Notes under the pieces: model-generated | Seen by the model: only the letters and a program-made list of their open reading frames with translations | Database searches by the model: none | Told to the model about the DNA's origin: nothing | Program-made: the position numbers and the translations under genes | Origin: an uncultured Bacilli bacterium | GTDB lineage: Bacteria > Bacillota_I > Bacilli_A > RF39 > UBA660 | Length of the DNA stretch: 64,000 nucleotides | Assembly: GCA_934086395.1 (NCBI GenBank) | Contig: CAKOIE010000001.1 | Coordinates: forward strand, 17,871-81,870 | Direction of reading: 5' to 3' | Part shown: positions 1 through 64,000 of the stretch, piece by piece | How positions within the stretch are numbered: position 1 is the stretch's first letter | Layout: each line of letters opens with the position of its first letter

Positions 1-480
1 TCGATTACTGTACTTACAATTAATGTACTATGCGTAAAATTACACATTTTATCATATAATTCAGTTAACATTGACAATTTTTCTTTACGGTTTATATCTT
101 TAAATGCTGGCTCACATATTTCATTCATATGTGTTCTAAACTTATCTATTATTTCACAAACTCTTGTCTTATCACGCTCTATTCCTAAAGTTGTAAATTC
201 ATTATATACATCTTCATCAAACTGAATCATCATTGCCATCATAATATATTCAAAAGAAGATCTTAATAATGTATTTGCATCCACTAAGTTATAACTTTTT
301 AAATTGTAATCTACATTTATTAAAGTTTTATGTGCTTGTTTTAATAAACTAATTGTTTCATGATGTTTAGTTCTTCTCTCATTTTCTAATTTTGATACAT
401 TATAAATACAACCATCTTTTAATGGTTTAATAAATTTTCTATTTATGGCATTATTAATAGTTTTATGTGATATTTGCATA
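1..480 (-). pseudogene. Frameshifted (or 5'-disrupted) hypothetical gene running off the left edge
   Basis: Hand translation of the minus strand. ATG at 480-478, with a GGTGGTGA SD (rc of 484-491), opens MQISHKTINNAINRKFIKPLK... but stops after 26 codons. A neighbouring frame is open from 419 to base 1 (KDGCIYNVSKLENERRTKHHETISLLKQAH...) with no convincing start of its own. The two frames meet at a T5 run (417-421; A5 on the coding strand). No family recognised. Confidence 0.45.
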
Positions 481-638
481 TTTTCACCACCTTAAAAAGT
501 TTAATATTTATTATATCACTATTATTTGATAAATTTAGCATTGATTAACATAAAAAGTATATATAGATAAATTAAAACTATATATACTTTTTAACATTTA
601 ATTTAAATATGTCAAATTTTTGCTATTTTTTTAACATG

Positions 639-705
639 TTATGACACTTATGACACTTGTTTCTAGGGGGTGCCATCATACATTTAAGTGACGTAAGTGA
701 CATAA
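639..705. repeat. Imperfect inverted repeat built from duplicated 9-mers around a 31-bp spacer
   Basis: Read directly: ttatgacacttatgacac (639-656) and gtgacgtaagtgacataa (688-705) are 15/18 complementary. The repeat lies between the McrC-like stop (716) and the next minus-strand start (480). Confidence 0.6.
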
Positions 706-715
706 GCAAAAGAAA

Positions 716-1825
716 TTACGTGTATAGTTCATTTAATTGATTGGCTTTTTCATTTGCTATATCTTTATCAATTATTTTTAACAAATCACATGTTATTTTT
801 CTCCAGTCTTGAGAAAGATCAATGGTATTAAATTGAATCTTTGCATCAATTGCCCCCATTTCTTGAGAGACAACTTTTACATCATATGATTCATATATAG
901 ACTCTCCATTAAATGGTAATGGATAAAGCAATATACCTTTTAAATCATTTGTGGCATTTACATTATTTAAATATGCCATCATTTGATACATATTACCACT
1001 AATTAAAGATTCTTTATCATAATTAGTTGTTAAATAATCTTTGTAATATTTAGTATCCAAAATAATTGTTTCTTCATTTGATTTAATAAATGTGTCCATT
1101 TTCATTATAGGTAGTAATGATTTGTTTCCACTACTTACATTCCAATTTAATTGACTTTGATATTTGACTTTGTATTTTTTCTTAGGAAGTTCCTGTTCAT
1201 AAAATTTATATACAAACAATTCAAATACATTATTCATATTCTCATCATTATCAAATAAATTGTAAAATGAATATTTTCCTGAAGATTCGCTTAACATTTG
1301 AGAATTATATATTAATTGGCATATTTTTATCATATAAAAATAATAATAGTTTGATTTATTAAAGATTATTTTATCAAATGAATATTTATCAATTTCCACA
1401 TAATCAACTTGATTAAAATATAATATTATTCTATTTAACTTTTTCTTATTATCTTTTGAAATATCGGTTGATTTATATAATCTAATTGCTATATATTTTA
1501 TTATTTGATTTAATAAATTGTTTTCAATCAGTTCATCATAATCACAATACACTTTTCCATATCTCAATGTTTGTTTATTAATTATAGATTGAATATCAAG
1601 CTTTCCTTTTACAGTGTTTAATTCTTCATTTTTTTCTATATACTCTTTATATAATCCTTTTTTTATTATTCTTTTAATATTAATTAAAAATAATTCAGCA
1701 TAAATATTTGATGAATCGAAGTCGTCTTCCGATGATAAATCAATAAAATCTTTATTATTTACTCTATCCCATATATAACTATACATGAATAAAACATTTT
1801 TAATTGGAACTTTAAATTTATTCAT
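716..1825 (-). CDS. mcrC: McrC-like restriction subunit (LlaJI R2-type), PD-(D/E)xK nuclease
   Basis: 369-aa ORF starting 9 nt after the McrB-like stop. McrC-family motifs seen by eye: VFELFVYKF, ...EETIILDTKYYKD (nuclease core) and NMYQMMAYL. Confidence 0.7.
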   Translation of the reverse strand: MNKFKVPIKNVLFMYSYIWDRVNNKDFIDLSSEDDFDSSNIYAELFLINIKRIIKKGLYKEYIEKNEELNTVKGKLDIQSIINKQTLRYGKVYCDYDELIENNLLNQIIKYIAIRLYKSTDISKDNKKKLNRIILYFNQVDYVEIDKYSFDKIIFNKSNYYYFYMIKICQLIYNSQMLSESSGKYSFYNLFDNDENMNNVFELFVYKFYEQELPKKKYKVKYQSQLNWNVSSGNKSLLPIMKMDTFIKSNEETIILDTKYYKDYLTTNYDKESLISGNMYQMMAYLNNVNATNDLKGILLYPLPFNGESIYESYDVKVVSQEMGAIDAKIQFNTIDLSQDWRKITCDLLKIIDKDIANEKANQLNELYT

Positions 1826-1834
1826 AATGGCCTT

Positions 1835-3982
1835 CTATAGCATTTGTTTATAATCTGCTATTTTTGTATCATCATCAAACCAATATTCTTCCAATAAAGG
1901 AATAATTTCATAATCAATAATATCTTTGTATGATTGTGTAAAATTATTGCTATCTAAATTATCAACAAAATAGCTATGTCCTATTTCAAAGCCTTCACCT
2001 AAATCGTCATCTATAGCTTCATTTAATGCAATCATTTTATTACATAAAAGATTAACATCATTTTCCTTAATATTATTCTTTTCAATTAACCAATTAGAGA
2101 ACTTTGGATTATTAAATGCTGGATTTACTTGAATAAACGCAAATCTTCTTCTTAAAGCATAATCTACCATTGCAAGTGATCTATCAGCTGTATTCATAGT
2201 ACCAATAATAAAAATATTTTCAGGAATTGTAAATGATTCTTTTGAATATGGAAGTATTACATCTTCTTTATCCCTCTTATCATATTCTATTAATTTCATT
2301 AGTTCGCCCAAAATTTTGCTTAGATTACCTCTATTAATTTCATCAATTATTACAAAATAATCTTTATCTCTATTGTTTTTAGCTACATCTACAAACTCTT
2401 TAAATACACCAGGAGTTAATACAAACTTTCCATCTTTATTTGGTCTAATACCTTCTATAAAATCCTCATAAGAATAACTTTGATGGAATTGTACAGATAA
2501 CACTTGATCTTTTGCTTTCTTTCCAATTATGGAATATGCAAGTCTTCTAGCCATAAATGTTTTTCCAACACCAGGTGATCCTTTTAAAATAATATTCTTC
2601 TTTCTCATTAATAATTTATATATTTTTTCATATTCGGAATCATTCATAAAAACTTCTTCCAAAAATAAATCTTTATCATAATAATTTTTTAAAAATTCAA
2701 TATAGTGATTTAATGCTGCAGAATTAATGTTATTGGAATTTTGAGATCTAGTTTTAAATTTTTCACTATTTATTATTATTGGAATATATTCTTCTAATTC
2801 CTTGTAATTATCAAATTCATATAATGATTTACTTAATAAACCATCTTCTTGAGATTCCTTAGACATTAAATCCACATGATTTAAATAGGCTGTTATGCTA
2901 CTCTCTTGAATTGATATATTTTCTAACCATTTTCTAAATTTATCCTTCATATTATAACTATCTCCTTCCATTATATTAATTAACTTCATAGCAAAATCAT
3001 CATATGGTGTAATATCAGTTAATGTTTTTTGAGCTACTCTTAAATTTTTAGGAATTTCCCAAACACCTTTTTTTATCCAATTTACGTTTCTTGTGTTTTT
3101 GAATCTTTCTCTATTGTTATTGTATAAATATTTGTTATCTATTACTCTTCCATATCCCAGCAACTTGGATTGCCCTATTTTAGCAATAACTATATCGCCT
3201 TCATGCAATTTATGTATAAAATCATCAATGCATGAAATATCATTATATGCATTTTCTTCGTTATATTTTTCTTTTAAAGCTGCTGCTATATGATCTCTAT
3301 CATTATAATAATTTATAGGTCCAATATCATCCCAACCTATAATCATTTGATTATTATCATAACAATAATCCCAATAGCTACCACCTTCTCCAGGCGAATA
3401 AGTCCAATATTGAGAATTTTTTGAAAATAAATAATCTATTTTTACCTTATCAATTATGCCATTTTTTAATACAGGATAAATAATATTAATATTTTCACCT
3501 TTTTCTATAATTATGTCTCCTAAAAGAGCTATTACAACACCTCTAAATTTTTTTACATTTTCATTAGCTTTTTCAAATTTTATGTTTAATCTATTGCCAC
3601 TATCGACTTGAACATTTGGTTTACCCAAACTAAAATTTTCAATATCAGTAAAATAAACTCCTCTATTGATAAAATAATCTTGTAAATCATCATGAAAATC
3701 TGATAATGAAAACATTTTAACAACTTGATTCATTTTTTCAATATATGATCTTGTTTTAACTACATCCACAACAAATTCATCATTATCAGGATTTAGAAAT
3801 TCTATCATTTCATTTATAGTATCAGGATTGGTTGCTAAAAAATATCCAGCAGTTGAACTTGGGCTTACTTCGCCATTTTTTGTTAATGAATTATACTTAA
3901 AAATATTAGATCGAGTTGACTCAGTATTGCTTAAAACAATTCTAATTTTATTATTTTCCAAAAATCCAGCCACACATAACAC
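1835..3982 (-). CDS. mcrB: McrB-like AAA+ GTPase restriction subunit (LlaJI R1-type) with a long N-terminal extension
   Basis: 715 aa. The C-terminal module has GSPGVGKTF (Walker A), VIIDEINRGN, IIGTMNTADRS and LRRRFAF, which are McrB signatures. The N-terminal ~450 aa includes a W/G-rich beta-type segment (YWTYSPGEGGSYWDY..IIGWDDIG..EGDIVIAKIG..LLGYGRVI..RNVNWIKKG). Confidence 0.75.
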   Translation of the reverse strand: MLCVAGFLENNKIRIVLSNTESTRSNIFKYNSLTKNGEVSPSSTAGYFLATNPDTINEMIEFLNPDNDEFVVDVVKTRSYIEKMNQVVKMFSLSDFHDDLQDYFINRGVYFTDIENFSLGKPNVQVDSGNRLNIKFEKANENVKKFRGVVIALLGDIIIEKGENINIIYPVLKNGIIDKVKIDYLFSKNSQYWTYSPGEGGSYWDYCYDNNQMIIGWDDIGPINYYNDRDHIAAALKEKYNEENAYNDISCIDDFIHKLHEGDIVIAKIGQSKLLGYGRVIDNKYLYNNNRERFKNTRNVNWIKKGVWEIPKNLRVAQKTLTDITPYDDFAMKLINIMEGDSYNMKDKFRKWLENISIQESSITAYLNHVDLMSKESQEDGLLSKSLYEFDNYKELEEYIPIIINSEKFKTRSQNSNNINSAALNHYIEFLKNYYDKDLFLEEVFMNDSEYEKIYKLLMRKKNIILKGSPGVGKTFMARRLAYSIIGKKAKDQVLSVQFHQSYSYEDFIEGIRPNKDGKFVLTPGVFKEFVDVAKNNRDKDYFVIIDEINRGNLSKILGELMKLIEYDKRDKEDVILPYSKESFTIPENIFIIGTMNTADRSLAMVDYALRRRFAFIQVNPAFNNPKFSNWLIEKNNIKENDVNLLCNKMIALNEAIDDDLGEGFEIGHSYFVDNLDSNNFTQSYKDIIDYEIIPLLEEYWFDDDTKIADYKQML

Positions 3983-4048
3983 CTCTCATCATTTTTATTA
4001 TACCAAAAATTAAAAATTTACGCTACATAAGTAGCAAAAAAAGAAGAA

Positions 4049-6421
4049 TTATGATAATTCTTCTTCTACATTTGTTATATTAGATAAATCTATATTATAT
4101 TCTTCTTGTTCTATTGAAAGATTGGATAAAGTAATATTATTATCAAAAACGCCTGTTTTAAAAATTTCTCTGACTACCGCAAGCATAACATCAACTACTA
4201 TACTATTACCAGCTTGTTTATACATTTGTGCTCGTGATACAACAATTTTAAAGTTGTCCGAATATCCCATAAGCCTCAAGGCTTCTCTTTCAGTAAGCAT
4301 TCTTAGCTTATCTTCTCCACCTTTATCAGTCATATAATTGTCAACACCAGCTCTATGCCTATTTCCCATTGTTGATAAGATAGTCCTTGCTACATCTAAA
4401 TCATACTTAATTGATGTTCTAAATGTTTTTGTTCCTGGAGTTAATACATATTTTCTAACCAAATCAGATAATACATATTTATCATCAACTCTTGAAGGAT
4501 CAAACTCGGACTCTTTAATTGAAATATTACCACATTCATCATATTGAAAATTACCAAATTCGCATTTTGATTCTAAAAATTGTTTCATACTAAATTTTAG
4601 TTCTATTGGTAATGGATATTCAAAATTTTTCTTTATATCTAAATCATTTCTAATGCCAACAACAAAAACTCTTCTTCTATTTTGTGGTATTCCATAATCA
4701 GCCGCATTTAATATTTGAGGTTCGGTAATATTATAATTTAAAGATTTAAAAATCCCTTTTATAATTTCCCATGTATTTCCATGATCATGTGTAGTCAATC
4801 CTCGAACATTTTCATATATAAATACTTTTGGATTTGCTTCTTTAATAATCCTTGCATATTCATAGAATAATGTACCTCTTGCATCTTCAAGGCCTCCTTT
4901 AAAGCCTACTGTTGAAAATGATTGACACGGACTTCCACCTACTAATAAATCAACTTTATCTTTATAATCAGTACCATCTAATAAGTTTATATCTAAATGA
5001 AAATCATCTTCAATTATTTTATCTCCATAATTTTCCATATAACTTTGTTTTACATAATTTTTCTTTTTGCTTTTAGAAGCATATAAATCATCTACATATT
5101 TTTTCTTTTCTAATTTGGAATTCATATTTTTTATTTTTTTAAATTCTTTTTCATGGTCATATTTAATTTCAATATCTCCATTATCACATGCAAAAACAAT
5201 TTCATATGGTGTATTATTTCTTATGAGTGCTTGTTCAATTGCACCTATACCACTGAATAATGTAGCTAGTTTTAGCTTAGGTTTTATAACATCAACTGCT
5301 TTTAATTCTTCGGTTTTAAATACGCCTGTATCTATTAGGTTTGGAATAATTTTTTCAAATATATTAACAACAATACTATTACCAGCTTGTCTATATTTAT
5401 CTTTATCTAACATTCCTTTGGGAAATTTAAATTTTTTTGAAAATCCCATAAGATTTGTACATTCTAATGGAGTTAGTTTTCTACAGGCGCCTTTTTTACC
5501 ATTATAAGTAGAAATATATGCAATATTCATAATATCAGCATTATCTTTTATTTTTTCATATGGAACAAACACAAATTCTCCATTCCAATTAAATTGTTGA
5601 TTTGCTTTTTGACATTGCATTATATTAGAATTAACTTGTGCTCTATTTTTATATTTTGGATTAGTAACAAATTCAAAACCTTTTTTACCCAAATAATACT
5701 TTGGATCAACTTTTAAGTCATCTTCCAAATAATCTTTAACTGTAGTTTTTAATTCTTCTTCTTCAGGAAATTTGAATGGAGCTGTATCTAAATCATTTCT
5801 TATACCTATAACGAATAGCCTAGGTCTATTTTGTGGTATTCCAAAATCTTTAGCATTTAATATAGGATTTTTTCTTATATATATTTTATAATTTAATTCT
5901 TTAAATGTATTTTGAACGGTTTCCCATGTTCTACCTTTATCATGATTTAGCATTCCTTTAACATTTTCAAATATAAAAGCCTTTGGTTGACATTCTTTAA
6001 TAATCCTTGCATATTCATAGAATAATGTACCTCTTGTATCATTAAATCCTCCACGTTTTCCAATTATTGAAAATGATTGGCATGGACTTCCACCTACTAG
6101 CAAATCGACTTCACCCTTATACATAGATCCATCTAAAAATCTTATATCTTGATAGAAATCTTTATCATCGATTTCATAATTTTCCTTATATGTTTGATAC
6201 ATACAATTAGGTTTTTTTAATGAACTATATAAATCATTAATATATTTATTTTTTTCTTCTAAAGACATATTTTCTATTTTTTTTAAAATTTCTTCTTTCG
6301 AATAAGGTAATTCTCTCTCACCATTATCACATGCAAAAATTATTTTATGTTTAACATCTAATTTTTCTAACGCTTGTTCAATTGCACCTATACCACTAAA
6401 TAGCGTTGCTAATTTTATCAT
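4049..6421 (-). CDS. Fused tandem DNA (cytosine-5) methyltransferase: two complete Dcm-type modules in one 790-aa polypeptide
   Basis: Each half carries the full ordered motif set: LFSGIGA (I), GGSPCQSFS (IV), ENVKGM/ENVRGL (VI), QNRPR/QNRRR (VIII) and AGNSIVV (X). The second module starts near KLKLATLFSGIGAIEQAL. Confidence 0.85.
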   Translation of the reverse strand: MIKLATLFSGIGAIEQALEKLDVKHKIIFACDNGERELPYSKEEILKKIENMSLEEKNKYINDLYSSLKKPNCMYQTYKENYEIDDKDFYQDIRFLDGSMYKGEVDLLVGGSPCQSFSIIGKRGGFNDTRGTLFYEYARIIKECQPKAFIFENVKGMLNHDKGRTWETVQNTFKELNYKIYIRKNPILNAKDFGIPQNRPRLFVIGIRNDLDTAPFKFPEEEELKTTVKDYLEDDLKVDPKYYLGKKGFEFVTNPKYKNRAQVNSNIMQCQKANQQFNWNGEFVFVPYEKIKDNADIMNIAYISTYNGKKGACRKLTPLECTNLMGFSKKFKFPKGMLDKDKYRQAGNSIVVNIFEKIIPNLIDTGVFKTEELKAVDVIKPKLKLATLFSGIGAIEQALIRNNTPYEIVFACDNGDIEIKYDHEKEFKKIKNMNSKLEKKKYVDDLYASKSKKKNYVKQSYMENYGDKIIEDDFHLDINLLDGTDYKDKVDLLVGGSPCQSFSTVGFKGGLEDARGTLFYEYARIIKEANPKVFIYENVRGLTTHDHGNTWEIIKGIFKSLNYNITEPQILNAADYGIPQNRRRVFVVGIRNDLDIKKNFEYPLPIELKFSMKQFLESKCEFGNFQYDECGNISIKESEFDPSRVDDKYVLSDLVRKYVLTPGTKTFRTSIKYDLDVARTILSTMGNRHRAGVDNYMTDKGGEDKLRMLTEREALRLMGYSDNFKIVVSRAQMYKQAGNSIVVDVMLAVVREIFKTGVFDNNITLSNLSIEQEEYNIDLSNITNVEEELS

Positions 6422-6713
6422 ATTATTACCTCATTTCTATTTTCTTTATAAATTAATTATACAAAATAATAACTAATTTAGATACATTTTTCTTCTGTTT
6501 TTTGTAAAAAAACATCAGAGTATAAAATAAGGAAATTTAATTTTCTTATTTAATTATTCTATTTTGGTAATTTACTATAATCATATTTTTATAAATTACA
6601 TCGAGTTCACTATTTATTTCATCAATATCTTTTAAAAATTCATCTAGTGAATATTTATCACCTCAATACTGATGTTACTACTAATACACTGTAATACTTA
6701 CTGTTTCTGAACC

Positions 6714-6744
6714 AACAAAAAGAAAACATACCAGTTAAGGTATG
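6714..6744 (-). terminator. Intrinsic terminator after the DnaA-like/Pol-like cassette
   Basis: On the minus strand: CATACC-TTAACT-GGTATG hairpin (6727-6744) followed by TTTTCTTTTT. Confidence 0.6.
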
Positions 6745-6782
6745 ATTCTAATGATTTCATTATTTATTTTTTAATATATCTA

Positions 6783-7457
6783 TTACTTCTTGCAAAGAAT
6801 GTGGGGTTTTCTAGTCAAGCAATAATAGGCCCTTATTCTGTATATCATATTTTTTAATTCTCTAAAATCTAAAGAGTTATCAGCAATATATCTCTTTAAT
6901 TCATTAAAGAATATTTTCTGCTCTGGAAGACTTAATTCTTCTTTTATAATCTCATTAACAAAATTTAATTTTGTCCTATTATCAGGCATTTCTATTTTCA
7001 CTTTAAATGATTCCTCCAGCGTTTTTTTTAATTGTTCACTTACTTTTAAATCACCAAGAGCAACATTGGATGATAGAATAACAACTTTGCTGTTTTTTAA
7101 TAAAATATTTAACAATTTTTCAAATTCATACATACTATTACCTGTAAAATATTGAATATCATCTACTATTAAAACTTCAGTATTTGAATATTTTTCAAGA
7201 AAATTAACTCTTTTATTCAAATCAATAACATCTTTGATAAATTCTTCACTTGTTATATATAGGACTGATTTGTTATTTTTCAAACCATTAGCTATTATAT
7301 TTAATAAATGTGTTTTCCCAATCGCCTTATTACCATAAAACATTATTAACTTATTTGATATACTTCCTTCAATGATTTTTAATGCTACATCATATGCTTC
7401 CTTATTTTCTTCATAAACTATAAAATTTTTTAATTCATAACATTCTTTCTTTACCAT
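6783..7457 (-). CDS. DnaA domain-III-only AAA+ ATPase paralogue (no domain I or domain IV)
   Basis: Aligns by eye with the host DnaA in this window: [25 protein letters not shown] vs [37 protein letters not shown] vs DVLIIDDIQFLSG; VVILSSN vs [15 protein letters not shown] vs VRQLEGAI. Start moved to ATG 7457 (M14 of the track ORF), which follows AAGGAG overlapping the upstream TAA. Confidence 0.7.
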   Translation of the reverse strand: [224 protein letters not shown]

Positions 7458-7467
7458 AAAATTCTCC

Positions 7468-8502
7468 TTACTTTTCAACGTAATAATTTCTTTCATCTAT
7501 TGCAAATAAGCATTCACTTACTGCTTGACCTCTACCAAATATATATAAGATTTTTGATAGTACATCTATAAACACATCATCACAACCATGTTCTATCATA
7601 ATATCAACATATCTTTGCCACAATTCATTTGACTTCCTCGTTCTTGATTTGTGTAATTGCTTAACAATATCTATAGCAACTTCATGTTCAATTGAATGAT
7701 TAACTAAATACTCATATACATCTTCACGATTAGAAATTACGTTATGTATATCAATCTTGCTATCTTTAAATAATTCTTCCTGATTTTTACTCCACACATG
7801 GGTGCCATGTGCTAAAGATATAACTTTAACATAGTCATCTATTGTTTTTGGTTTTAACTGCATTGCAACTTCTTTTTCAAATTCAGTATGCATTGAATAT
7901 TTTAGATCAACTTTCTTTTCTTGTATCAAAGGTTTATCATCGAGTCTAATTGTTATATACTCATCAGTAAACATATGATAATCTTCTATGGTTTCAAACT
8001 GACCAAACTCATTCAATCTAAATGACATATTGGTAGGTTGTACATAACATGGAATAAGTAAATAATGCTTATCTGCTAATTCATTTATTTCATCTACATC
8101 ACATAGTTCAAATGAACCTCTAACTATTCTAAAATTTCTTGCATACTTTTCTACTGAACTAACAAAGTCTAAGGAACAGCCATTTATGAAATCAATACAT
8201 AAAGTTTTAGCTGTGATCAACTCATAAGGTAGATTATATTTGATAGGGTCAACTTTACTAATGTCTAGAACATGGAGTAGTAACAAGTTATTAGCCATCC
8301 CTCTAAAGTGGAAACTAACAGATTTCTCCGTCTTCTTGTACTTATGTAATAACTCTATAATAAATAACAATCCTTTATCATAAAGTAAATCTACTTCTTT
8401 CTTACATCTTGTTAGAATATCATCATCTTTAATCTTGTTAGCTAGCCATACAAGAAAGTAGTCTCTAGCGTCATCATTTAACTCTTCATATTTATTATAC
8501 AT
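7468..8502 (-). CDS. Miniature, degenerate C-family (Pol III alpha / PolC-like) polymerase-core homologue
   Basis: 344 aa with a strong SD (GAAAGGAGGG). By-eye matches to DnaE/PolC landmarks: FRGMANNLLLLHVLDISKVDPIKYNLPYE vs GRGSAAGSLVAY.L.IT.IDP..Y.LLFER; SLDF vs DxDF; AHGTHVWSKNQEEL..ISNREDVYEYL vs SHGTDVWLGNAQEL..IGCRDDIMVYL; FGRGQAVSECL vs FPKAHAAAYVL. No PHP, exonuclease, beta-binding or OB regions. Confidence 0.55.
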   Translation of the reverse strand: MYNKYEELNDDARDYFLVWLANKIKDDDILTRCKKEVDLLYDKGLLFIIELLHKYKKTEKSVSFHFRGMANNLLLLHVLDISKVDPIKYNLPYELITAKTLCIDFINGCSLDFVSSVEKYARNFRIVRGSFELCDVDEINELADKHYLLIPCYVQPTNMSFRLNEFGQFETIEDYHMFTDEYITIRLDDKPLIQEKKVDLKYSMHTEFEKEVAMQLKPKTIDDYVKVISLAHGTHVWSKNQEELFKDSKIDIHNVISNREDVYEYLVNHSIEHEVAIDIVKQLHKSRTRKSNELWQRYVDIMIEHGCDDVFIDVLSKILYIFGRGQAVSECLFAIDERNYYVEK

Positions 8503-8642
8503 ATCATCCCTCCTTTCAAAAATAGAATAGCATATTCAAAAATGTACATGTACTGATTTTGAATTAACATTTTTATTACTATTATTTTTTATTAATTTCT
8601 TACCACAAAACATCCTCTAATTACGCATAATTTTTAAAAATG

Positions 8643-8867
8643 TCGCCTAAAACTTATTTTATAAATTTCAAAACTTCACAAACCCTTTAATTTTGGACAT
8701 AAAAAAATGAGGGCACGGTTAAATGCTCTCTTCAGGGGGCGATTTAATAGAACGCCTCTGAATGTTATAAGTCAAGTAAATAAAGGGATTTATCAACTTG
8801 ATATATCGCCTAATTTTATATATTTTTACTATTTTTTAAACTTTTTGTCGCCTAAAATGTCGCCTAA
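8643..8867 (-). repeat. Four same-orientation copies of TTAGGCGA (plus strand TCGCCTAA) upstream of the cassette
   Basis: TCGCCTAA at 8643-8650, 8806-8813, 8848-8855 and 8860-8867. Three copies extend to TGTCGCCTAAA, and the last two are adjacent with a 12-bp period. Confidence 0.7.
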
Positions 8868-8920
8868 ATATATGTTATATACTCATATTATAAGTTTACT
8901 CTATAAATACATTATAACAC

Positions 8921-8939
8921 AAAAAGAGCATTACTGCTC
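8921..8939 (-). terminator. Weak intrinsic terminator after the 210-aa ORF
   Basis: Minus strand GAGCA-GTAA-TGCTC followed by TTTTT. The stem is only 5 bp. Confidence 0.35.
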
Positions 8940-8965
8940 ATTAAGTTAGTTTATCTATAAATATT

Positions 8966-9598
8966 CTATTTTTGTTTTTTATTAAATTTCCCAAAACCAT
9001 ATGCTTCACTTTGATAATTTCTATTAAACAATCTTTCAGAAAATTCATCTCCATATCTACTCATTTTATTCATCATATATTCTTTAAATCTAGCTGGATC
9101 ATATGAATCTATATTAAAATATTCTTCTTGTCTGTATAAATTAAAAAATAAATCTGTCATATCTAAATCTATTATTGTGTTTACACCATTTGCTAATGCT
9201 ACTTCTCCAACTCGTTTACAACAATCTTGAAAATGATATCCACTAATTACTAACTCATCTACATTTCCTAATTGTTCTAAAATATATTGTTCGTTTGGAT
9301 ATACAACATCATCTAATGATTTTTCACTTCCGTCTTGATTATATCCACTTGCTTGGTCAAAAGTAATGTCAGTATATACTATTTTATCATTTGACTGTGG
9401 TAAAATACCATAAATCTTTTTATCTGGATAAATTACATATACAATTTGATATCCATTATCTCTATATCTTTTTTGAATTGCTTGATTTAAAACATCTAAA
9501 GGTCTTCTAACACCAATTTCATCATAATATTCATTTCCTAAATCGAACGCTTTAGTGTACTCTTCAATTGGATATAAATATAAAAATACTTTATTCAT
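8966..9598 (-). CDS. Hypothetical protein (faint isochorismatase/cysteine-hydrolase-like segment)
   Basis: 210-aa ORF. LVISGYHFQDCCKRVGEVALANGVNTIIDLDMTD resembles the ..G...D.CV..T......G..V....D strand-helix of cysteine hydrolases. This is a weak, by-eye match only. Confidence 0.5.
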   Translation of the reverse strand: MNKVFLYLYPIEEYTKAFDLGNEYYDEIGVRRPLDVLNQAIQKRYRDNGYQIVYVIYPDKKIYGILPQSNDKIVYTDITFDQASGYNQDGSEKSLDDVVYPNEQYILEQLGNVDELVISGYHFQDCCKRVGEVALANGVNTIIDLDMTDLFFNLYRQEEYFNIDSYDPARFKEYMMNKMSRYGDEFSERLFNRNYQSEAYGFGKFNKKQK

Positions 9599-9671
9599 AA
9601 ATTCACCTACTTCAATTTAATATTATAAACATTAAAAATTTTACTTATTATTAATCCTACCTTCTGACAAC

Positions 9672-9971
9672 TTAATTTCTTTTTGGCAACTTTTTATAAT
9701 CATACTTATCCATAATTGGATTAAGTAATTCTTGTGCTTTATTTAATTCTTCTACTGCTTGTTCTAAAGTGTATTTACTTTTATTATCTTTAAGTAATTT
9801 TAAATGTTCTGCTACTTCAAATATTATAAATCCTGCTTCTCTTGCGTTTTATCTTTTATTAAAATCAAATTGTAATAAATCAGTTTCTGATTTTTTATAT
9901 TGTTCAATTAAGTCTTTTAAATCTTTACTGGATTTATTTGCATATTTATCTTTAGAAAAATAGAAAAGCAT
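9672..9971 (-). pseudogene. Small reading frame interrupted by one in-frame TAA
   Basis: Hand translation: ATG at 9971 gives MLFYFSKDKYANKSSKDLKDLIEQYKKSETDLLQFDFNKR, then TAA (9851-9849), then the same frame continues NAREAGFIIFEVAEHLKLLKDNKSKYTLEQAVEELNKAQELLNPIMDKYDYKKLPKRN to TAA at 9674-9672. Confidence 0.3.
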
Positions 9972-10295
9972 TTCTTCATTTTTTACTATTAATTATACTT
10001 TAATTCTATCATTTTTCAAAAAAACTGTCCACTTTACAATATTAAAATATAAGTTTATCAAAAAAATACCATACTATTGGTATCTAAACATAATATTTAA
10101 TATCTAGTATGGTATCTAGATAAATCCAAAATAGTTAAAAATCCCTTATAAACAAAAGTATTCCCCTCTCTCGAGGGGAATTTCAGGGGGTTTTGGTTGA
10201 TACACTCTAACAAGAATCGTTAGAGGATCAGTAAGGTTTATTACCTTACCTATTTAATAATATAAAATTATGAATAGTTTGTCAATTTATATTAT

Positions 10296-10904
10296 TTAAT
10301 TTTTTGTAATTTTTTTAAGTTCTTCATAGTATAGTGCTTCTGATACTGAAACATATGGTGCAACATATACTAGGGCAATACCAAATGTTAATGCACAAAG
10401 TAAATACCAACCAAAGAAACTTAACATAAATACGAAATAATCCCATTTATAACCATACATCATCTCTTTAGATTTTTTGATGCAAGCACCTGGTTCTTCT
10501 TCACCATCTATCATGATAAACATTGCTTGACTATATGATATAGCAGCTATAATACCTGGTATAACAAATAATAAAGACCAAAGACCAATAAAAATAGACA
10601 TTAATAATCCTAATAAGAATATTGGAACAAATTTAGAATAATGTTTAAATATTTCATCATAATCTACTTGTTCTTTTCTTACATATTTAAGAATAAATAC
10701 ATCTAAACCATATGATAAAGGCATTACTGCAAGTGAAAGCAAAGTTGAACACATTGTTCCTGCGAATGTATCTTGTAATACTTTTTCTGATATTACATTT
10801 ACAAAACCTAAAACAATCATAACAATTAACATTGGTTTTAAAATGGTCCATAGATTTCCTTCAATCATTTTTTTGGCATCATTTTTAATTTTTGCTCTAT
10901 TCAT
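10296..10904 (-). CDS. DUF975-like integral membrane protein
   Basis: 202 aa. The N-terminus MNRAKIKNDAKKMIEGNLW is typical of DUF975, and there are several hydrophobic spans. Confidence 0.6.
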   Translation of the reverse strand: MNRAKIKNDAKKMIEGNLWTILKPMLIVMIVLGFVNVISEKVLQDTFAGTMCSTLLSLAVMPLSYGLDVFILKYVRKEQVDYDEIFKHYSKFVPIFLLGLLMSIFIGLWSLLFVIPGIIAAISYSQAMFIMIDGEEEPGACIKKSKEMMYGYKWDYFVFMLSFFGWYLLCALTFGIALVYVAPYVSVSEALYYEELKKITKN

Positions 10905-10936
10905 TTATCTCAACTCCTTCTACTATAAATATATCA

Positions 10937-12925
10937 TTAATTTAGATTTTTTACACCCCTTATTATGTTTTTTTGAATAGGAAATTTATCTATTTCGTTA
11001 ATATGTTTGTTTAAAAAATTTAAAGAGTCTTCACTACATTTTTTTAATATTTTAAAATCCTTATTTAGATTAGCTATTTTAAAGACCATATCTCCACTTT
11101 GTTTTACACCAAATAAATCACCGGCTCCTCTTAATTCGAAGTCTTTTTCAGAAATGTAGAAGCCATCTTCACTTTCTTCTAATATTTTTAATCTTGGCGT
11201 GTCATAGTCGCTTATTAAAATACATTTTGATTCTATATCATTTCTACCTATACGTCCCCTTAACTGATGAAGGGTTGCCAAGCCGAATCTTTCGGCATTA
11301 AATATAACAATCATCGTAGCGTTACTAACATCTACTCCTATTTCAATGATGGTTGTTGATATTAAGATCTTAGTTTTATTTGATTTAAAATCATTCATTA
11401 TATTTTCTTTTTCTTCATTTTTTAATTTACCATGAAGAACACCTATAGGTACTTTACCATTAAGGGCTACATTTATTTTTTCATATAAATAATTAACACT
11501 TGCTAGTTTGGTATTTTCTTCTTCATTTTCGATTAGGGGACTAACTACATAGATTTGATGTCCTTTTTTAATTTCATCTAACATTTCATATAGAACTTCT
11601 TTAATTTCTGATGTTTTATATAATTTAGTAATTTTAGGTTTCCTATTTAATGGTTTGGTTTTAATTTCAGTTATGTCCATATCTTTAAAAATAGTTAAGG
11701 CTAAAGTTCTTGGAATTGGAGTTGCACTCATATAAAGTACGTCAACATTTTCTCCTTTGTTTTGAAGGTTCTTTCTTTGATTTACACCGAAGCGATGTTG
11801 TTCGTCGGTTACAACTAGTCCAATATTTTTAAATACGACATCATCATTTAAGACTGAATGAGTTGATAATAAAATATCTATTTGACCGTTTTTTAGATTT
11901 TCAATTATTTTATCACGATCTTTTTTAGTTGTTGAGCCAGTTAGTATTTCAATATTTAAGTCTGTTAAGATTTTTTTGATATTTTCATAGTGTTGTTTTA
12001 TTAATATTTCAGTTGGTGCCATTAGGACGCCTTGATAACCAGATAAATAATTCATGTAAAGAGCTAGAAAAGATATAATTGTTTTACCACTTCCAACATC
12101 ACCTAGAATTAATCTATTCATATGTTTTGGTGAGTTAAAATCATTTTTAATATCTTCTACGGCTTTTACTTGTGAATCAGTTAATTTAAATGGTAAACTT
12201 GATATTAAATTATCTAATTTTGAGGTATCAAATGTTTTTATATATGATGTTGTTGTTTTATCTTTTAAATATTTTAAATAATTTATTTTTAAAGTATATT
12301 CAAATAATTCTTCATATTTAAGACATATTTCAGCTTGTTTTAAATTATTAGTACTGGTTGGATTATGGATTTCTTTTATAGCGGTTAATTTATCTAATAA
12401 TGAATATTCTTTAATGTATTCTTCAGGTATTAGACTGGGAACATAGATATTTTTTTCTAATAAATTATTAATTATTTTATGAATATTTACTTGTTTTAGT
12501 CCTTGAGTTGTGTGATAAATTGGTTCTATTTCATCTTTAATTATTGGGGTTAATTTTATATCACTGGCTGTAAATGTGTTGGTCTTGACGTTATATTTTC
12601 CTATTACGGAAATATATTTATTTAATAACAGATGTTGTTTAATGAAGGGACGGTTAAAGATGGTAACGTTTATTAGTTTAGTACCAGTATTTAATCTGAA
12701 ACTTATTTTATTTAAATTTCTTTTAATATAGTATATTTTGGCATCGGATGCGACATATCCATTTATTAAAACTTCAGTGTTTTCTTCATAGTTATCTAGA
12801 GTGACTGGGTGATATAATTTATACTTATAGGGATAGTATGTGATTAAATCTTGGATGGTAAAGATGTTTAAATTTTGAAATAATTTTAAGGTTTTGGGAC
12901 CAATTCCTTTAATATCTTCTAACAT
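10937..12925 (-). CDS. recG: ATP-dependent DNA helicase RecG
   Basis: 662 aa. Contains GDVGSGKT, TDEQHRFG, SATPIPRTLA and QLRGRIGR, plus an N-terminal wedge/OB region. Confidence 0.9.
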   Translation of the reverse strand: MLEDIKGIGPKTLKLFQNLNIFTIQDLITYYPYKYKLYHPVTLDNYEENTEVLINGYVASDAKIYYIKRNLNKISFRLNTGTKLINVTIFNRPFIKQHLLLNKYISVIGKYNVKTNTFTASDIKLTPIIKDEIEPIYHTTQGLKQVNIHKIINNLLEKNIYVPSLIPEEYIKEYSLLDKLTAIKEIHNPTSTNNLKQAEICLKYEELFEYTLKINYLKYLKDKTTTSYIKTFDTSKLDNLISSLPFKLTDSQVKAVEDIKNDFNSPKHMNRLILGDVGSGKTIISFLALYMNYLSGYQGVLMAPTEILIKQHYENIKKILTDLNIEILTGSTTKKDRDKIIENLKNGQIDILLSTHSVLNDDVVFKNIGLVVTDEQHRFGVNQRKNLQNKGENVDVLYMSATPIPRTLALTIFKDMDITEIKTKPLNRKPKITKLYKTSEIKEVLYEMLDEIKKGHQIYVVSPLIENEEENTKLASVNYLYEKINVALNGKVPIGVLHGKLKNEEKENIMNDFKSNKTKILISTTIIEIGVDVSNATMIVIFNAERFGLATLHQLRGRIGRNDIESKCILISDYDTPRLKILEESEDGFYISEKDFELRGAGDLFGVKQSGDMVFKIANLNKDFKILKKCSEDSLNFLNKHINEIDKFPIQKNIIRGVKNLN

Positions 12926-12969
12926 ATTTAACTCCTTTAAAAAATATTTTAAATTTTAACAAAAAATTG

Positions 12970-13100
12970 TTGACTTTTAAGTCTTTTTCCTTTAGTATAA
13001 CAAGTACCAATTCACTTAAAGGCGAATTGGTGCTAGTATCACACTAGCCAACCCCTTTTTATTCTTTGAGGCTAACCCAGGGGGATAGCCTCTATTTTTT
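12970..13100 (+). ncRNA. Candidate small RNA (promoter, ~95-nt structured transcript, intrinsic terminator)
   Basis: TTGACT (12970-12975), a 17-nt spacer, then TAGTAT. Hairpins accaattc/gaattggt and gctagt/actagc follow. The terminator is GAGGCTA-loop-TAGCCTC (13068-13092) followed by TATTTTTT. No plus-strand CDS lies upstream. The hairpin has no U-run in the minus orientation. Confidence 0.35.
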
Positions 13101-16100
13101 ATTTATTAGAAATTTCTTTATAATAGTTGTATCTTTGGACCGCTATTTCTTTATTTATAGCAAGCAATTCGTTTGCTTTTTTTATGTCTTTTATTTTTAA
13201 TGCGTTGTATCTAACTTCATTAGATAGGAATTCATCATATTTATCAAAGTTTGGTTCTTTAGAATCTAGGTATAGTTTATTATCTTTATATCTCATTAAT
13301 AAGACATAACCTGAATCGACTGCTAGAGCTTCTTCTTTGATTGAATTACTCATTCCTCCTTTAATACCTTGTTCAATACATGGACAATATGCAATTATAA
13401 TTGATGGGCCATCGTGTTCTTCGGCTTCTTTAATTGTTTTAATTGCTTGCATGAAGTTACCACCTAAACTAATGCTTCCAACATATATATTTGGATATGA
13501 CATGGCAATTTTAAATAAATCTTTTTTAGATGTTTTCTTACCGCCACTTGCAAATTCGCAAACTTGTCCTAAATGACTTGATTTACTTGACTGACCACCA
13601 GTATTTGAATATACTTCAGTATCTAGTACAAGAATTCTTACTTTCTCATTTGATGATGCTACATGATCTAATCCACCAAAACCGATATCATAAGCCCAAC
13701 CATCACCACCGATAGTCCATACACTTTTAGGTGTTACAAAACTTAATAAATCTTCTTTAATATATTTTTTGAATTTTGGTAATTCGGATTTTATTTTATC
13801 ATAATCGTTAGAGTCTAGTAGTTCTAATAGATATTTTGTATCTTCATTATTAATTCTAACTAATTCTTTTTTTATACGATTTTGTAAGTTGTTGAAACTA
13901 TTTAGAATTCCAAAACCATATTCAGCAGCATCTTCAAATAAACTATTGCTCCATGATACGGAATAAGGTGTATTAGGACATGATGCTCCATAGATACTTG
14001 AACAACCTGTTGCGTTGGCAATAACTAATTTTTCACCAATAATTTGAGTTAATAATTTGATATATGGTGTTTCGCCACAACCAGCGCATGCTCCAGAAAA
14101 CTCAAATAATGGTTTTCTTAATTCAATATTTTTAATGGTTGTTAATGGGTATTTAGGATTTTCATAATTATTAAATAGTTCGTTAGCTTCTTTTTGCTTT
14201 TCTTCATCGAATTTACCGAAGGACAAAGCATCTTTTGGACATGTGTTAATACACAAGCCACAACCGGTACAGTCAGCTCCACTTATACTAATAATAAATT
14301 CTCCATTAGGTAATTCGAATGGTCTTATTACGGCATGAGGGCAAACCAAAGCACACATTCCACATTTAATACATTTTTCTTTATTCCAAACAGGAATATC
14401 CTCACTAATTTTACGTTTTTCAAATTTGGTTGTTCCACCTGGAAAAGCACCATCTTTATAATCAAGAAGATCTTTAACAGTTAATTCGTTACCGCGTCTT
14501 GAATTAATCATTTCAAAAATATTGTTACTTGAATTAATACTTATACTTTCATCATTAGTAATCTTGATATTAAATAGATTATTTGGAGTTTCTTTTATAA
14601 CTTTGATATTACTTTCAACAATAGATTCTCCTTTAGTTCTAAATCTTTCTTTAACGTTTTCAATTAAGATGTTTTGATAATTTGGAATATTTAATAAATT
14701 TAAAATTGAAGTTTCGATTATTAAACTTATTTTACCTTTAATTCCATTTTCTTCGGCTAATTTACTAGCGTTTATTATATATGTTTTGATATTATTTGCA
14801 TTTAGATATTCTTTAATGTTTGTTGGTAAGAATTTATTTAGTTCTTCTTCGGTTTTTGAGGTATTTATTATTAAATTACCGCCTGGTTTTAAACCGGTTA
14901 TCATGTCAAATTTATGGAAATATTCGTCTTTGGTTACTACTAATAATTCAGGATGATTTGTATAGTATGGGGCATTTATTGGATTGTTAGATAATCTTAA
15001 ATGGGAAACTGTTACGCCACCACTTTTTTTAGAGTCATATTCGAAATATCCTTGAACATAAGCAGATTTACCTAAGATTTTTAGCATATCTTTTGATGCA
15101 CTTACGGATCCATCTGAACCATAACCAAAGATTTTAAATTCTCTAAAATTATCTTCTTCAATATATTTATAGTGAGTTAGGCTTGTATTTGTTACATCAT
15201 CTATAACACCGACTGAGAAATCATCTTTAGGATTATTTAATAAATTCATGTATACATCGTAAATATCGTTTGGAGTGGTATTCTTACTTGATAGTCCATA
15301 GATTCCACCATAAATTTTGATATTGGTATTTTTAAGAGATGATACTACATCTAAATATAAGGGGTTACCACTAGCACCGTGTTCTTTAGTTCGATCTAAT
15401 ACGCCAATTATTTTAGTTGTTTTTGGTAAGACGTTAAGTAGATATTCTTTACTAAATGGACGATATAGATGTACTTCGATTAAACCAAATAAGGGATTAT
15501 TTTTTACAACTGATTTAATAGTATCACATACTGATCCCATAGCGATAAGAACTACTTTAGCGTTTGTTCCACCATAGTAATTAAATGGTTTATAGTCTGT
15601 TCCTATTTCTTTGTTTAGTTTTTGCATATAATCGTTTACGATATCAGGAACTTTGGCGTAATCTTTATTTCTTGTTAGTACTGATTGAAAATAAATATCT
15701 TCATTTTGAGCTGTTCCTTTAGTGATACTTTTATTTGAGTTTAAAGCACGATTTCTAAATTCAGCGATTTTATCATAATTTACTAGTTTTTTGATTACGT
15801 CATCACTTATTTCATTTATAACATTATATTCATGACTGGTTCTAAAGCCATCAAAGAAGTGTAAAAATGGTAAGCCACTTTCAATGGCTGATAAATGGGA
15901 AATTAAGGCTAAATTATGAGCATCTTGAACACTTGTGCTTGCTAAAAAGCAAAAGCCAGTTTGTCTTACTCCGTAAATATCTTGATGATCACCAAAAATA
16001 CTTAAAGCATGAGTTGCTAAGCTACGAGCTGCAACATGAATTACAGCGGGCAAACATTCTCCAGCCATTTTATACATATTAGGAATCATTAAAAGTAATC

Positions 16101-16353
16101 CTTGACTTGCAGTAAAGGTTGTACCTAAGTTTCCAGCATTTAAAGCACCATGAAGGGCACCAGCAGCACCTGCTTCACTTTGCATTTCATAAACATTTAC
16201 ATTATCATTAAAAATATTTTTAATGTCTTTATTATTCATATTATCTATGTTACTTGCCATAGGACTAGAGGGGGTTATTGGATATATAAAACTTATATCA
16301 CTTAATTTATAGGCCATCATAGAACAGGCAGTATTTCCATCAACAACTTTCAT
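13099..16353 (-). CDS. nifJ: Pyruvate:ferredoxin (flavodoxin) oxidoreductase
   Basis: 1084 aa. Contains two 4Fe-4S motifs (CIKCGMCALVCPHAV, CTGCGLCINTCPKDA) and the TPP motif GGDGWAYDIGFGGLDHV. Confidence 0.9.
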   Translation of the reverse strand: MKVVDGNTACSMMAYKLSDISFIYPITPSSPMASNIDNMNNKDIKNIFNDNVNVYEMQSEAGAAGALHGALNAGNLGTTFTASQGLLLMIPNMYKMAGECLPAVIHVAARSLATHALSIFGDHQDIYGVRQTGFCFLASTSVQDAHNLALISHLSAIESGLPFLHFFDGFRTSHEYNVINEISDDVIKKLVNYDKIAEFRNRALNSNKSITKGTAQNEDIYFQSVLTRNKDYAKVPDIVNDYMQKLNKEIGTDYKPFNYYGGTNAKVVLIAMGSVCDTIKSVVKNNPLFGLIEVHLYRPFSKEYLLNVLPKTTKIIGVLDRTKEHGASGNPLYLDVVSSLKNTNIKIYGGIYGLSSKNTTPNDIYDVYMNLLNNPKDDFSVGVIDDVTNTSLTHYKYIEEDNFREFKIFGYGSDGSVSASKDMLKILGKSAYVQGYFEYDSKKSGGVTVSHLRLSNNPINAPYYTNHPELLVVTKDEYFHKFDMITGLKPGGNLIINTSKTEEELNKFLPTNIKEYLNANNIKTYIINASKLAEENGIKGKISLIIETSILNLLNIPNYQNILIENVKERFRTKGESIVESNIKVIKETPNNLFNIKITNDESISINSSNNIFEMINSRRGNELTVKDLLDYKDGAFPGGTTKFEKRKISEDIPVWNKEKCIKCGMCALVCPHAVIRPFELPNGEFIISISGADCTGCGLCINTCPKDALSFGKFDEEKQKEANELFNNYENPKYPLTTIKNIELRKPLFEFSGACAGCGETPYIKLLTQIIGEKLVIANATGCSSIYGASCPNTPYSVSWSNSLFEDAAEYGFGILNSFNNLQNRIKKELVRINNEDTKYLLELLDSNDYDKIKSELPKFKKYIKEDLLSFVTPKSVWTIGGDGWAYDIGFGGLDHVASSNEKVRILVLDTEVYSNTGGQSSKSSHLGQVCEFASGGKKTSKKDLFKIAMSYPNIYVGSISLGGNFMQAIKTIKEAEEHDGPSIIIAYCPCIEQGIKGGMSNSIKEEALAVDSGYVLLMRYKDNKLYLDSKEPNFDKYDEFLSNEVRYNALKIKDIKKANELLAINKEIAVQRYNYYKEISNK

Positions 16354-16425
16354 ATTTTATCTCCAATCTATCTTTAATTAATTATATCATAACTTTTTTA
16401 AGAAAAAGAAAAAACTCTTAGAAAT

Positions 16426-16998
16426 CTAAGAATTTATGTAACTTGTTGAAGTATAAACATAATCATTATTTACTTTTGCAAAAGTGAATTTATATTTACC
16501 ACCATAACCTATAAAAGAATTTTCGGATATTTTTTCATTTAATTTTTCTATTTTATCAGAAGATACCACTAAATTTTGATACGATTTACCATAATTTGTA
16601 CCATCAGTTATTAAAACATAACTATACATAATTACTTCATCTGTTGTAGATGACCATTTATAATCTTGTGTATAAGTTAATAGATTTGAACATTCAATAT
16701 TATTTTCATTACTAATAAGACCAATATATAAGTTTTGATTAAATTGTTCTGGTAAAAATTCATTATTACAACTATTTTTGGGAATAAGCTCTTTTAATTT
16801 AGTTTTTAACTTTTCAGTTATTTCGATAGGCTCATTTACAATACTTATTTGGACATTTTGATTTGGCAAGGTAGTAACAATTTTTTCTTGAGATAAATAA
16901 GCACTTGATTTAAATATTAAAAAACTACCAGTAATTAGTAAAAGTGTTGCGATTAAAATAACTGATATATAAGTTATTTTTTTATTATCCTCTAACAT
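16426..16998 (-). CDS. Hypothetical membrane-anchored protein
   Basis: 190-aa ORF with an N-terminal TM span (ITYISVILIATLLLITGSFLIF). Confidence 0.5.
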   Translation of the reverse strand: MLEDNKKITYISVILIATLLLITGSFLIFKSSAYLSQEKIVTTLPNQNVQISIVNEPIEITEKLKTKLKELIPKNSCNNEFLPEQFNQNLYIGLISNENNIECSNLLTYTQDYKWSSTTDEVIMYSYVLITDGTNYGKSYQNLVVSSDKIEKLNEKISENSFIGYGGKYKFTFAKVNNDYVYTSTSYINS

Positions 16999-17023
16999 AA
17001 TTGGTACTCCTTTGTTATTATAA

Positions 17024-17554
17024 TTATAAAATAAACATTATTAAAAGTAAACATAAGACTTTGTCGAAAATTGTCCTATATGAATTTTCGTATTCTAAAA
17101 TTTTACAATTGTTTTTCTTTAATATTTGAGATTTTAGTTTTTGATAATCTTCATTATAACCTACTAATATATAATCTTTATTTAATAATTTATCTACTTT
17201 TTTATCTTGATAATATAGTTTTCCACCACTTGTTAAGAGATGATTGTTATCAAAATAAGTATATGGATGAATTATTTCAACTGTTAAATTAGATATGTTT
17301 TTAAATAAATTTTTGATTAAATATATTTCACTTGGAGAACTTTTTTCAAATAATAGAATATTTATTTTTACTTTAAATAATGAATTTAAAATTTTGTATT
17401 TATTAATTATGTCATACATTATTTTATTTAATTTAAGAAAATCATATATTTTATTATTGATAATTATGTTACATGGTATTTCTTCTTTAGAAAGTATATT
17501 TGTTTTATGATTAAAAATTAGAATATAGTTATCGGTTAATTCGAGTGTATACAT
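17024..17554 (-). CDS. Hypothetical protein with C-terminal hydrophobic tail
   Basis: 176-aa ORF abutting the upstream gene stop. No family recognised. Confidence 0.45.
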   Translation of the reverse strand: MYTLELTDNYILIFNHKTNILSKEEIPCNIIINNKIYDFLKLNKIMYDIINKYKILNSLFKVKINILLFEKSSPSEIYLIKNLFKNISNLTVEIIHPYTYFDNNHLLTSGGKLYYQDKKVDKLLNKDYILVGYNEDYQKLKSQILKKNNCKILEYENSYRTIFDKVLCLLLIMFIL

Positions 17555-18195
17555 TATTCTAATTCATTTATTTCTTTGTCATAAATTTTTGATGGGTTAA
17601 TATTGTTACCATTAAAATTTACTTCAAATAACATCATTGAACTAGCAGATGCATCTACTTTATTTGTTCCACTTTTACCGATGATATCGCCTTGATTAAC
17701 AGCTTGGCCAACAATTACATCAACGTTATTTAGGCTTTCATAAGTTGTAGTTAAGTTATTCGTGTGTCTTATTGTAATAATATTTCCTAGGATATCGTCA
17801 GTTGTTACTGATTCAATTGTTCCATCTAAAACGGCAAGTACATCAAATACGTTATCACTTCCATACATAATACCTGTATTTGGCATATAGGTGTTTTCAT
17901 ATAATATTAAGGAATTTTCTTGAGTTATATTATCTGAATCTTTATCATAGAAGTTTTTTATTATTTTAACTGTTTCATCTTGATATGGCATAATATTTTT
18001 TTTATTTTTAGTAGTACTAATAACGGGTACGGCATCATCTATTAAACCACGATATACGTATGATAATGACTCATTTGAATAAATCATTCCTTGTAAGGTT
18101 TTACCTACTAAATATAAACTTGATATTATTGTAACTATAGATACAGCATATACTGAAAAAACTACCCATCCTTTTAATTTGTATTTCTTTTTCAT
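17554..18195 (-). CDS. Membrane-anchored LytM/M23-domain protein, apparently degenerate (SpoIIQ-like)
   Basis: 213 aa with an N-terminal TM span. The LytM core is GTIESV..GNIITIRHTNNLTTTYESL..VGQAVNQGDIIGKSG. The terminal HxH position reads MMLFEV. It lies directly downstream of spoIID. Confidence 0.6.
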   Translation of the reverse strand: MKKKYKLKGWVVFSVYAVSIVTIISSLYLVGKTLQGMIYSNESLSYVYRGLIDDAVPVISTTKNKKNIMPYQDETVKIIKNFYDKDSDNITQENSLILYENTYMPNTGIMYGSDNVFDVLAVLDGTIESVTTDDILGNIITIRHTNNLTTTYESLNNVDVIVGQAVNQGDIIGKSGTNKVDASASSMMLFEVNFNGNNINPSKIYDKEINELE

Positions 18196-18240
18196 TTTTC
18201 CTCCTATTAAAAGTTTGGATAGTTTATTTTAAATTATACT

Positions 18241-19107
18241 TTAAATTTCAGATATTTCGGTATTTTCATAATAATGATTTAATATTTCTTTATAAGATGA
18301 TCCTTCTTTTGCCATTTGATTTGCACCATACTGACTCATTCCAACGCCATGACCATAACCTATTGTGGTTATAATGTAGTTGTTATCTTGTTTTTCGATG
18401 GTAAAATCTGTAGAACGAAGATTTAGTAATTTACGAAACTCAATACCTGTATATGTTTTATTATTTATAGTAATAGATTTAACGTGATTTGTTTCATTTC
18501 TTTCAATATTTTGAATATCAATATTTGACATATTTAATAGTTTATTAAGGTCTGAAGAAGAAAATGTTTTTTGAAATTTGTAATTTGGAGTATTTTCATT
18601 TTCAAGAGATTTAACACTTGTAAAAGTAGTATCATTAAAGACAGTTTGAGAGTTTTCGGTATAACCATTACTCATGGAAAAATAGTAGGTTCTAAGTATT
18701 TTATTATCTCTTTTTATTACTTCATTATGAGTGGATTTAACACAGTTATAAATTTTATTATAATATTTATTATAGTCATCATTCCATTTTTCTTTTAACT
18801 TGAAGTTAGGACTATATACTTGATCACTTATTCCTGATGTTAATTCTAGAAAGTTATTTTCTATTTTTGAAGTTGCAAAACTTCTAGCTGCTACTGCTTG
18901 GGCTTTTAAGGCTTCTTCATTAAATAAAGCGGGCATTTCGGATGCAACAACCCCGGTAATATAGTCGTTTAAATCTAGATATAAGTCTAAATCAGTTAAA
19001 TGAACAATTATTGTTTTTTCGTTATTAGAAAATAAAAAAGTAGCTTTATTAAAACTACTTATAAATATTGGTATTAAAAATAAGATTAATAATAATAATT
19101 TTTTCAT
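18241..19107 (-). CDS. spoIID: Stage II sporulation protein D (SpoIID/LytB family)
   Basis: 288 aa. Contains ALKAQAVAARSFA, YYFSMSNGYTENS and GHGVGMSQYGANQMAKEG. Confidence 0.85.
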   Translation of the reverse strand: MKKLLLLILFLIPIFISSFNKATFLFSNNEKTIIVHLTDLDLYLDLNDYITGVVASEMPALFNEEALKAQAVAARSFATSKIENNFLELTSGISDQVYSPNFKLKEKWNDDYNKYYNKIYNCVKSTHNEVIKRDNKILRTYYFSMSNGYTENSQTVFNDTTFTSVKSLENENTPNYKFQKTFSSSDLNKLLNMSNIDIQNIERNETNHVKSITINNKTYTGIEFRKLLNLRSTDFTIEKQDNNYIITTIGYGHGVGMSQYGANQMAKEGSSYKEILNHYYENTEISEI

Positions 19108-19115
19108 AGGTCTCC

Positions 19116-19310
19116 TTAGATAATTCTACTTACGTCTAAAAACTCTATTATAAAACTTCCTAATAGATATCCCATAATTAAGCTTATGATGATAACAAAA
19201 AATCTTGCTTCAATTATGTGATTTTTTTTAAAAAAATTATTAAAATTAATTCCATTTAAAACAAATACGGATAATAGGACACAAACTATGTATATAATCG
19301 TTTTAATCAT
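19116..19310 (-). CDS. Small two-TM membrane protein (possibly DUF1146/YwzB-like)
   Basis: 64-aa hydrophobic ORF between rpiB and spoIID. The family assignment is tentative. Confidence 0.4.
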   Translation of the reverse strand: MIKTIIYIVCVLLSVFVLNGINFNNFFKKNHIIEARFFVIIISLIMGYLLGSFIIEFLDVSRII

Positions 19311-19753
19311 TATTTTTGTTCATACTCCATTATCTGTTTATTTCTTCTTACATGTCTTTCTTCATTTTTAAAGTCAGTTGTTAGGAATAAATCAATCCAT
19401 TTAATTAAATCATTTACTTTATGATTATTTACTCCTAAGGCGATAATATTAGCGTTGTTATGGGCACGGGCTAGCATTGCTTCTGTATTACTTGTTACAT
19501 GAGCACAGCGAATACCTTTAACTTTATTAGCGGCAATACTCATTCCAATACCAGTTCCACAAAGTAAAATTCCATAATCTGCTTCTTTAGATGATACTAC
19601 TTTTCCTACTTCAAAAGCATATAGTGGATAATCATCGACTGCTGAATTATGTTCACTTAAATCAATGGTTTCAATATTGTGATTATTTAAAAATCTAATT
19701 ATTTCTTTTTTGATATTAACGCCATTATGGTCTGTTGCAATTGCTACTTTCAT
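19310..19753 (-). CDS. rpiB: Ribose-5-phosphate isomerase B
   Basis: 147 aa. Contains MKVAIATDHNG and LLCGTGIGMSIAANKVKGIRCA. Confidence 0.9.
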   Translation of the reverse strand: MKVAIATDHNGVNIKKEIIRFLNNHNIETIDLSEHNSAVDDYPLYAFEVGKVVSSKEADYGILLCGTGIGMSIAANKVKGIRCAHVTSNTEAMLARAHNNANIIALGVNNHKVNDLIKWIDLFLTTDFKNEERHVRRNKQIMEYEQK

Positions 19754-19771
19754 GTTTATTATCCCTTTCTA

Positions 19772-19999
19772 CTATCTAGATATCATTGATGAAAGAACTT
19801 CATTTGATTTACTCATACTTTCACTTATGTTATTAATTCTTTCTGCCCTTAATTCTTGTAATTTTTCAGGAGCAATTCCTGTTAAATTAGAAACTATTTC
19901 TAAGGCTTGATCTTCTCTTAAGCCATATTGCATTAAAGTTCCTTTACTATATAAACTTATAGAATTTTTTAATAAGTTTTCATAATATTCTTTTTCCAT
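19772..19999 (-). CDS. Hypothetical small protein
   Basis: 75-aa ORF with an upstream GGAGGAA SD. No family recognised. Confidence 0.45.
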   Translation of the reverse strand: MEKEYYENLLKNSISLYSKGTLMQYGLREDQALEIVSNLTGIAPEKLQELRAERINNISESMSKSNEVLSSMISR

Positions 20000-20100
20000 T
20001 ATTCCTCCTATATATTTATATTACCACAAATATTTATAAATATTTAAAATTTGAAGTATATTTGACATCTAATTAACAAAAAAAGTGCCTATTTTAGCAC

Positions 20101-20304
20101 TTAATTTAAATTATATTTCTTATTGAATTTTTCTACAGTACCAGTTTTCTTAGCAGTTTTGCTCATTTCTGGATTATATGCTGGTGAGCATGCACTACAT
20201 GTTTCAACAAAATGTGTTGGTTTATTAGATTTTGTTTGGAAAGTATGTCCACAAGCACAAGTTACTGTACAATCTACAAATGATGGATGTAAATTTTTCT
20301 TCAT
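20101..20304 (-). CDS. rpmE: 50S ribosomal protein L31 (Zn-binding type)
   Basis: 67 aa. MKKNLHPSF..., with CxC...CxxC cysteines (TCACGH, CSACSP). Confidence 0.9.
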   Translation of the reverse strand: MKKNLHPSFVDCTVTCACGHTFQTKSNKPTHFVETCSACSPAYNPEMSKTAKKTGTVEKFNKKYNLN

Positions 20305-20363
20305 CTTTTATTCTCCTTCCGCCATGATTTAAATTAAATCATAGAAATTCGTTTTACTTCGAT

Positions 20364-20391
20364 AGTATAACATATATTTGAAAAATTGCAA
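20364..20391 (-). promoter_or_regulatory. Putative sigma-A promoter of rpmE
   Basis: Minus strand: TTGCAA (20391-20386), a 16-nt spacer, then TATACT (20369-20364). Confidence 0.4.
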
Positions 20392-20417
20392 GAGACAAAT
20401 ATACTTTGTCCATTAAA

Positions 20418-21512
20418 TTATGATTTAATTTGTTCCCATGTTAAGTTTAAATCAGTTCGTCCAAAATGACCATAAGCTGCTAAATTGTAATAGATAGGAT
20501 TTAATAAATCTAATTCCTTAATGATATTATCAACACTGAAGTTAAAGTTTTTATTAACATAATCATAGATTTTTTCTATATGTACTTTATTAGTGTTAAA
20601 AGTATTTATGTATACTGATATGGGATGTTCTTTCCCAATAGCATAAGCAAGCTCTATTTCACATTTATCTGCTAAATTATGAGCAACTATATTTTTGGCA
20701 ACATATCTAGCATAATATGCACCGCTTCGATCTACTTTTGATGGATCTTTACTGCTAAAGCAACCACCACCTACTTTACCTATTCCACCATAAGTATCTG
20801 CAACTATTTTACGACCGGTTGTACCGCTATCGCCAAATGAACCGCCAATTGTAAATTTACCGCTAGTATTAATTAATATTTTGGTATTTTCGTCTAGTAA
20901 CTCTTTTGGTATTATCGGTTTTATTACCTCATCTATAATTAAATTTTTCAATTCTTCATAATCAATATTTTCTTTATGTTGACTTGCGATGATTATTGTA
21001 TCAACTCTTTTAGGTAAATCATTTTCATATTCAATTGTTACCTGAGTTTTTCCATCTGGCTCTAATATTGAGTCTTTGGCTTGCTTTCTTACATCAGTTA
21101 ATCTTTTAGCGAGTTTATTTGCTAAAAGAATAGTCAATGGCATATATTCTTTTGTTTCATTAGTTGCATATCCAAACATGATTCCTTGATCTCCTGCCAT
21201 TATTTTATCTTTATTTACAGCATTATTAATTTCAATTGATTGTTTATTTACCTTAACTATTACATTATACTCTTCCGTATAACCAATTTCTTTTAATACT
21301 TGTTTAGCTAGTTGTTCATAATTAAGTTTAGCATTTGTTGTTGCTTCTCCATAAATTAATATTAAGTCATCCTTAATTGTTGCTTCTACTGCCATTTTAC
21401 TATTTTTGTCTTGTTTTAAGGCCTCATCTAAAATATAATCACTTATTTTGTCACATATTTTATCTGGATGTCCTTCCGTTACAGATTCACTTGTTAAATA
21501 ATAATTTTTCAT
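20418..21512 (-). CDS. metK: S-adenosylmethionine synthetase
   Basis: 364 aa. Contains SESVTEGHPDKICDKISD, GDQGIMFGYA and GGGCFSSKDPSKVDRSGAY. Confidence 0.9.
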   Translation of the reverse strand: MKNYYLTSESVTEGHPDKICDKISDYILDEALKQDKNSKMAVEATIKDDLILIYGEATTNAKLNYEQLAKQVLKEIGYTEEYNVIVKVNKQSIEINNAVNKDKIMAGDQGIMFGYATNETKEYMPLTILLANKLAKRLTDVRKQAKDSILEPDGKTQVTIEYENDLPKRVDTIIIASQHKENIDYEELKNLIIDEVIKPIIPKELLDENTKILINTSGKFTIGGSFGDSGTTGRKIVADTYGGIGKVGGGCFSSKDPSKVDRSGAYYARYVAKNIVAHNLADKCEIELAYAIGKEHPISVYINTFNTNKVHIEKIYDYVNKNFNFSVDNIIKELDLLNPIYYNLAAYGHFGRTDLNLTWEQIKS

Positions 21513-21544
21513 AATCTACCTCTTTCCATTTTTATCAAAAATAA

Positions 21545-21662
21545 AAAACTCTTGAAAGAGTTAGTAATAAATCTCTTTCATCGATATTAGCATTACCACC
21601 TTGCCTTAAGTAGGTTGGTATGAGTTCTTAGAGCTAATTCTCTCCCTCATTCTTGATAAAAT
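21545..21662 (-). ncRNA. SAM-I (S-box) riboswitch with terminator, leader of metK
   Basis: The reverse complement reads UUAUCAAGAAUGAGGGAGAGAAUUAGCUCUAAGAACUCAUACCAACC..AAGGUGGUAAUGCUAAUAUCGAUGAAAGAGAU, matching S-box landmarks (UUAUCAAGA, GAGGGA, CAACC, AAGGUG.UAAU, GAAAGA). The terminator AACUCU-UUCA-AGAGUU plus U6 follows. Confidence 0.75.
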
Positions 21663-21715
21663 TAATATTATTTATTTAACGTATTATTTCTAATACATTT
21701 TTATATTATCATATT

Positions 21716-22801
21716 TTAGTTATTTTGTGAATATTCATATAAATAATACGATACTTCTTTAAGATTTATTGAGTTATTGTTAAAAGTTAAAGTTAACAAC
21801 TTAGTTTGTTTATTAAAATTTAAATTATCAATTTTTCCATAATAGTCTTTATTATTAGTTTTAAGATAATAATTCATATTAGAATCTATAATCATTTCAA
21901 TATTAGCATTTTTTAAGTAGTACTTTACTTTATTTATTTTGGTTTTATCAATATTATTGTCTAAAATTAAACCATTTTTATCAATTTTGATTGAAGCTGT
22001 TTCTGGTTCGCAGGTTCCTAAATATTCTATCAAATTATCAGAAAAATATTCTGAATAATCACTTGCTAATTTTAGCTTATTATTACTTATTCGATATGTT
22101 TTATTATTTATAGAAAAATAGAAATCACTATAAAGATTACAGGCAATTGGTTTATGTTTTTCTATAACACTTTCTGTTTTGGCATCAATAACATTATATA
22201 TTAATTTACTATATTTTTTATTAAATTCTTCTAATGCATGTTCTTTTAAAATATCGCTATCTGTATCAATCCCATCAGGGATTTCAATAATATAAATTTT
22301 ATTTGATGTAATCGCAATAAAACTGTAAATTGTTACATCTGCTGAACTAAAATAATTGAAATATTTTATATCGTCTTTAATATTAGAATCTATTTTCCAT
22401 TTATTATTAACTTTCCAAAACAATTTGCTATTTTCTATTTTTAAAAAAGGTATATAATCAAATTCAAATACTTTGTTGGAATTGTTTTCACTTGATTTAT
22501 AAGCAAATGTTTCAGAATTTATTTTTTGATACAAATTATTATCCATGGTATATTCATATTCATTTAATTCATCAATATTTACAAATTTGATTTCTTCATT
22601 ATTTAATTTTGATAGATCAAATTCATTATTTTCATCTTTTTGGAAAGATATAGTTGTTGTCGTGGTTATTGTACTCGAGTCTAATTCAGGTTGTTTTTTT
22701 AAATTATTAGTTTTAAATATTAAGACTATTAAAAGTGCAATTACAATTGCAAATAGGATTGTTAAGAGAATTATTATTTTTTTATTATTATTAGTTTCCA
22801 T
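21716..22801 (-). CDS. Hypothetical single-pass membrane protein with Thr-rich linker (paralogue A)
   Basis: 361 aa. The N-terminus KKIIILLTILFAIVIALLIVLIFKTNNLKKQ is followed by TITTTTT. Confidence 0.55.
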   Translation of the reverse strand: METNNNKKIIILLTILFAIVIALLIVLIFKTNNLKKQPELDSSTITTTTTISFQKDENNEFDLSKLNNEEIKFVNIDELNEYEYTMDNNLYQKINSETFAYKSSENNSNKVFEFDYIPFLKIENSKLFWKVNNKWKIDSNIKDDIKYFNYFSSADVTIYSFIAITSNKIYIIEIPDGIDTDSDILKEHALEEFNKKYSKLIYNVIDAKTESVIEKHKPIACNLYSDFYFSINNKTYRISNNKLKLASDYSEYFSDNLIEYLGTCEPETASIKIDKNGLILDNNIDKTKINKVKYYLKNANIEMIIDSNMNYYLKTNNKDYYGKIDNLNFNKQTKLLTLTFNNNSINLKEVSYYLYEYSQNN

Positions 22802-22961
22802 AAAACTTCACGCTTTCTATTTTAATATTATCAAATATACTAGTGTTAATGATAATTTTAAATTTAAAAGTTATTAATTTACTTAAATTTTACATTAAAT
22901 TTTAATGTGGAATGGTTATAACTTATCAACAAATATAGAAAAAAGAAGATGTTACTCTTCT

Positions 22962-23738
22962 TTATATTCTTTCGATTTTTTCTAAATAAAAGTTTCCATT
23001 TGCTTTATTAAATATATAGATTTTTTCTGAAAGAGATGGCACTATGTCGCCTACGCCAGAAATATAGTCATATCCATATATATATAATTTATTATTTAAT
23101 TCGTATGCTACTAATAAACCAGTAGAAATTAAGCCTACTCCTCCACATCCATGATATCCTGAAAAGACAAATGAATCTGTTTCTTTTACATATTGATATG
23201 TTCCACAAGCTCCATATTCAAAATCTTCTTTTGGCATTGTTGCTGATGGACCATATAATTCCTTTTTCTTTGAAATAAAATCTTTATATTTTATACTTTT
23301 TACTTTGTTATCTTCTGGACAGTTAATGTTTTCAGGAAATACCTTATTGCATTCTACCATTGTACCTTTAGCTTTATCTGCAACAACATTATTTTCATCG
23401 GAAATAACGTCATTATCAGAACGATATTTTGATATTAGTTCTTTGGCTTTAGTCATATCGTATTCTTCACAATTATATGAAGAACATAAATTTAAAAAAT
23501 ATGCTTCGGCTGCTGATGATTCATCATCTTGATTTGGATTTGAAGAAGGATTTATATTGGTTGGCGTAGTTGTTGTAGTTGTTGATTTTGTAGTAGTTGG
23601 AGTTGAATTAGTTTGTTTTTTTAGATTACTTGTTATAAATATCAACGCTATTAAAAGTCCTATAATAACTGCAAATAAGATTCCTATTAGTATTATTAAT
23701 TTTTTATTTTCTTTATTTTCTTTTGTTTCCATAAACAC
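22962..23738 (-). CDS. Hypothetical single-pass membrane protein with Thr-rich linker (paralogue B)
   Basis: 258 aa. The N-terminus KKLIILIGILFAVIIGLLIALIFITSNLKKQ is followed by TPTTTKSTTTTTTPT. The upstream leader is similar to that of paralogue A. Confidence 0.55.
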   Translation of the reverse strand: MFMETKENKENKKLIILIGILFAVIIGLLIALIFITSNLKKQTNSTPTTTKSTTTTTTPTNINPSSNPNQDDESSAAEAYFLNLCSSYNCEEYDMTKAKELISKYRSDNDVISDENNVVADKAKGTMVECNKVFPENINCPEDNKVKSIKYKDFISKKKELYGPSATMPKEDFEYGACGTYQYVKETDSFVFSGYHGCGGVGLISTGLLVAYELNNKLYIYGYDYISGVGDIVPSLSEKIYIFNKANGNFYLEKIERI

Positions 23739-23893
23739 TCACACTTTCTAAAATAATATTATCATATTAACAAAATATATTGATAATTTAATTTATATGT
23801 TAAGGATTATTTACTTAGATTTTACATAAAATTATAATGTGGAATACTTTATTGTTATTAACAAATAAAAAAGAAGGTGTTATCCATCTTTAT

Positions 23894-25150
23894 CTATTCA
23901 TCTATTATTTTAATATTCGCTCCTACTGTTGTTAGTTTGGTTACTATGTTTTCATAGCCTCTTAAAATATGTTCTATATTTGTTATGGTTGTTGTTCCTT
24001 TAGCAATCATTCCAGCAAGCAGCATAGCAGCTCCAGCTCTAAGGTCAGTTGCTTCAACTGTTTCACCATGTAAACATGTTTTTCCGTGAATCATGGCTAC
24101 TTTGCCATCTAAATCAATATTAGCTCCCATTTCATTTAAATATTTGATATGTCTCATTCTATTTTCATAGATTGTTTCTTCAAAAATACTTGTTCCTTCA
24201 CACTGTGTTAAAAGAGTACTCATTGGTTGACCTAAATCAGTTACAAAACCAGGATAAACTAAGGTTTTTATGTTAACTGGCTCTAGTTTATCTACCTTGT
24301 TAATGATTACATGATTATCTTTTACATCTAGTGATGCACCGGCTTCTTTAAGTTTAGATATTACACTTGTTAAATGTTCGGGGATTATTCCATCTATTTT
24401 TAAATTATTACCAAGAAGGGTTCCAATCATCATATAGGTTCCTGCTTCGATACGGTCAGGAATAACAGTTATTTCGCCATCATGTAGTTCATCTACACCT
24501 TCTATTGTGATAGTATCTGTTCCTAATCCAGTAATTTTAGCTCCCATACTATTTAGAAACTGGCCAATATTTATTATTTCTGGCTCTTTCGCTACATTGT
24601 GAATAACGGTTGTTCCTTTGGCTCTAACGGCAGAAAACATAATATTTATAGTTGCTCCTACTGAGGCAAACTCAAGAAATATATTATTACCAATTAATTC
24701 TTTGGCTTCAATAATATAATTTATATCATCTTCTACTGTTATGTTTGCTCCTAACTTTTCAAAACCAGCTGTATGGTAATTTATTGGACGAGCTCCAATT
24801 GTACATCCACCTGGGTATGATACTTTAGCATAACCAAAACGTGATAATAAACATCCCATAAAATAATATGATGCACGCATTTTAGATGCTATATCTTTAG
24901 GAATAAATTCATTATGAATGTTTGAATTATCAATATAAAGGATATCTTTATCTAATTCAACTTTTGATCCTAATAATTTTAATATTTCTAATAATAATTT
25001 AACGTCGCTTATTTTAGGAACATTTTTAATAATACATTTTCCTTTTGTTAATACGGATGCAGGGATTAAAGCAACAACACTATTTTTGGCACCACTTATT
25101 TTTATTGTACCAGATAATTCTTTCTGGCCTTCTATAATTAGTTTTTTCAT
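23894..25150 (-). CDS. murA: UDP-N-acetylglucosamine 1-carboxyvinyltransferase
   Basis: 418 aa. Contains LSGTIKISGAKNSVVALIPA and the active-site Cys context PGGCTIGARPI. Confidence 0.9.
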   Translation of the reverse strand: MKKLIIEGQKELSGTIKISGAKNSVVALIPASVLTKGKCIIKNVPKISDVKLLLEILKLLGSKVELDKDILYIDNSNIHNEFIPKDIASKMRASYYFMGCLLSRFGYAKVSYPGGCTIGARPINYHTAGFEKLGANITVEDDINYIIEAKELIGNNIFLEFASVGATINIMFSAVRAKGTTVIHNVAKEPEIINIGQFLNSMGAKITGLGTDTITIEGVDELHDGEITVIPDRIEAGTYMMIGTLLGNNLKIDGIIPEHLTSVISKLKEAGASLDVKDNHVIINKVDKLEPVNIKTLVYPGFVTDLGQPMSTLLTQCEGTSIFEETIYENRMRHIKYLNEMGANIDLDGKVAMIHGKTCLHGETVEATDLRAGAAMLLAGMIAKGTTTITNIEHILRGYENIVTKLTTVGANIKIIDE

Positions 25151-25206
25151 AAAAAAGTTACCTTTCTAAATATAATATAATATTTTAGTTTGTTTTAGTC
25201 AAATAT

Positions 25207-25740
25207 CTAAGTAAATAATTTACAAATATTGACAATTGATATCAATATTAATAATATTATTCCTATAAGTGATGCTTTTTCTTTCCATACTTTTTGAGAA
25301 TACTTTCCTAGAATTAATCCCATATAAGTAATTGTTCCAGCACATAATGAGAATATTATTGGTGGTATGATTATTTTATCAGTTAAGGCTTTTAAGCCAA
25401 TTCCTACTGAAAAGCTATCAAGAGAAACTGAAAGCGCATATAAAAAGATGCTTAATAAGGAATTTATTTTAGTTACTTTATCATTATTTCGATCTTTATA
25501 CATAAGAAACGCTAGATATAATAGGATTATGGTCATGATAATTTTAGGGTTGATATTTATTACCGATAAAATTTGATTGCCTAAAAATAAACCAATTAAG
25601 GGCATAACAAAGTGCATTATACTAACTACAATGGGAATTAATATAAATCTATTTTTTGATAAATGGGTTGTTCCGATGGAGAGAGCAATGGAAAAGGCAT
25701 CCATAGAAAGTGCTACTCCAATTAAAAAAATACTTAACAA
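25207..25740 (-). CDS. mntP: Manganese efflux pump MntP family
   Basis: 177 aa, multi-TM, with the duplicated DAFSIALSIG / DSFSVGIGL motifs. Confidence 0.8.
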   Translation of the reverse strand: MLSIFLIGVALSMDAFSIALSIGTTHLSKNRFILIPIVVSIMHFVMPLIGLFLGNQILSVININPKIIMTIILLYLAFLMYKDRNNDKVTKINSLLSIFLYALSVSLDSFSVGIGLKALTDKIIIPPIIFSLCAGTITYMGLILGKYSQKVWKEKASLIGIILLILISIVNICKLFT

Positions 25741-25761
25741 AAGATCACCTAGTTAAGTATA

Positions 25762-26277
25762 TTATTTAAACTTTTCAATTATACTAGAAATAAATAATTT
25801 GTATTCAACATCATTTGTTGTTTCGTTATTTTCAAGTAAACATAATGGAGGAAATAAGGTACACCACCAATTTTTTCCTAGACCATTACCAATTGTTATT
25901 ACTAATGAGTTATAAACTCCTGCTTCATAAACTACTCCTTTGTATGTTTTACTTGGAAAATAGTTTAAACCATAATCTAATTTGTAATTATCACTTTTTA
26001 AAAATTCATGAATTTGAATGTTGATAAAGTCTAGGTTATCAACAATTATTTTATCTACTTCTTCGGTAGTTGTAGCATTTTTAGTTAAATCTATAAGGAC
26101 TTTCTCAATGTGATCTTTAAGTTCTAGTTTAGTTTCTATATCTAATTCACTATCTGATGATGCAATTACTCTAAATCGAATAGAGTCAGTTGGGATTATT
26201 ACTTCATTTTGATTTTTATTTTTTATTAAGGTTAAACTTAAAATAATTATTGATAAACATATTAAAGTATTTTTCAT
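25762..26277 (-). CDS. spoIIR: Stage II sporulation protein R
   Basis: 171 aa. Contains a signal/TM span, IRFRVIASSDS and GKNWWCTLFPPLCL. Confidence 0.8.
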   Translation of the reverse strand: MKNTLICLSIIILSLTLIKNKNQNEVIIPTDSIRFRVIASSDSELDIETKLELKDHIEKVLIDLTKNATTTEEVDKIIVDNLDFINIQIHEFLKSDNYKLDYGLNYFPSKTYKGVVYEAGVYNSLVITIGNGLGKNWWCTLFPPLCLLENNETTNDVEYKLFISSIIEKFK

Positions 26278-26324
26278 TAAAAAATTACCCTTTCTAAAAT
26301 AATATTGGGTAATCTTTTTATTTT

Positions 26325-27065
26325 TTATTCACTATATATAAAAGCATAACGGTTTTTACCTGCTAAATCTTTTTCAATAACTATATTATCACTTGGAAAA
26401 TACTTCTTACATAATTTGTACATATCTTCTTTATGATCTTCATCTATTTCAAAAGCAATAAGATGTTTTTTGGCAATTTGTTCTTTAGCTATTTTTAATA
26501 TTTGTTCATAATAAATTAATGGGTTTGTATTAGAAACAAAGATAGCTTCTTTTGGCTCATAAAGAACATTTTGATTATAATTAGAATCTTCTTCTATATA
26601 AGGAGGATTACTTATTACAATACTTATATTTTCAGGTAATTCGTAATTAAAAATATCTTGATTTTGAAAATCTACATTTACATTATTTAATTTAGAATTT
26701 TCTATAGCGACTTTTAGGGCTTCATTACTTTTATCAATTGCTGTAATATTTAAAGAAGGTATTTCTTTTTTTAAAGTTATTGCTATAACACCAGAACCAG
26801 TTCCTAAATCAATTAAATTGGAATTTTCTAAATTTAGACTTTTAATTAATTTAATAGTTTTTTCAATTAAAGTTTCTGTTTCAAATCTGGGAATTAAAAC
26901 ATTTTCATTTACTTTAAAGGGATAACCATAAAATGATACGTCTCCTATTAAATAGGCAATTGGATAGCCTTCATCTATTTTAGCAATAACTTCTTCTAAG
27001 TTATCATATTTTTTACATAGTAAATTCCAATCTAAGTTGCTGATATTTTCAGGTTTATTCCTCAC
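26325..27065 (-). CDS. prmC: Release-factor glutamine N5-methyltransferase PrmC/HemK
   Basis: 246 aa. Contains [11 protein letters not shown] and the ISNPPYI (NPPY) motif. It overlaps the prfA stop. Confidence 0.85.
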
Positions 27066-28113
27066 CTTGCATTTTCCTTCTTTGATCTTCTGTTATTAAG
27101 GCTTCTATAATTGGATCTAAGTTTCCTTCCATTACACGATCTAGTTCCATAATACTAAAGTTAATACGATGATCGGTTACACGATTTTGTGGATAATTGT
27201 ATGTTCTTATTTTTTCTGAACGATCTCCTGATCCAATCATACTCTTACGAGCTGTACCTGTTTCATTATTTTGTTTTTGCATTTCGGCATCATATAATCT
27301 AGATTTTAAAACAACCATGGCTCTTTCTTTATTCTTTATTTGACTTCTTTCATTTTGACAAGTTACAACAATACCAGTTGGAATATGAGTTACACGAACA
27401 GCTGAGTCAGTTGTATTTACTCCTTGTCCACCTTTACCACTTGAACGATAAACATCAACACGAACATCTTCTGGCTTAATCTCAATATCAACATCTTCAA
27501 CTTCAGGCATTACTAAAACAGTTGCAGTAGATGTATGAATACGTCCAGCTGTCTCTGTTTCAGGAACTCTTTGAACACGATGAACTCCGCTTTCAAATTT
27601 TAATTTAGAATAAACATTATCACCTTTAATAGAACATTCAATGGTTGAAAAGCCACCTGAATCTCCTTCAACAGCATGAGTTGCTTCTAACTTCCAACCA
27701 ACTTTTTCAGCATATTTTGAATACATTCTAAATAAGTCACCAGCAAAAATATTGGCTTCATCACCACCTGCTGCTCCTCTAATTTCCATGATAATATCTT
27801 TTCCATCATTTTCATCTTTAGGTAAAAGTAGTATTTCAATTTCTTTAGTTAAAGAGGCAAGTTTATCCTTTTTTTCATCTAGTTCAATTGATGCTATTTC
27901 ATGCATTTCAGGGTCCATTACTAGTTCCTTTAAGCCTTCTATTTCAGAAACTAAAGCCTTATATTCGGCATATTTATTTACAGCTTCTTCTATGCTACCT
28001 TTTTCCTTTGATAATTTCTTTTGTTTATTAAAATCTGATAATACTTCTGGTTTTAATAATTCTTCATTTATTTCATTATATCTATTAGTTAATAGTTCTA
28101 ATCTATCTATCAT
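27055..28113 (-). CDS. prfA: Peptide chain release factor 1
   Basis: 352 aa. Contains [23 protein letters not shown] (GGQ) and [14 protein letters not shown] (PxT). Confidence 0.92.
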
Positions 28114-28147
28114 TGTTATCCTCCTTTATATAAGAAAAAAGAATTAG

Positions 28148-28579
28148 TTACATCATATCAGAATCTAAATCGTCACTATCTTCATCAATGATTACTAAAT
28201 CTTGTAAATCGTTATCGGTATCATCTTCTGGATTTGAATCATCATCATAATTATCTTCTGAATTTTCTTCTTCAATATCTTCTTCGTTTTCAATTAACAT
28301 ATCTTCGTCTTCATCTTCATCAACAATCATTTTAGTACTATGATTAATTTTTAAATCTACAAATCCATTATCTATCATAGTTAATCTTTTATCAGTAATT
28401 ATTAATTCAAAAAATTCTTCGATGTCATCTTCAAAAGTTGATTCTGGTAAATCCATAGCTTTAATTACTTCTTTAAATAAATCCTGAATTTTAATTTTTT
28501 TATTTGTATCTTTTAATATTAAGTAGGCTACATCATTATATGATAAAGTATCTTTTTCTTCATCAGTTAATTTAATCAT
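28148..28579 (-). CDS. rpoE: RNA polymerase delta subunit
   Basis: 143 aa. The N-terminal HARE-HTH-like region (SYNDVAYLILKD...) is followed by a long Asp/Glu tail. Confidence 0.75.
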   Translation of the reverse strand: MIKLTDEEKDTLSYNDVAYLILKDTNKKIKIQDLFKEVIKAMDLPESTFEDDIEEFFELIITDKRLTMIDNGFVDLKINHSTKMIVDEDEDEDMLIENEEDIEEENSEDNYDDDSNPEDDTDNDLQDLVIIDEDSDDLDSDMM

Positions 28580-28757
28580 TATAAATCCTCTTTCCTAAAC
28601 CATTATATGTGTTATTTATAAATATGATAATGGCTTTTTTTAACACTTATGATTTTATCATAATATTGTAGGTTGTCAATAGAAAATTTTATTAAGATGC
28701 ATACAATGTAAAATAAAAAATAAGTAAGCATTTATTTTTCTTACTTATTTAATATTT

Positions 28758-28940
28758 TTATCTTGTAAAACTAGGTTTTGTATCATGTTTAAATTCTGGA
28801 AGAACACTTACTGTTTGTAAATATTCATGAAGACTTTTTAAACTATCAGCATTTAATTTTCCTTTTTCAACATGATCTATTAATGTAGATACACTTTGTT
28901 TTAAAGTTTCAAATTCTTCAACTGTTATTGTTGTTTTCAT
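28758..28940 (-). CDS. Hypothetical small protein
   Basis: 60-aa ORF. No family recognised. Confidence 0.35.
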   Translation of the reverse strand: MKTTITVEEFETLKQSVSTLIDHVEKGKLNADSLKSLHEYLQTVSVLPEFKHDTKPSFTR

Positions 28941-29022
28941 TGTAATCCCCCTTACGGGTTAGTATTATAGCATATTGCAAGAATAAATGCAACCATTTGT
29001 TTGTTAGTGTTATAAATTCGTA

Positions 29023-29634
29023 TCAATGCTTGGATTTGTAGTTTTGATTATAATATTTTTTGGTATATTTATCTAATTCATTTATAAAGATATTTGCATA
29101 ATGTCTAATTTCTTGTTGTTCAAAAATATTTTGTAGATAATCTTCTAAAATGATTTGTTCACAAAGTTTAATTGCTTCTTCGATAGAGCCTGTTAATGGT
29201 ATTTTAGTTATAAAATTAGAATTATCAGGCAATTGACAATATAAAAAATATAATTCAGCTTTTAAATCTTTCTTTGTAAATGATTCTAAGCCATCAAATA
29301 AAGTAAAATTATTAAAGTAAAAATCAGATAATGCTTTTTTTCTAATATCTAAATATTTATTTAATTTAATTTTTAGGGCGTCTTCTGGTTCATTTTTTTC
29401 ATTTTGTGTTAAACTATGAGTATTTAGTTCTTCTATAAGTATTTCATTTGCTTCATTTATTTGTTTGGTTATTTTTTCAGCTAAGTCTTGTTGTTCTTTT
29501 GATGAAGTTGCAAATTTATCAGGATGCCATTTAATTATTAATTTCCGATAAGATGATTTTAATTCTTCAAATGTATAATTAACTGGTAATTTAAATAGTT
29601 TTCTTGCTTCATAAAGATTCATTTTATTATCCAT
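29023..29634 (-). CDS. J-domain (DnaJ-like) protein, tandem paralogue 1
   Basis: J domain with HPD: NLYEARKLFKLPVNYTFEELKSSYRKLIIKWHPDKF. Start moved to M20 (ATG 29634), which follows AAAAGGAGAAAA. No Gly/Phe or zinc-finger regions. Confidence 0.7.
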   Translation of the reverse strand: MDNKMNLYEARKLFKLPVNYTFEELKSSYRKLIIKWHPDKFATSSKEQQDLAEKITKQINEANEILIEELNTHSLTQNEKNEPEDALKIKLNKYLDIRKKALSDFYFNNFTLFDGLESFTKKDLKAELYFLYCQLPDNSNFITKIPLTGSIEEAIKLCEQIILEDYLQNIFEQQEIRHYANIFINELDKYTKKYYNQNYKSKH

Positions 29635-29839
29635 TTTATATTTTCTCCTTTTGATGTCGTATATTGTAGCATATATATTAGGAAAATACAACTATTTAAA
29701 TGTATATAAATTAAAAATCAAAATTAAAAGACTTATTGCAGTTTTTCCAATCAAAACCTGAAATAAGTCTAATAAATCAAATATATTTTTATAAACCTGC
29801 ATTTAATCTAAAAATTCACGTTAGTGTTAAAAATTCGTA

Positions 29840-30460
29840 TCAATGATTGGATTTTAATTTTTGAGAATAATAATTTTTGGTATATTTATCTAATTCACTA
29901 AGAAAGTTATTTATATTTTCTCTAATATATTGTTCTTCGATAATATTTTGAAGATAATCTTCTAAAATGTTTGTTTCATAAAATTTAATTGTTTCTTCGA
30001 TAGAGCCTGTTAATAATATTGTAGTTATAAAAAGAGAATTATCAGGCAATTTATAATATAGATAATATAATTCATCATTTAATTCTTTATTAGTTAATGA
30101 TTCTAATTTGGAAAATAAAGTGAAGTTATCAAGATAAAGATCTAATAATGCCTGTTTTCGAATATTTAAATATTTATCTAATTGAATTTTTATATTTTTT
30201 AAGGCTTCTTTTAGTTCATTTTTTTCATTTTGAGTTAAACTATGACTATTTAGTTCTTCTATAAGTATTTCATTTGCTTCATTTATTTGTTTAGCTATTT
30301 TTTCAGCTAAGTCCTGTTGTTCTTTTGATGAAGTTGCAAATTTATCAGGATGCCATTTAATTATTAATTTACGATAAGATGATTTTAATTCTTCAAATGT
30401 ATAATTAACTGGTAATTTAAATAGTTTTCTTGCTTCATAAAGATTCATTTTATTATCCAT
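29840..30460 (-). CDS. J-domain (DnaJ-like) protein, tandem paralogue 2
   Basis: Nearly identical J domain. Start at M20 (ATG 30460). The copies are offset by 817 bp at the stop codons and 826 bp at the starts. Confidence 0.7.
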   Translation of the reverse strand: MDNKMNLYEARKLFKLPVNYTFEELKSSYRKLIIKWHPDKFATSSKEQQDLAEKIAKQINEANEILIEELNSHSLTQNEKNELKEALKNIKIQLDKYLNIRKQALLDLYLDNFTLFSKLESLTNKELNDELYYLYYKLPDNSLFITTILLTGSIEETIKFYETNILEDYLQNIIEEQYIRENINNFLSELDKYTKNYYSQKLKSNH

Positions 30461-30536
30461 TTTATATTTTCCCCTTTTGTTATCGTGTACTATAGCATAT
30501 ATGTCAAGGAAATACAACTATTTAAATGTATATACA

Positions 30537-30851
30537 TTAAAAATATATTTCTAATGTATTATCTATTTTATCTTCACTTTCAATAGAATATATTATTTTT
30601 AAGTATTCATCATTTTTTAAAATACTTTTAGTTTCTAATAGTAGATTTAAACTATAGTTATGTTCTTTTAACTCTATATTAGCATTGTTTTGTTTATAAT
30701 CTAAGGTATATTTATAACTAGCATCTTCTCTATATAAGATGTGATTTAGTAAATCTACTTTAATATTTTCAACCTCAAAAATATTATCATTAATGTTGCC
30801 ATCTTTTTCAAAGACAAGGGAATTGTTTTTATATAATTTTATTTTACTCAT
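30537..30851 (-). CDS. Hypothetical protein
   Basis: 104-aa ORF. No family recognised. Confidence 0.45.
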   Translation of the reverse strand: MSKIKLYKNNSLVFEKDGNINDNIFEVENIKVDLLNHILYREDASYKYTLDYKQNNANIELKEHNYSLNLLLETKSILKNDEYLKIIYSIESEDKIDNTLEIYF

Positions 30852-30907
30852 TAGTTACCACCTAAACGTATTTTAGCATAATATTTTGGTTAAATTCCAT
30901 AATAAAT

Positions 30908-32827
30908 ATGATGATTATGAAAAGAATGTATAATTTATATAGAATATTTCTTTTTTTGTGGATATCCTTTGTTGTTTGCATATGGGGTATTTATTTGTAT
31001 GCTTATATAAGTCCAAAGATTGTTCTTAATTCGGCAAATAGGATTTATTTATATGATAATAAGGAAGAATTAGTGTTTGAAAGTAATAACAATAATGATT
31101 GGGTTTCACTTAAGGATATATCTATGTATGTAACAAATGCGACTATTATTAGTGAGGATAAGAGTTTTTATAATCATAGTGGATTTGATTATTTAAGAAT
31201 TGGTAAGGCAATGTTTAATAATATTAAAAGTGGAACGATTGTAGAAGGGGCATCTACTATTTCCCAGCAATATGTTAAGAATTTGTATTTAGATTTTAAT
31301 CAAACTTGGAAAAGAAAGATTGATGAGGCATTTTTAACAATTAAATTAGAACTTAGATACTCTAAGGATGAGATATTGGAAGGATATTTAAATACGATTA
31401 ATTATGGACAAGGTAATTATGGGATTGCTAGTGCGAGTAAGTATTATTTTAATAAAAATGCGAGTGATTTAACACTTGAGGAAGCTTTGATGCTAGTAGG
31501 TATTCCAAGAAGTCCAGAAAATAATAATCCGATTGCTAATTATGATAATTGTATTAAAAGGGCTAAAATTATTGCTAGTTTGCTTGTTAAAAATGGTTAT
31601 ATAACTAAAGAAGAATATGATAATTTGTATAAAAATAAAATTGAAATTTATGGTAAAAGAGAAAGAAATAATATGAGTACTTTAATGTATTATAGTGATG
31701 CGGTTAATGAGGAGTTAAATAGTATTTCTTCGATTCCTAAAAGTTTGATTAAATCTGGTGGTATTAAAATTTATACTACTTTGGATGTTAATGCCCAAAA
31801 GAAGTTAGATGATTCGATTAAAGAAAATGGTAGTAATGAGGATGATGTTCAATTAGCGGGAATTCTTGTTAATCCGAAAACTGGTGGGGTACTAGCACTC
31901 GCTGGAGGAAAAAATTATGCAAGAAGCCAGTATAACCGCGTTACTCAATCTAAAAGACAAGTTGGTTCTACTATTAAACCTTTTCTTTATTATTCGGCTC
32001 TTGAAAATAATATGACAGAAAGTAGTAGGTTTTATAGTTCGAAAATTAGTTTTGTGTTTGGTAATAAGGAAACTTATACACCTAATAATTATTCTAATTT
32101 ATATGCAAATAAGGAGATTACGATGGCGGCGGCTCTTGCCTATTCGGATAATATTTATGCGGTTAAGACACATTTGTTTTTAGGTGAAGAACAACTAGTT
32201 AAAACTATGAAAATGGCGGGACTAAAAGAAAAATTAAATCCAGTACCTTCACTTGCGCTTGGTTCTCAAGAACTTAATATGCTCGATTACGCTAATAGTT
32301 ATGTAACTCTTGCTAATTATGGAACTACAAATGAAACCTATTTTATTGAACGTGTTGAGGATGTTAATGGAAATCTTTTATATAAACATAAGGAAAACTC
32401 TAAAGAGGTTTTTAATAAGGATTCAGTGTTTATAATTAATGAGATGATGACAAACACATATAATCCGGCTTTTATTGATTATCTAAACCCAACTATTATT
32501 TATTTAAATAGTAAGATTTCAAGAAAATATGCAATTAAAAGTGGGACTACTGATAATGATTATTGGATTGTTGGATATAATCCTGATGCCTTAATGATGG
32601 TATGGGCTGGTAATGACATGAATAAGAATGTTAATTCGGTTTATAGCAAAAAAATAAAAAATATATGGTGTGATACGATTGAAGAATATCTTAAGGATAA
32701 GGAAACTAGTTGGTATGAACCTTCAAATAATATTATTGGTATTCCACTAGATGCAGTGTCTGGTGATACTCCTAAAAGTAGTAAAAATACGGTAATTTAT
32801 TATTATAAAAAAGGTACGGAAAATTAA
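30908..32827 (+). CDS. Class A penicillin-binding protein (glycosyltransferase plus transpeptidase)
   Basis: 639 aa. Contains a TM anchor, the GT51 motifs EDKSFYNHSGFD, GASTISQQ and RKIDEA, and the TPase motifs STIKP, SDN and KSGTT. Confidence 0.88.
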   Translation: MMIMKRMYNLYRIFLFLWISFVVCIWGIYLYAYISPKIVLNSANRIYLYDNKEELVFESNNNNDWVSLKDISMYVTNATIISEDKSFYNHSGFDYLRIGKAMFNNIKSGTIVEGASTISQQYVKNLYLDFNQTWKRKIDEAFLTIKLELRYSKDEILEGYLNTINYGQGNYGIASASKYYFNKNASDLTLEEALMLVGIPRSPENNNPIANYDNCIKRAKIIASLLVKNGYITKEEYDNLYKNKIEIYGKRERNNMSTLMYYSDAVNEELNSISSIPKSLIKSGGIKIYTTLDVNAQKKLDDSIKENGSNEDDVQLAGILVNPKTGGVLALAGGKNYARSQYNRVTQSKRQVGSTIKPFLYYSALENNMTESSRFYSSKISFVFGNKETYTPNNYSNLYANKEITMAAALAYSDNIYAVKTHLFLGEEQLVKTMKMAGLKEKLNPVPSLALGSQELNMLDYANSYVTLANYGTTNETYFIERVEDVNGNLLYKHKENSKEVFNKDSVFIINEMMTNTYNPAFIDYLNPTIIYLNSKISRKYAIKSGTTDNDYWIVGYNPDALMMVWAGNDMNKNVNSVYSKKIKNIWCDTIEEYLKDKETSWYEPSNNIIGIPLDAVSGDTPKSSKNTVIYYYKKGTEN

Positions 32828-32828
32828 A

Positions 32829-32859
32829 AATGACTTATGAAAATTAATCATAGGTCATT
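32829..32859. terminator. Bidirectional hairpin between the convergent PBP and noc-like genes
   Basis: AATGACTTATGA (32829-40) pairs with TCATAGGTCATT (32848-59), one G-U pair. T-rich tracts lie on both sides. The hairpin overlaps the noc-like TGA stop. Confidence 0.5.
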
Positions 32860-34087
32860 TATTTATTTTAATTATTGCTTGATATAAATCTGAAAAATCG
32901 TAATCTTCAAATTCAATATTGAAACCAGCATCTTTTATTTCTTTATTTAAATCAGAGATGGCTTTTTTTACACTATTTAAATCTTTTGGTATAATTCTTG
33001 GCTTAGGTGGTTCAACTGGTGTTTCGGGTACAACGATTGGTTCTGTTACTTCTAATTTTGGTTCTTCTTTTTCTTCACTAATTGGTTCTTCAGGTTGTTC
33101 TGGTACCAAAATATCACTTTCGATGCCTAAATCCATATTTGTTTGTAAATCTTCTAGAGATGGATAATCTGGTTTTGGTTCTTTTCCAATTGTTGGAATA
33201 TCAAATATATTTGTACTATTATCAGGTTGAGGTTTTGTTGGTACTTGTTCTTTTTCTTGAATTTCCTTAATTTCAGGATCTGGGTTTACTTCAATAGTTT
33301 CTTCTTTTGGAACTGGTTCTATTTTAGATTCAGTTATTGGTTGATCCTCTTTTGATTCAACAACTGGTGGAACAAATTTTGGCTCTTGATCACTTAATGG
33401 TTCTTCAGGAAATTTTACATTAAATAAATCTAATGAATCACTAATATTAGGAACCTCTGGTATTTTAAATGATAGATTTGGACTTATTGGACTAGTTAAC
33501 TTGCTTATTTCATTATCTAAATCTTTAACTGTTAATCTTTCATTAATAACTTTGTTTAACATTTCTTCTTGTTTATCTAGTGATGATAATTTGAGTAATG
33601 CTCTTGCATGACGCTCACTTATTTTATTTTCACTTAAGGCTTGTTTAACAGGTTCGGCAAGACTTAGAAGTCTTAATTTATTAGCAATAGTACTTTGAGA
33701 TACACCTATTTCTTTAGCTAGTTCTTCTTGCGTTTTTAAACCTTGGTCTAATATTCTCTTATACGATTTTGCTTCTTCCATTGGGTTTAAATTTCTTCTT
33801 TGAACATTTTCAATAACAGCTACTTGAGCACTTTTATAATCACTTAAATTTCTAACGATAACGGGTACTTTAGTTAGGCCAGCAAGACATGCAGCTTTGT
33901 AACGTCTTTCACCTGCAATAATTTCATATTTATCATTTAATTGTCTTACGATAATTGGTTCAATAATTCCATGTTCTTTTATAGAATCAGCAAGTTCATT
34001 TAAAGCCTTTTCATCAAAAACAAGACGTGGTTGAAAACGATTTGGGATTATTAAATCTATACTTACATTTAAAATTGCATTTTCCAT
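32855..34087 (-). CDS. noc: ParB-family protein, Noc-like, with a ~170-aa Pro/Glu-rich insert
   Basis: 410 aa. Contains IIPNRFQPR, IIAGERRYKA and the HTH GVSQSTIANKLRLLSL...ISERHARAL (B. subtilis Noc: GKGQSTIANKLRLLKL...ITERHARAL). The C-terminus ..AGFNIEFEDYDFSDLYQAIIKINK resembles the Noc C-terminus. It sits in the rsmG-proximal position. Confidence 0.65.
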   Translation of the reverse strand: MENAILNVSIDLIIPNRFQPRLVFDEKALNELADSIKEHGIIEPIIVRQLNDKYEIIAGERRYKAACLAGLTKVPVIVRNLSDYKSAQVAVIENVQRRNLNPMEEAKSYKRILDQGLKTQEELAKEIGVSQSTIANKLRLLSLAEPVKQALSENKISERHARALLKLSSLDKQEEMLNKVINERLTVKDLDNEISKLTSPISPNLSFKIPEVPNISDSLDLFNVKFPEEPLSDQEPKFVPPVVESKEDQPITESKIEPVPKEETIEVNPDPEIKEIQEKEQVPTKPQPDNSTNIFDIPTIGKEPKPDYPSLEDLQTNMDLGIESDILVPEQPEEPISEEKEEPKLEVTEPIVVPETPVEPPKPRIIPKDLNSVKKAISDLNKEIKDAGFNIEFEDYDFSDLYQAIIKINK

Positions 34088-34371
34088 AAATACCCTTCCT
34101 ATTCTAAAATTAATTTTACTTTATTTTGGTAGTTATTTCAATGGAAAAATTTAATTCAATTAAAAACTTTGTTAGATTAAGTAAAAACTTTATTGGTTAA
34201 TATTTCTTATTTAATCAATGTTTTAAATGAAAATTATAGTATTTCTTGGTAAGCTTAACAATAAATTAAATTGTATTTAAAAATTTTATTCACATTATCT
34301 ATTTTAATATCTATTAACGTTATTGAAATTATTATATAATTATTATAATAAAAATTAAGAGGTGTGTCTAA

Positions 34372-36075
34372 GTGAAAAAGTATTTATTAAAAGTTAAAAA
34401 ATTAATGGTATTATTAATTTTAATATATGCTATGATTTCTTTAGTTAGTTTATTTAATCCAATAGTTAGTGCCAGGTTATTAACAAGCTTAACTGAATTA
34501 AATATAAATCAAACATATAAGTTTGGAACACTATTTTTCTTAGTATCTGTTATGACTGGCATATTTAATAAATTAGCTGTTAAAGTATTATCTTATATTG
34601 AAGAAAGATTATTATATGAAATTAGATGTGATATGATTGAAAGATTAATGAATTATAAAATTAAAAATTTTGATAATAGTTCTTCTGGAGAATTTTTAAA
34701 TAAAATAAAAAATGATCCTCAAGATATAGTTTCTGTTTTTAGTATTGTTCAATATAATATTTTTAATATAGTAACAGAATTTTTTATGTTAATTTATGTT
34801 TTTTATCTTAATTTTTTATTAGGTATAATTTATTTTATTGGAATTATCTTTATTTATTTTTACGAAAAATATTCATATATAAGATTAGAAAAATTACAGA
34901 ACAATTTAAAAAATCAAATGGATAAAAATGATTCAACTATTACCGAAATTATTAGAGGAATAAAGGATATTAAATTGCTTGGAATTTCTAATAAGATTAA
35001 AGGTAACACTATGAAATCATTTGAAGAACAAGTTAAAAATAATGCAAGTATAAATATATTTCAAAATAATATTTATAATAATGTTGAAATGTGTAAGGTG
35101 GTTATTACAGCATTGATTATATTTGTTGGCTTATTTTTAATAAATAATAATTTATTAACTTTATCGACATTTTTAATTATATTTTTATATCGTAATGATA
35201 TTTTTTCTTTAATTTTTAGTTATACATCTTTAAAGGAATATTTGGTAAGATATAAAGTTGCTAAAAATCGAATTAGGGAATTGTTTGATGAAAATAAATA
35301 TCCTATTCAAAAATATGGAGATATTGATTTAAAAAATATAAATGGAATTATTGAATTTAAAAATGTTACTTTTTCATATGATAATAAAAGAAAAGTTCTT
35401 GATAATATTTCATTTAAAATTGATAAATGTGAAGATGTTGCAATTGTTGGTAAAAGTGGTAGTGGTAAAAGTACTATATTTAATTTATTAACGAAATGCT
35501 ATGACAATTATCAGGGAACAATTTTTATTGATGGTGTAGATATTAGGGATTTATCTTACTCATCTATAACTAATAATATTTCAATAATTAATCAAAATCC
35601 TTATTTGTTTAATTTAACAATAAAAGAAAATTTAAAATTACTTGATAGAAATATCACTGACAAAGAAATGATTGTAGCTTGTAAAATTGCTAATATTCAT
35701 GAAGATATTATAAAGTTACCAAATAAATATAACACATTGTTAGGCGAAGGTGGACTTAATTTATCAGGTGGTCAAAAACAAAGGCTTGCAATTGCTAGAG
35801 CACTTTTAAAAAAAAGCAAAATATTATTATTTGATGAAGCAACAAGTAGTCTTGATAATATAACTCAAAAAAATGTCCAAACAGCAATTAAAAAGATTTC
35901 AAAAGATTGCACTATTGTTACAATAGCACATCGTTTTTCAACAATTATAGATGTTAATAAGATAATTGTTTTAAAAGATGGAAAAAAAGTTATTGAGGGG
36001 AAGCATGAAGATTTATTAAATAATGATTATTATAATAGCTTATATATTTCAGATAAAATAGTTGATGATAAATAA
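34372..36075 (+). CDS. ABC exporter, fused permease/ATPase
   Basis: 567 aa with a GTG start. Six-TM N-terminal domain, then GKSGSGKST, LSGGQKQR and LLFDEATS. Confidence 0.85.
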   Translation: MKKYLLKVKKLMVLLILIYAMISLVSLFNPIVSARLLTSLTELNINQTYKFGTLFFLVSVMTGIFNKLAVKVLSYIEERLLYEIRCDMIERLMNYKIKNFDNSSSGEFLNKIKNDPQDIVSVFSIVQYNIFNIVTEFFMLIYVFYLNFLLGIIYFIGIIFIYFYEKYSYIRLEKLQNNLKNQMDKNDSTITEIIRGIKDIKLLGISNKIKGNTMKSFEEQVKNNASINIFQNNIYNNVEMCKVVITALIIFVGLFLINNNLLTLSTFLIIFLYRNDIFSLIFSYTSLKEYLVRYKVAKNRIRELFDENKYPIQKYGDIDLKNINGIIEFKNVTFSYDNKRKVLDNISFKIDKCEDVAIVGKSGSGKSTIFNLLTKCYDNYQGTIFIDGVDIRDLSYSSITNNISIINQNPYLFNLTIKENLKLLDRNITDKEMIVACKIANIHEDIIKLPNKYNTLLGEGGLNLSGGQKQRLAIARALLKKSKILLFDEATSSLDNITQKNVQTAIKKISKDCTIVTIAHRFSTIIDVNKIIVLKDGKKVIEGKHEDLLNNDYYNSLYISDKIVDDK

Positions 36076-36094
36076 TTAGATATAAAATATTTAA

Positions 36095-36130
36095 TAAAAA
36101 AATCAGAAGGATTATTTCTTTCTGATTTTT
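36095..36130. terminator. Bidirectional intrinsic terminator (ABC exporter / rsmG)
   Basis: ATCAGAA (36102-08) pairs with TTCTGAT (36120-26), flanked by an A7 run and a T4AT3 run. Confidence 0.6.
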
Positions 36131-36833
36131 ATTTCAATGGTTTTTTTGTTATTTTATCATAATTTCTTGGATAAATAGATGGTGTTTCATTTACTTTTGT
36201 TATTTTAATTAAAGTTCTTAGCGATTCTTCTTTGGGTAAATTAAATTTTTGAATATCAGTTATTTCTCCACCTAAGATTTTAATACCTGATTTACTATTT
36301 TCTAATTCAGTACTAGCATCTGCTTTCATTAAAACTAAATTACCACCTATTTTTAGAAATGGTATACATAATTCATCTAAAACTGGCATGTTTGATACTG
36401 CTCTTGCGACAACTATGTCATATTTATTGCCTTTTTTAAAGAAATTTTCAGCACGATCATTTATTATATTTATATCTGTTAATTTTAATTTGTTAATAAC
36501 ATATCTTTGAAATTCACTTTTTTTATTATTACTATCTAATAAAGTTAATTTTAAATTGGGATATACTATTTTTATAACTATTCCGGGAAAACCGCCACCT
36601 GAGCCAACATCTAGAACTGATAAATCTTTAGTTAAATCGATTATTTTAGATAGGGTTAGTGAATCATAAAAGTGTTTTAAGTAAATGCTTTCTTTATCAG
36701 TAATAGCGGTTATATTGGTATGTTTGTTATATTCAATTAAAATATTAGCATATTTTTCTAAAGATTCTAATTGAGTGTCAGTTAGGCTTATTCCTAATTT
36801 TGATAATTCACTTTTAAATTCTTCTTTATTCAT
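36129..36833 (-). CDS. rsmG: 16S rRNA (guanine527-N7)-methyltransferase
   Basis: 234 aa. Contains VLDVGSGGGFPGIV. Follows mnmG. Confidence 0.88.
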   Translation of the reverse strand: MNKEEFKSELSKLGISLTDTQLESLEKYANILIEYNKHTNITAITDKESIYLKHFYDSLTLSKIIDLTKDLSVLDVGSGGGFPGIVIKIVYPNLKLTLLDSNNKKSEFQRYVINKLKLTDINIINDRAENFFKKGNKYDIVVARAVSNMPVLDELCIPFLKIGGNLVLMKADASTELENSKSGIKILGGEITDIQKFNLPKEESLRTLIKITKVNETPSIYPRNYDKITKKPLK

Positions 36834-38685
36834 GAGGATATTCCTTTTTTAAATATATTGAAAGAACAGATATATCTACTGGGTTAACACCACTTATTCT
36901 TGATGCTTGAGCAATTGTTCTAGGATGAACTTGTTTTAATTTTATTCTTGCTTCACTAGCAAGATTCTTTACTTTGTCATAATCAATATCTTCAGGTATT
37001 TCTTTTTCTTCAAGTTTTAATAACTTCTCTGCTTCTTGTTCTTCTTTAGCAATATATCCTTCATATTTAACGGCAAATGTGACTTGTTCTTTTACTTCAG
37101 CACTATATTCATTTGGAACTAAATTATTTTCGATTAATAAATCTAATGTGATTTCCGGACGTTTTAATAATTCGTATAGACTTACTCCGCTATTTAAATT
37201 AACTATTTCTTTTAATGAATCAGGTATTGTACTTGGGGTAATACGAGTTTCTTTTAGATAATTTAATAATGTTTGAATATTTGATAATTTTTTAAGTAAA
37301 CGATTATGTTGTTCTTCAGATATTAAACCTACTTGATAACCATAGTCTCTTAATCTAATATCAGCGTTATCATGTCTTAGTAATAAACGATATTCAGCAC
37401 GTGATGTTAATAAACGATATGGTTCTTTGGTTCCTTTGGTTACTAAATCGTCAATTAAAACACCGATGTATGATTCGTTTCTTTTTAAGATTAGTGGTTC
37501 TTTTCCTTGTAATTTAAGTCCAGCATTAATTCCAGCAATTATACCTTGACCGGCTGCTTCTTCATATCCACTTGTTCCATTAATTTGTCCAGCAGTAAAT
37601 AAATTATTAATTACTTTTGTTTCTAAAGATGGCTTTAATTGTAAGGGATTGATTGCATCATATTCAATAGCATAAGCATATTTTAATATTTTGGCATGTT
37701 CTAATCCAGGAAGACTATGAACCATTAATTCTTGAACATCTTCTGGCATACTTGTTGAAAATCCTTGTAAGTAAATATCATCATAGTAAAGACTTTCTGG
37801 TTCTAAGAATAATTGATGTCTTTCTTTATCGGCAAAACGGACTACTTTATCTTCAATTGATGGACAATATCTTGGACCTATTCCTTCGGCATATCCACCA
37901 TACATAGCTGATTTTGTTAGATTCTTTCTAATTATTTCATGAGTTTCAGGAGTTGTATAAACTATGTGACACTTAATTTGTTTGTCTTTATCATATAATG
38001 GACCGTTATCAAAACTAAATGTCCAATAGCAATCATCACCACATTCTTCTTTTAATTTACTAAAATCAATAGTTGAACGATCTAATCTTTGAGGTGTACC
38101 TGTTTTTAATCTTTGAATTTCAAATCCATAAGATTTTAAAACATTGCTTAAATTGTTAGAACGTTTTTCACCATGAGGTCCTTCTTCTTTACTAGTACTT
38201 CCTACTAATATTTTGCTTCTTAGATATGTTCCAGTTGTTAAAATTAAGGCATTACATAGTATTTTTGTATTATCTGCTAATATTATTCCTTTAATTGTAT
38301 TATTTTCAACAATTAAATTTTCTACCATTCCTTCAATTATGGTTAAGTTTTCAAGTGAATTTAAAGCTTTTAACATTTCTCTTGGGTACGTTATTTTATC
38401 ACCTTGGGCACGTAATGACCTTACAGCAGGGCCTTTAGCGTTATTAAGCATTTTGATTTGAATATGGGTTTTATCTGCAATTTTACCCATTAATCCACCT
38501 AAGGCATCTATTTCACGAACCACTATACCTTTTGCTGTTCCACCTATTGATGGATTGCATGGCATATCGGCTATATTTTTTACATTTGCAGTAACTAATG
38601 CGGTTTTTAGACCCATTTTGGCTGAAGCATTGGCTGCTTCACATCCAGCATGACCACCACCGACAACTATTACATCATATTTCAT
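36826..38685 (-). CDS. mnmG: tRNA uridine-5-carboxymethylaminomethyl modification enzyme MnmG (GidA)
   Basis: 619 aa. Contains VVGGGHAGCEAA and conserved GidA blocks throughout. Confidence 0.92.
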   Translation of the reverse strand: MKYDVIVVGGGHAGCEAANASAKMGLKTALVTANVKNIADMPCNPSIGGTAKGIVVREIDALGGLMGKIADKTHIQIKMLNNAKGPAVRSLRAQGDKITYPREMLKALNSLENLTIIEGMVENLIVENNTIKGIILADNTKILCNALILTTGTYLRSKILVGSTSKEEGPHGEKRSNNLSNVLKSYGFEIQRLKTGTPQRLDRSTIDFSKLKEECGDDCYWTFSFDNGPLYDKDKQIKCHIVYTTPETHEIIRKNLTKSAMYGGYAEGIGPRYCPSIEDKVVRFADKERHQLFLEPESLYYDDIYLQGFSTSMPEDVQELMVHSLPGLEHAKILKYAYAIEYDAINPLQLKPSLETKVINNLFTAGQINGTSGYEEAAGQGIIAGINAGLKLQGKEPLILKRNESYIGVLIDDLVTKGTKEPYRLLTSRAEYRLLLRHDNADIRLRDYGYQVGLISEEQHNRLLKKLSNIQTLLNYLKETRITPSTIPDSLKEIVNLNSGVSLYELLKRPEITLDLLIENNLVPNEYSAEVKEQVTFAVKYEGYIAKEEQEAEKLLKLEEKEIPEDIDYDKVKNLASEARIKLKQVHPRTIAQASRISGVNPVDISVLSIYLKKEYPHE

Positions 38686-38694
38686 TTTTATTCC

Positions 38695-40047
38695 TTACTT
38701 TCCTAAACAAAACTTTGAGAATAATTCATCTAATAAATCATCTTTATATGTTGCACCTATTATTTCACCTAATGTTTCATAGGTATTTTTTAAATCAATT
38801 GTGAACATATCAATTGGAACATTCTCATAATTGTTATATATATTTTCTATCATATCTTTAGCTTTAGTTATTAATGCGATTTGTCTTGCATTTGAAAGAT
38901 ATGTGTAGTCATCTTGTTCAATTTCATTAAGATTAAATAATCTCTTTATTTCATTTTTTAAATTTGTTAAACCTTCATAATTTAAGGTATTACCTGTTAT
39001 TATGTTATAGTTAGATAACTTCCTTAAATCTATTTTGTTATCTAAATCATTTTTATTGATAAAGATGATGGATTGTTTTGATTGTAATTCATTGATTGTT
39101 TCTAAATCTTCTCCAGTTAGTTCTTCATTATTATTTAGAACATAGATTATTAAATCGGCTTCGCCTATCATTTTTAAACTTTTTTCGACGCCTATTTGCT
39201 CGACGATATCGTTAGTTTTTCTGATTCCAGCAGTATCGATGATGTTTAATATTATTCCGTCTAAATTTATTTTGCCTTCTACTATATCTCTTGTTGTTCC
39301 GGGAATATTTGTAACTATTGCTTTTTCTTCTTCTAATAATGCGTTTAATATACTACTTTTACCAACGTTTGGTTTACCCACTAACGCAACTGATATTCCG
39401 TCTTTGATTATTTTACCATTTTTAGAATTTGATAATAACTCATTTATTTTTGAATATACTTTATCTATTAATGGCTTTAATGATTCTTTTGTGTATTTTT
39501 CTCCTTCTTCATATTCTGGATAATCAATATTTACTTCAATATTTGCCTGGATATCCATTATGTCTTTACGAATATCATTTATTTTATTTGATATATTTTT
39601 TGTTACTCCATTAATAGCAAGTTTACGTGATTTTTCTGTTTGAGATGATATTAAATCACTGATTGATTCTGCTTCAACTAGGTCTATTCTACCATTTAAA
39701 AAGGCTCTTTTGGTAAATTCACCAGGCTCAGCTTGTATGCATCCATTTAATAAAAGTAATTCTAAAATTTTATTGGTTGTAGCAGGACCTCCATGAGAAT
39801 TTATTTCAACTATATCTTCCATTGTAAATGTTTTTGGAGCTAACATAACTGAAACTAACACTTCATCTATTATTTCTTTATTAAATACAATATGTCCATA
39901 ATGAATTGTATGGGTTGGAACTTTGGTAAGATCTTTTCCATCAAATAAATTATTAACTATTTTTATGGCATCTGGTCCACTAACTCTTATTATAGAAATG
40001 GCTCCAACACCTAAACTTGTAGATATTGCACAGATAGTTGAATTCAT
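38695..40047 (-). CDS. mnmE: tRNA modification GTPase MnmE (TrmE)
   Basis: 450 aa. Contains GKPNVGKSS and DTAGIR, with a C-terminal FCLGK. Confidence 0.92.
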   Translation of the reverse strand: MNSTICAISTSLGVGAISIIRVSGPDAIKIVNNLFDGKDLTKVPTHTIHYGHIVFNKEIIDEVLVSVMLAPKTFTMEDIVEINSHGGPATTNKILELLLLNGCIQAEPGEFTKRAFLNGRIDLVEAESISDLISSQTEKSRKLAINGVTKNISNKINDIRKDIMDIQANIEVNIDYPEYEEGEKYTKESLKPLIDKVYSKINELLSNSKNGKIIKDGISVALVGKPNVGKSSILNALLEEEKAIVTNIPGTTRDIVEGKINLDGIILNIIDTAGIRKTNDIVEQIGVEKSLKMIGEADLIIYVLNNNEELTGEDLETINELQSKQSIIFINKNDLDNKIDLRKLSNYNIITGNTLNYEGLTNLKNEIKRLFNLNEIEQDDYTYLSNARQIALITKAKDMIENIYNNYENVPIDMFTIDLKNTYETLGEIIGATYKDDLLDELFSKFCLGK

Positions 40048-40136
40048 GGTATCACTCTCTTTCTTTCGTGCGTATTATATCACACTTGAATAATTAAAAA
40101 AAGGATTAAATTAAATCAGTTATTTTATGATTTAGA

Positions 40137-40829
40137 TTAATTCCTTTTGTTTTTTCGATGTTTAGGAACTGATATTTTTTTAGTTTTGGAAATGGTTCCT
40201 TCGTTATAACAATTAGCTAATGCTTTTTTATACATCTTACCTATTTCGAATAATTCGGGATTTTTTTCATTATTTGCTAAATCTGCAACTGTTCTTGCTT
40301 GATGCATTACTTCTTTGGTGTACCATTTTAAGTCAAATAGAATGTTTTTTACTAAAAGTTCTTTTTTTAATATTTCAAGAAAATACGAAAATAATTCATT
40401 TGTTTCATCAAGATATTCATTTCTTATTAGTTCTTTATTTAATATGATTAGTTCTTCTCTATTTATTAAATTTCTAAATTTATTTAAATCAATGGTACTT
40501 TCATCTAAATAAGCATATTTATTAGTTGATAATACAAAATAATTGTCTTCATTAACTCTTATGGTTATAAAATTAGTGTAATGTTTGTTATATTTTTTTG
40601 ATAGAGCTTTTAAGTAATCATTTGTATTTAGTATAATATTATAAATTGGTTTTAATTTTTGGTATAGTTCTAATGCGTTTTGACTTTCTATTTTGGTATA
40701 AATTAAATCATTTGCTCTTGATAGATATTCATTAATTGATGATATAAAAAGGTTTACATCATAATTACCGCTATTAATTTCATTTAATGTATCTTCTTTT
40801 AAAGTGATTGGTTTTAAAAATAATTTCAT
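40137..40829 (-). CDS. Hypothetical protein inserted between jag and mnmE
   Basis: 230-aa ORF with a basic C-terminal tail (KKISVPKHRKNKRN). No family recognised. Confidence 0.5.
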   Translation of the reverse strand: MKLFLKPITLKEDTLNEINSGNYDVNLFISSINEYLSRANDLIYTKIESQNALELYQKLKPIYNIILNTNDYLKALSKKYNKHYTNFITIRVNEDNYFVLSTNKYAYLDESTIDLNKFRNLINREELIILNKELIRNEYLDETNELFSYFLEILKKELLVKNILFDLKWYTKEVMHQARTVADLANNEKNPELFEIGKMYKKALANCYNEGTISKTKKISVPKHRKNKRN

Positions 40830-40889
40830 ATTATAGTCCTTTCCGTTAAGAATATTATATCATTTTTAAGCAAGAAAAAAAGGATTATA

Positions 40890-41501
40890 TTAATCCTCTG
40901 TTGGTTTGATAATAACGTGTCTATTAGGTTCTTCACCTTCGGAAATTGTAGTAATTCCTTTCATATTTGTTAAGCAATTATGAACAATTCTTCTTTCATA
41001 TGAATTCATATTTTCCATTACTATCTCTTGTTTAGTATTTTTAACTTCTCTAGCTAAATTTTTAGCTAATCTTTCAATGTGAGTTATTTGTTTATCTTTG
41101 TAATTTTCAACATCAAGATTTAAATATGGATATACTCCAATTTGATTATATATATATTGTTTGCAAATTGTTGATAAGGCGGTTAAATTTTTACCATCTC
41201 TTCCAATTAATATTGAATTATTGTTTGAAAATATTTTGATATTAATTTGTTTTTCTCTAATATTAGTTTCAAATTTAACTTCTAATCCCATGTTTTTAAT
41301 AGTCTCTTCTAAAAATGATTTTATAGCATTTTGAACTTCAGTTAGTTTTACGATTGTAAATTTAACTGTATCACTTTTTAAGAAACCACCTTTATTAATT
41401 TGTTTATGATATAATATTTCATCTTCTGTTACATTTAAATCTGATAAGGCTTTTTCAAAAACCTCATTTGCTTTTTTTCCTTCATATGAATATACTTCCA
41501 C
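40890..41501 (-). CDS. jag: Jag/KhpB RNA-binding protein (KH plus R3H)
   Basis: 203 aa. The C-terminus has the R3H context YERRIVHNCL. Immediately downstream of yidC. Confidence 0.8.
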   Translation of the reverse strand: MEVYSYEGKKANEVFEKALSDLNVTEDEILYHKQINKGGFLKSDTVKFTIVKLTEVQNAIKSFLEETIKNMGLEVKFETNIREKQINIKIFSNNNSILIGRDGKNLTALSTICKQYIYNQIGVYPYLNLDVENYKDKQITHIERLAKNLAREVKNTKQEIVMENMNSYERRIVHNCLTNMKGITTISEGEEPNRHVIIKPTED

Positions 41502-41502
41502 T

Positions 41503-42435
41503 TTATTTTCTTCCCTTCATTATTATTAAATTTTGAATAACGTTAAATCCATTTGTTACAACCCAGTATAAGGCAATGGCAGTTGGTAAACTAAATGATG
41601 CAATTGTTATGAACACTAACATGAAGTATGTCATCATTTTCATTTGTTTATCTTGTTCGGGATTACCACTTGTTTGAGTCATAGTGTTTTTGAATGACAA
41701 ATATGTTGTTAACATTATTAATAATAGTAACACGATATAATAATAATTTCCAGTTCTTAATCCGATTAATGGAGTTATACCTAAGTGGTATGCACCTAAG
41801 GTTCCTTCAAAGATTGCCGGAATACGATTTATTGCTTCTAGGAATCCGAAGAATAATGGAAATTGAATTAATGAGATTAAACAACTTCCCATTGGGTTAA
41901 TATTATATTTTTTATAAATTTGTAACATTTCGGTACTTTTCATAGTTAATGATTGTTGATCATTTTTGTTTTTATATTTCTTTTCTAGTCTAGCTAGTTC
42001 TGGACTTGCTTTTTTCATATTTTCAGATTGTTTCATTGTTTTAGCTGAAAATGGAACTAAGATAAGTCTAATTAATAAACCGACAATCATTACTGATAAA
42101 CCATAGTTACCAACAAAATTTCCAATTTTAATAATTAAGTAGGCAAGTGGCATTACAATTAATTGAACCCATAAACCACTATATGTTTTAGAATCATAAA
42201 TTTTGATATTTTCACAATCAGGCAAATCTTCTAATTTAAATTCTAATTTATCTTCATATTGTTTATAAATAGAATTTAAATTATCGTCTGTTGGTTTACA
42301 TAATATATTTGATGGTAAACTTTGACCTGTTTCTTCATTTATAACTCTTTTGTTATCATTATCTGATAAGTATTTAGTACAACCTGTTAATAAGAAACAT
42401 AAGCTGACTAAAATTATGATGTACTTTTTTTTCAT
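41503..42435 (-). CDS. yidC: Membrane protein insertase YidC/SpoIIIJ (lipoprotein type)
   Basis: 310 aa. Contains the lipobox LLTGC and multiple TM spans. Position is after rnpA. Confidence 0.85.
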   Translation of the reverse strand: MKKKYIIILVSLCFLLTGCTKYLSDNDNKRVINEETGQSLPSNILCKPTDDNLNSIYKQYEDKLEFKLEDLPDCENIKIYDSKTYSGLWVQLIVMPLAYLIIKIGNFVGNYGLSVMIVGLLIRLILVPFSAKTMKQSENMKKASPELARLEKKYKNKNDQQSLTMKSTEMLQIYKKYNINPMGSCLISLIQFPLFFGFLEAINRIPAIFEGTLGAYHLGITPLIGLRTGNYYYIVLLLLIMLTTYLSFKNTMTQTSGNPEQDKQMKMMTYFMLVFITIASFSLPTAIALYWVVTNGFNVIQNLIIMKGRK

Positions 42436-42758
42436 AGTTTCTCCTTTATTACTTTAAGCAAATTATCTTCGATTTGTTTAAAATTTAAAGTATCACACTT
42501 TTTCATTATTATTATAATATAGTCATATTCATTTTTAAATACTTTTATATTGGTTCTAATAATTTCTCTTAATATTCTACGATAACGATTTCTTTTATAA
42601 GCTTTGCCAAACTTTTTAGCTTGGGTAATTCCAAACCTAGGATTATCTAATTTCTTTTCCTTATAGTAAATTATAAAGAATGGAGAATAGACCTTAGTTC
42701 CGGTTTTAATAATATCGTTAAATTCATCAGCGGACTTAATTCGCATTTTAGTATTCAT
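42432..42758 (-). CDS. rnpA: Ribonuclease P protein component
   Basis: 108 aa. Contains FGITQAKKFGKAYKRNRYRRILRE. Confidence 0.88.
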   Translation of the reverse strand: MNTKMRIKSADEFNDIIKTGTKVYSPFFIIYYKEKKLDNPRFGITQAKKFGKAYKRNRYRRILREIIRTNIKVFKNEYDYIIIIMKKCDTLNFKQIEDNLLKVIKEKL

Positions 42759-42800
42759 TGTTATTCCTCCTATTGATTAGAATAAAAACCACTTACGTGG

Positions 42801-42923
42801 CTACTTACATAATACTTTACGACCTTTACGTCTACGAGATTTTAATATGTTAGAATTTTTTCTAGCAAAGAATCCATGTTTCTTTTTCATTTTTCTATTG
42901 TTTGGTTGATATGTTCTTTTCAT
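42801..42923 (-). CDS. rpmH: 50S ribosomal protein L34
   Basis: The last 40 codons of the 140-aa track ORF read MKRTYQPNNRKMKKKHGFFARKNSNILKSRRRKGRKVLCK. ATG at 42923 is preceded by GGAGGTG. Confidence 0.9.
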   Translation of the reverse strand: MKRTYQPNNRKMKKKHGFFARKNSNILKSRRRKGRKVLCK

Positions 42924-42991
42924 CGTTTGCACCTCCGCTTCATTCGTAATCATAGTATAATATAAGTTAGAAAAAAAGTAAAGAAAAATAG

Positions 42992-43166
42992 TTTTCCACA
43001 ATAATGTGTGGAAAAGTGGAAAACTTTTTAACAATGTGAATTTAAAATTGTTGAAATTGTGGATAAGTTGTTTACATTCCGATAAAATGGACTTATTTTT
43101 GTGGAAAAGTATGTGTATAACTATGTTTAAAAAAAATTTTTGTATTTTTTTCTTTATTTTTCCACA
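42992..43166. promoter_or_regulatory. oriC part 1: DnaA-box cluster upstream of dnaA
   Basis: TTTTCCACA at 42992-43000 and 43158-43166. TGTGGAAAA at 43007-15 and 43100-08. AGTGGAAAA at 43015-23. A perfect TGTGGATAA (rc TTATCCACA) at 43058-66. AT-rich tracts lie in between. Confidence 0.85.
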
Positions 43167-43215
43167 ATCGTGGTTTACAATAGGGGTAGCAAAAACGAAG
43201 TATCGGGGTGATGGT

Positions 43216-44598
43216 ATGGACAATGAACAATTATGGAATAAATTTTTAAAAGAAATTCAAATTAAGATACAACCATTTTCTTTTAATAGTTGGTTAAAAC
43301 CCACGAAATTACTAGGGATAAATGAAAATTCTTGTATTGTAGAGGTTGAGAGTGAGTTTCAAAAAACATTTCTTTCTAAGAACTATACTGACTTAATGAG
43401 TGAAGTTTTATATGGAATAACTAATGTTAATTATGATTTTGAATTTGTTCTTAAAAGTGAAAAACATAATGAAGAAATTATTAAAGAAGAGAAAAGCGTT
43501 GAAACAAAAAATCTTGGCAAATCCCTAGAAATAGAGCATAAAAAGTTAAATTCGAATTTAAAACCAGAGTATACTTTTGATAATTTTATTGTTGGAGATA
43601 CTAATAGATTTGCGACTGTTTCAGCTCAAGCGGTAGCAGAAAATCCGGGGAAAATATATAATCCTTTATTTATATATGGAAAGAGTGGTCTTGGTAAAAC
43701 CCATTTAATGCATGCGATAGGAAATCAGATTGTTAAAAATTCTGGGAAAGTTGTTTTATATGTAACTAGTAGTGAATTTATTGCAGACTTTACTGGAATG
43801 CTTAGAAAAGATAAGAATGTTGATAATTATGAGGTTATGAACAATTTTAAAGATAAATATCGTAACATTGATGTTCTTATTATAGATGATATTCAATTTT
43901 TATCGGGAGCTGATAAATCACAAGATGAATTTTTCCATACATTTACTGAATTATACGATTCAAATAAACAAATAATTATAAGTTCAGATAGATCGCCAGA
44001 TGATTTAAAATTATTGGAAGAACGTCTATTAACTAGATTTAGATGGGGTTTAACAGCGAATATTTATCCACCAGATTTTGAACTTAGATGTCAAATTCTT
44101 AGAAATAAGATGATGGGGCATGAGGTGGCGGAAATGGTTAGTGATAAAGTAATTGAATATATTGCTTCTAATTGTGATAATGACGTTAGACAATTAGAGG
44201 GAGCAATAACTAGATTGTATGCTTACGCTGCAATGATGAGACCACCAGAAATAAATGTTGAATTTGCAACAGAAGCACTTAAAGAATTTTTGGGCAAATC
44301 AATTTATATAACAAATAATATTCAAAGGATTCAAAGAGCTGTTGCTGAATATTTTAACTTAAGTGTTGAGGATTTAAAAAGTAAGAAGAGAAATGCGAAC
44401 ATAAATTATGCAAGACAAATTGCAATATATTTAAGCCAAACTACTACTGATGAGACTCTTGTTAAAATAGGACTTGAATTTGGAAATAGAGACCATTCAA
44501 CAGTTATACATGCATGTGATAAAATAGAAGAGGATATTAACACAAATGCGAAGTTAAAAGATGATATTGAGAACATAAAAAATAAAATTGTTAATTAA
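43216..44598 (+). CDS. dnaA: Chromosomal replication initiator DnaA
   Basis: Start taken at M71 of the track ORF (MDNEQLWNKFLKEIQ). Contains GKSGLGKTHL, LIIDDIQFL and a C-terminal HTH with DHSTVIHA. Confidence 0.92.
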   Translation: MDNEQLWNKFLKEIQIKIQPFSFNSWLKPTKLLGINENSCIVEVESEFQKTFLSKNYTDLMSEVLYGITNVNYDFEFVLKSEKHNEEIIKEEKSVETKNLGKSLEIEHKKLNSNLKPEYTFDNFIVGDTNRFATVSAQAVAENPGKIYNPLFIYGKSGLGKTHLMHAIGNQIVKNSGKVVLYVTSSEFIADFTGMLRKDKNVDNYEVMNNFKDKYRNIDVLIIDDIQFLSGADKSQDEFFHTFTELYDSNKQIIISSDRSPDDLKLLEERLLTRFRWGLTANIYPPDFELRCQILRNKMMGHEVAEMVSDKVIEYIASNCDNDVRQLEGAITRLYAYAAMMRPPEINVEFATEALKEFLGKSIYITNNIQRIQRAVAEYFNLSVEDLKSKKRNANINYARQIAIYLSQTTTDETLVKIGLEFGNRDHSTVIHACDKIEEDINTNAKLKDDIENIKNKIVN

Positions 44599-44668
44599 TG
44601 TGGAAAAGTTCTAAAATAAAAATTTTAAAGAAAGCCTTTAAAATAGAGAAGTTTTAGAGTTTTCCACA
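44599..44668. promoter_or_regulatory. oriC part 2: DnaA boxes between dnaA and dnaN
   Basis: TGTGGAAAA at 44599-44607 and TTTTCCACA at 44660-44668. Confidence 0.7.
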
Positions 44669-44713
44669 ATATGAACACCATTATTATTATTAAATTAGAA
44701 AGAAGGAAATAAA

Positions 44714-45829
44714 ATGAAATTAATAATTGAAAAAAATATTTTATTAGAAAGTTTAAGTAATGTTATTAGAGCAGTATCTCCAAGAAATATTATTCCTATA
44801 TTAAATGGAGTTATGTTTGATTTAAAAGAAGAAGGTTTATATTTAACTGCTAGTGATAGTGATCTTGTTATAAGAAAGTTTATTCCTAGTGATAAGATTA
44901 AATCAATTGAAGAGACAGGTAAAATTATTATTCAAAGTAAATACCTATTAGATATAATTAAGAAGATGCCTAATTCAGATATTAATATTGAAGTAATAGA
45001 TGGATTAAAGATAATAATTAGTACAGAGAATACAGTATATAATTTAAATTGTTTAAGTACTGAAGATTATCCTAATATAAATTTAGAAACTGTTAATAAC
45101 CCAATAGTTTTGAACAGTTCTATTTTAAAAGAGTTGTTTTCACAAACTTTATTTGCTATTTCAACTCAGGAATCTCGTCCATTATTAACTGGTTTAAATA
45201 TTAGAATTAATGGTAATGTGATGGAATGTGTTACGACTGATAGCTATAGACTTGCTAAGAAGACTATAGTTTTAGATGCTGATTATGGAACTCATGATAT
45301 TGTTGTTCCGGGAAAAAATATTCAAGAATTTGATAAGATATTAACTGATGAAGAGAATGTAAAGATTAATTTATTTAGTAATAAGTTATTATTTGAATAT
45401 AATGGTTATTTATTTCAAACTAGTTTGCTTAGTGGACAATATCCTAATACATCTAATTTAATACCAACAGATTTTGAGTATATATTAACTACTAATTTAG
45501 ATAATTTTTATAGCGCAATTGATAGAGCAGCGTTACTTACACAAAATAAAGATAAAAATTTAATTAATATGAAAACAGTAGGAAATGAACTTGTTATTAC
45601 TTCATTTGCTAGTGAAATTGGTAAATCTGAAGAAAGTGTTGCTATTTCTAAAAATAATGATAACGATATTACCATTTCTTATAGTGCTAAATATATGCTT
45701 GATGCATTAAAGACTTTAAAAGATGATGAGTTAATTATATTAATGAATGGTGATTCTAAACCAATAATTTTAAAAAATGCTAAGGATGAGAGTTTAATTC
45801 AGTTGATTTTACCAATAAAAACATATTAA
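44714..45829 (+). CDS. dnaN: DNA polymerase III beta sliding clamp
   Basis: 371 aa. Position after dnaA, with typical three-domain clamp sequence (..RPLLTGLNI.., ..LPIKTY end). Confidence 0.9.
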   Translation: MKLIIEKNILLESLSNVIRAVSPRNIIPILNGVMFDLKEEGLYLTASDSDLVIRKFIPSDKIKSIEETGKIIIQSKYLLDIIKKMPNSDINIEVIDGLKIIISTENTVYNLNCLSTEDYPNINLETVNNPIVLNSSILKELFSQTLFAISTQESRPLLTGLNIRINGNVMECVTTDSYRLAKKTIVLDADYGTHDIVVPGKNIQEFDKILTDEENVKINLFSNKLLFEYNGYLFQTSLLSGQYPNTSNLIPTDFEYILTTNLDNFYSAIDRAALLTQNKDKNLINMKTVGNELVITSFASEIGKSEESVAISKNNDNDITISYSAKYMLDALKTLKDDELIILMNGDSKPIILKNAKDESLIQLILPIKTY

Positions 45830-45890
45830 AATTTGATATTTATAGAAAAGTGGATTTTAAATAATTCACTTTTTTTAATTTTTTAAATTA

Positions 45891-45920
45891 TTTCGACAAA
45901 TTTCGGCATATTTCGACAAA
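45891..45920 (+). repeat. Three back-to-back 10-bp repeats TTTCG(A/G)CA(A/T)A upstream of the comK-like gene
   Basis: Read directly at 45891, 45901 and 45911: tttcgacaaa|tttcggcata|tttcgacaaa. The last copy ends 41 nt before the TTG start. Confidence 0.7.
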
Positions 45921-45961
45921 ATGTTGTGATTTAATATACGACTAAAGAGGGGGTGAGTAGT

Positions 45962-46411
45962 TTGAAAAGTTATAAGATTACAGAAAATACATTAGCGATT
46001 GTACCATTAAGTAAAAAGAAAACAGTTGTATATGAAAATCACGATTATTATATTTTAGATAAGAATGTATCATCAGTTATTAATGAAAATTGCGAATATT
46101 ATGGAAGCAGTATTGATGGTAGATTAAAAGGAACTTATGCTATGCTTGGTTTTGGTTATAAGGCTCCAATTGTTATGTCTGAACAAGATAATATGATATT
46201 TTTTCCAACATGTTCTCCTAGATTAAAAGAATGTTCTTGGATTAATTTAGGAAATATAAAAAAAATAGTTCCGGATGACGAAAAAACAACTATTCAATTT
46301 TTAAATGATGAAGAAATAAATGTAGATGCAACTTATAATATAATAAGAAATCAATACTTTAAATCTTTGTCGCTTGATAATGCATTAAAAAATAGAAAAA
46401 AAGATAAATAA
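45962..46411 (+). CDS. ComK-family transcription factor homologue
   Basis: CEYYGSSIDGRLKGTYAMLGFGYKAPIVMSEQDNMIFFPTCSPRLKECSWIN aligns with B. subtilis ComK CRFFGSSYAGRKAGTYEVTKISHKPPIMVDPSNQIFLFPTLSSTRPQCGWIS. TTG 45962 is preferred over GTG 45953 on SD spacing (AGAGGGGG). Confidence 0.75.
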   Translation: MKSYKITENTLAIVPLSKKKTVVYENHDYYILDKNVSSVINENCEYYGSSIDGRLKGTYAMLGFGYKAPIVMSEQDNMIFFPTCSPRLKECSWINLGNIKKIVPDDEKTTIQFLNDEEINVDATYNIIRNQYFKSLSLDNALKNRKKDK

Positions 46412-46508
46412 TTGTTTTAAGCAATCTTAAAATGTGGTATAATGAAATAGGTATAGGTACTTTAGAATATACCTATTTTGTTCTATATGGCTTTAAAGAG
46501 GGTTTAAA

Positions 46509-49524
<3,016 letters not shown>

Positions 49525-49537
49525 GAGGTGTTTTGAT

Positions 49538-52114
49538 ATGAATAATGAAGAAAATGAAAATATAATTGATACTACAAACGTAGATACTAATGAAGATTTA
49601 GTTACTCATGAAGAAATAGTTGATGATAATATTAAGGTAAATAATGATTCAACTGATGATTTTAGTGGTGTATTTCATGAAAGAGATTCTAGAGATGTTA
49701 ATAATATTGTTACTGAGGTCAAGGATTCGTTTTTAAGATACTCTATGAGTGTTATTACATCTCGTGCTCTACCAGACTTAAGAGATGGTTTAAAACCTGT
49801 TCACAGACGTATTTTATGGTCTATGTATGAGGAAGGTAATACTCCTGATAAACCTCATAGAAAATCAGCTACAACTGTTGGTAATGTTATGGGACATTAT
49901 CATCCACATGGTGACTCTTCAATTTATGAAGCAATGGTAAGACTTGCACAGGATTTTAGTCAAAGATATACTTTGGTTGATGGACACGGAAACTTTGGTA
50001 ATATTGATGGTGATGGAGCTGCTGCTTACCGTTATACTGAGGCTAGATTATCAAAATTATCTCTTGAATTATTAAGAGATATTAATAAAGATACTGTTGA
50101 TTTTATGCCTAACTTTGATGAAACTTTAAAAGAACCTAAGGTTTTACCTAGTAAATTTCCAAATGTACTTGTAAATGGAACAATGGGTATAGCTGTTGGT
50201 ATGGCAACTAATATTCCTCCTCATAATTTAGGGGAAGTAATTGATGGATGTGTTGCTTATATTGATAATCCTGATATTGATACTTTAGGTTTAATGCAAT
50301 ATATTAAAGGACCTGATTTTCCAACTGGTGGCATTATTTTAGGAAATTCTGGTATTAAACAGGCTTATGAAACTGGTAGGGGAACGATTACTATTAGAAG
50401 TAGAGCGGAAATTGAGGAAAAGGGAACGCATTCTAATATTGTTATTACTGAAGTTCCTTATGGTGTTAATACTAGTGAACTTAAAAATAAAGTTGCTGAA
50501 CTTGTTCATAACAAGATTATTGATGGTATAACTGATTATCACACTGATTTAAAGAATGGAGTTAAAATTACTATTACTTTAAAGAAGGATGCTAATGCAC
50601 AGGTTGTTTTAAATAAATTATTTAAGCATACTCAATTTCAAGTTAATTATAGTATTATCTTTTTAATGCTTGATCAGGGGGTTCCACGTACTTTAGGATT
50701 AAAATCTATTATTTCGAAGTACATAGATCATCAAAAAGAAGTTATTATTAGAAGAACTAAGTTTGATTTGAAAAAGAGTGAGGCTAGAGTTCATATTTTA
50801 GAAGGTTATAAGATTGCTCTTGATAATATTGATGAGGTTATTAAGGTTATTAAGACATCTGAAACTGATGAAATTGCTAAAAAGACTTTAATGGATAGAT
50901 TTTTCTTATCTCAAATTCAAGCTGAAAGTATTCTAGAATTAAAGTTAAGACGTTTAACTGGTTTAGAAAGAAGTAAGATTGAAGAGGAATTAAAGTCATT
51001 ATTAGAACTAATTGAGGAATTGAAATCAATTTTAGCTAGTGAAGAAAAAGTTTTAAACATTATAAAACAAGAATTGTTAGATATTAAGAATAGATATTCT
51101 GATGATAGACGTACTTCTATTGATATGACTGCTATTGATTATATTGAAGATGAATCTTTGATTCCAAATGAAAATATAGTTATTTCTTTAACATCTAAAG
51201 GATATATTAAGAGAACTACTTCTGAAACTTACAAGATTCAAAATAGAGGTGGTGTAGGTGTAAAGGGAATGTCAACTAATGAGGAAGATTATGTCGAGTA
51301 TATGTCAAATTTGATGTCTCATGATTATGTATTATTATTTACTAACAAAGGTAAGGTTTATAAGATTAAAGGATATGAAGTTCCTGAATTTAGTAGAACT
51401 TCTAAGGGATTACCAATTATTAATTTATTACAAATAGATAAAGATGAGTATGTAACTTCAATGCTTACTTATTCTAGAACTGATAGTGCTAAATATTTAT
51501 TATTTGCTACTAAGAAAGGTATTGTTAAGAAGACTGCTATTGAGGAATTTGATAATATTAGAAAATCTGGTAAGATTTGTATTAGTTTAAGAGATAATGA
51601 TGAATTGATTGGCGTTAAGAAAACTGATGGTGAATGTGATGTTGTTCTTGCTTCATCAGCTGGTAGAGTTGTATTATTCAATGAATCTGATATTAGAATG
51701 ATGGGTAGAACTGCTTCTGGAGTTAAAGGAATTAATCTTGGTGATGAGTTATGTGTTGGAGTTGAAACTACTAAGGAATCTGATAATATTGTAATTGTTA
51801 CTGAAAAAGGTTATGGTAAATTAACATTAGTTAGTGAATTTAGAAAAACTAGTAGAGGTAGCAAGGGAGTTAAGGCTTTAAATATTACTGATAAGAATGG
51901 TGGTATTGCTGCAATTAAACGTGTAGAAGATAATTGTGATTTAATGATTATCACAAATGAGGGTATTATTATTAGAATTCCTCTTGATCAATTAAGTCAA
52001 TTAGGTAGAGTTACTCAAGGAACTAGACTTATTAATTTAAAAAATGAACAAAAAGTAGCAGCTATAAGCTTAATTTTAAAGAATAATGATGAAAATATCG
52101 ATATAAATGAGTAA
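49538..52114 (+). CDS. gyrA: DNA gyrase subunit A (with ~55-aa acidic N-terminal extension)
   Basis: 858 aa. Contains [24 protein letters not shown], the active-site [11 protein letters not shown], and C-terminal beta-pinwheel repeats. Strong SD (GGAGGTG) before 49538. Confidence 0.95.
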
Positions 52115-52224
52115 TTTATATCGTTTTTCTTTTGATTTAAAAAGTTTTCCACATTTTTTTCATTTCAATATTTAAATTTTAGTTAGTTATTTATTAACAT
52201 TTTATTTATATATTTTAAAAAATT

Positions 52225-52238
52225 ATTTCCCGGGAAAT
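52225..52238. promoter_or_regulatory. Noc-binding-site (NBS) palindrome 1
   Basis: ATTTCCCGGGAAAT is perfect, embedded in a longer perfect palindrome AATTATTTCCCGGGAAATAATT (52221-52242). Confidence 0.7.
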
Positions 52239-52338
52239 AATTTTTTTATAATTTAATAATAATTTTTTATTAATCTAATAATTTTATGATCTTTTATTAT
52301 CCTTTTCAAAAGTTATTAACATTATTTTAATTATTTAT

Positions 52339-52352
52339 GTTTCACGTGAAAC
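52339..52352. promoter_or_regulatory. parS site 1
   Basis: GTTTCACGTGAAAC is perfect. The 16-mer TGTTTCACGTGAAACT matches the consensus at 15/16. Confidence 0.8.
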
Positions 52353-52390
52353 TTGTGTTATAGATATGTAATAATAAATATATTTATTAA

Positions 52391-52404
52391 GTTTCACGTG
52401 AAAC
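52391..52404. promoter_or_regulatory. parS site 2
   Basis: GTTTCACGTGAAAC is perfect. The 16-mer matches at 15/16. Confidence 0.8.
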
Positions 52405-52437
52405 ATATATGATTTTTATAGTATTTATTGTAAAATT

Positions 52438-52451
52438 ATTTCCCGGGAAAT
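52438..52451. promoter_or_regulatory. NBS palindrome 2
   Basis: ATTTCCCGGGAAAT is perfect, within AATTATTTCCCGGGAAATAATT (52434-52455). Confidence 0.7.
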
Positions 52452-52606
52452 AATTTGTTCGATTTTATTTCTATTAAGACTCTTAATTTTATTCTTTTTA
52501 ATTAATTATTATATTATAAATTTTTATATATTGATTAATTAATTTTTTCTTAATATTTAATTATTTTTTAATACTTTTAATTTATTAATTATATGTATTT
52601 TGTGAT

Positions 52607-52620
52607 GTTTCACGTGAAAC
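52607..52620. promoter_or_regulatory. parS site 3
   Basis: GTTTCACGTGAAAC is perfect. The 16-mer matches at 15/16. Confidence 0.8.
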
Positions 52621-52743
52621 TTATGCGAATTGTTTTTTTTTTATGATTCAGATAGTTAAATTTGTTTATAATATATTATTTTCTTAAGTTAAATTATTTA
52701 TGAATTATATTTAAATAATTTTGCTTATATATGTTCTTGTTAT

Positions 52744-52757
52744 GTTTCACGTGAAAC
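52744..52757. promoter_or_regulatory. parS site 4
   Basis: Perfect 16-mer TGTTTCACGTGAAACA at 52743-52758. Confidence 0.85.
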
Positions 52758-52878
52758 ATAATATTTAATTTTATTGATTGATTTATTATTCATAGTATTT
52801 AAATATAACTTATATTATTTTATATACAATTTTGTTTATATTCTTATTGTTATTAACAATATCTTTATTTTTTTATAA

Positions 52879-52892
52879 GTTTCACGTGAAAC
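52879..52892. promoter_or_regulatory. parS site 5
   Basis: GTTTCACGTGAAAC is perfect. The 16-mer matches at 15/16. Confidence 0.8.
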
Positions 52893-53086
52893 ATCAATGA
52901 TTTTTGTTTTTAATATAATGTAAATTATTTTATTTATTTAATGAAATTTTTATAAAAAAATCATTATTGTTTTATTTAACAATTTTAGAATATTATTTAC
53001 TAAATATTAATTTATCTTTTTTTATATATTAATTAATTAATTTTAATATTTGATTATTTTTAAATCATTATTATATATTTTGTAAT

Positions 53087-53100
53087 GTTTCATGTGAAAC
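53087..53100. promoter_or_regulatory. parS-like site 6 (variant)
   Basis: GTTTCATGTGAAAC, with one central C-to-T change. Confidence 0.6.
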
Positions 53101-53245
53101 TTATTTTTTTATATATAATTTTTTGGTAATTATTTATGATTCAGATATTTAAATTTATTTATATAAATGTTTATATACTATTTTTTAGGTTAATTTAATA
53201 ACAATTTATACTGATAAAAAAATTTGCTTGTATATGTTCTTGTTA

Positions 53246-53259
53246 TGTTTCACGTGAAA
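53246..53259. promoter_or_regulatory. parS site 7
   Basis: Perfect 16-mer TGTTTCACGTGAAACA at 53245-53260. Confidence 0.85.
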
Positions 53260-53314
53260 CATTAATGATTATTATTTTATATAATATAAATTATTTTATT
53301 TATTTAGTGAAATT

Positions 53315-53328
53315 ATTTCCCGGGAAAT
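53315..53328. promoter_or_regulatory. NBS palindrome 3
   Basis: ATTTCCCGGGAAAT is perfect, within AATTATTTCCCGGGAAATAATT (53311-53332). Confidence 0.7.
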
Positions 53329-53451
53329 AATTTGAGAGCTTATTTATAAAAAAATTATTTTTGTTTTATTTAACAATTTTAAAATATTATTTACTAGATA
53401 TTAATTTATTTTTTTAATATATTAATTAATTAATTTTATATATTTTGTAAT

Positions 53452-53465
53452 GTTTCACGTGAAAC
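53452..53465. promoter_or_regulatory. parS site 8
   Basis: Perfect 16-mer TGTTTCACGTGAAACA at 53451-53466. Confidence 0.85.
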
Positions 53466-53519
53466 ATCAATGAATATTGTTTTATATAATATAAATTATT
53501 TTATCTGTTTAGTAAAATT

Positions 53520-53533
53520 ATTTCCCGGGAAAT
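53520..53533. promoter_or_regulatory. NBS palindrome 4
   Basis: ATTTCCCGGGAAAT is perfect, within AATTATTTCCCGGGAAATAATT (53516-53537). Confidence 0.7.
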
Positions 53534-53669
53534 AATTTGTTCGATATTTAATTATTAATTCTTATATATTGTGTAGTAATTAATATGATTTTATTATTAT
53601 TTTAAATATTTTAAAAGTTTTCCACATTATTTTCTTGTTATCTATTAATTGTTGTGGTATATTATATTT

Positions 53670-53747
53670 GTGCAATGTGTATGTAATAACCTGGTCAGAT
53701 TAGGAATAAAGCAGCCATATTTACCTCTACGCATGTGCACTTTTTTT
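53670..53747 (+). ncRNA. ffs: Small (4.5S-type) signal recognition particle RNA
   Basis: CCUGGUCAGAUUAGGAAUAAAGCAGCC matches the SRP domain IV landmark (GGUCAGGUCCGGAAGGAAGCAGCC) with a GGAA loop. The closing helix pairs GUGCAAUGUGUAUG with ACGCAUGUGCAC, followed by U7. The upstream promoter is TTGTTA-17 nt-TATATT (53635-53663). Position is next to tadA/dnaX, as in Bacillus. Confidence 0.75.
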
Positions 53748-53769
53748 ATTTGAAAAGAGGTAGTTATTT

Positions 53770-54186
53770 ATGCCAGATAAAGTATATAAATTATTATTAA
53801 AGTTATCTAGAAAGGCTATTAAACATAATGAGGTTCCCGTAGCTGCTGTTTTAGTTGCTGATGGTAAAATTGTTTCATATGCATATAATAAACGTCATAA
53901 AAGTAATTGTGTGTTTGATCATGCGGAAATTATTGCTATTTCAAAGTATTCTAAAAAAATTAATGAATGGCGATTAAACAAATGTTCGTTGTATGTTACA
54001 ATTGAACCATGTGAAATGTGTAAGCTTTTTATTCGCGAAAGTAGAATAAGTAATGTGTATTATTTATTTGAAAAAAGTTTGAATAAGAAGATGTTTTCTA
54101 AAACTGATTTTTTTAAAATTGATAATGATAGTTTTAAAAATGAATATAAAAAAATAAGTGATTTATTTTGGAAAAATAAGAGATAA
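53770..54186 (+). CDS. tadA: tRNA-specific adenosine deaminase
   Basis: 138 aa. Contains the deaminase zinc motifs HAEI and PCEMC. Confidence 0.85.
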   Translation: MPDKVYKLLLKLSRKAIKHNEVPVAAVLVADGKIVSYAYNKRHKSNCVFDHAEIIAISKYSKKINEWRLNKCSLYVTIEPCEMCKLFIRESRISNVYYLFEKSLNKKMFSKTDFFKIDNDSFKNEYKKISDLFWKNKR

Positions 54187-54217
54187 ATGGTATAATTAGT
54201 AGTGGATGGTGATCTTA

Positions 54218-55924
54218 ATGGCATACAAAGTTTTATATAGAAAATATCGACCTGATTCTTTTGAAAACTTATATGGACAAGAGTCTATAAAAAAATTACT
54301 TTCGGAATCAATTGTTTTAAATAAGGTATCTCATGCATATTTATTTCATGGTCCTAGAGGTACAGGAAAAACTAGTACTGCTAAGATATTTGCTAAAGCA
54401 ATTAATTGTGAAAATAATATAGATGGTAATCCTTGTAATAAATGTAATAGTTGTATAAATTTTAGTGAATCACCTGATATAATCGAAATAGATGCTGCTA
54501 GTAATAATGGTGTCGATGAAATAAGAAATTTACGCGATAGTGCTAAAATATTGCCTACTTTTTCAAAATATAAGATTTATATTATTGATGAGGTTCATAT
54601 GTTATCTGGTAGTGCTTGGAATGCTTTTTTAAAAACTCTCGAGGAACCTCCTAGTCATGTCATATTTATTTTAGCTACAACTGAATTGCAAAAGATTCCT
54701 CTTACTATTTTATCTAGATGTCAACGATTTTCTTTTAAAAAATTAACTCCTGATATTATTGTAAGCAATATTTTAAGAATTTCTAAATTAGAAAATATTG
54801 AGATTACTGACTCTTCAGCTAATTTAATTGCTGAACTTGCTGATGGTGCAATGAGAGATGCTTTAAGTATGCTTGATCAATTATCTAAAGAGAATGTTTT
54901 AATTGATGATAAACTTATTGGTGATACTTTTGGTTTTGTTGGATCAAAGGATGTAGAGAAGATTTTTGAATTATTAAATGATGCTTGTTATGACGATGTT
55001 AACGCTATATTTAATGAATATGGTGATAAGGGTTTAAATATTAATTTATTTGTCAATAAAATTATTGCTTATATTTTTGATTTAGAAATGAAAATTGTTA
55101 ATGGTATGAATTATCCAATTGCTGTATGTGATTTAAAAAATATGGCTTTTGATTTATCAAATGTTTTTGGTAAAAAGAATTCTTTGGATTTAATTAAAAT
55201 TATATTATTTAGTTACTATCAAAAATGTAAACTTAATAATAGTGTTAAAATAGAAATTACTTGCAAGTCCAGCAATAATGAGATAATTGACAAAAAAATC
55301 AACAAAGTTGACAATTTGTCAATTGACAAAATAGTCAATAATTCAGAACAAAAAATAGAAAATAAGAAAAAAACTGAAATTGATGTAGATGATAATTTAA
55401 ATAATATTAAAGAAACTTCAAATGTTGTTAATTGTGTTAATAGTTCTAAAAATAAAATAACTGATGAATTTGTTAAAATAAGAATAAATAATTCTTATGT
55501 AAATGCTAGTCGTGATTGTAAAAAAGAATTTACAGAATTATGGAATAATTTTTTAAATGATATTGAATTTGAAAATAATCATGATTTATTAAATTTAATT
55601 GAAAATGTAAGTATTGAGGTTGTTTCGCCAACAAATGTTATTTTTGCCAACAAGTCTCAATCGACCGTTTTATTATTTAATGAAAGTTTAGATTTGATAG
55701 AAAACGCTTTTAATAAAGCTAGTAATAATAAAAAAAGTTTTATTTGCTTAACACTTAATGATTGGAATATTGAAAAAAATAAATATATGGAATTACTTAA
55801 AAATAAACAAAATAATTTTGTGTATATTGAGGAAAAAAATGATATAATTAGTGATGATGATGTAAATAAATCAGTTTCAATTGCAAATGATTTATTTGGT
55901 GATTCGCTATTAGAAGTTAAATAA
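54218..55924 (+). CDS. dnaX: DNA polymerase III subunit gamma/tau
   Basis: YRKYRPDSFENLYGQ, GPRGTGKTS, a CxxC zinc module, IIDEVHML and SRCQRF. Start at ATG 54218 (M5 of the track ORF), after GGATGGTGA. Confidence 0.9.
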   Translation: MAYKVLYRKYRPDSFENLYGQESIKKLLSESIVLNKVSHAYLFHGPRGTGKTSTAKIFAKAINCENNIDGNPCNKCNSCINFSESPDIIEIDAASNNGVDEIRNLRDSAKILPTFSKYKIYIIDEVHMLSGSAWNAFLKTLEEPPSHVIFILATTELQKIPLTILSRCQRFSFKKLTPDIIVSNILRISKLENIEITDSSANLIAELADGAMRDALSMLDQLSKENVLIDDKLIGDTFGFVGSKDVEKIFELLNDACYDDVNAIFNEYGDKGLNINLFVNKIIAYIFDLEMKIVNGMNYPIAVCDLKNMAFDLSNVFGKKNSLDLIKIILFSYYQKCKLNNSVKIEITCKSSNNEIIDKKINKVDNLSIDKIVNNSEQKIENKKKTEIDVDDNLNNIKETSNVVNCVNSSKNKITDEFVKIRINNSYVNASRDCKKEFTELWNNFLNDIEFENNHDLLNLIENVSIEVVSPTNVIFANKSQSTVLLFNESLDLIENAFNKASNNKKSFICLTLNDWNIEKNKYMELLKNKQNNFVYIEEKNDIISDDDVNKSVSIANDLFGDSLLEVK

Positions 55925-55941
55925 GAAAGAGGAATGATATT

Positions 55942-56241
55942 ATGAATATGCAAAAATTAATGCAAGAAGCACAAAAAATGCAAAGAGTTATAACTGAAAA
56001 ACAGGAAGAAATTTTTAAAACAAATTATGAAGGTAAATCTGGATTTGTTACTGTTGTATTAAGTGGTAAGAAAGAAATGGTTTCTATAAAAATAGATACT
56101 CCATCATTAACTGATGCTGAAGATATCGATGCTTTACAAGATATGATTAAAATTGCTCATAATGAAGCAGTTTCTAAAATTGATAAGGACGTAGAAGTTA
56201 AACTTGGAGCATATGCTAAAGGTTTAAATGGTTTAATGTAA
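55942..56241 (+). CDS. ybaB: Nucleoid-associated protein YbaB/EbfC
   Basis: 99 aa. Begins MNMQKLMQEAQKMQ.... Lies between dnaX and recR. Confidence 0.85.
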   Translation: MNMQKLMQEAQKMQRVITEKQEEIFKTNYEGKSGFVTVVLSGKKEMVSIKIDTPSLTDAEDIDALQDMIKIAHNEAVSKIDKDVEVKLGAYAKGLNGLM

Positions 56242-56837
56242 TGATTTATCCTAAGGAGTTAGAAGAATTAATTGAGTATTTTAAAAAGTTACCAGGAATT
56301 GGTGAAAAGTCTGCTGAAAGACTTGCAATTTCATTACTTGATTTTTCGGAAGATGATATAAATTTATTTACAAAATGTATAATGGATGGCAAAAAGAATT
56401 TACATCCTTGCCGTATATGTGGAAATATAACTTCTGGTGATATATGCTCAGTTTGTGATAATGATTATAGAAATAAAAATTTAATATGTGTTGTTGAAGA
56501 TTTTAAAAGTATATTTGCTTTTGAAAAGATGGGTAAGTATCAAGGTGTATATCATGTTTTAGGTGGATTAATTTCTCCTATTGATGGTATTGGTCCTGAT
56601 GAACTTAATATTGATAGTTTAATTGATCGTTGTGATAATGAAGATGTTGAACTTGTTATTGCACTAAAACCTACAATTGAAGGTGAAACTACAACACAAT
56701 ATATTAAAAAGATTTTAGAAAAAATGAATACTAAAATTTCAAGATTGTCTTATGGATTACCTGTTGGAACTGAACTTGATTATTTAGATTCATTAACATT
56801 AGAAAGGGCATTTGAAGATAGAAAAAATATTGCATAA
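56241..56837 (+). CDS. recR: Recombination protein RecR
   Basis: 198 aa. Contains LPGIGEKSAERLA (HhH), the C4 finger CRICGNITSGDICSVC, and a Toprim domain. Confidence 0.92.
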   Translation: MIYPKELEELIEYFKKLPGIGEKSAERLAISLLDFSEDDINLFTKCIMDGKKNLHPCRICGNITSGDICSVCDNDYRNKNLICVVEDFKSIFAFEKMGKYQGVYHVLGGLISPIDGIGPDELNIDSLIDRCDNEDVELVIALKPTIEGETTTQYIKKILEKMNTKISRLSYGLPVGTELDYLDSLTLERAFEDRKNIA

Positions 56838-56864
56838 TTTTAAATAATAATAATATAATTTATT

Positions 56865-57053
56865 GTGATAATCATGTTATTAAAATTACTGAAAAAAATT
56901 TGTTATTCTTTTTTGCTAATTTATAGTTTTGATATAATTCTTAGTGGTTTTAATGTTGTGGTACCAATTAATTTAATTACTGTTTTGGTTGTTTTTTGTT
57001 TAGGATATCCTGGACTTATTATGATTGCGTTATCTTTTCTACTTTTAATGTAG
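56865..57053 (+). CDS. BofA-like small membrane protein
   Basis: 62 aa. VVVPINLITVLVVFCLGYPGLIMIAL resembles the BofA core (..IP.N..T..V...LG.PG...L). Post-recR position, as in Bacillus. Confidence 0.55.
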   Translation: MIIMLLKLLKKICYSFLLIYSFDIILSGFNVVVPINLITVLVVFCLGYPGLIMIALSFLLLM

Positions 57054-57062
57054 ATTTTGGGT

Positions 57063-57770
57063 ATGAAGGAAGAAAATATTAAATATTTATCTAATGTAAT
57101 AGATGAGAATAAACTTTCTCATGCTTTTTTAGTTGAATCAAATAATTATGAAGATGTTATGAATAGTGTTTTTAAATTGTTTTTAGAAAAGAAAATGATA
57201 TTTAATATTGATGATATTGAGAATAATATTTCAGTTAGAATTTTAAGACCCATAGATAATTTAATTGATAAAGATCAAATTTTAAATTTACAAGAATTTT
57301 TATCTACGATGTCTTTTGATGGATATTATAAATTATTTTTTATTTTAAATGCTGGTTTAATGAATGAACAATCTGTTAATAAATTATTAAAAGTTTTAGA
57401 GGAACCTAATGAGAAAGTGGTTGGATTTTTAATTAGTGATAATTCAAATGAGTTGTTGCCAACTTTAATCAGTAGATGTCAAGTTTTAAAAAATGATATA
57501 GGTGTTTGTAATGTTGTTGTTGATGAAGATATTTTTAATAATTTATGTAAATTTAAAAATTTTAATTTTGAAGATTATATAAAGTTTAAAGTTGTTGTGT
57601 CAAAATTAGATAAGGTAGTAATAAATAACTTATTTATAAAATATTTAGCGTATTTGAATAGTGAAAATGATATTTTTTATTTGAAGGTAAATGATTTTTT
57701 AAATAATATTAGATATAATGTTAATATTGATTTAGCGCTTGATAAACTATATTTTGAGAGTTTAGAATAA
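57063..57770 (+). CDS. holB: DNA polymerase III delta' subunit
   Basis: LSHAFLVES, LKVLEEP and SRCQVL motifs. ATG 57063 is preferred over TTG 57057. Confidence 0.7.
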   Translation: MKEENIKYLSNVIDENKLSHAFLVESNNYEDVMNSVFKLFLEKKMIFNIDDIENNISVRILRPIDNLIDKDQILNLQEFLSTMSFDGYYKLFFILNAGLMNEQSVNKLLKVLEEPNEKVVGFLISDNSNELLPTLISRCQVLKNDIGVCNVVVDEDIFNNLCKFKNFNFEDYIKFKVVVSKLDKVVINNLFIKYLAYLNSENDIFYLKVNDFLNNIRYNVNIDLALDKLYFESLE

Positions 57771-57797
57771 TTTTTTATTTTGAAAGGAGTGGTTAAA

Positions 57798-58574
57798 ATG
57801 GTTGTTGGTGTAAAATTTAAGGATACTGATAAATGTGTTTATTTTAATTCGAATGGTATCGAATTAAAAAAAGATGATTATGTAATTGTTCAATCTGATA
57901 ATGGTACTTTATTTGGAAAGGTATTTAGTATTAATAATGAAAAAATTAATAATGAAATAAAAAATGTTGTTAGAGTTGCTAGTAAAAAGGATTATGATAT
58001 ATATTTAAAGAATTTAGCAAACGCTAAAGAAGCACTTGATTTTGCCAAGGCTTCTGTTAAAAATTTAGGATTAAAAATGCAGTTTGTAGATTCAAGTTTT
58101 AATTTTGAACGATCTCAATTATTAATCAATTTCGTATCTGACGAAAGAATTGATTTTAGGGAATTAGTTAAGATACTAGCAGGTAAATATAAAACTAGAA
58201 TTGAATTACACCAAATTGGTATTAGAGATAAGGCTAAAAAAATATCTGGTTTAGGTCCTTGTGGTAGACCATTGTGTTGTGGTAGTTTTTTAAATGAACT
58301 TGAAGCAGTTGGAATTAATATGGCTAAAAATCAAAATATTGCTTTAAATCCTTCTAAAATAAATGGTGCTTGTGGAAGATTATTGTGTTGTTTAGCATAT
58401 GAAGATGAAAATTATAGTTATTATAAAAGCTTACTTCCTAAAATTGGGAGTGAAGTTATTTATGAAGGAAATAAATATAAAGTTTTAACTGTTAATGTTT
58501 TAAAAATGTCATATGTAATAAATGTTGATGGTGAATTAAAAGAAATTGTAGTTGATAATTATGAAAGAAATTAA
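57798..58574 (+). CDS. ricT: PSP1-domain protein YaaT/RicT
   Basis: VGVKFKD.., RIDFRELVKILAGKYKTRIELHQIGIRD, GPCGRPLCC and CGRLLCCLAYE. ATG 57798 follows AAAGGAG. Confidence 0.85.
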   Translation: MVVGVKFKDTDKCVYFNSNGIELKKDDYVIVQSDNGTLFGKVFSINNEKINNEIKNVVRVASKKDYDIYLKNLANAKEALDFAKASVKNLGLKMQFVDSSFNFERSQLLINFVSDERIDFRELVKILAGKYKTRIELHQIGIRDKAKKISGLGPCGRPLCCGSFLNELEAVGINMAKNQNIALNPSKINGACGRLLCCLAYEDENYSYYKSLLPKIGSEVIYEGNKYKVLTVNVLKMSYVINVDGELKEIVVDNYERN

Positions 58575-59238
58575 TGATTTATATGATTATGCTTATAAAA
58601 TAGTACAAAATTCTGATTATTTTAAATTTTCTTTAGATTCGATGTTACTTGCTAATTTTGTCAATATTAATATGGCAGATAGTAAATTACTTGATTTTTG
58701 TACTGGTAATTGTCCAATACCTATTATTTTGTCTAATTCAATTAAAAATATAGTAGCGTTTGAAGTTCAAAAGGAAATATATGAATTAGGTGATGAATCT
58801 TTAACGTTAAATAACATAAATAATGTGAAATTAATTAATGATGATATTAAAAATATTGGTAATTATTATAATGATGGTTATTTTGATATTATTACTTGTA
58901 ATCCACCTTATTTTAAAGTGATTGATTCTTCTAAAATAAACGATAATAGTGTTAAAGCAATTGCTAGACATGAAATACTTATTAAATTAGAAGATATTGT
59001 TTCGCTTGCTTATAAATACTTAAGAGATAAGGGTAAACTTTATATGGTTTATCGTCCAGATAGATTAATGGAACTTCTTAAGCTATTTGATAAATATAAG
59101 TTTGGGGTTAAGAAATTGCAATGTTGTTATAATAATAGTGATAGTTTATCTTCAATGATTTTAATTGAAGCGATGAAAAATGGGCAAGATGATTTAAAAA
59201 TATTAGCACCACTTTATACAGAAAATTATAGGAGGTAG
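58561..59238 (+). CDS. SAM-dependent methyltransferase, YabB/TrmN6-like (NPPY)
   Basis: LDFCTGN.., ITCNPPYF. Post-yaaT position, as for B. subtilis yabB. Confidence 0.6.
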   Translation: MKEINDLYDYAYKIVQNSDYFKFSLDSMLLANFVNINMADSKLLDFCTGNCPIPIILSNSIKNIVAFEVQKEIYELGDESLTLNNINNVKLINDDIKNIGNYYNDGYFDIITCNPPYFKVIDSSKINDNSVKAIARHEILIKLEDIVSLAYKYLRDKGKLYMVYRPDRLMELLKLFDKYKFGVKKLQCCYNNSDSLSSMILIEAMKNGQDDLKILAPLYTENYRR

Positions 59239-59240
59239 GA

Positions 59241-59774
59241 ATGAAATTAATTGTTGGGCTTGGAAATCCTGGTAAGGAATATGAAAACACTAGACATAAT
59301 ATTGGCTTTTGGTCATTAGATAATTATTTAGGTAGTGTTTCTTTTAAACATGAAAAACTAGCTGATGTATATAAAAATAATTCAGTTATATTTATTAAAC
59401 CTAATACTTTTATGAATTTATCTGGAGAAGCTGTTAAATATTATATGAATTATTATAAAATTGATAAAAAGGATTTGCTAGTTATTCAAGATGATCTTGA
59501 TTTGCCTTTAGGAAAAATAAGAGTTAAAAATAATAGTTCTGCTGGTGGTCATAATGGGATTAAAAGTATTATTAATGAAATTGGTAGTAATGAATTTTTA
59601 AGATTAAAAGTTGGTATTTCTAAAAATAGTAAAGATATTGTAGATTATGTCTTAGGAAAATTTTCTAGGGAAGAAAGGGAAGTTTTAAATAATTCTTGTA
59701 ATGTGATTAATAATATTATAAAAGATTTTATTAATGATGTTGATATAGAAAAATTAAAAAGTAGGTATAATTAA
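59241..59774 (+). CDS. pth: Peptidyl-tRNA hydrolase
   Basis: 177 aa. Contains MKLIVGLGNPGKEYENTRHNIGF. Confidence 0.92.
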   Translation: MKLIVGLGNPGKEYENTRHNIGFWSLDNYLGSVSFKHEKLADVYKNNSVIFIKPNTFMNLSGEAVKYYMNYYKIDKKDLLVIQDDLDLPLGKIRVKNNSSAGGHNGIKSIINEIGSNEFLRLKVGISKNSKDIVDYVLGKFSREEREVLNNSCNVINNIIKDFINDVDIEKLKSRYN

Positions 59775-59775
59775 A

Positions 59776-62700
59776 ATGGATTTTTTAGATAAAATATTTG
59801 ATGAATTTAATAGTAATTCTATTTCAGGATTAACTGATGAATTAAAGGGATTATATATTAAATATCTAAGTTATAAATTTAATAAAAATGTAATTGTTGT
59901 AACTAATTCATTATATCAGGCAACTAATTATTATAATTTAATCAATAACTATTTTGATAATAGTTACTTTTTTCCTATGGATGATTTTATAACTACCGTT
60001 CTTACAACTTCTTCTCCTGATTTAATGGTTAAAAGATTAGAAACTTTGTCTTTAATAAGTAAAAATAATGAAAATAAGATTCTTGTTACTAATTTAGAAG
60101 GATTTTTAAAGTTTGTTCCTAAAAAAGATAATATTGTAAATCAGGATATTGTTATTAAAATAAATGATAATTTTAAACGTACTGATTTAGAAGATAAATT
60201 ATTTCAATATGGTTATAATAAGACAAGTATAGTTACTTCAACTGGAGAATATTCTGTTAGAGGTTTTATAATTGATTTATTTCCGTATAATTATGATAAA
60301 CCAATAAGAATTGAATTTTTTGGTGATGAAATAGATAGTATTAAAAAGTTTGATGAAGAATCTCAGCTATCCACCGAAAATATTAGTGATGTTACCATTA
60401 AACCTTATAAGGAAAATGATTTAGAATCTGACTCAACTTTATATGATATTTTAGACAATCCGATAGTTGTTAAGATAGATTCTGATAATATTAAGAAATC
60501 TTATCTTGAATTACAAAACCAAATTCTTGAGTATAAAGAATCTAATAATATTGATATTAATCATAAATATATGGCAAATTTAGAAGATATTTATATTAAA
60601 GATGAATATGAACTTAATAATTTTGATAATAGTAAAAGTTTGAAGGTTAATTCTCAATCAATAGATAATTTTAATTCTAATTTGGAAAATTTACAATTTT
60701 TTATTAATCATCGTAAAAATAGTATGATTACATTTCTGGCAATAAAATCTAAGGGATTAAAAGAAACTTTAAGTAATTTATTTGATGTAAGTATTGATAA
60801 AAATTATTTCCCGGGAAATATTTATTTTTTAGATTATAAGATAAATCATGGTTTTGTATTTGATAAATATATTGTTATTTCAGAAAATGATATTGTTGGA
60901 AGTAATTTTAGTGCTTCTTATTATAATCCGATTAAGATAGGTCGTAAGATTAAGGATTTTAGTGATATTAAACCGGGAGATTATGTTGTTCATAGGGCAC
61001 ATGGTATCGGTATTTATGGTGGTGTAGTTAATTTAGTTAAAAATGGTTTTAATAAAGACTATATTGTTATAAAGTATGCTGGTAATGACAAGGTATATAT
61101 TCCTGTTGAAAAGATTAGTTCTATTTATAAATATGCTGATGCCGGTAGTGGAAATCAAAAAATTAATTCTTTAAATTCTTTATCTTGGGCTAAAGCTAAA
61201 AGAAAGGTTCAAAGTAAAATTAAAGATATTTCTGATGAGTTAATTAAACTTTATTCGGAAAGAAAGAAGATTACTAGTCCGGTATTTAAAGAGATGCCTG
61301 AAGAAGTCATGTTTGCTAGTGATTTTGAATATGTAGAGACTTCTGATCAGTTAAGATGTATTAATGAAGTATTAAATGATTTGGCAAGTAAGAAACCAAT
61401 GGATAGATTGCTTTGTGGTGATGTAGGTTTTGGTAAGACTGAAGTTGCATTTAGAGGAATTTTTAGAACTGTTACTAATGGATATCAAGCAGCTTATTTA
61501 TGTCCGACTACTATTTTATCTAAACAACAATATGAAAATGCTTTAAAAAGATTTAGAAATTTTCCGATTAGAATTGAAATTGTTAATAGATTTACAACTG
61601 CCAATGATTTCAAAAGAATTACTAAGGATTTGGAAGATGGTAAAGTAGATATTTTATTTGGAACTCATAAATTATTTAATGAAAATATAAAATTTAAAAA
61701 ATTAGGACTTCTTGTTGTTGATGAGGAACAACGATTTGGTGTTAGTCAAAAAGAAAAAATTAAAGAAATGTGTACAAGCATTAATGTATTAACTTTATCT
61801 GCAACACCTATTCCTAGAACTTTGAAAATGGCAATGAGTGGACTTAGAGATTTATCAATTTTAGATACTGCACCTGTGGATAGATATCCAATTCAAACTT
61901 ATGTGGCTCAAGATAATGATTTCTTGGTTAAAGAGGCTATTTATAAAGAATTAAGTCGAAGGGGACAAGTTTACTACTTATTTAATAATGTTGAAAAGAT
62001 AGAAGATGAATTAAATAAATTACAGGGAATGGTTCCGGAAGCACGTATTTGTTTTGCTCATGGTAAGATGGATAAATCTCATTTGGAAAAGATAATTGAC
62101 GATTTTGTTAACTATAAATTTGATATTTTAGTTTGTACGACAATAATTGAAACTGGTATAGATATATCGAACGTTAATACATTGATAATAAAAGATGTTC
62201 AAAACTTTGGATTAAGTCAGTTATATCAAATTCGTGGTAGAGTTGGAAGAACAAATAAGATTGCTTATGCTTATTTACTTTATAATAATAGTAAAATTAT
62301 AAGTGAAGTTGCTGAAAAGAGATTGAATGCGATTAAAGAGTTTACTGAACTTGGTAGTGGTTATAAAATCGCTATGAGAGATTTATCTATTAGAGGTGCT
62401 GGAGATTTACTTGGTAGTGAACAGGCAGGATTCATAGAAACCGTTGGTATTGATTTATTTACTAAGATGGTGGAAGAGGCTGTATCTGAAATAAATGGTA
62501 ATCCGATTAAAGAAGATGACAGTGATAAATCATTGATTGATGTAAATACTCATATTGATGAAGATTATGTTCAAGATGAAAGTGTTAGAATTGAGATTCA
62601 CCAATTAATTAATTCAATTTCGGATAAGGAAAGTTTGTTAAGAGTTAAAAGTGAATTAGAGGATCGTTTTGGTAAATTGGATGAGAAAATAATTGTTTAT

Positions 62701-62976
62701 ATGTATGAAGAATGGTTTGAAAAATTAGCTATGAAATTAAACATTAATAAAGTTGTTCAAAATAAAAATTTTGTTGAATTATATATTCCTAGTGACATTT
62801 CTAATAAGGTTAATGGTGAAAAACTATTTATGGTTTTATATAGTATTAATCCTAAGTTAAGTTTAAGATACTTTAATAAAGAAATAATTATTAAACTTAA
62901 TTTAATTAATTTAGATAAGCATTATGTTTATTATTTAGTACCGTTTTTAGAAGAAATAATTAATGAGGTAGAATAA
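59776..62976 (+). CDS. mfd: Transcription-repair coupling factor
   Basis: 1066 aa. Contains the CarD-like GDYVVHRAHGIG, plus GDVGFGKTEVA, VDEEQRFGV and QIRGRVGR. Confidence 0.93.
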   Translation: MDFLDKIFDEFNSNSISGLTDELKGLYIKYLSYKFNKNVIVVTNSLYQATNYYNLINNYFDNSYFFPMDDFITTVLTTSSPDLMVKRLETLSLISKNNENKILVTNLEGFLKFVPKKDNIVNQDIVIKINDNFKRTDLEDKLFQYGYNKTSIVTSTGEYSVRGFIIDLFPYNYDKPIRIEFFGDEIDSIKKFDEESQLSTENISDVTIKPYKENDLESDSTLYDILDNPIVVKIDSDNIKKSYLELQNQILEYKESNNIDINHKYMANLEDIYIKDEYELNNFDNSKSLKVNSQSIDNFNSNLENLQFFINHRKNSMITFLAIKSKGLKETLSNLFDVSIDKNYFPGNIYFLDYKINHGFVFDKYIVISENDIVGSNFSASYYNPIKIGRKIKDFSDIKPGDYVVHRAHGIGIYGGVVNLVKNGFNKDYIVIKYAGNDKVYIPVEKISSIYKYADAGSGNQKINSLNSLSWAKAKRKVQSKIKDISDELIKLYSERKKITSPVFKEMPEEVMFASDFEYVETSDQLRCINEVLNDLASKKPMDRLLCGDVGFGKTEVAFRGIFRTVTNGYQAAYLCPTTILSKQQYENALKRFRNFPIRIEIVNRFTTANDFKRITKDLEDGKVDILFGTHKLFNENIKFKKLGLLVVDEEQRFGVSQKEKIKEMCTSINVLTLSATPIPRTLKMAMSGLRDLSILDTAPVDRYPIQTYVAQDNDFLVKEAIYKELSRRGQVYYLFNNVEKIEDELNKLQGMVPEARICFAHGKMDKSHLEKIIDDFVNYKFDILVCTTIIETGIDISNVNTLIIKDVQNFGLSQLYQIRGRVGRTNKIAYAYLLYNNSKIISEVAEKRLNAIKEFTELGSGYKIAMRDLSIRGAGDLLGSEQAGFIETVGIDLFTKMVEEAVSEINGNPIKEDDSDKSLIDVNTHIDEDYVQDESVRIEIHQLINSISDKESLLRVKSELEDRFGKLDEKIIVYMYEEWFEKLAMKLNINKVVQNKNFVELYIPSDISNKVNGEKLFMVLYSINPKLSLRYFNKEIIIKLNLINLDKHYVYYLVPFLEEIINEVE
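60806..60819. promoter_or_regulatory. NBS palindrome 5, inside mfd coding sequence
   Basis: ATTTCCCGGGAAAT is perfect, within AATTATTTCCCGGGAAATA. It encodes ..KNYFPGNIY... Confidence 0.6.
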
Positions 62977-63005
62977 AATTTTGAAATTATTGCAAACTAG
63001 TATTA

Positions 63006-63428
63006 GTGGTATATGTGAATAATGAATATGTAAGAAAAATAGATGAATTAGGTAGAATTGTTGTGCCTAAAGAATTAAGAAATAATCTTAAAATACAAGA
63101 TAACGAGAATGTACTTATAATGCAGAAAGATGATAATATTTGTATTTCTAAATATTCTTATTTGGAAAATTATAGTAAATTTTTAAATGATATTTGTACA
63201 CTTTTTAATTTGATATATGGATATGAGTTTGTGATTAAAGATAAAGATAATGTTATATATTCTAATTATAATAATATTATTAAAATTAGTTTAGATAGTT
63301 CTATTATTGTTAATTCGGTAAATATTGGAGTTATTTCTATTTATGGAGATAATGTTACTTTGACTGATGTGAAACTTATATCTGGTATTATTTCAATTTA
63401 TTTTACATATATAAATGTTAAAGGTTAG
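63006..63428 (+). CDS. spoVT: SpoVT/AbrB-family regulator (SpoVT-like)
   Basis: 140 aa with a GTG start. The AbrB swapped-hairpin N-terminus is VRKIDELGRIVVPKELRNNLKIQDNENV. The C-terminal part aligns loosely with the SpoVT GAF-like domain. Post-mfd position. Confidence 0.6.
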   Translation: MVYVNNEYVRKIDELGRIVVPKELRNNLKIQDNENVLIMQKDDNICISKYSYLENYSKFLNDICTLFNLIYGYEFVIKDKDNVIYSNYNNIIKISLDSSIIVNSVNIGVISIYGDNVTLTDVKLISGIISIYFTYINVKG

Positions 63429-63486
63429 GTAAATGTTTGTGTTTACCTTTTCTTTTGTGATATTATCTTGTTTGGGGAGATGTCTT

Positions 63487-64000
63487 ATGTTTACTGATAC
63501 TCATTGTCATATTTTATCTGATAAGTTTTATGATCCTATGAATGTGATTAATAATTTAGAAAGAGATAATATTCGAAGAATTATTATTAATGGATTTAAT
63601 ATTAAGTCTAATCGTGAAGTAATAGATTTAATTAATAATAAAAATGTTTATGGAGCACTTGGAATTTATCCTGATAATATATTAGATTTTAATGATGATG
63701 CTAAGGAATTTATTAATGAAAATATTAATAATAAAAAGATAATTGCAATTGGAGAAATTGGGTTAGATTATTTTCATAATAAAGAAAATAAAAAAGAACA
63801 ATTAGAAATGCTAGATTATTTTCTAGGGTTAGCTGAAAATAATAATTTGCCAGTGATAATACATTCTAGAGAAGCGACTGGAGATTTACTTGAATTATTA
63901 AAGAGACATAAATGTAAAGGAATTATACATTGTTTTTCTGGAAGTTTAGAGACGGCAAGAGAATACATCAAACTTGGGTATAAACTTGGAATTGGTGGTG
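63487..64000 (+). CDS. TatD-family metal-dependent hydrolase (3' end outside window)
   Basis: Hand translation: MFTDTHCHILSD..., AIGEIGLDYF, PVIIHSREA, GIIHCFSGS. Open to the window end. Confidence 0.8.
   Translation, partial: MFTDTHCHILSDKFYDPMNVINNLERDNIRRIIINGFNIKSNREVIDLINNKNVYGALGIYPDNILDFNDDAKEFINENINNKKIIAIGEIGLDYFHNKENKKEQLEMLDYFLGLAENNNLPVIIHSREATGDLLELLKRHKCKGIIHCFSGSLETAREYIKLGYKLGIGG

What the first reader, a model, noticed from the sequence alone, without database searches (positions are those of the whole stretch)
6783..8502. Two-gene cassette: miniature degenerate Pol III alpha/PolC-like protein plus DnaA-domain-III-only ATPase
The 344-aa protein contains, in the correct order, recognisable relics of the C-family replicase core. 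FRGMANNLLLLHVLDISKVDPIKYNLPYE corresponds to GRGSAAGSLVAY.L.IT.IDP..Y.LLFER. SLDF sits at the PDxDxDF catalytic loop, where by my alignment only the second Asp is retained. IRLDD sits where K(F/M)DFLGL lies. AHGTHVWSKNQEELF..ISNREDVYEYLVNH corresponds to PolC SHGTDVWLGNAQELI..IGCRDDIMVYLI. FGRGQAVSECL corresponds to FPKAHAAAYVL. The protein is about a quarter the size of a real replicase and lacks PHP, exonuclease, clamp-binding and OB modules. It is translationally coupled to a 224-aa protein: the TAA stop overlaps the AAGGAG SD. That second protein is essentially DnaA domain III alone. Walker A, Walker B, sensor I and a sensor II Arg are present. The box VII arginines look replaced (LKKTLEESF vs LLTRFRWGL), and there is no DNA-binding domain IV. 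Hda-like DnaA paralogues are a proteobacterial feature, and I know of no described Firmicute pairing of one with a mini polymerase relic. The cassette sits in an accessory stretch right next to an R-M operon and has its own terminator. It could be a replisome-mimicking defence or anti-defence module, or the replication module of a decayed integrated element.
Basis: inference. Interest (0 to 1): 0.8.

Follow-up and report, generated by a model that had tools for sequence, protein, structure and literature searches.

The report
Relic of a mobile-element replication module
The two genes really are a shrunken, catalytically crippled copy of the PolC replicase core and a DnaA ATPase domain on its own, but here they are a decaying leftover of an integrated mobile element; the undescribed mini-PolC family is the interesting part.

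Summary
ORF 7468-8502(-) is a 344-aa protein that folds as a PolC palm+fingers core. ORF 6783-7457(-) is DnaA domain III alone. The two are translationally coupled and followed by a hairpin terminator.

- **Polymerase activity is unlikely.** The first catalytic Asp is Cys102, the strand carrying the third Asp is deleted, and thumb, PHP, Exo, OB and clamp-binding parts are absent. The DnaA-like protein keeps its ATP site but has lost the arginine finger.
- **The cassette is a fragment of an integrative element.** Window 6651-8575 is 95% identical in DNA to intact elements: SSB-PcfK-PcfJ-XRE-(DnaB_C helicase)-miniPolC-DnaA3-tyrosine integrase. The window has lost about 6 kb upstream and the integrase.
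- **The copy here is decaying.** DnaA3 carries a frameshift here and an independent one in sister strains. Mini-PolC evolves at pN/pS of about 1 within this lineage.
- **The family is wider than this locus.** Mini-PolC has more than 100 sequence clusters in uncultured gut Bacilli, plus remoter PolC-derived minis. It recurs next to DnaB_C-only helicases and DnaA-derived ATPases on recombinase-bearing elements.

The most likely role is a non-catalytic part of an element's replication or replisome-hijack module. There is no evidence for a defence role. The family seems undescribed.

The parts
7468..8502 (-). mini-PolC: a 344-aa PolC-derived palm+fingers core. It has no PHP, Exo, OB, thumb or clamp-binding parts, and its catalytic triad is incomplete (Cys102 at Asp1, Asp104 at Asp2, Asp3 strand deleted).
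6783..7457 (-). DnaA3: a 224-aa DnaA domain-III-only AAA+ protein. Walker A, Walker B and the sensor II Arg are kept and the box VII arginines are lost. Its C-terminus is rewritten by a 1-nt deletion relative to intact homologues.
7457..7472 (-). Coupling junction: the mini-PolC TAA stop overlaps the AAGGAG Shine-Dalgarno sequence, and the DnaA3 ATG follows 7 nt later.
   Evidence: Sequence (TAAGGAGAATTTTATG); the same junction is present in all intact elements.
6727..6744 (-). Terminator-like hairpin CATACCTTAACTGGTATG followed by a T-run, downstream of DnaA3. It is also present between DnaA3 and the integrase in intact elements.
6651..8575 (-). A 1.9-kb block 95% identical in DNA to the miniPolC-DnaA3 segment of intact integrative elements (L035 6887-8808, L031 6883-8802). 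Homology stops exactly at the integrase start codon on one side and just after the upstream gene on the other.
8551..8740 (-). Fragment of the element's left-end region, 85% identical to L035 696-895. It is fused to the cassette through a ~25-nt repeat (TAATTCAAAATCAGTAC), which marks a ~6-kb internal deletion. It contains a conserved terminator-like GC-rich hairpin and one TTAGGCGACA repeat.
8640..8867 (-). Four direct copies of TTAGGCGA(C/T)A(T/A). These are iteron- or operator-like repeats, and they also occur in tandem at the left end of intact elements.

Best explanation
Window 6651-8740 is a deletion remnant of an integrative mobile element that is common in uncultured low-GC gut Bacilli.

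In intact copies the two genes sit in one operon-like array: SSB - PcfK - PcfJ - small ORF - XRE regulator - (DnaB_C-only helicase) - mini-PolC - DnaA3 - tyrosine integrase. Mini-PolC is a PolC derivative reduced to palm+fingers that can no longer polymerise. DnaA3 is a DnaA AAA+ module that can probably still bind ATP but cannot donate an arginine finger.

Inferred mechanism in the intact element: the compact DnaB-type helicase, the DnaA-derived AAA+ protein (acting like a DnaC/DnaI-type loader or initiator) and mini-PolC (a non-catalytic scaffold) form the element's replication-initiation or replisome-hijack module. Mini-PolC would bind DNA or host replisome parts through its strongly conserved fingers surface.

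In this window the helicase, regulator and integrase are gone, DnaA3 is frameshifted and mini-PolC evolves neutrally, so the cassette here is most likely a non-functional fossil.

Shown: the homologies, the predicted fold, the domain and residue losses, the element context, the deletion junctions and the decay. Inferred: the biochemical role.
For: Element origin:
- 95% DNA identity over 1.9 kb to L031/L035/L036/L037, with integrase, XRE, PcfJ/PcfK, SSB and DnaB_C around it there.
- The left-end fragment is fused through a 25-nt repeat.

Decay:
- DnaA3 carries independent frameshifts in the window and in L050-L052 (split into 69+153 aa).
- Mini-PolC, window against L050: 3 synonymous and 14 non-synonymous differences, pN/pS 1.08. 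Against intact elements dN/dS is 0.30-0.34. Binomial P is about 0.03.
- Truncated variants occur in the same 90% identity cluster.

Module character:
- Mini-PolC lies beside DnaB_C-only helicases in about 9 independent lineages.
- It lies beside DnaA-derived proteins in 3 deep lineages: the window clade, L143/L144 (DnaD-like + DnaA AAA+) and L053 (DnaA_N).
- The L143 helicase, read by eye against the DnaB motifs as I recall them, appears to keep Walker A, Walker B, SQLPR and an Arg finger.
- Serine or tyrosine recombinases are nearby in most loci.

Non-catalytic status: Asp1 is N/C/S/K in 87% of 115 members, the Asp3 strand is deleted, and there is no thumb or PHP.

Functional constraint elsewhere: N71, N72, W237, N240, Q241 and D261 are invariant. 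The R324-G-Q-A-x-S-E-C motif is nearly invariant at the position of PolC's nucleotide pocket (PMC12592400).
Against: - No origin, primase or initiator has been identified, and no consistent iterons lie next to the module in other lineages.
- Many mini-PolC genes stand alone between housekeeping genes or next to unrelated genes (L041-L044, L016, L018, L022). That is odd for a part of a replication module.
- Read by eye in two sequences, the DnaB_C-only proteins of L005 and L035 appear to have degenerate motifs, and DnaA3 lacks the Arg finger. This would fit poison subunits as well as working parts.
- No mini-PolC was found in 2.9 million IMG/VR viral contigs, so a phage-type replication module is not directly exemplified.
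- The exact window protein is identical in at least 22 contigs, so neutrality rests on few substitutions.
Confidence: 0.6

Rival explanations
1. Replisome poison. The truncated proteins act as dominant-negative mimics. ATP-bound DnaA3, with no arginine finger, caps DnaA filaments at oriC. DnaB_C-only proteins spoil helicase hexamers. Mini-PolC competes with PolC for primer ends or partners. The element uses this to arrest host or rival-element replication, for growth arrest during transfer, addiction or exclusion.
For: - The trans-acting catalytic residues are lost while the nucleotide-binding sites are kept: DnaA3 box VII Arg replaced by T/E in the window clade, and no Arg in L143 either.
- By eye, the L005 DnaB_C seems to lack the Arg-finger motif and the L035 copy has GMCKT in Walker A.
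- The mini-PolC triad is incomplete.
- An XRE regulator lies directly upstream in many loci.
- Stand-alone copies exist.
Against: - By eye, the L143 helicase has a complete motif set, which fits a working helicase.
- The gene order resembles ordinary helicase/loader modules.
- No toxin-antitoxin-like pairing or immunity gene is evident.
- Nothing shows binding to host DnaA, DnaC or PolC.
Confidence: 0.22
2. Defence or anti-defence module. The replisome look-alikes act as decoys that sense or block phage replication proteins, or as anti-defence factors of the element.
For: - The cassette lies in a defence island: M.5mC MTase-McrBC, then Fic, AAA_21 or a CBASS-type SMODS gene in sister contigs.
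- L017 has a Gabija-like pair (assigned by eye from sequence) next to a mini-PolC pseudogene.
- L019 lies next to proteins that look like AbiE (by eye).
- The L145 element carries an Apyc1 anti-Pycsar gene.
Against: - Mini-PolC has no PADLOC hit, and DnaA3 has only noise-level hits.
- The island context here arose secondarily, by deletion and accretion.
- In intact elements the neighbours are SSB, PcfJ/K, XRE and integrase, not defence genes.
- The genes are decaying in the one context that is a defence island.
Confidence: 0.1
3. The ORFs are ordinary pseudogene fragments of the host's own polC and dnaA, or chance ORFs.
For: Both are partial with respect to the full proteins. The window also holds a genuine dnaA.
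Against: - More than 120 clusters of full-length ~344-aa homologues exist, down to 40% identity, with dN/dS of about 0.3.
- The compact fold is predicted with confidence.
- DnaA3 is only 34% identical to the host DnaA.
- The family has its own invariant motifs that PolC lacks.
Confidence: 0.02

Closest known systems
PolC-type DNA polymerase III alpha (C-family replicase; structures 3F2B, 9QPC)
   Same: The palm and fingers fold is shared: hhalign probability 99.4% over PolC 774-1282, Foldseek TM about 0.7. PolC-specific motifs are kept (HGTxVW, REDIxxYL). Some family members (P0181, P0183) still carry the PolC zinc-finger insert, which shows descent from PolC rather than DnaE.
   Different: It is a quarter of the size. 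It has no N-terminal, OB, PHP, Exo, thumb, HhH or clamp-binding parts. Asp1 is replaced by Cys/Asn/Ser and the Asp3 strand is deleted. The nucleotide-pocket motif YMFPKAHAAAY is replaced by a family-specific YIFGRGQAVSE. It is carried by mobile elements and is not essential.
[quoted passage not shown]
   Same: The polymerase fold is retained without an intact active site, and the gene is conserved as part of a multi-gene cassette. This points to a binding or adaptor role.
   Different: Those belong to the Y and B families. I found no inactivated C-family counterpart described. The two C-family surveys discarded fragments without an intact active site (PMC3919608) or state that PHP is universal in the family (PMC12926913). 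No mutasome partners are present here.
DnaA domain III and its paralogues Hda and DnaC/DnaI helicase loaders
   Same: It is an initiator-clade AAA+ module plus lid. Walker A, Walker B and the sensor II Arg are kept. Its best structural match is B. subtilis DnaA domain III (8bv3). In intact elements it is encoded next to a DnaB-family helicase, as loaders are.
   Different: It has no domain I/II or DNA-binding domain IV (DnaA). I saw no clamp-binding motif, and it has no arginine finger (Hda). It has no N-terminal helicase-binding domain (DnaC/DnaI). The family is very narrow: 19 clusters at 68% identity or more, then a jump to real DnaA at about 33%.
Phage and mobile-element replication modules of Firmicutes (for example SPP1 G38P organiser, G39P loader, G40P DnaB-type helicase, G36P SSB); comparison drawn from general knowledge
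   Same: A compact DnaB-type helicase, an AAA+ loader-like ATPase and SSB lie with an XRE regulator and a recombinase in one array on an integrated element.
   Different: The slot of the origin-binding organiser is taken by a PolC-derived protein. No origin or primase has been identified. The module was not found in viral contigs.

Membership tests
C-family DNA polymerase (PolC type) | Pol-beta-like palm plus fingers fold | tested here: met
   AF2 pLDDT 92. Foldseek finds PolC at E 2e-11, TM 0.68-0.72, and only C-family hits. hhalign probability 99.4%. Pfam DNA_pol3_finger is above its cut-off.
C-family DNA polymerase (PolC type) | Three catalytic aspartates (PDxD strand plus the KxD strand) | tested here: not met
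   Asp1 is Cys102, and N/C/S/K in 87% of 115 members. Asp2 is D104, acidic in 80%. The Asp3 strand KLDILGHDD is deleted: TIRLDDK aligns with PolC TIPVDDK.
C-family DNA polymerase (PolC type) | PHP domain (described as universal in the family, PMC12926913), thumb, and clamp/duplex-binding C-terminal domain | tested here: not met
   The protein spans only PolC 774-1282, with about 165 residues missing internally. No Pfam PHP, Exo or OB hit.
DnaA (chromosomal initiator) | AAA+ domain III with Walker A, Walker B and sensor II | tested here: met
   TIGR00362 E 8e-32. GKTHL, VDDIQ and DFRELKN are present. Foldseek finds 8bv3 at E 6e-16.
DnaA (chromosomal initiator) | Box VII arginine finger | tested here: not met
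   LKKTLEESF against the host's LLTRFRWGL; the same holds across the DnaA3 family.
DnaA (chromosomal initiator) | Domain I and DNA-binding domain IV | tested here: not met
   The 224-aa protein matches model positions 105-325 of 437 only. The window's true DnaA (43006-44598) has DnaA_N and Bac_DnaA_C.
Hda (DnaA inactivator) | N-terminal clamp-binding motif and an arginine finger that triggers DnaA-ATP hydrolysis | tested here: not met
   By eye, the N-terminus [12 protein letters not shown] shows no QL[SD]LF-type motif, and the Arg finger is absent. The Hda model scores far below the DnaA model (E 2.5e-14 against 8e-32).
DnaC/DnaI-type helicase loader | AAA+ module encoded beside, and acting on, a DnaB-family helicase; N-terminal helicase-binding domain | tested here: inconclusive
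   A DnaB_C gene lies adjacent to the module in L035/L036 and L143, but not in the window. No N-terminal domain is present. PHROG DnaC-like loader E 3.9e-14. Binding cannot be tested here.
Integrative mobile element (remnant) | Near-identical DNA inside elements that carry a recombinase, with abrupt homology breaks here | tested here: met
Known anti-phage defence systems (PADLOC-DB) | Significant match to a defence-system protein model | tested here: not met
   No hit for mini-PolC. DnaA3 gives only E of about 2e-3 generic P-loop hits.

The most novel reading that the evidence does not exclude
Integrative elements of gut Firmicutes carry a 'mini-replisome' built from captured single domains of host replication proteins. 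The parts are a PolC palm-fingers core without catalysis, a PolC OB domain, the DnaB C-terminal motor, DnaA domain III (sometimes with DnaA_N or DnaD-like parts) and the DnaG zinc ribbon. In this set the dead PolC core would be a new kind of replisome organiser or replisome poison. That would make it the first inactivated C-family polymerase with a dedicated non-catalytic role, analogous to ImuB in the Y family.
Probability: 0.35. Interest if true: 0.8.

Novelty: new variant of a known kind. Interest (0 to 1): 0.58.

Why it matters
C-family polymerases are regarded as always carrying a PHP domain and an intact active site. The two large surveys I read either say so or discarded anything else (PMC12926913, PMC3919608).

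Here is a compact, well-folded, purifying-selected PolC derivative that lacks both. It is spread over many uncultured gut Bacilli. It is repeatedly linked to a DnaB motor-only helicase and to DnaA-derived ATPases on mobile elements.

If it organises or blocks a replisome, it would show how mobile elements in PolC-type bacteria take over host replication. It would also identify which PolC surface is enough for that contact, which is relevant because PolC is an antibiotic target.

For this particular window the practical message is more modest. The cassette is a fossil that marks an insertion hotspot downstream of recG/DUF975, and it should not be annotated as a polymerase or an initiator.

Tried and rejected
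- tblastn of the window's DnaA3 against 25 genome loci found no partner. This first suggested that the pairing was not conserved. Profile searches and look-ups of remote minis later showed DnaA-derived neighbours in other lineages.
- PHROGs and PADLOC gave nothing for mini-PolC.
- The phage and plasmid databases returned only true PolC/DnaE genes, plus one 914-aa divergent plasmid protein from Cetobacterium.
- The IMG/VR scan returned only N-terminal palm matches to phage polymerases.
- A search for iterons next to the module in 15 loci showed no consistent pattern.
- The idea that 8576-8965 is plasmid-derived found no blastn match.
- No tRNA attachment site is present in the window.
- hhalign placed the PDxD strand one residue off. 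I re-anchored it by hand on the conserved 'DK' preceding it and on intermediate sequences.
P0237 has EIRLDD at that position.
- The C-terminus of the L002 403-aa protein as DnaA domain IV has only weak support (Pfam E 0.03; PDB 1j1v E 0.87).
- Look-ups of P0321 and P0274 gave contigs too short to be informative.
Full report
**1. What is at 6783-8502**

Two minus-strand ORFs are present: 7468-8502 (344 aa) and 6783-7496. The second ORF is 237 aa from the first in-frame ATG.

The mini-PolC stop and the next gene's ribosome-binding site overlap (TAAGGAGAATTTTATG). A hairpin followed by a T-run lies at 6744-6727(-). The window is about 25% G+C throughout, and the cassette does not stand out in composition.

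**2. The 344-aa protein is a reduced PolC core**

Sequence evidence:
- NCBIfam PolC equivalog, E 5.9e-23, for residues 205-334.
- Pfam DNA_pol3_finger above its cut-off, and DNA_pol3_alpha (palm start) at E 3e-4 for residues 25-94.
- PDB PolC chains at E 1e-13.
- A 38-sequence family profile aligns end to end with PolC: residues 1-344 against S. aureus PolC 774-1282, hhalign probability 99.4%.

Structure evidence: the AlphaFold2 model is confident (pLDDT 92, pTM 0.90). Its only significant matches in PDB and BFVD are C-family polymerases, with PolC best (E 2e-11, TM 0.68-0.72).

Descent from PolC rather than DnaE is shown by PolC-specific motifs, and by family members P0181 and P0183, which still carry the PolC zinc-finger insert.

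What is missing: everything before the palm (N-terminal domain, OB, PHP, Exo), about 165 internal residues including the thumb, and everything after the fingers.

Active site:
- Anchoring on the conserved DK that precedes the catalytic strand, PolC GDKVPDIDLNF corresponds to the family's DKT(I/L)x(I/V)DFIN.
- Asp1 is Cys102 here, and N/C/S/K in 87% of 115 members.
- Asp2 is Asp104, acidic in 80%.
- The window's TIRLDDKPLIQ aligns with PolC TIPVDDKEVMQ. An intermediate protein, P0237, has EIRLDD at that spot. The preceding KLDILGHDD strand, which carries Asp3, is therefore deleted.

A working polymerase is very unlikely.

Other positions are invariant in 115 sequences: N71, N72, W237, N240, Q241, D261. 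The motif YIFGRGQAVSEC is also nearly invariant. It replaces PolC's YMFPKAHAAAY, whose Y1274, F1276 and Y1284 line the nucleotide and inhibitor pocket in E. faecium PolC (PMC12592400). The fold is therefore kept for some binding function.

**3. The 224-aa protein is DnaA domain III alone**

- It matches DnaA models at E 8e-32, better than Hda (2.5e-14) or DnaI (3e-6).
- It is 34% identical to the genuine DnaA of the same window (43006-44598), which has all the DnaA domains.
- Its model (pLDDT 88) matches B. subtilis, Aquifex and Thermotoga DnaA domain III (E of about 1e-15), ahead of Hda and clamp-loader subunits.
- Walker A (GKTHL), Walker B (VDDIQ) and the sensor II arginine are kept. Both box VII arginines are replaced. 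The sensor I Asp is Asn.
- It could bind ATP and accept a neighbour's arginine finger, but it cannot donate one.
- The family is very narrow: 19 clusters at 68% identity or more, then a drop to ordinary DnaA at about 33%.

**4. Where the cassette comes from**

Contigs that carry close homologues show both genes inside an integrated element. The order is SIR2-Macro, small ORFs, SSB, PcfK, PcfJ, a 92-aa ORF, an XRE regulator, an optional 223-aa DnaB_C-only protein, mini-PolC, DnaA3, a tyrosine integrase and a divergent HTH gene.

- Window 6651-8575 is 95% identical in DNA to that segment. Homology ends exactly at the integrase start codon on one side.
- On the other side the cassette is joined to a 190-bp piece of the element's left end (window 8551-8740, 85% identical to L035 696-895).
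- The join runs through a ~25-nt sequence that occurs at both places in the intact element. About 6 kb has therefore been deleted between the two repeats, and the integrase side has been replaced by an M.5mC methyltransferase-McrBC operon.
- The site, downstream of recG and a DUF975 gene, is also occupied by mini-PolC-bearing DNA in distant relatives (L011, L017).

**5. The copy in this window is decaying**

- The same arrangement occurs in at least 22 human-gut contigs with an identical mini-PolC.
- In a sister lineage with 98.4% identity over 8.7 kb (L050-L052), DnaA3 is split by a 2-nt deletion.
- In the window lineage a different 1-nt deletion rewrites the DnaA3 C-terminus.
- Between these two lineages mini-PolC differs at 3 synonymous and 14 non-synonymous sites (pN/pS 1.08). 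Against intact elements dN/dS is 0.30-0.34 for both genes. This departure is suggestive only (binomial P about 0.03, Fisher P 0.09).
- Truncated mini-PolC variants occur in the same 90% cluster.

**6. The wider family and its company**

Mini-PolC has more than 120 clusters at 90% identity, down to 40% identity, all about 340-357 aa and all unnamed. They come from uncultured gut 'Bacilli/Tenericutes' MAGs of rabbit, mouse and human.

A profile search of 1.8 billion representatives gives 42 clusters at E of 1e-30 or better, and then two further groups:
- PolC-derived minis of 350-500 aa with variously degenerate active sites.
- PHP+palm+fingers forms of about 650-760 aa with intact aspartates.

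Neighbourhoods vary, but three themes recur.

(a) A DnaB C-terminal-domain-only protein of 209-293 aa lies adjacent in about nine independent lineages. By eye, the L143 copy has a complete helicase motif set, while the L005 and L035 copies look degenerate.

(b) A DnaA-derived gene lies immediately downstream in three deep lineages:
- the window clade;
- L143/L144, where a DnaD-like domain plus a DnaA AAA+ module, again without box VII arginines, follows DnaB_C and mini-PolC;
- L053, where a DnaA_N-type protein follows.

(c) An XRE regulator lies upstream and serine or tyrosine recombinases lie nearby.

Other single-domain pieces of replisome proteins also appear next to mini-PolC:
- a PolC-OB-like protein directly upstream in 11 loci. 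Its profile finds only PolC OB domains in PDB, but marginally (E 0.007 and 0.054);
- a DnaG zinc-ribbon-only protein.

Some mini-PolC genes are solitary between housekeeping genes. None was found in IMG/VR viral contigs. PHROGs and PADLOC have no model for it.

**7. Interpretation**

The best-supported reading is that this cassette is a fossil of the replication-type module of an integrative element. In intact elements, mini-PolC would be a non-catalytic partner of a compact DnaB-type helicase and a DnaA-derived loader-like ATPase. It would help the element start replication or capture the host replisome.

I put about 0.9 on the 'remnant of a mobile element' part and about 0.5 on the replication or hijack role.

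The main rival is that the truncated proteins poison the host replisome. It is favoured by the selective loss of trans-acting catalytic residues. The defence-decoy idea has only guilt by association, and that association arose secondarily.

**8. Comparison with what is known, and novelty**

The protein fails the membership tests for an active C-family polymerase. It resembles ImuB-like dead polymerases in logic but not in family. DnaA3 is neither DnaA, Hda nor a canonical DnaC/DnaI.

Two surveys of C-family polymerases recognise only PolC and DnaE1-3. One describes PHP as universal, and the other removed fragments lacking an intact active site (PMC12926913, PMC3919608). The library searches I ran found no description of such a family.

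I therefore rate it a new variant of a known kind. It is of moderate to high interest as a family and of low functional importance at this particular locus.

Noticed in passing
window 29000-52200: The window contains the chromosomal origin region. Cumulative GC skew turns around 29-43 kb. A genuine dnaA (43006-44598; DnaA_N, Bac_DnaA, Bac_DnaA_C) and dnaN (44714-45829) were confirmed by Pfam. ORFs with the sizes and order expected of recF, gyrB and gyrA follow. Minus-strand ORFs of 619 and 450 aa (36.8-40 kb) sit where mnmG and mnmE would be. The relic cassette lies about 35 kb from it.
   Followed up: partly
window 8640-8867 (-); L035 786-806; L036 155-175: Four direct copies of TTAGGCGA(C/T)A lie upstream of the cassette (5 in the window against 0.59 expected). 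The same motif occurs in tandem at the left end of intact elements. They may be operators or an origin. Part of the region (8821-8879) looks like a second, diverged copy of the element's left end.
   Followed up: partly
window 716-6421 (-): A 790-aa protein with two complete C5-cytosine methyltransferase domains is followed by McrB (AAA_5) and McrC. In sister contigs the island continues with Fic, an AAA_21 protein or a DUF6602-SMODS (CBASS-like) pair.
   Followed up: partly
window 8966-9598 (-): A 210-aa ORF between DUF975 and the cassette has no hit in Pfam, NCBIfam, PHROGs or PADLOC. It is conserved in the same position in at least 8 contigs and has its own terminator-like hairpin (8939-8926).
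   Followed up: no
L002, L003, L008-L010, L013, L020, L023, L025, L027 (gene directly upstream of, or near, mini-PolC): A 122-350-aa protein family whose profile finds only the OB domain of PolC in the PDB (E 0.007 and 0.054). This suggests that the OB and palm-fingers parts of a captured PolC survive as separate genes.
   Followed up: partly
L010 9452-9730; L002 10339-11550; L053 1885-2331; L143 9098-9908: Other single-domain derivatives of replication proteins lie beside mini-PolC: a DnaG zinc ribbon alone (E 9e-35), DnaB_C fused to a weak DnaA domain-IV-like tail, a DnaA_N-type protein, and a DnaD-like + DnaA AAA+ protein interrupted by a stop in two independent contigs.
   Followed up: partly
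L005, L006, L007, L013: Two diverged mini-PolC paralogues (about 40-45% identical to the window protein) occur in the same locus. In L007 they are directly adjacent.
   Followed up: no
proteins P0221, P0210, P0212: Metagenomic PolC-like proteins of about 650-760 aa have PHP+palm+fingers and intact PDxD and KxDILGHDD motifs, but no Exo, OB or C-terminal domains. They may be active minimal C-family polymerases of mobile elements.
   Followed up: no
L017 4414-9000: Downstream of recG in a related MAG, two proteins that by sequence look like a Gabija pair (an OLD-type ATPase and a UvrD-type helicase) precede a frameshifted mini-PolC and a methyltransferase. This is the same insertion hotspot as in the window.
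   Followed up: no
L050 1-8600: In a sister strain, the region upstream of the relic cassette carries an integrase, a Mob_Pre relaxase, an ABC-F protein, a zeta toxin and an aminoglycoside nucleotidyltransferase-type resistance gene, instead of orf210/DUF975.
   Followed up: no
window 21575-21662 (-), 53659-53754 (+), 20313-20344 (-): Rfam hits at gathering threshold: SAM riboswitch, small SRP RNA and the L31 ribosomal-protein leader. No tRNA genes occur in the 64 kb.
   Followed up: no
L045 3768-6512 (Cetobacterium somerae plasmid p3): A 914-aa hypothetical protein on a 189-kb plasmid matches mini-PolC residues 67-329 at 25% identity. It lies ~6 kb upstream of, in the same gene array as, a DnaB-like helicase gene, and may be a divergent plasmid C-family polymerase.
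   Followed up: no

Follow-up and report, generated by a model that had tools for sequence, protein, structure and literature searches.

A Noc-like ParB-family protein with a long acidic linker and an origin-proximal array of interleaved parS and NBS sites

Noc and ParB are paralogues that have diverged to separate DNA sites and separate jobs, with parS lying near the replication origin. In chromosomal parS clusters, as in the iteron-type centromeres of plasmids, many ParB-type loading sites lie close together in a non-coding stretch near the origin. In B. subtilis, by published accounts, NBS are spread over the chromosome and missing near ter, and Noc reaches full nucleoid occlusion activity only with its membrane helix. 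Membrane binding and autoinhibition reside in the N-terminal ~26 residues of Bacillus Noc, which form amphipathic helix alpha1, alpha2 and a loop (PMC8429893).

The rules of site choice were worked out on a Caulobacter ParB scaffold: in Caulobacter numbering, NBS specificity is given by Gln173 and Arg201 plus a permissive Lys at 179, at 184 or at both, of which a single one is enough; the third specificity position is redundant and permissive (PMC7383237). Extant ParB orthologs show absolute conservation of Arg173 and Gly201; in a deep mutational scan parS-specific variants invariably carried Arg173, and most dual binders carried Thr or Ser at 201 (PMC7383237).

Here we describe a Noc-like gene and a composite array of parS and NBS sites in a 64-kb window, that is, the whole stretch of DNA that was analysed. 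We found no description of a helix-less Noc, a long-linker Noc, or mixed parS/NBS or two-reader arrays in the searchable literature, and a paper on Erysipelotrichia genomes held nothing on ParB, Noc or Soj.

The Noc-like protein and its DNA-reading residues

The noc-like open reading frame encodes a protein of 410 aa that starts with MENAILNVSIDLIIPNRFQPR (Table 1). A Pfam search returned ParB_N at residues 5-96 and HTH_ParB at residues 99-197 (PF02195, E = 5.5e-34; PF17762, E = 8.4e-32). Motifs of the GERRxRA and ENxQR types, associated with CTP binding and hydrolysis, are present as GERRYKA and ENVQR, and G59, E60, R61, R62, E93, N94, Q96 and R97 are invariant among 102 family members. The HTH domain was modelled by AlphaFold2 with a pLDDT of 94-98. 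Judged by its ParB_N motifs, HTH and C-terminal domain, the protein is a member of the ParB/Noc CTPase-clamp superfamily, and it may well bind and hydrolyse CTP and close into a clamp when stimulated by DNA. It shares fold and CTP-clamp motifs with chromosomal ParB/Spo0J (6SDK; Caulobacter ParB, 6T1F), and the three-part core is that of B. subtilis and G. thermoleovorans Noc (TIGR04285; 7OL9, 7NFU, 7NG0, 6Y93), which likewise combines a GERR and ENxQR N-domain, an HTH with Gln, Lys and Arg at the NBS-reading positions and a Noc-type C-terminal domain.

Table 1. Positions of the features discussed, numbered along the window
Feature	Position	Strand	Basis or remark
Noc-like ParB-family gene	32855..34087	-	open reading frame; ParB_N and HTH_ParB; TIGR04285, 276 bits; dN/dS
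Putative N-terminal CTP-binding domain, residues 5-96	33800..34075	-	GERRYKA 59-65, ENVQR 93-97
HTH DNA-binding domain, residues 99-197	33497..33793	-	aligned to Noc 7NG0, 7NFU and 7OL9 and to Spo0J 6SDK
Acidic Pro/Glu-rich linker, predicted disordered, residues 198-367	32987..33496	-	composition, pLDDT, family comparison
Conserved short linker motif, residues 293-318, NIFD...PSLEDLQTNM	33134..33211	-	alignment of relatives
Putative C-terminal dimerisation domain, residues 368-410	32858..32986	-	one helix and two strands
rsmG (gidB)	36129..36833	-	ancestral upstream neighbour of noc
ABC exporter, between rsmG and noc	34372..36075	+	absent from more distant relatives
Class A penicillin-binding protein	30908..32827	+	convergent with noc; stands clade-wide where soj-spo0J would be expected
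Composite origin-proximal array, gyrA to SRP RNA/tadA	52224..53534	.	site searches; relatives
Eight parS sites, TGTTTCACGTGAAACA, 0-2 mismatches	52338..53466	.	0.08 expected by chance
NBS 1, perfect TATTTCCCGGGAAATA	52224..52239	.	site search
NBS 2, perfect	52437..52452	.	47 bp after parS at 52390
NBS 3, perfect	53314..53329	.	68 bp after parS at 53246
NBS 4, perfect	53519..53534	.	68 bp after parS at 53451
Isolated perfect NBS within mfd	60805..60820	.	in frame, encodes YFPGNI

Profile scores point to a Noc-like rather than a ParB-like identity. The native protein scores 276.4 bits against the Noc model TIGR04285 versus 187 bits against the generic ParB model, which makes TIGR04285 the best-scoring family by ~90 bits. 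Once the linker is deleted, the alignment runs end to end (profile positions 2-255 of 255) and the score rises to 288.2 bits. Scores are likewise higher to solved Noc structures (176-187 bits) than to Spo0J (163 bits), with ~160 bits to solved ParBs. Unlike Bacillus-type Noc, the protein stays below the NCBI curated Noc cut-off of 315 bits, whether native or linker-deleted (276-288 bits).

This shortfall, together with a fast-evolving linker (dN/dS 0.40-0.73 versus related species), is what a decaying or non-functional ParB remnant with a junk low-complexity insert would display. Such a remnant seems extremely improbable. The same comparison gives dN/dS of 0.06-0.09 for the core and 0.04-0.13 for the C-terminal domain, values that indicate strong purifying selection on both; moreover, more than 150 clusters at 50% identity retain both reading frame and linker, the catalytic and DNA-reading residues do not vary, and the clade has preserved perfect cognate sites.

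Within the HTH (GVSQSTIANKLRLLSLAEPVKQALSENKISERHARALL), the specificity positions are occupied by Q131, K137, S142 and R159. The first-pass annotation had called three of these four residues Noc-like, and alignment to Noc and Spo0J structures and the family signature bear this out for Q131, K137 and R159. The two residues that switch specificity are Q131 and R159, and K137 is a permissive Lys, whereas S142 takes the place of the second, redundant Lys of Bacillus-type Noc. The ParB-type residues (Arg at 173, Gly or another small residue at 201) are missing from the 410-aa protein, which has Gln131 and Arg159 instead. By rules borrowed from the Caulobacter ParB scaffold, the protein is thus predicted to bind NBS.

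The protein had also been described as atypical. It is no one-off: nearly all of the best 150 cluster representatives (at 50% identity; 151 aligned sequences with the query) share Q-K-x-R, the short N-terminus, an acidic linker of great length and a C-terminal domain like that of the query. The combination Q-K-N-R occurs in 105 of these 151 sequences and Q-K-S-R in 18, so Ser at the third specificity position is normal for the subfamily. The source names seen among its members were three generic ParB names (one of them from two sources) and 'nucleoid occlusion protein [Clostridium sp. CAG:628]'.

N-terminus, linker and C-terminal domain

The first strand of the 410-aa protein begins after only 4 residues, which leaves no room for a membrane-targeting helix. 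An alternative upstream start that would add one is excluded, and any N-terminal extension is impossible, because in-frame stop codons sit just upstream of the reading frame. The helix is lacking across the subfamily: 147 of the 151 aligned sequences have 13-21 residues before the P of PNRFQPR, versus 40 in B. subtilis Noc, the N-termini of Bacillus and Geobacillus Noc having been verified for this comparison. Thus, the short N-terminus without a Bacillus-type helix had been read correctly, and the ~26 residues that open Bacillus Noc (PMC8429893) are missing here. Nor does the 410-aa protein have an N-terminal extension able to carry a ParA-stimulating or ParA-interacting peptide, in which it differs from chromosomal ParB/Spo0J.

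At the point where the Noc profile has ~16 positions, the protein carries a linker of 170 aa with 19% Pro, 17% Glu, 8% Lys and a net charge of -25; the family medians are 192 aa and -27. An insert of ~170 aa rich in Pro, Glu and Lys had been proposed, and length, Pro and Glu were confirmed, whereas with 8% Lys the segment is acidic and not Lys-rich. Disorder, for which a structure prediction had been suggested, is indeed predicted by AlphaFold2, in which the linker has a pLDDT of 44-65 and no secondary structure. Because the N-terminal amphipathic helix is missing and the linker adds ~25 net negative charges, the protein probably does without DNA-membrane tethering of the B. subtilis Noc kind.

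Embedded in the linker is a short conserved motif, a split form of the family motif NKFFNF-LEDExxNM that is present in the family consensus. The motif was found in 50 of 151 family members, versus 15.3 +/- 3.4 in shuffled linkers. Its enrichment would suit classical nucleoid occlusion with the membrane anchor moved, an amphipathic linker peptide (NKFFNF-LEDE) recruiting NBS-bound DNA to the membrane. In this form the motif, [SN][RK]FF[GN][LF]xE[KD]E, resembles the verified Noc N-termini SRFFGLGEKE (B. subtilis) and SRLFSFGEKE (G. thermoleovorans), and its hydrophobic moment is comparable, at 0.53 versus 0.41-0.47 for Noc N-termini. Yet a ten-residue likeness may arise by chance, and the protein studied here has a split, degenerate version of the motif (NIFDIP...PSLEDLQTNM) that contains no basic residue and reaches a moment of 0.28. 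Abundant relatives, the CAG:628 protein among them, do not have the motif, and in the protein studied here the ~25 net negative charges around it would be unfavourable at an anionic membrane. AlphaFold2 gave no structure for the motif either in this protein or in a relative with the canonical form (no helix, low confidence; pLDDT ~50-58). Since the motif is degenerate here and no helix is predicted, we keep a moved anchor as a minor and unlikely rival; for want of a predicted structure, any role given to the motif is conjecture.

Beyond the linker, the chain would fold again. The last 45 residues (366-410) align with the end of the TIGR04285 profile, positions 211-255 of 255, in agreement with the Noc-like C-terminal segment claimed earlier. 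AlphaFold2 models this domain with a pLDDT of 91-97 as a helix (370-386) and two strands (390-397 and 402-409), and the pattern AGFxIxxEEFDFEDLYQIIIKIxK is conserved family-wide. The domain is of Noc type and putatively serves dimerisation; its acidic character is a further difference from chromosomal ParB/Spo0J.

Gene neighbourhood and the composite parS/NBS array

As in Bacillus-type Noc, the gene lies downstream of rsmG near oriC, here one inserted exporter apart. Gene context supports the first-pass reading of a broken rsmG-noc-soj-spo0J string, with an antisense exporter inside it and a penicillin-binding protein gene replacing soj-spo0J. In relatives rsmG, noc and the penicillin-binding protein gene are directly adjacent, and the exporter is a lineage-specific insertion. 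Pfam and pre-computed hits revealed neither Soj/ParA nor a second ParB in the window or ~9 kb past each of its ends; unlike chromosomal ParB/Spo0J, the gene has no adjacent soj. An HMM of the N-terminal half of the family, run on six-frame segments of the window, its flanks and 144 loci, found no other ParB-family reading frame, and no second ParB or Soj was seen at the rsmG locus of relatives.

The eight parS sites reported earlier near the gene were recovered, with starts at 52338, 52390, 52606, 52743, 52878, 53086, 53246 and 53451. The perfect 16-bp NBS, identical to that of B. subtilis, occurs 5 times in the 64 kb versus 0.28 expected, with 0 further sites at 1-2 mismatches. Together these sites form a 1.3-kb array ~9 kb from dnaA/oriC in the order NBS, parS, parS, NBS, five parS, NBS, parS, NBS. 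The first-pass reading left an apparent paradox, an NBS-type reader as the only ParB relative near a set of parS sites. The protein is indeed the only one in the window and flanks, but the paradox largely dissolves because four perfect NBS interleave those parS sites.

The array is unchanged in another sample (L008) and rearranged but kept in related species (L020 and L021), where spacings differ and site cores are perfect. The isolated NBS in mfd is kept in L008 and L021 and has one mismatch in L020. In the window and the short loci covered here, NBS are thus origin-proximal and interleaved with parS, 4 of the 5 in the window lying in the array, in contrast to the scattered NBS of B. subtilis. 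The linkage with an origin-proximal cluster of loading sites is shared with chromosomal ParB/Spo0J, and the close packing of many ParB-type loading sites in one non-coding stretch near the origin recalls clustered centromeres. Unlike those, the array has two alternating site types, presumably for two paralogous readers.

At least 120 low-GC contigs from metagenomes carry mixed parS/NBS pairs, almost always at gyrA-tadA-dnaX, and strict alternation is common among these arrays. The 764 sites on the shared scaffold comprise 429 pure parS, 319 pure NBS and 16 others, with ~1% hybrid half-sites. Thus, NBS and parS are discrete, conserved site classes. After dereplication to 66 clusters, adjacent pairs were parS-NBS in 210 cases, parS-parS in 52 and NBS-NBS in 9, counts that are inflated because the loci were chosen for carrying one parS-NBS pair. 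Site spacings follow a period of ~10.7 bp (R = 0.28, p ~5e-6), the p-values being optimistic because the loci are phylogenetically related. Favoured spacings are about 25, 36, 47, 58 and 68 bp; the search pattern imposed 40-70 bp, which limits the range of spacings. Outside 40-70 bp a periodicity signal is present, yet not specific to 10.7 bp; helical phasing of the sites is therefore supported but not proven.

The purity of the site classes bears on whether a single dual-specificity protein, the sole ParB-family member of the genome, might read both parS and NBS. The two sites differ at just two positions per half-site, and neither a second ParB nor Soj turned up in the 64 kb, the flanks or the rsmG locus of relatives, as such a reader would have it. 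From a tolerant reader one would expect a less strict separation of the classes, however, and the protein has Gln and Arg at the equivalents of 173 and 201. Given the near absence of hybrid sites and the published specificity scan (PMC7383237), we regard one tolerant reader as very improbable.

Two 15-nt direct repeats with a DnaA-box-like TTTTCCACA bracket the array, at 52141 and 53614. With the ~9-kb distance to dnaA, they could speak for an origin-proximal Noc that regulates replication initiation or origin architecture and is not a partner of ParB. S. aureus offers a precedent, its Noc being reported to influence replication initiation (PMC5540599). The canonical DnaA-box clusters, at 42992-43158 and 44599-44660, flank dnaA rather than the array, and the tight alternation and phased spacing with parS would be left unexplained. 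We therefore consider an initiation regulator distinctly unlikely.

A proposed two-clamp arrangement

The reading we favour, and hold to be probable by a small measure, is an NBS-reading CTP clamp that works beside a separately encoded ParB on the composite origin-proximal array, with no use of a Bacillus-type membrane helix. A Noc-type dimer, held together by its C-terminal domain, would nucleate on the 16-bp NBS; once loaded it would bind CTP, close its N-terminal domains into a clamp and spread locally. The parS sites would be read by a canonical ParB, which, as the window and its ~9-kb flanks hold none, would be encoded outside the 64 kb. The two paralogous clamps could then assemble side by side on a roughly helically phased, centromere-like array. 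The long linker would give the Noc-type clamp a very wide lumen, and its output would run through the 170-aa disordered acidic segment and the conserved short motif. In the cell, the protein would probably serve the partition complex near the origin by organising, insulating or anchoring it; Soj may have been lost from the locus in this clade.

A bolder form of the two-clamp reading, which we put forward tentatively and think rather doubtful, extends it to a whole group of genome-reduced, low-GC, spore-forming gut and rumen Bacilli. In these, ParB and a helix-less Noc on strictly alternating, phased parS and NBS in the gyrA-tadA spacer would form a two-clamp centromere acting as one machine. 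The Noc linker and its motif would supply the cell link (anchoring, segregation or division control) that is given elsewhere by Soj/ParA or by the Noc helix.

Current pipelines mostly annotate proteins of this subfamily as generic ParB, and their hosts are abundant uncultured members of the human gut and rumen microbiota whose chromosome biology is little explored. What sets these loci apart is that NBS and parS lie side by side and that the Noc paralogue does without the helix on which full nucleoid occlusion activity depends in B. subtilis. If confirmed, the arrangement would represent a second mode of action of the Noc clamp, independent of the known membrane switch, and would offer a natural system in which two CTP clamps share or partition one stretch of DNA. 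It would also explain what long disordered linkers do in proteins of the ParB family.

Family assignment and DNA-reading residues

The first-pass annotation had described the product of the minus-strand ORF as an atypical Noc-like ParB paralogue with Noc-type specificity residues, a very short N-terminus without a membrane helix, and a giant Pro/Glu insert; our analysis confirmed this observation overall and in each of these traits. The 410-aa protein starts with MENAILNVSIDLIIPNRFQPR. As the upstream frame is interrupted by many stop codons and the ATG has a good Shine-Dalgarno sequence (AGGAAGGG) on its 5′ side, the short N-terminus is real. The top NCBIfam model was TIGR04285 (Noc; 276 bits, profile positions 2–195), compared with 187 bits for the generic ParB model, and the C-terminal 45 residues alone aligned to Noc profile positions 211–255. 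Deletion of residues ~201–361 in silico gave an end-to-end alignment (positions 2–255 of 255) with 288 bits, still below the curated cut-off of 315 bits. Among solved structures, Noc entries 7NG0, 7NFU and 7OL9 scored 176–187 bits and B. subtilis Spo0J 163 bits. Relative to related species, dN/dS was 0.06–0.09 for the core, 0.04–0.13 for the C-terminal domain, and 0.40–0.73 for the linker. Thus, the gene is functional, its disordered spacer evolves fast but is maintained, and it is barely conceivable that the ORF is a decaying remnant.

Residue-by-residue alignment placed Q131, K137, S142 and R159 at the four positions defined by Jalal et al. Gln173 and Arg201 convert specificity to NBS (the 16-bp Noc-binding site) if a permissive Lys is present at 179 or 184 or both, and extant ParB orthologs without exception have Arg173 and Gly201 (PMC7383237). 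Since Q131, K137 and R159 fit these rules, NBS is the predicted target of the Noc-like protein; judged by sequence, S142 is no defect, because one permissive Lys is enough. Both CTP motifs, GERRYKA and ENVQR, are intact.

Only 14 residues precede the proline of PNRFQPR, versus ~40 in the Noc proteins of B. subtilis (MKHSFSRFFGLGEKEQE...) and G. thermoleovorans (MKHPFSRLFSFGEKEQE...), whose N-termini were checked in PDB sequences. In Bacillus-type Noc the N-terminal residues form an amphipathic membrane helix, helix α2, and a loop (PMC8429893). Unlike these two proteins, the Noc-like protein has no such module and is in effect its natural deletion. Because the N-terminal helix is absent and the linker is strongly acidic, CTP-switched membrane tethering as known from Bacillus is unlikely.

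The linker and the subfamily

The linker (residues 198–367) contains 19% Pro, 17% Glu, and 8% Lys and has a net charge of –25. An AlphaFold2 model built with a 102-sequence family alignment had pLDDT of 87–98 for residues 1–200 and 91–97 for residues 361–410 (a helix and two strands); residues 201–360 had pLDDT of 44–65 and no secondary structure.

An exhaustive HMMER search covered 1.84 billion cluster representatives, and the best 150 (lengths mostly 340–821 aa) were aligned with the query. Q/K(R)/x/R occupies the four specificity positions in 149 of these 151 sequences (x is Asn in 105 and Ser in 18), and 13–21 residues precede the PNRFQPR proline in 147. Their linkers have a median length of 192 aa (range 0–574) and a median net charge of –27; the C-terminal consensus is ...AGFxIxxEEFDFEDLYQIIIKIxK. 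Few relatives carry a name in their source records: generic ParB labels, plus a single ‘nucleoid occlusion protein [Clostridium sp. CAG:628]’.

A short linker motif, NKFFNF-LEDExxNM, is conserved in 50/151 family sequences (15.3 ± 3.4 in shuffled linkers) and visible in both family consensus sequences; the Noc-like protein has it in split form. Its similarity to the Bacillus membrane helix SRFFGLGEKE, with a comparable hydrophobic moment, would fit a membrane anchor relocated from the N-terminus into the linker, but AlphaFold2 leaves the motif unfolded both here and in a relative whose motif is canonical, and we consider relocation unlikely. A second conserved element, PLVDIAPSVDEIKNNAxDINP, lies just after the DNA-binding domain (residues ~205–250 of the relative P0415; also in P0209 and P0160); it has pLDDT of 69–80 and short helices in the model of a relative and is weakly recognisable in the Noc-like protein.

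Arrays of parS and NBS

The eight parS (ParB loading) sites seen in the first pass are present in the spacer between gyrA and the SRP RNA/tadA (1.65 kb, 17% G+C). The spacer also contains four perfect NBS (TATTTCCCGGGAAATA), in the order NBS, parS, parS, NBS, five parS, NBS, parS, NBS; no NBS with one or two mismatches was found in the window. Repeat units are 66–93% identical, yet the site cores are perfect. The same array occurs in another sample, and it is rearranged in species with 88%-identical TadA (eight parS, three perfect NBS, and one with two mismatches) and 74%-identical TadA (six parS, three perfect NBS, and one with one mismatch). In a 56%-identical lineage the spacer contains four parS, and NBS lie within dnaX and a gene for a methyltransferase. 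A fifth perfect NBS lies in frame inside mfd and encodes YFPGNI; its retention in that other sample (L008) and a related species (L021), with one mismatch in another (L020), suggests that selection acts on the DNA site within the coding region.

Public metagenome contigs were scanned for parS-N(26–56)-NBS, and at least 120 matched. Among the matches listed (120), all have G+C of 22–34%, the array adjoins tadA in at least 97 and gyrA in at least 82, GyrA identity spans 47% to 98%, and many arrays alternate strictly, such as (NBS-69-parS-36)x6, (NBS-45-parS-67)x6, and (NBS-40-parS-35)x5. On the common scaffold NTTTCNCGNGAAAN, these matches hold 429 pure parS, 319 pure NBS, and 16 other sites (hybrid half-sites ~1%). 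After loci were collapsed to 66 sequence clusters, neighbouring sites formed 210 parS-NBS, 52 parS-parS, and, rarely, NBS-NBS pairs (9/271). Centre-to-centre parS-NBS distances peak near 25, 36, 47, 58, and 68 bp (period ~10.7 bp, R = 0.28, p ~5e-6), a statistic drawn from mutually related loci each chosen for one pair spaced 40–70 bp, beyond which the period is only loosely defined.

Origin neighbourhood and the proposed readers

The window (G+C ~25%) contains oriC: GC skew changes sign near 42–43 kb, and dnaA is flanked by DnaA boxes. Human gut metagenomes contain identical or near-identical proteins, and genome records name the source as ‘uncultured Bacilli bacterium’ (Hadza MAGs), ‘uncultured Tenericutes bacterium UMGS1661’ and ‘Bacillales bacterium UBA6331’. 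Annotated genes include SpoIIR and SpoIID (sporulation) and a class A PBP.

Coordinates of features (window positions unless residues are stated)
Feature	Position	Remark
Noc-like ORF	32855-34087(-)	
ParB_N	residues 5-96	Pfam
HTH_ParB	residues 99-197	Pfam
Split linker motif	residues 293-296, 309-318	NIFD ... PSLEDLQTNM
parS/NBS array	52224-53534	
15-nt direct repeats AAAGTTTTCCACATT	52141-52155, 53614-53628	flank array on both sides; DnaA-box-like TTTTCCACA in each
Small SRP RNA	53659-53754	directly after array
mfd	59776-62976	
NBS in mfd	60805-60820	
SAM riboswitch	21575-21662	upstream of metK
L31 leader	20313-20344	
dnaA as listed	43006-44598 (also 42801-43223)	GTG at 43006, 530 aa; 5′ end probably over-extended (445-495 aa in relatives)
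DnaA boxes	42992-43158	compare listed GTG
ComK-family gene	45953-46411	between dnaN and recF, an unusual place for this competence regulator; kept across clade (L020, L022, L143, L144)
Tandem J-domain (DnaJ) paralogues	29023-29691, 29840-30517	222 and 225 aa, 171 identical residues; one copy (206 aa) in relatives
Defence island	716-6421	McrB-like and McrC genes, 790-aa DNA methylase; adjacent flank differs by sample (L005-L007): Fic, AAA_21 protein, or SMODS + DUF6602

The locus reads rsmG, ABC exporter (opposite strand), noc, and convergent PBP, in agreement with the earlier claim that the rsmG-noc-soj-spo0J string is broken by the exporter and that a PBP replaces soj-spo0J. Two more distant relatives have rsmG-noc-PBP without an intervening gene; therefore, soj-spo0J has been lost from the locus throughout the clade, and the exporter was inserted locally. 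Neither ParA nor a second ParB-family ORF was found in the window, ~9 kb past each end, or in any fetched clade locus.

Two discrete, perfectly maintained site classes argue for two readers; that a single protein reads both parS and NBS is, given this discreteness, highly improbable. As the sole ParB-family gene in the ancestral place of noc encodes NBS-type residues, the Noc-like protein would be the natural NBS reader, and a canonical ParB must, we infer, be encoded elsewhere in the genome. The tight and phased alternation of sites suggests that the two clamps cooperate: ParB and the Noc-like protein would jointly assemble one origin-proximal nucleoprotein complex on the array. The output of the Noc-like protein is likely to pass through the acidic linker and its motif; a role for the protein in control of replication initiation seems quite doubtful. 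With 170 aa of linker per subunit, the clamp lumen would be much larger, which, speculatively, could matter on ParB-crowded DNA. The first-pass interpretation thus holds for the protein and covers its setting incompletely; the interest lies in the protein together with the conserved parS/NBS arrays.

Follow-up and report, generated by a model that had tools for sequence, protein, structure and literature searches.

Results

Noc-binding sites and parS sites are interleaved in the spacer next to gyrA. The window analyzed here is a stretch of 64,000 nucleotides from an uncultured member of the Bacilli. Its gyrA-tadA spacer (52115 to 53658) is non-coding, has a GC content of 17%, and extends from the gyrA stop codon to the SRP RNA gene, 7.5 to 9 kb to the right of oriC as measured to the DnaA-box clusters flanking dnaA. 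Within approximately 1.5 kb it holds four perfect Noc-binding sites (NBS) and eight parS sites, and the whole composite array lies inside it. The features are as follows, with the strand given where one is assigned.

32855..34087, minus strand: gene for a 410-amino-acid ParB-family protein, the predicted NBS reader (ParB N-terminal domain, HTH, linker, and C-terminal domain)
42992..44668: oriC, with DnaA-box clusters on both sides of dnaA (42992-43166 and 44599-44668); reference point for the array position
52140..52155, plus strand: DnaA-box-like 16-mer AAAAGTTTTCCACATT, left edge of the array
52221..52242: NBS 1 (core 52225-52238, within a 22-bp palindrome)
52338..52353: parS 1, TGTTTCACGTGAAACT, one outer-base mismatch
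52390..52405: parS 2, one outer-base mismatch; 47 bp center to center from NBS 2
52434..52455: NBS 2 (core 52438-52451)
52606..52621: parS 3, one mismatch
52743..52758: parS 4, perfect 16-mer
52878..52893: parS 5, one mismatch
53086..53101: parS 6, TGTTTCATGTGAAACT, two mismatches, including a change of the central CG to TG
53246..53261: parS 7, perfect; 68 bp center to center from NBS 3
53311..53332: NBS 3 (core 53315-53328)
53451..53466: parS 8, perfect; 68 bp center to center from NBS 4
53516..53537: NBS 4 (core 53520-53533)
53613..53628, plus strand: DnaA-box-like 16-mer AAAAGTTTTCCACATT, right edge of the array, identical to the left-edge copy
60805..60820: solitary NBS in mfd, perfect 16-mer TATTTCCCGGGAAATA, representing the dispersed type of NBS

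Remapping gave the order N-PP-N-PPPPP-N-P-N, which is exactly the order proposed in a previous reading of the DNA letters (here referred to as the sequence-only reading). The eight parS sites are packed into 1.2 kb, and four of the five NBS of the window fall in one 1.3-kb array. The spacer has no open reading frame of more than 45 amino acids, is not enriched in promoter-like or terminator-like sites, and has no Rfam family other than the adjoining SRP RNA, and it contains degenerate segmental repeats with spacings of approximately 205, 365 to 394, and 480 to 503 bp.

The sequence-only reading had also equated the 14-mer ATTTCCCGGGAAAT with the published Bacillus subtilis Noc-binding sequence, and the motif indeed matches the NBS definition of Jalal 2020. 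Perfect copies start at 52225, 52438, 53315, and 53520, and each sits in the 22-bp palindrome AATTATTTCCCGGGAAATAATT, as had been described; all four extend further to the 24-bp palindrome AAATTATTTCCCGGGAAATAATTT. What had been overlooked is the copy in mfd, which brings the perfect copies of the palindrome (T)ATTTCCCGGGAAAT(A) in the window to five. Positions 1 and 6 distinguish this palindrome from parS. By chance, 0.28 matches with up to two mismatches would be expected, and none of 100 shuffles reached five. The eight parS sites match the 16-bp palindrome TGTTNCACGTGAAACA with zero to two mismatches: three are perfect (TGTTTCACGTGAAACA), four have a single outer-base mismatch, and the site at 53086, with two, may be weakened. 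No parS-like site with fewer than three mismatches was found outside the array in the 64-kb window. Both motifs are far above chance in the spacer, and a chance origin of the array was rejected. A role of the NBS palindrome as a terminator hairpin was likewise rejected, as a T-run follows the first copy only.

The array is conserved among strains and species. In seven strain loci with a complete array, both motifs are kept while their copy number differs (three to six NBS and five to 11 parS), and the spacers are 81 to 88% identical, compared with 97 to 98% for gyrA. Every strain locus has retained the NBS in mfd, and the copy in one of them (L008) has one mismatch. A pattern scan of GTDB species genomes returned at least 120 loci with such arrays, a prevalence that, like the alternation reported below, is somewhat inflated by the requirement of the pattern for one parS-NBS pair. 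Among the loci listed, 116 come from low-GC uncultured gut Bacilli, i.e., from at least 116 related species, and 96 arrays lie beside gyrA and 94 beside tadA. The interleaving is thus conserved, and non-random, in many relatives. We found no published description of interleaved parS and NBS sites, in keeping with the novelty that the sequence-only reading had ascribed to this type of array.

The clade consensus for parS is ATGTTTCACGTGAAACAT, and the NBS flanks, AAA(T)T...A(A)TTT, are conserved clade-wide. Some species have strict tandem arrays, such as the 13.2 copies of an 83-bp unit with 95% identity in L083. Isolated NBS occur outside the arrays about once per 25 kb, also in coding DNA, and the density of NBS within arrays is approximately 100 times that outside. 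The number of NBS ranges from 0 to 13 across related species. In the sister species L140, a parS-only cluster is found at the same place, which indicates that the maintenance of parS does not depend on NBS. When the spacers of relatives were sampled blind to the motifs, one species had four parS and no NBS, one had five parS and one NBS, and one had neither; this variable content suggests that NBS are not essential to the parS cluster. Arrays of this kind would grow and shrink through duplication and deletion of units, with selection holding both cores exact.

The 22-mer could, in principle, be a dispersed mobile or repetitive element (REP- or MITE-like, phage derived, or restriction related) whose core matches the NBS by chance. 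The sequence is palindromic, repeated, AT rich, and variable in copy number and contains a SmaI/XmaI site, all of which would suit such an element. However, the 64-kb window has a single copy outside the array, 2.9 million viral contigs (IMG/VR) yielded just two single matches, 96 of the at least 120 species listed have the array in the same place beside gyrA, and both motifs match exactly the ParB and Noc sites that have been defined by experiment. We regard the mobile-element reading as effectively refuted.

When the clade arrays were searched for a third motif, only variants of parS and NBS (GTTCCACGTGAAAC; ATTTCCTGGGAAAT) emerged, along with a weak enrichment in DnaA boxes, which are 2.3 times denser in the arrays than elsewhere in the at least 120 loci listed. 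Together with the location of the array 8 kb from oriC and the identical DnaA-box-like 16-mers that flank it and recur in oriC, this excess invites the view that the array gathers the Noc-like protein, ParB, and DnaA by oriC to tune initiation, with segregation not being its primary function. There is a precedent in Staphylococcus aureus, where Noc is reported to control initiation (PMC5540599). On the other hand, a strict DnaA box is present in just 28 arrays among the at least 120 loci listed, and no third motif is conserved clade-wide. Replication control as the primary function is improbable in our judgment, and such a role would in any case be compatible with the explanation that we favor below.

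The two site classes are discrete, alternate, and tend to be helically phased relative to each other. Exact cores in the scanned loci (at least 120) numbered 403 for parS and 355 for NBS, compared with approximately one hybrid half-site, and positions 1 and 6 are coupled in the site classes. Two classes as discrete as these point to two separate specificities and, for the same reason, make competition between the two clamps, which the sequence-only reading had raised, unlikely. Alternations between parS and NBS numbered 315, a count to which the scan pattern contributes somewhat, against 230 ± 9 in shuffles.

The spacing between parS and NBS is periodic at 10.6 bp with a phase of approximately 4.4 bp, an offset of about half a turn. 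The phasing power was 0.31, compared with 0.18 for the 99.9th percentile of the null; with one distance per independent group, it was 0.29 against a 99th-percentile null of 0.27 to 0.28, so that under this most conservative resampling the helical phasing is borderline (P of approximately 0.01), related species not being fully independent samples. Frequent center-to-center distances are 36 to 37, 46 to 49, 57 to 58, and 68 to 70 bp, or approximately n + 0.4 helical turns, a spacing at which two dimers would sit on approximately opposite sides of the helix. Periodicity of the homotypic spacings (parS-parS and NBS-NBS) was not significant. NBS did not preferentially bracket runs of parS (P = 0.11 to 0.15), and hence the simple version of a boundary or insulator is not supported, nor did the parS-to-NBS units show polarity relative to oriC. 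As judged from these site positions, the helical phasing suggests an interplay of the two proteins.

It is also conceivable that the sites share the spacer without any interplay. In these compact genomes, the spacer would be the only non-coding stretch of appreciable size close to oriC, where sites gather independently and tandem duplication multiplies both together, while ParB acts in segregation and SMC loading and the Noc-like protein acts in a dispersed-site role. Several observations are in line with this: the arrays are visibly made by unit duplication, the NBS count differs so widely between related species, isolated NBS exist outside the arrays, and neither oriC polarity nor bracketing of parS runs by NBS was seen. 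Mere co-location would, however, leave several findings unaccounted for, namely, the helical phasing of heterotypic but not homotypic spacings, the alternation above that in shuffles, the approximately 100-fold-higher NBS density in arrays, and the exactness of the cores in spacers that diverge five to eight times faster than gyrA. We therefore consider co-location without interplay a serious alternative, albeit an unlikely one.

The window encodes a Noc-like protein that lacks the membrane-targeting helix. The 410-amino-acid protein encoded at 32855 to 34087 is the only ParB-family protein encoded in the window (PF02195, 5.5e-34). Its CTP motifs, GERR and ENxQR, are intact and invariant across its family. 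Similarity to the B. subtilis proteins amounts to 187 bits for Noc versus 163 bits for Spo0J, and the match to TIGR04285 scores 276.4 bits, under the curated cutoff of 315, and covers profile positions 2 to 195 of 255. The gene directly follows rsmG in L135 and L136, and in the window one ABC-transporter gene lies between the two; its position suggests that it is noc.

The specificity residues of the HTH are Q-K-S-R, including Q173, K179, and R201 (Caulobacter numbering); those of Noc are Q173, K179, K184, and R201. Among 150 representatives of the family (50% identity clusters), Q173 and R201 are each found in 150 of 150, position 179 is K in 147, R in 2, and T in 1, and most have N, S, T, or A at position 184. 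According to Jalal 2020, Q173 and R201 with one permissive lysine (179 or 184 suffices) confer NBS specificity, and in the deep mutational scan of the same study, parS binding needed R173 and variants with dual specificity mostly had T or S at position 201. By these rules, the predicted target of the protein, already termed Noc-like in the sequence-only reading, is NBS rather than parS.

The alignment of the 410-amino-acid protein begins at Noc residue 28 to 29, no upstream in-frame start was found for it, and in its family approximately 17 acidic or polar residues precede PNRFQPR. The N-terminal amphipathic helix of Noc (amino acids 1 to 10), α2, and the loop are Noc specific and required for membrane binding and function. 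Since this membrane-targeting helix is absent here, along with α2 and the loop, the membrane tethering envisaged in the sequence-only reading is not supported. The linker is approximately 160 amino acids long, Glu/Pro rich, and variable and is followed by a conserved C-terminal helix and β-hairpin, a domain that the AlphaFold model (pLDDT of 91) likewise shows as one helix and a β-hairpin. This domain had no sequence match in the PDB, and its AlphaFold model had no Foldseek match; it may resemble the C-terminal dimerization domain of ParB and Noc.

No canonical ParB or ParA gene was found in the surveyed clade loci. The sequence-only reading had assumed a partner ParB/Spo0J. For this species, Pfam tables covering approximately 74 kb around oriC listed no canonical ParB (R173/G201 type) or ParA gene, and in three lineages (the window, L135, and L136) the Noc-like gene is not followed by soj-spo0J, as noc usually is. 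A tblastn search of the at least 120 loci with B. subtilis Spo0J and Noc fragments found neither gene in the 116 low-GC clade loci listed; the sole ParB came from the outlier L087. One could accordingly imagine that the clade has lost Spo0J and Soj and that the Noc-like protein, perhaps with two binding modes, or a non-ParB factor acts on both parS and NBS. Such an arrangement appears very improbable to us: the family combines Q173 with R201, the NBS-specific pattern, and not the R173 needed for parS; the site classes are strictly discrete and coupled at positions 1 and 6, where a promiscuous reader would allow hybrids; and the cluster in L140 persists without NBS. We infer that parS is read by a canonical ParB encoded outside the window.

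Discussion

ParB and Noc are textbook paralogous CTP-dependent DNA clamps, usually considered to have separate site sets ("exquisite specificity") and separate jobs. The array described here is a new arrangement of these known parts. We propose that the gyrA-tadA spacer is probably a centromere-like array that loads two interacting ParB-family CTP clamps at parS and NBS, with binding of both proteins to their sites being predicted. ParB would read parS, and the 24-bp extended NBS would be read by the protein encoded at 32855 to 34087, a predicted positional orthologue of Noc that appears to have kept the DNA-reading residues and CTP motifs, lost the membrane-targeting helix, and gained a long acidic proline-rich linker. 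The two proteins would nucleate next to each other, their dimers on approximately opposite sides of the helix, and could assemble at the origin into a single, compact nucleoprotein complex of two components. Instead of tethering the DNA to the membrane, the NBS-bound protein may stall or retain ParB clamps in the array, as KorA does KorB. The most specific form of this proposal, in which a Noc paralogue without a membrane switch contacts ParB at the centromere at a fixed helical phase from the opposite DNA face, giving a heterotypic two-clamp partition complex, is put forward tentatively, as a possibility with somewhat less than even prospects.

The individual parts have close counterparts. 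As with Spo0J (ParB)/parS of B. subtilis, the palindrome is the same 16-bp one, the sites lie close to the origin, and a chromosome has several of them, each a loading site for a CTP-dependent sliding clamp. However, in B. subtilis, parS is distributed across much of the chromosome around the origin, whereas here eight lie in 1.2 kb of one spacer, interleaved with NBS, and parB is not beside noc and rsmG. With B. subtilis Noc/NBS, the system shares an identical 14/16-bp NBS core, the base-reading residues of Noc, a gene near rsmG, and isolated NBS in coding DNA. It differs in the missing N-terminal amphipathic helix, α2, and loop, in the TIGR04285 score (276 versus 315), and in the long variable linker. 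The NBS of B. subtilis are scattered over the chromosome arms, are absent from the terminus region, and, to our knowledge, are not organized with parS, whereas here they are extended to 24 bp and packed with parS in a phased array.

Similar to the tandem repeats of F sopC, each of which has one SopB palindrome, some arrays consist of head-to-tail units that each contain a ParB-family palindrome (13 units of 83 bp in L083), of which the array in the window is a degenerate and irregular version. Unlike sopC, these arrays are chromosomal, and each unit has two palindromes for two paralogous readers. In the spore former B. subtilis, the ram sites, clustered GC-rich palindromes close to oriC, recruit a protein of their own, RacA, by which the origin region is organized or anchored; the array here is also a palindrome cluster near oriC, in a clade with sporulation genes, but both the protein family and the motif are unrelated, and nothing in the array points to polar anchoring. 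The nearest mechanistic precedent for a heterotypic interplay is KorB, a ParB-family CTP clamp on RK2, the sliding of which is stopped and locked by KorA at a neighboring specific site (PMC11790492). In contrast to the situation proposed here, KorA is not a ParB paralogue and the RK2 system silences promoters.

In at least 116 species, the loading sites of both clamps adjoin each other, repeatedly and at a preferred helical spacing. The Noc-type protein, for its part, lacks the single feature by which nucleoid occlusion is defined. We know of no described interaction between ParB and a Noc-type protein; if the most specific form of our proposal is true, it would provide the first natural example in which two ParB-family CTP switches communicate directly, and a Noc/ParB complex might also replace ParA-dependent functions in a clade whose soj-spo0J operon appears to be gone from its ancestral locus. 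The 83-bp two-site unit is a ready design for single-molecule tests in vitro and for two-color DNA-labeling tools. The hosts are widespread uncultured gut bacteria with small genomes, and they offer a natural system in which to ask whether one ParB-family clamp can block, trap, or recruit a different one on DNA, what sets the limit of ParB spreading, and which roles a Noc-type protein has without the membrane.

Results

The window belongs to an 89.8-kb human-gut metagenome contig of 25% GC and spans the replication origin. The array of Noc-binding sites (NBS) and 16-bp ParB sites (parS) occupies a 1.5-kb spacer (17% GC) after gyrA, 7.5 to 9 kb from oriC; this spacer contains no notable open reading frame, and promoter-like or terminator-like sites are not in excess within it.

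Features of the window (window positions)
Gene order: rnpA, rpmH / dnaA, dnaN, ComK-family gene, recF, gyrB, gyrA / array / SRP RNA, tadA, dnaX, ybaB, recR
32855-34087 (-): Noc-like gene, the sole ParB-family gene in the window
42992-43166 and 44599-44668: DnaA-box clusters on either side of dnaA
43013-43028 (-): one-mismatch copy of AAAAGTTTTCCACATT in oriC
52140-52155 and 53613-53628: identical copies of the DnaA-box-like 16-mer AAAAGTTTTCCACATT, at both array edges
52225, 52438, 53315, 53520: perfect NBS 14-mers of the array
60805-60820: perfect 16-bp NBS (TATTTCCCGGGAAATA) within the mfd coding sequence

A sequence-only reading had described four perfect NBS, each within a common 22-bp palindrome, that alternate with parS sites. 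A window search returned the four at exactly the same positions, where about 0.28 matches would be expected by chance even with two mismatches tolerated; the identical palindrome around each really reaches 24 bp. The order N-PP-N-PPPPP-N-P-N (N, NBS; P, parS), with eight parS sites between the NBS, was likewise reproduced, and no other sequence in the whole 64 kb matches parS with fewer than three mismatches. The fifth NBS, in mfd, had been overlooked; every strain locus retains it, although the L008 copy has one mismatch.

Several other genes were noticed. The ComK-family gene (PF06338, 3e-34; 45953-46411, plus strand) lies between dnaN and recF, a position occupied by yaaA in many Firmicutes, and is kept (125-589) in L135, a relative with 50% identity in the Noc-like protein. 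The left end (716-6421) carries a defence island that encodes McrBC, an AAA/nSTAND ATPase with an McrB lid and a 790-amino-acid DNA methylase. At 6783-8502 (minus strand), a 237-amino-acid protein with a DnaA-type ATPase domain adjoins a 344-amino-acid protein with weak similarity to DNA polymerase III alpha fingers, and the two could form a helicase-loader pair or, alternatively, a mobile replication module. Two tandem paralogues of about 220 amino acids, each with a DnaJ domain, are located between rpoE and a PBP1A gene (29023-29691 and 29840-30517, minus strand). The sporulation genes spoIID, an M23 peptidase gene and spoIIR (17554-19107 and 25762-26277) are found in this 25% GC genome, and closed chromosomes of relatives measure just 1.3 to 1.5 Mb.

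The array is present in all eight strain-level contigs that share an identical TadA, the window's own included. In the six strains besides the window's whose spacer is complete, its length ranges from 1,172 to 2,074 bp, and the seven complete arrays hold 3 to 6 NBS and 5 to 11 parS sites. The spacers are 81 to 88% identical compared with 97 to 98% for the adjacent gyrA, and nonetheless the site cores are exact. Scanning the genomes of GTDB species for a parS core with an NBS core 28 to 58 nt after it yielded at least 120 loci. Among the 120 listed, 116 have a GC content of 22 to 31% and derive nearly all from uncultured gut metagenome-assembled genomes (MAGs), closed chromosomes of 1.3 to 1.5 Mb among them, labeled in INSDC as Bacilli, Erysipelotrichaceae, Mycoplasma, Tenericutes or Clostridium sp. 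The array adjoins gyrA in 96 and tadA in 94 of the 120, and outside the arrays of these loci, isolated NBS occur about once per 25 kb and isolated parS sites are rare. That the sites represent a mobile repeat is extremely improbable.

Interleaving extends to relatives in at least 116 low-GC loci, but NBS content varies. Motif-blind sampling by TadA identity gave an interleaved array at 74%, one pair of parS and NBS where the contig ends at 63%, four parS and no NBS at 56%, five parS and one NBS at 53%, and neither motif in the spacer at 47%. The gyrA-tadA spacer with four parS and zero NBS is that of a very prevalent sister species (L140, 5566-6001), and the one with neither motif is that of a more distant relative (L143, 5165-6001). 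Therefore, the parS cluster at gyrA-tadA is the broader feature, and within a subclade NBS are often, though not uniformly, interleaved with it. Pairs of parS and NBS also occur in L012 (Clostridia, 41% GC), in L089 (Erysipelotrichaceae, 45% GC) and, outside the Firmicutes, in L087 (a Synergistaceae MAG, 60% GC; 6892-7264 and 7279-7998), where a canonical parB (R-K-Q-G) is closely preceded by two pairs, spaced 55 and 46 bp; this adjacency may extend past the low-GC clade.

Several listed loci are strictly alternating tandem arrays. In L083 (OZ006981.1, a closed 1.31-Mb MAG; 4442-5534), 13 near-perfect 83-bp units with 95% identity each contain one NBS, one parS and one ACAGTGGAAAA (TTTTCCAC-like) motif, with within-unit spacings of 36 and 47 bp; L054 (13 NBS, 12 parS) and L037 (11 of each) resemble it. 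It is conceivable that the sites came to lie together independently and were multiplied by tandem duplication, an explanation that we consider unlikely, if far from negligible. The clade consensus sequences are ATGTTTCACGTGAAACAT for parS and AAA(T)TATTTCCCGGGAAATA(A)TTT for NBS; the extended palindrome is thus a conserved feature rather than just the outcome of recent duplication.

In the 120 listed loci, which were ascertained by a pattern demanding one parS-NBS pair and come from mutually related species, site types alternate 315 times versus 230 ± 9 in shuffles; bracketing of parS runs by NBS was not significant. Neighboring parS-NBS centers lie preferentially 36 to 37, 46 to 49, 57 to 58 and 68 to 70 bp apart, with a best period of 10.6 bp and a phase of about 4.4 bp, near half a turn; all three short steps in the window's array (47, 68 and 68 bp) fall on this phase. 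The periodicity power was 0.31 (99.9th-percentile null, 0.18) when each distance was counted once per locus and 0.29 (99th-percentile null, 0.27 to 0.28) when each independent sequence group contributed a single distance. The 36- to 37-bp peak and the troughs at 51, 61 to 64 and 71 to 72 bp are not producible by the search pattern. No significant period was detected for parS-parS or NBS-NBS distances. In the same loci, exact cores number 403 for parS and 355 for NBS, against about one hybrid half-site (positions 1 and 6). Such discrete classes argue for two separate readers, and a single protein reading both kinds of site seems very improbable.

Inside the arrays of the 120 listed loci, the density of strict DnaA boxes is 2.3 times that elsewhere, and both flanking copies of AAAAGTTTTCCACATT are kept in every strain variant in which that array edge is examinable. 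The flanking boxes and the precedent of S. aureus Noc suggest a possible role in replication control, which would be compatible with the other readings and which we regard as improbable.

The first 200 residues of the 410-amino-acid Noc-like protein score 187 bits against Noc and 163 bits against Spo0J (solved structures), and the protein scores 276 bits against the NCBIfam Noc model, under the cutoff of 315. We read its specificity from an alignment at four positions set out by Jalal et al. 2020 (173, 179, 184 and 201 in Caulobacter ParB numbering), where it has Q-K-S-R, Noc has Q-K-K-R and ParB has R-x-x-G. According to those authors, Q173 reads NBS A1, R201 reads C6, a single lysine at 179 or 184 suffices, and R173 is needed for parS binding; by these rules, the Noc-like protein is predicted to recognize NBS rather than parS. 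Among the best 150 family representatives (clusters at 50% identity), Q173 and R201 are found in all and K179 in 147, while position 184 usually carries N, S, T or A. The CTP-motif residues GERR and ENxQR are invariant across the family.

The protein starts at a position corresponding to Noc residue 28-29, and no upstream start codon is present. The Noc-specific amphipathic helix, alpha2 and loop, which are required for membrane binding and function, are therefore missing, and the protein is not a canonical Noc. The N terminus is short (15 to 21 residues) and acidic or polar in 142 of the 150. A linker of about 160 residues, rich in Glu and Pro, leads to a conserved C-terminal module (45 amino acids, 32855-33000; ...GF.I..EE.DFEDLYQIIIKI.K), modeled confidently (pLDDT 91) as one helix and a beta-hairpin, for which the PDB holds no match by sequence or by fold. 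This architecture is common to all 150, although lengths in the family range from 242 to 821 amino acids and the linker varies greatly. In two distant members (L135 and L136), the gene lies directly 3' of rsmG, the classical noc position, and is not followed by soj-spo0J.

No R...G-type ParB or ParA gene was found in about 74 kb of the window's species or in the 116 listed low-GC loci. Because L140 has a parS-only cluster and exact parS sites occur in at least 116 species, a canonical ParB is very likely encoded elsewhere in the genome.

Discussion

The array is a conserved, fast-remodeled, origin-proximal structure built from two discrete palindrome classes in nonrandom order and spacing. The accompanying protein appears to be a positional orthologue of Noc, with an NBS-type helix-turn-helix and intact CTP motifs but without the membrane helix. 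We envisage that ParB would load at parS and the Noc-like clamp at NBS, that half-turn phasing would place the two proteins on opposite faces of the DNA, and that both clamps could build one compact complex. By analogy with KorA and KorB, the site-bound paralogue may stall or retain ParB clamps. Of the roles proposed in the sequence-only reading, membrane tethering is unsupported, given the missing Noc-specific elements, and competition between the two clamps is unlikely.

As parts, parS, NBS and ParB/Noc-family proteins are known. Full-text literature searches yielded papers in which parS and NBS figure as separate site sets, as well as artificial applications of both in DNA labeling, but no description of a natural mixed array, in agreement with the earlier remark that none had been seen. 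What is new is the phased, interleaved and at times perfectly tandem organization, its conservation at one chromosomal position throughout a large uncultured clade, and its pairing with a Noc-type protein lacking the membrane switch. The array is of high interest to the ParB/Noc field.

What the first reader, a model, noticed from the sequence alone, without database searches (positions are those of the whole stretch)
52339..53465. Eight consensus parS centromere sites packed into ~1.1 kb beside oriC
GTTTCACGTGAAAC occurs perfectly at 52339, 52391, 52607, 52744, 52879, 53246 and 53452, with one CATGTG variant at 53087. Three copies are the perfect 16-bp palindrome TGTTTCACGTGAAACA. This is the textbook ParB/Spo0J loading site (B. 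subtilis consensus TGTTNCACGTGAAACA). Chromosomal parS sites are normally single sites scattered over tens to hundreds of kb around oriC, often inside genes. Here eight sit 52-216 bp apart in a gene-free gap directly after gyrA, about 9 kb from the dnaA start. That layout resembles a plasmid-style tandem centromere (compare F sopC). It sits where B. subtilis has an rRNA operon. Such density would be expected to nucleate an unusually strong ParB-CTP clamp and SMC loading zone.
Basis: partly seen in the sequence, partly recalled or inferred. Interest (0 to 1): 0.9.

Follow-up and report, generated by a model that had tools for sequence, protein, structure and literature searches.

The report
Mixed ParB/Noc binding-site island near oriC
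The gene-free gap after gyrA holds eight textbook ParB sites (parS) interleaved with four textbook Noc sites (NBS), and the same mixed island sits at the same spot in over 100 related gut Bacilli species, which points to a conserved two-protein landing pad beside the replication origin that has not been described.

Summary
Seven perfect GTTTCACGTGAAAC sites and one CATGTG variant lie in 52339-53465 (0 expected by chance), and there are none elsewhere in about 84 kb around oriC.

Four perfect 24-bp palindromes AAATTATTTCCCGGGAAATAATTT are interleaved with the parS sites. Their core is the Noc-binding site (NBS).

The only ParB-family gene in the window (32855-34087, minus strand) is Noc-type. 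Its specificity residues are Q-K-S-R, which predicts NBS binding. It lacks Noc's N-terminal membrane helix and has a long disordered linker.

A scan of one genome per species found mixed parS+NBS clusters in at least 116 assemblies. Nearly all are low-GC gut Bacilli MAGs, and nearly all clusters sit next to gyrA, tadA or dnaX. Many are strictly alternating tandem arrays of up to 25 sites. Only pure parS and pure NBS occur, with no hybrids.

Best reading: a conserved origin-proximal island where two ParB-family clamps load, ParB at parS and the Noc-like protein at NBS.

Main gap: no canonical ParB or Soj was found. They are missing from their ancestral place beside noc in four species-level groups of this clade, and the whole genome could not be searched.

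Verdict: a new variant of a known kind, of high interest.

The parts
52115..53658 (.). Gene-free island between gyrA and the SRP RNA gene that carries the whole mixed array. Site order: N-P-P-N-P-P-P-p-P-N-P-N (P = parS, p = variant parS, N = NBS).
   Evidence: No ORF of 40 aa or more. Site order. The same gap carries mixed arrays in 78 related loci.
52339..52352 (.). parS 1 (TGTTTCACGTGAAACT in 16-mer register)
52391..52404 (.). parS 2
52607..52620 (.). parS 3
52744..52757 (.). parS 4 (perfect 16-bp palindrome 52743-52758)
52879..52892 (.). parS 5
53087..53100 (.). parS 6, the variant GTTTCATGTGAAAC. The variant is kept in strain L123.
53247..53260 (.). parS 7 (perfect 16-bp palindrome 53246-53261)
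53452..53465 (.). parS 8 (perfect 16-bp palindrome 53451-53466)
52220..52243 (.). NBS 1: 24-bp palindrome AAATTATTTCCCGGGAAATAATTT (core 52225-52238)
52433..52456 (.). NBS 2 (core 52438-52451)
   Evidence: (I13-I15)
53310..53333 (.). NBS 3 (core 53315-53328)
53515..53538 (.). NBS 4 (core 53520-53533)
60806..60819 (.). Isolated NBS inside mfd. It is conserved in strain L123, and an NBS also lies inside the mfd match of close relative L038. It is an example of the dispersed NBS class.
32855..34087 (-). Noc-type ParB-family gene ('long Noc', 410 aa). ParB N-terminal domain with the GERR and ENVQR motifs. HTH with Q-K-S-R specificity residues. No N-terminal membrane helix. About 165-aa Pro/Glu-rich linker with a conserved YPSLED..TNM motif. 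Noc-like C-terminal domain. Predicted reader of the NBS sites.
   Evidence: TIGR04285 276 bits, below its 315 cut-off; best PDB matches are Noc: 7NG0, 7NFU, 7OL9
42992..43166 (.). oriC DnaA-box cluster upstream of dnaA (6 boxes)
   Evidence: GC-skew switch
44599..44668 (.). oriC DnaA boxes between dnaA and dnaN
52140..52155 (+). Left copy of the 16-bp direct repeat AAAAGTTTTCCACATT, which contains the local DnaA-box form TTTTCCACA. It flanks the array.
53613..53628 (+). Right copy of the same repeat, just upstream of the SRP RNA promoter (TTGTTA-17-TATATT, 53635-53663). Conserved in L038 and L015.
52495..53490 (.). Two copies of a roughly 495-bp unit (about 52495-52990 and 52993-53490), each with three parS. 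Repeat pieces are 72-94% identical, while the palindromes stay exact apart from the single CATGTG variant.
   Evidence: D4, D5, D7, D9, D11, D14, D15; spacings 480-503

Best explanation
The gyrA-tadA gap is a conserved, origin-proximal loading island for two paralogous ParB-family CTP-dependent DNA clamps.

The eight TGTTTCACGTGAAACA sites are the chromosome's centromere. A canonical ParB/Spo0J dimer would load there, slide out over the oriC region and recruit SMC. The four TATTTCCCGGGAAATA sites load the Noc-type protein encoded 18 kb away (32855-34087). Interleaving the two site types puts both clamps on the same few kilobases next to oriC. The origin is then marked at once for segregation (ParB) and for whatever the Noc-like protein does in this clade. 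Candidate roles are keeping division away from origins, anchoring the origin, or damping initiation.

Shown: the identity and number of the sites; their restriction to this island; their conservation and frequent strict alternation across over 100 species; the absence of hybrid sites; and the Noc-type recognition residues of the encoded protein.

Inferred: actual binding; the existence of a canonical ParB elsewhere in the genome; spreading over oriC; and the physiological role.
For: 1. Exact consensus sites far above chance.

2. Confinement. All 8 parS in about 84 kb of this species lie in the island. In 120 related loci (862 kb), 497 of 500 parS are clustered. NBS also occur singly: 35 isolated against 360 clustered. 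That matches the known dispersed habit of NBS.

3. Conservation. The loci come from 116 assemblies, and nearly all have 22-30% GC. Of the 120 loci, 97 carry gyrA and 96 carry tadA, and the clusters sit in that gap or just beyond tadA. GyrA scores 1100-1300 bits against a self-score of 1880, so the clade is deep.

4. Selection on the sites rather than the spacers. Positions beyond +/-2 (parS) or +/-5 (NBS) fall to background composition. The commonest parS variant is at the known degenerate position, GTTCCAC. Spacers are unalignable between L015 and the window while the sites persist.

5. Two discrete specificities. Within NTTTCNCGNGAAAN there are 405 pure parS, 355 pure NBS and essentially no hybrids.

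6. A cognate reader for NBS. The window protein aligns best to Noc structures, 187 bits against 163 for Spo0J. It has Q173, K179 and R201 equivalents. In PMC7383237, Q173 and R201 switch ParB to NBS once a permissive K is present. In the sampled clade relatives, 115 of 120 have QKNR.

7. The GERR and ENxQR motifs are intact. From my own knowledge these are the CTP-binding and hydrolysis motifs.

8. Spo0J and Noc are known to cooperate in blocking Z rings over the nucleoid in B. subtilis (PMC6852036). S. aureus Noc restrains initiation and spreads 8-10 kb from its sites (PMC5540599).
Against: 1. No canonical ParB or ParA was found. There is none in the window, none in 10 kb beyond either end, and none in 120 x 8 kb of related loci.

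2. soj-spo0J are absent from their ancestral place next to noc in four species-level groups of the clade: the window species, L127-L133, L149 and L151. More distant Erysipelotrichaceae-like genomes keep rsmG-noc-soj-parB. A targeted hunt for a clade ParB failed.

3. The Noc-like protein lacks the N-terminal amphipathic helix that defines Noc's membrane-recruitment mechanism, so its function cannot simply be copied from B. subtilis.

4. Position 184 is S/N rather than K. QKSR itself has not been measured.

5. The scan required a close parS-NBS pair. The sample is therefore biased towards mixed clusters, and it cannot say what fraction of the clade has parS-only arrays.

6. Alternation can arise automatically from tandem duplication of a unit that holds one site of each kind.
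Confidence: 0.65

Rival explanations
1. One-protein system. The clade has lost canonical Soj-Spo0J. A Noc-derived protein (the long Noc, or an unrecognised paralogue) serves both motifs, so the island is a Noc-based centromere.
For: soj-parB are missing from the ancestral rsmG-noc-soj-parB block in four species-level groups of the clade, while outgroups keep it. No ParB or ParA was found in about 84 kb around oriC. The long Noc has lost the membrane helix and gained a conserved linker motif, which suggests a changed job. Dual-specificity ParB variants exist in deep mutational scans (PMC7383237).
Against: Q173 plus R201 with a permissive K is the NBS-specific pattern. Dual binders tend to mix parS-type and NBS-type residues. 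The complete absence of hybrid or intermediate sites fits two sharp specificities. The parS here is the universal ParB consensus, kept down to its known degenerate position. The genome beyond about 84 kb was not searchable, so absence is unproven.
Confidence: 0.15
2. The individual sites are functional, but their high number and alternation are a neutral by-product of tandem-repeat expansion in a permissive AT-rich gap. They are not a selected design.
For: The window array contains a roughly 495-bp segmental duplication. Close relative L038 has one extra parS unit. Unit lengths differ among species at about 80, 83, 108 and 126-127 bp. Assemblies often break inside the arrays, for example L074/L079. 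A single parS is sufficient for segregation in several species (PMC7333895).
Against: Mixed clusters recur in 116 assemblies despite spacer turnover, with a median of 6 sites. Heterotypic neighbours exceed label shuffles, 534 against 383 +/- 13, although this is inflated by ascertainment and by repeat copying. Site cores stay exact while repeat flanks drift to 72-94% identity.
Confidence: 0.25
3. Plain ParB centromere. The NBS-like palindromes are incidental.
For: The parS sites are canonical and outnumber NBS 8 to 4 here. Some relatives are parS-dominated, such as L092 with 8 parS and 1 NBS.
Against: NBS are perfect 24-bp palindromes, conserved in extended form across the clade and present in every sampled cluster, though partly by ascertainment. 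They alternate strictly with parS in many species, and a cognate Noc-type reader is encoded nearby.
Confidence: 0.05
4. Replication-control element. The island, flanked by DnaA boxes, recruits Noc/ParB (and DnaA) to modulate initiation at the nearby oriC, rather than primarily to segregate DNA.
For: All 8 exact TTTTCCACA boxes in the window are at oriC (6) or flank the array (2). S. aureus Noc restrains initiation (PMC5540599). From my own knowledge, Soj/Spo0J regulate DnaA in B. subtilis.
Against: DnaA boxes are only about 2-fold enriched near arrays and are present in only 34 of 120 loci. The right-hand box sits in the conserved SRP RNA promoter region. This role does not exclude the centromere role.
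Confidence: 0.1
5. Remnant or cargo of a mobile element (plasmid or phage partition site) integrated next to gyrA.
For: Dense tandem centromeres are typical of plasmids. A phage- or plasmid-like contig from a similar sample type (BRZ gut metagenomes) carries a ParB.
Against: The syntenic position is fixed across a deep clade. The island has no genes at all. The composite pattern has 0 matches in 2.9 million viral contigs. No parS or NBS occur on the phage-like contig.
Confidence: 0.02

Closest known systems
Chromosomal parS-ParB(Spo0J) centromere of Firmicutes (B. subtilis type, TGTTNCACGTGAAACA)
   Same: Identical 16-bp palindrome, including the same degenerate position. Origin-proximal. Multiple copies.
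   Different: Here 8 sites sit within 1.13 kb of non-coding DNA. B. subtilis has about 10 sites spread over a large origin domain, many inside genes. Here the sites are interleaved with NBS, there is no adjacent parAB operon, and the cognate ParB has not been located.
Noc-NBS nucleoid occlusion system (B. subtilis, S. aureus)
   Same: Identical 14-bp core ATTTCCCGGGAAAT. A Noc-type HTH (QSTIANKLRLL...SERHARAL). The gene lies next to rsmG. Dispersed single NBS also exist (1 in mfd here; 35 in 862 kb of related loci).
   Different: NBS are additionally clustered with parS in an origin island. The conserved site extends to 24 bp. The protein lacks the N-terminal membrane-targeting helix, is about 400 aa with a long disordered linker carrying a conserved YPSLED..TNM..FNPFNN motif, and has S/N instead of K at position 184.
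Dense chromosomal parS clusters in other phyla (P. aeruginosa parS1-4; Streptomyces coelicolor and Listeria innocua with 20-23 sites; PMC7333895, PMC7022226)
   Same: Multiplication of parS close to oriC.
   Different: Those clusters span several kb to hundreds of kb and contain only parS. None is reported as a sub-2-kb gene-free array, and none is mixed with a paralogue's sites.
Plasmid tandem-iteron centromeres (e.g. F sopC, 12 x 43 bp; from my own knowledge)
   Same: Many closely spaced binding sites in non-coding DNA. In relatives such as L048, L077 and L029 the sites form true head-to-tail repeats of about 80-126 bp.
   Different: It is chromosomal and syntenic across a clade. It holds two site types for two paralogues. 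It is not next to a partition operon. In this window it is irregularly spaced.
RacA-ram origin-anchoring sites of B. subtilis (from my own knowledge)
   Same: A set of origin-proximal sites for a second DNA-binding protein that acts alongside Spo0J-parS in a spore former. This clade has spoIIR and spoIID.
   Different: Unrelated protein family and motif. ram sites are spread over about 600 kb. An anchoring role for the long Noc is only a hypothesis.

Membership tests
Chromosomal parS (ParB/Spo0J centromere site) | 16-bp inverted repeat matching TGTTNCACGTGAAACA | tested here: met
   three perfect 16-mers, four with one outer mismatch, and one CATGTG variant.
Chromosomal parS (ParB/Spo0J centromere site) | Located in the origin domain | tested here: met
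   The sites lie 8-9 kb from the DnaA-box clusters and the GC-skew switch.
Chromosomal parS (ParB/Spo0J centromere site) | Cognate ParB with parS-type recognition residues (R173...G/S201) encoded in the genome | tested here: inconclusive
   None was found in the window, in +/-10 kb beyond it, or in 120 related 8-kb loci. It is absent next to noc in four species-level groups of the clade.
Chromosomal parS (ParB/Spo0J centromere site) | ParB binding, CTP-dependent loading and spreading at the site | not testable with these tools
   Needs ChIP-seq or in vitro assays.
Noc-binding site (NBS) | Palindrome ATTTCCCGGGAAAT, differing from parS at positions 1 and 6 | tested here: met
   five perfect sites; only pure classes occur. 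The sequence definition comes from PMC7383237.
Noc-binding site (NBS) | Cognate Noc with Q173, K179 and/or K184, and R201 | tested here: met
   The window protein has Q-K-S-R. Clade relatives have QKNR in 115 of 120. Binding itself was not tested.
Noc-binding site (NBS) | Sites scattered over the origin-proximal chromosome and absent near the terminus | tested here: inconclusive
   Isolated NBS exist: 60806 in mfd here, and 35 in the related loci. In addition there is a cluster, which is not part of the known pattern. The terminus region is not available.
Noc protein (nucleoid occlusion factor) | [quoted passage not shown] | tested here: not met
   Query residue 4 aligns to B. subtilis Noc residue 29. 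Only 15-20 residues precede PNRFQPR across the clade. The NCBIfam Noc model scores 276 bits, below its 315 cut-off.
Noc protein (nucleoid occlusion factor) | ParB-type N-terminal domain with GERRxRA and ENxQR motifs (CTP switch) | tested here: met
   The motifs AGERRYKAA and ENVQR are conserved. Their role in CTP binding is from my own knowledge and PMC8429893. Activity was not tested.
Plasmid-style tandem-iteron centromere | Head-to-tail repeats of one unit, next to its partition operon | tested here: not met
   In the window the spacing is irregular and TRF finds no long-period array. No parAB is adjacent. Regular tandem arrays do occur in relatives L029, L048 and L077.

The most novel reading that the evidence does not exclude
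This gut Bacilli clade has discarded the canonical Soj-Spo0J system. It runs its origin on a Noc-derived protein that has swapped its membrane helix for a long disordered linker with a new conserved peptide motif. The alternating parS/NBS island would then be the sole centromere, read by Noc-lineage proteins alone. That would amount to a ParB-to-Noc-to-centromere reversal and a natural case of dual or re-partitioned specificity.
Probability: 0.15. Interest if true: 0.9.

Novelty: new variant of a known kind. Interest (0 to 1): 0.72.

Why it matters
ParB and Noc are the textbook example of a duplicated DNA-binding protein whose copies evolved sharp, non-overlapping site preferences. Their sites are described as differently distributed: parS at the origin, NBS scattered.

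A conserved island that deliberately juxtaposes the two site types, often in strict alternation, in over 100 species implies that the two clamps work together on the same DNA next to oriC. This gives a natural system for three questions. How do two CTP-gated sliding clamps share or partition a track? Why do parS sites multiply and cluster, which PMC7333895 names as an open question? What does Noc do when it has no membrane helix?

The sites are short and exact and the proteins are small, so the predictions are directly testable in vitro or in E. coli, without culturing these uncultured gut bacteria. The island is also a practical origin marker for these MAGs, and it explains why their assemblies break after gyrA.

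Tried and rejected
1. Hunt for a canonical ParB or Soj in this clade.
   - Extended the window by 10 kb on both sides. None found.
   - Searched all fetched loci with Soj, ParB and Noc from L136. Hits came only from outgroups.
   - Protein search with the window Noc returned only same-species variants.
   - The metagenome scan with it gave the outgroup L136, which has rsmG-noc-soj-parB.
   - Its ParB was used for a second protein search and for the exhaustive representative search.
   - AT-rich candidates were checked by cluster names and contexts. They turned out to be Mycoplasma or Spiroplasma, a code-4 mollicute, an endosymbiont, a 641-kb small genome, and a phage- or plasmid-like contig. 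None could be tied to an array-bearing assembly.
   - Cluster look-ups gave no organism names for the clade's Noc proteins.

2. The supplement of PMC7383237 holds no value for the QKSR variant.

3. Mobile-element origin was rejected.

4. The promoter and terminator scan of the island was uninformative: 31 promoter-like sites against 27.5 expected, and no terminators.

5. The DnaA-box-cluster idea is weak: 2-fold enrichment, present in 34 of 120 loci.

6. The strain comparison with L123 is too close (98.7% identity) to show selection.

7. I first suspected that the long Noc had lost the catalytic glutamate of the ENLQRE motif. Recounting the B. subtilis Spo0J numbering from memory shows that E111/N112 are the EN of ENxQR, which is conserved here, so I dropped that idea.
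Full report
**Observation**

The eight sites exist as described. Seven are perfect GTTTCACGTGAAAC, at 52339, 52391, 52607, 52744, 52879, 53247 and 53452. One is the variant GTTTCATGTGAAAC at 53087. None is expected in dinucleotide-preserving shuffles. Three are perfect 16-bp palindromes, and no other parS-like site with 2 or fewer mismatches occurs in the 64-kb window.

The gap 52115-53658 has no ORF of 40 aa or more. It is bounded by gyrA on one side and by a small SRP RNA gene (53659-53754, Rfam RF00169) and tadA on the other.

DnaA-box clusters lie at 42992-43166 and 44599-44668, and the GC skew changes sign there.

Reading the sequence and the repeat analysis showed a second perfect palindrome, AAATTATTTCCCGGGAAATAATTT, four times inside the same gap. 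The cores are at 52225, 52438, 53315 and 53520. A fifth core lies inside mfd at 60806.

ATTTCCCGGGAAAT is the Noc-binding site (NBS). It differs from parS at only two positions per half-site (PMC7383237). The island reads N-P-P-N-P-P-P-p-P-N-P-N. Part of it is a roughly 495-bp segmental duplication whose pieces are 72-94% identical, while the palindromes stay exact apart from the single CATGTG variant. TRF sees no regular long-period array.

**The proteins**

The only ParB-family gene in the window is 32855-34087 (minus strand, 410 aa). Its best NCBIfam match is the Noc model TIGR04285, at 276 bits against a cut-off of 315. Its best solved-structure matches are Noc (7NG0, 7NFU, 7OL9; 176-187 bits), ahead of Spo0J (163 bits).

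At the four positions that decide parS versus NBS preference it has Q-K-S-R. ParB has R-T-A-G and Noc has Q-K-K-R. In PMC7383237, Q173 reads A1 and R201 reads C6 once a permissive lysine sits at 179 or 184. I therefore predict it reads NBS, not parS. The exact QKSR combination has no published measurement.

It is not an ordinary Noc:
- Residue 4 aligns with residue 29 of B. subtilis Noc, so the N-terminal membrane-targeting helix is absent.
- A Pro/Glu-rich linker of about 165 aa separates the DNA-binding domain from the C-terminal domain.

Relatives in the same clade share these traits. They are 378-431 aa long, have QKNR in 115 of 120, and have only 15-20 residues before PNRFQPR. They also share a short linker motif, YPSLEDExTNMN...FNPFNN. 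The GERR and ENxQR motifs are intact.

No canonical ParB or ParA is in the window or within 10 kb of either end.

**Comparative evidence**

I scanned one genome per species (GTDB representatives) for parS-N{30,60}-NBS. The scan stopped at its 120-locus limit. The loci come from 116 assemblies. Nearly all are gut or rumen MAGs with 22-30% GC. They are labelled Bacilli, Erysipelotrichaceae, Tenericutes or Mycoplasma sp., and one is Candidatus Onthousia. I recall this genus being placed in GTDB order RFN20, but I did not verify that.

Of the 120 loci, 97 encode GyrA and 96 encode TadA. The clusters lie in that gap or just past tadA. GyrA scores of 1100-1300 bits against a self-score of 1880 show that the clade is deep.

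The largest cluster per locus has a median of 6 sites in 578 bp and reaches 25 sites. The window's 12 sites put it among the larger ones.

Many arrays are strictly alternating tandem repeats:
- L029: 23 sites, period 126.
- L048: 25 sites, period about 80.
- L077: 25 sites, period 83.
- L074 and L090: period about 127.

Within the generic pattern NTTTCNCGNGAAAN the loci hold 405 pure parS, 355 pure NBS and essentially no hybrids.

Site logos show conservation of ATGTTTCACGTGAAACAT and of the 24-bp extended NBS. Flanks are at background composition, and the main parS variant falls at the known degenerate position.

Only 3 of 500 parS are isolated, against 35 of 395 NBS. parS is therefore island-specific, while NBS is both dispersed, as in B. 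subtilis and S. aureus (PMC5540599), and clustered.

The composite pattern is absent from 2.9 million viral contigs.

Within the species the island is stable: L123 differs at 21 of 1657 positions and keeps all 12 sites. Close relative L038 has one extra parS unit. In L015 the spacers are no longer alignable, although the sites persist.

**Caveats**

- The scan pattern demanded one close parS-NBS pair per locus. The sample is enriched for mixed clusters, and the modal 40-70 bp spacing is partly imposed.
- The excess of heterotypic neighbours (534 against 383 +/- 13 in label shuffles) is inflated by that ascertainment and by the copying of repeat units.
- The fraction of the clade with parS-only arrays is unknown.

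**The missing ParB**

Erysipelotrichaceae-like outgroups keep the ancestral block mnmG-rsmG-noc-soj-parB, with a parS-type ParB. These are L136, L139 and L142.

In the array-bearing clade the block reads rsmG-long noc-PBP1 without soj or parB. This holds in the window species, in L127-L133, in L149 and in L151.

I tried to find a relocated ParB with the remaining protein searches and context look-ups. I found only mollicute, endosymbiont and phage-like proteins. Whole genomes of the clade could not be read with these tools, so the presence of ParB elsewhere is unproven. I still consider it more likely than not, for two reasons. The parS sites are the universal consensus, kept exact across a deep clade. 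And the absence of any intermediate sites fits two sharp specificities.

**Mechanism proposed**

The island is a dual loading platform. ParB dimers load at parS and long-Noc dimers load at NBS. As CTP clamps, both slide onto the neighbouring DNA, which includes oriC 8 kb away. Spreading of 8-10 kb is documented for S. aureus Noc.

Interleaving guarantees that both nucleoprotein complexes occupy the same origin-proximal DNA. It may also let site-bound dimers act as mutual roadblocks that keep clamps concentrated, though that is speculation.

What the Noc-like complex contributes is open, because the membrane helix is missing. Candidates are division inhibition over origins together with ParB (cooperation shown in B. 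subtilis, PMC6852036), origin anchoring through a partner of the conserved linker motif, or restraint of initiation as in S. aureus.

Rivals are listed separately. The most interesting one is that ParB is truly lost and Noc-lineage proteins read both motifs (about 15%). A non-exclusive deflationary one is that copy number and alternation are neutral consequences of repeat expansion (about 25%).

**Comparison with the known, and verdict**

Each component is textbook: parS, NBS and a ParB/Noc paralogue. The arrangement is not. It is a gene-free island of less than 2 kb, mixed and often alternating, fixed after gyrA, and conserved in over 100 species. It pairs with a Noc subfamily that lacks the defining membrane helix.

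Full-text searches found no description of such an arrangement. Reviews describe parS clusters as parS-only and NBS as scattered.

I rate it a new variant of a known kind, with high interest for the ParB/Noc field.

Noticed in passing
window 32855-34087 (-); relatives P0403-P0522: The clade's Noc-like proteins form a distinct 'long Noc' subfamily of 378-431 aa. They have no N-terminal membrane helix. Their acidic, proline-rich linker of about 150-200 aa contains a conserved short motif, YPSLEDExTNMN...FNPFNN (window residues about 308-330). That motif looks like a partner-binding peptide.
   Followed up: partly
window 34088-36833; L149, L151, L127-L133 compared with L136, L139, L142: soj-spo0J are missing from the ancestral rsmG-noc-soj-parB block in this clade, where noc is followed by a class A PBP. 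In the window species an ABC transporter gene (34372-36075) is also inserted between rsmG and noc. Erysipelotrichaceae-like outgroups keep the full block.
   Followed up: partly
window 60806-60819 (inside mfd, 59776-62976): An isolated perfect NBS lies inside the mfd coding sequence. It is kept in strain L123 (position 11031), and an NBS also lies within the mfd match of L038 (position 34).
   Followed up: partly
window 52140-52155 and 53613-53628: A 16-bp direct repeat, AAAAGTTTTCCACATT, brackets the island. It contains TTTTCCACA, the DnaA-box form used at this oriC. All 8 exact copies of that 9-mer in the window are at oriC (6) or at these two flanks. Across relatives the enrichment is only about 2-fold (34 of 120 loci).
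   Followed up: partly
L081 6892-7263 (Synergistaceae MAG JAVBRL010000212.1, 60% GC): Two parS sites sit in the intergenic region just downstream of a canonical ParB gene (R-K-Q-G). Each is paired with an NBS or NBS-like palindrome: TATTTCCCGGGAAATA, and ATTTCCTGGGAAAT 46-55 bp away. This lineage is outside the Firmicutes, where Noc is not expected.
   Followed up: no
L074 and L079 (CALVIV01); also L003, L012, L018, L036, L048: Many MAG contigs end inside the arrays. L074 (gyrA side) and L079 (tadA side) appear to be the two halves of one broken array. True arrays are therefore probably longer than seen, and they fragment short-read assemblies just after gyrA.
   Followed up: no
window 29023-29691 and 29840-30517 (-): Two tandem paralogous genes encode J-domain (DnaJ-like) proteins with near-identical N-terminal halves. 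Their function is unknown.
   Followed up: no
window 45953-46411 (+): A 152-aa ORF lies between dnaN and recF. Its orthologues in L149 and L151 carry Pfam ComK (PF06338). This is an unusual occupant of the dnaN-recF spacer.
   Followed up: no
window 716-6421 (-) and the 10 kb upstream (L124-L126): The left end of the window is a variable defence island with McrBC, a DNA methylase and Fic. One strain carries SMODS (CBASS-like) genes and another carries an AAA_21 protein, so content differs between strains of the same species.
   Followed up: no
L143-L145 (e.g. ERZ24773481 BRZ_PC NODE_153, 120 kb): A ParB with parS-type residues (P0258) is seen on 24 or more contigs. It sits in a phage- or plasmid-like context with PARG, RtcB, RNase H, NAD ligase and primase. 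The contigs have 33% GC, and no parS or NBS lies within 20 kb.
   Followed up: no
window 21575-21662 (-) and 20313-20344 (-): A SAM riboswitch and an L31-Firmicutes ribosomal leader are present. Both are ordinary and consistent with a Bacillota origin.
   Followed up: no
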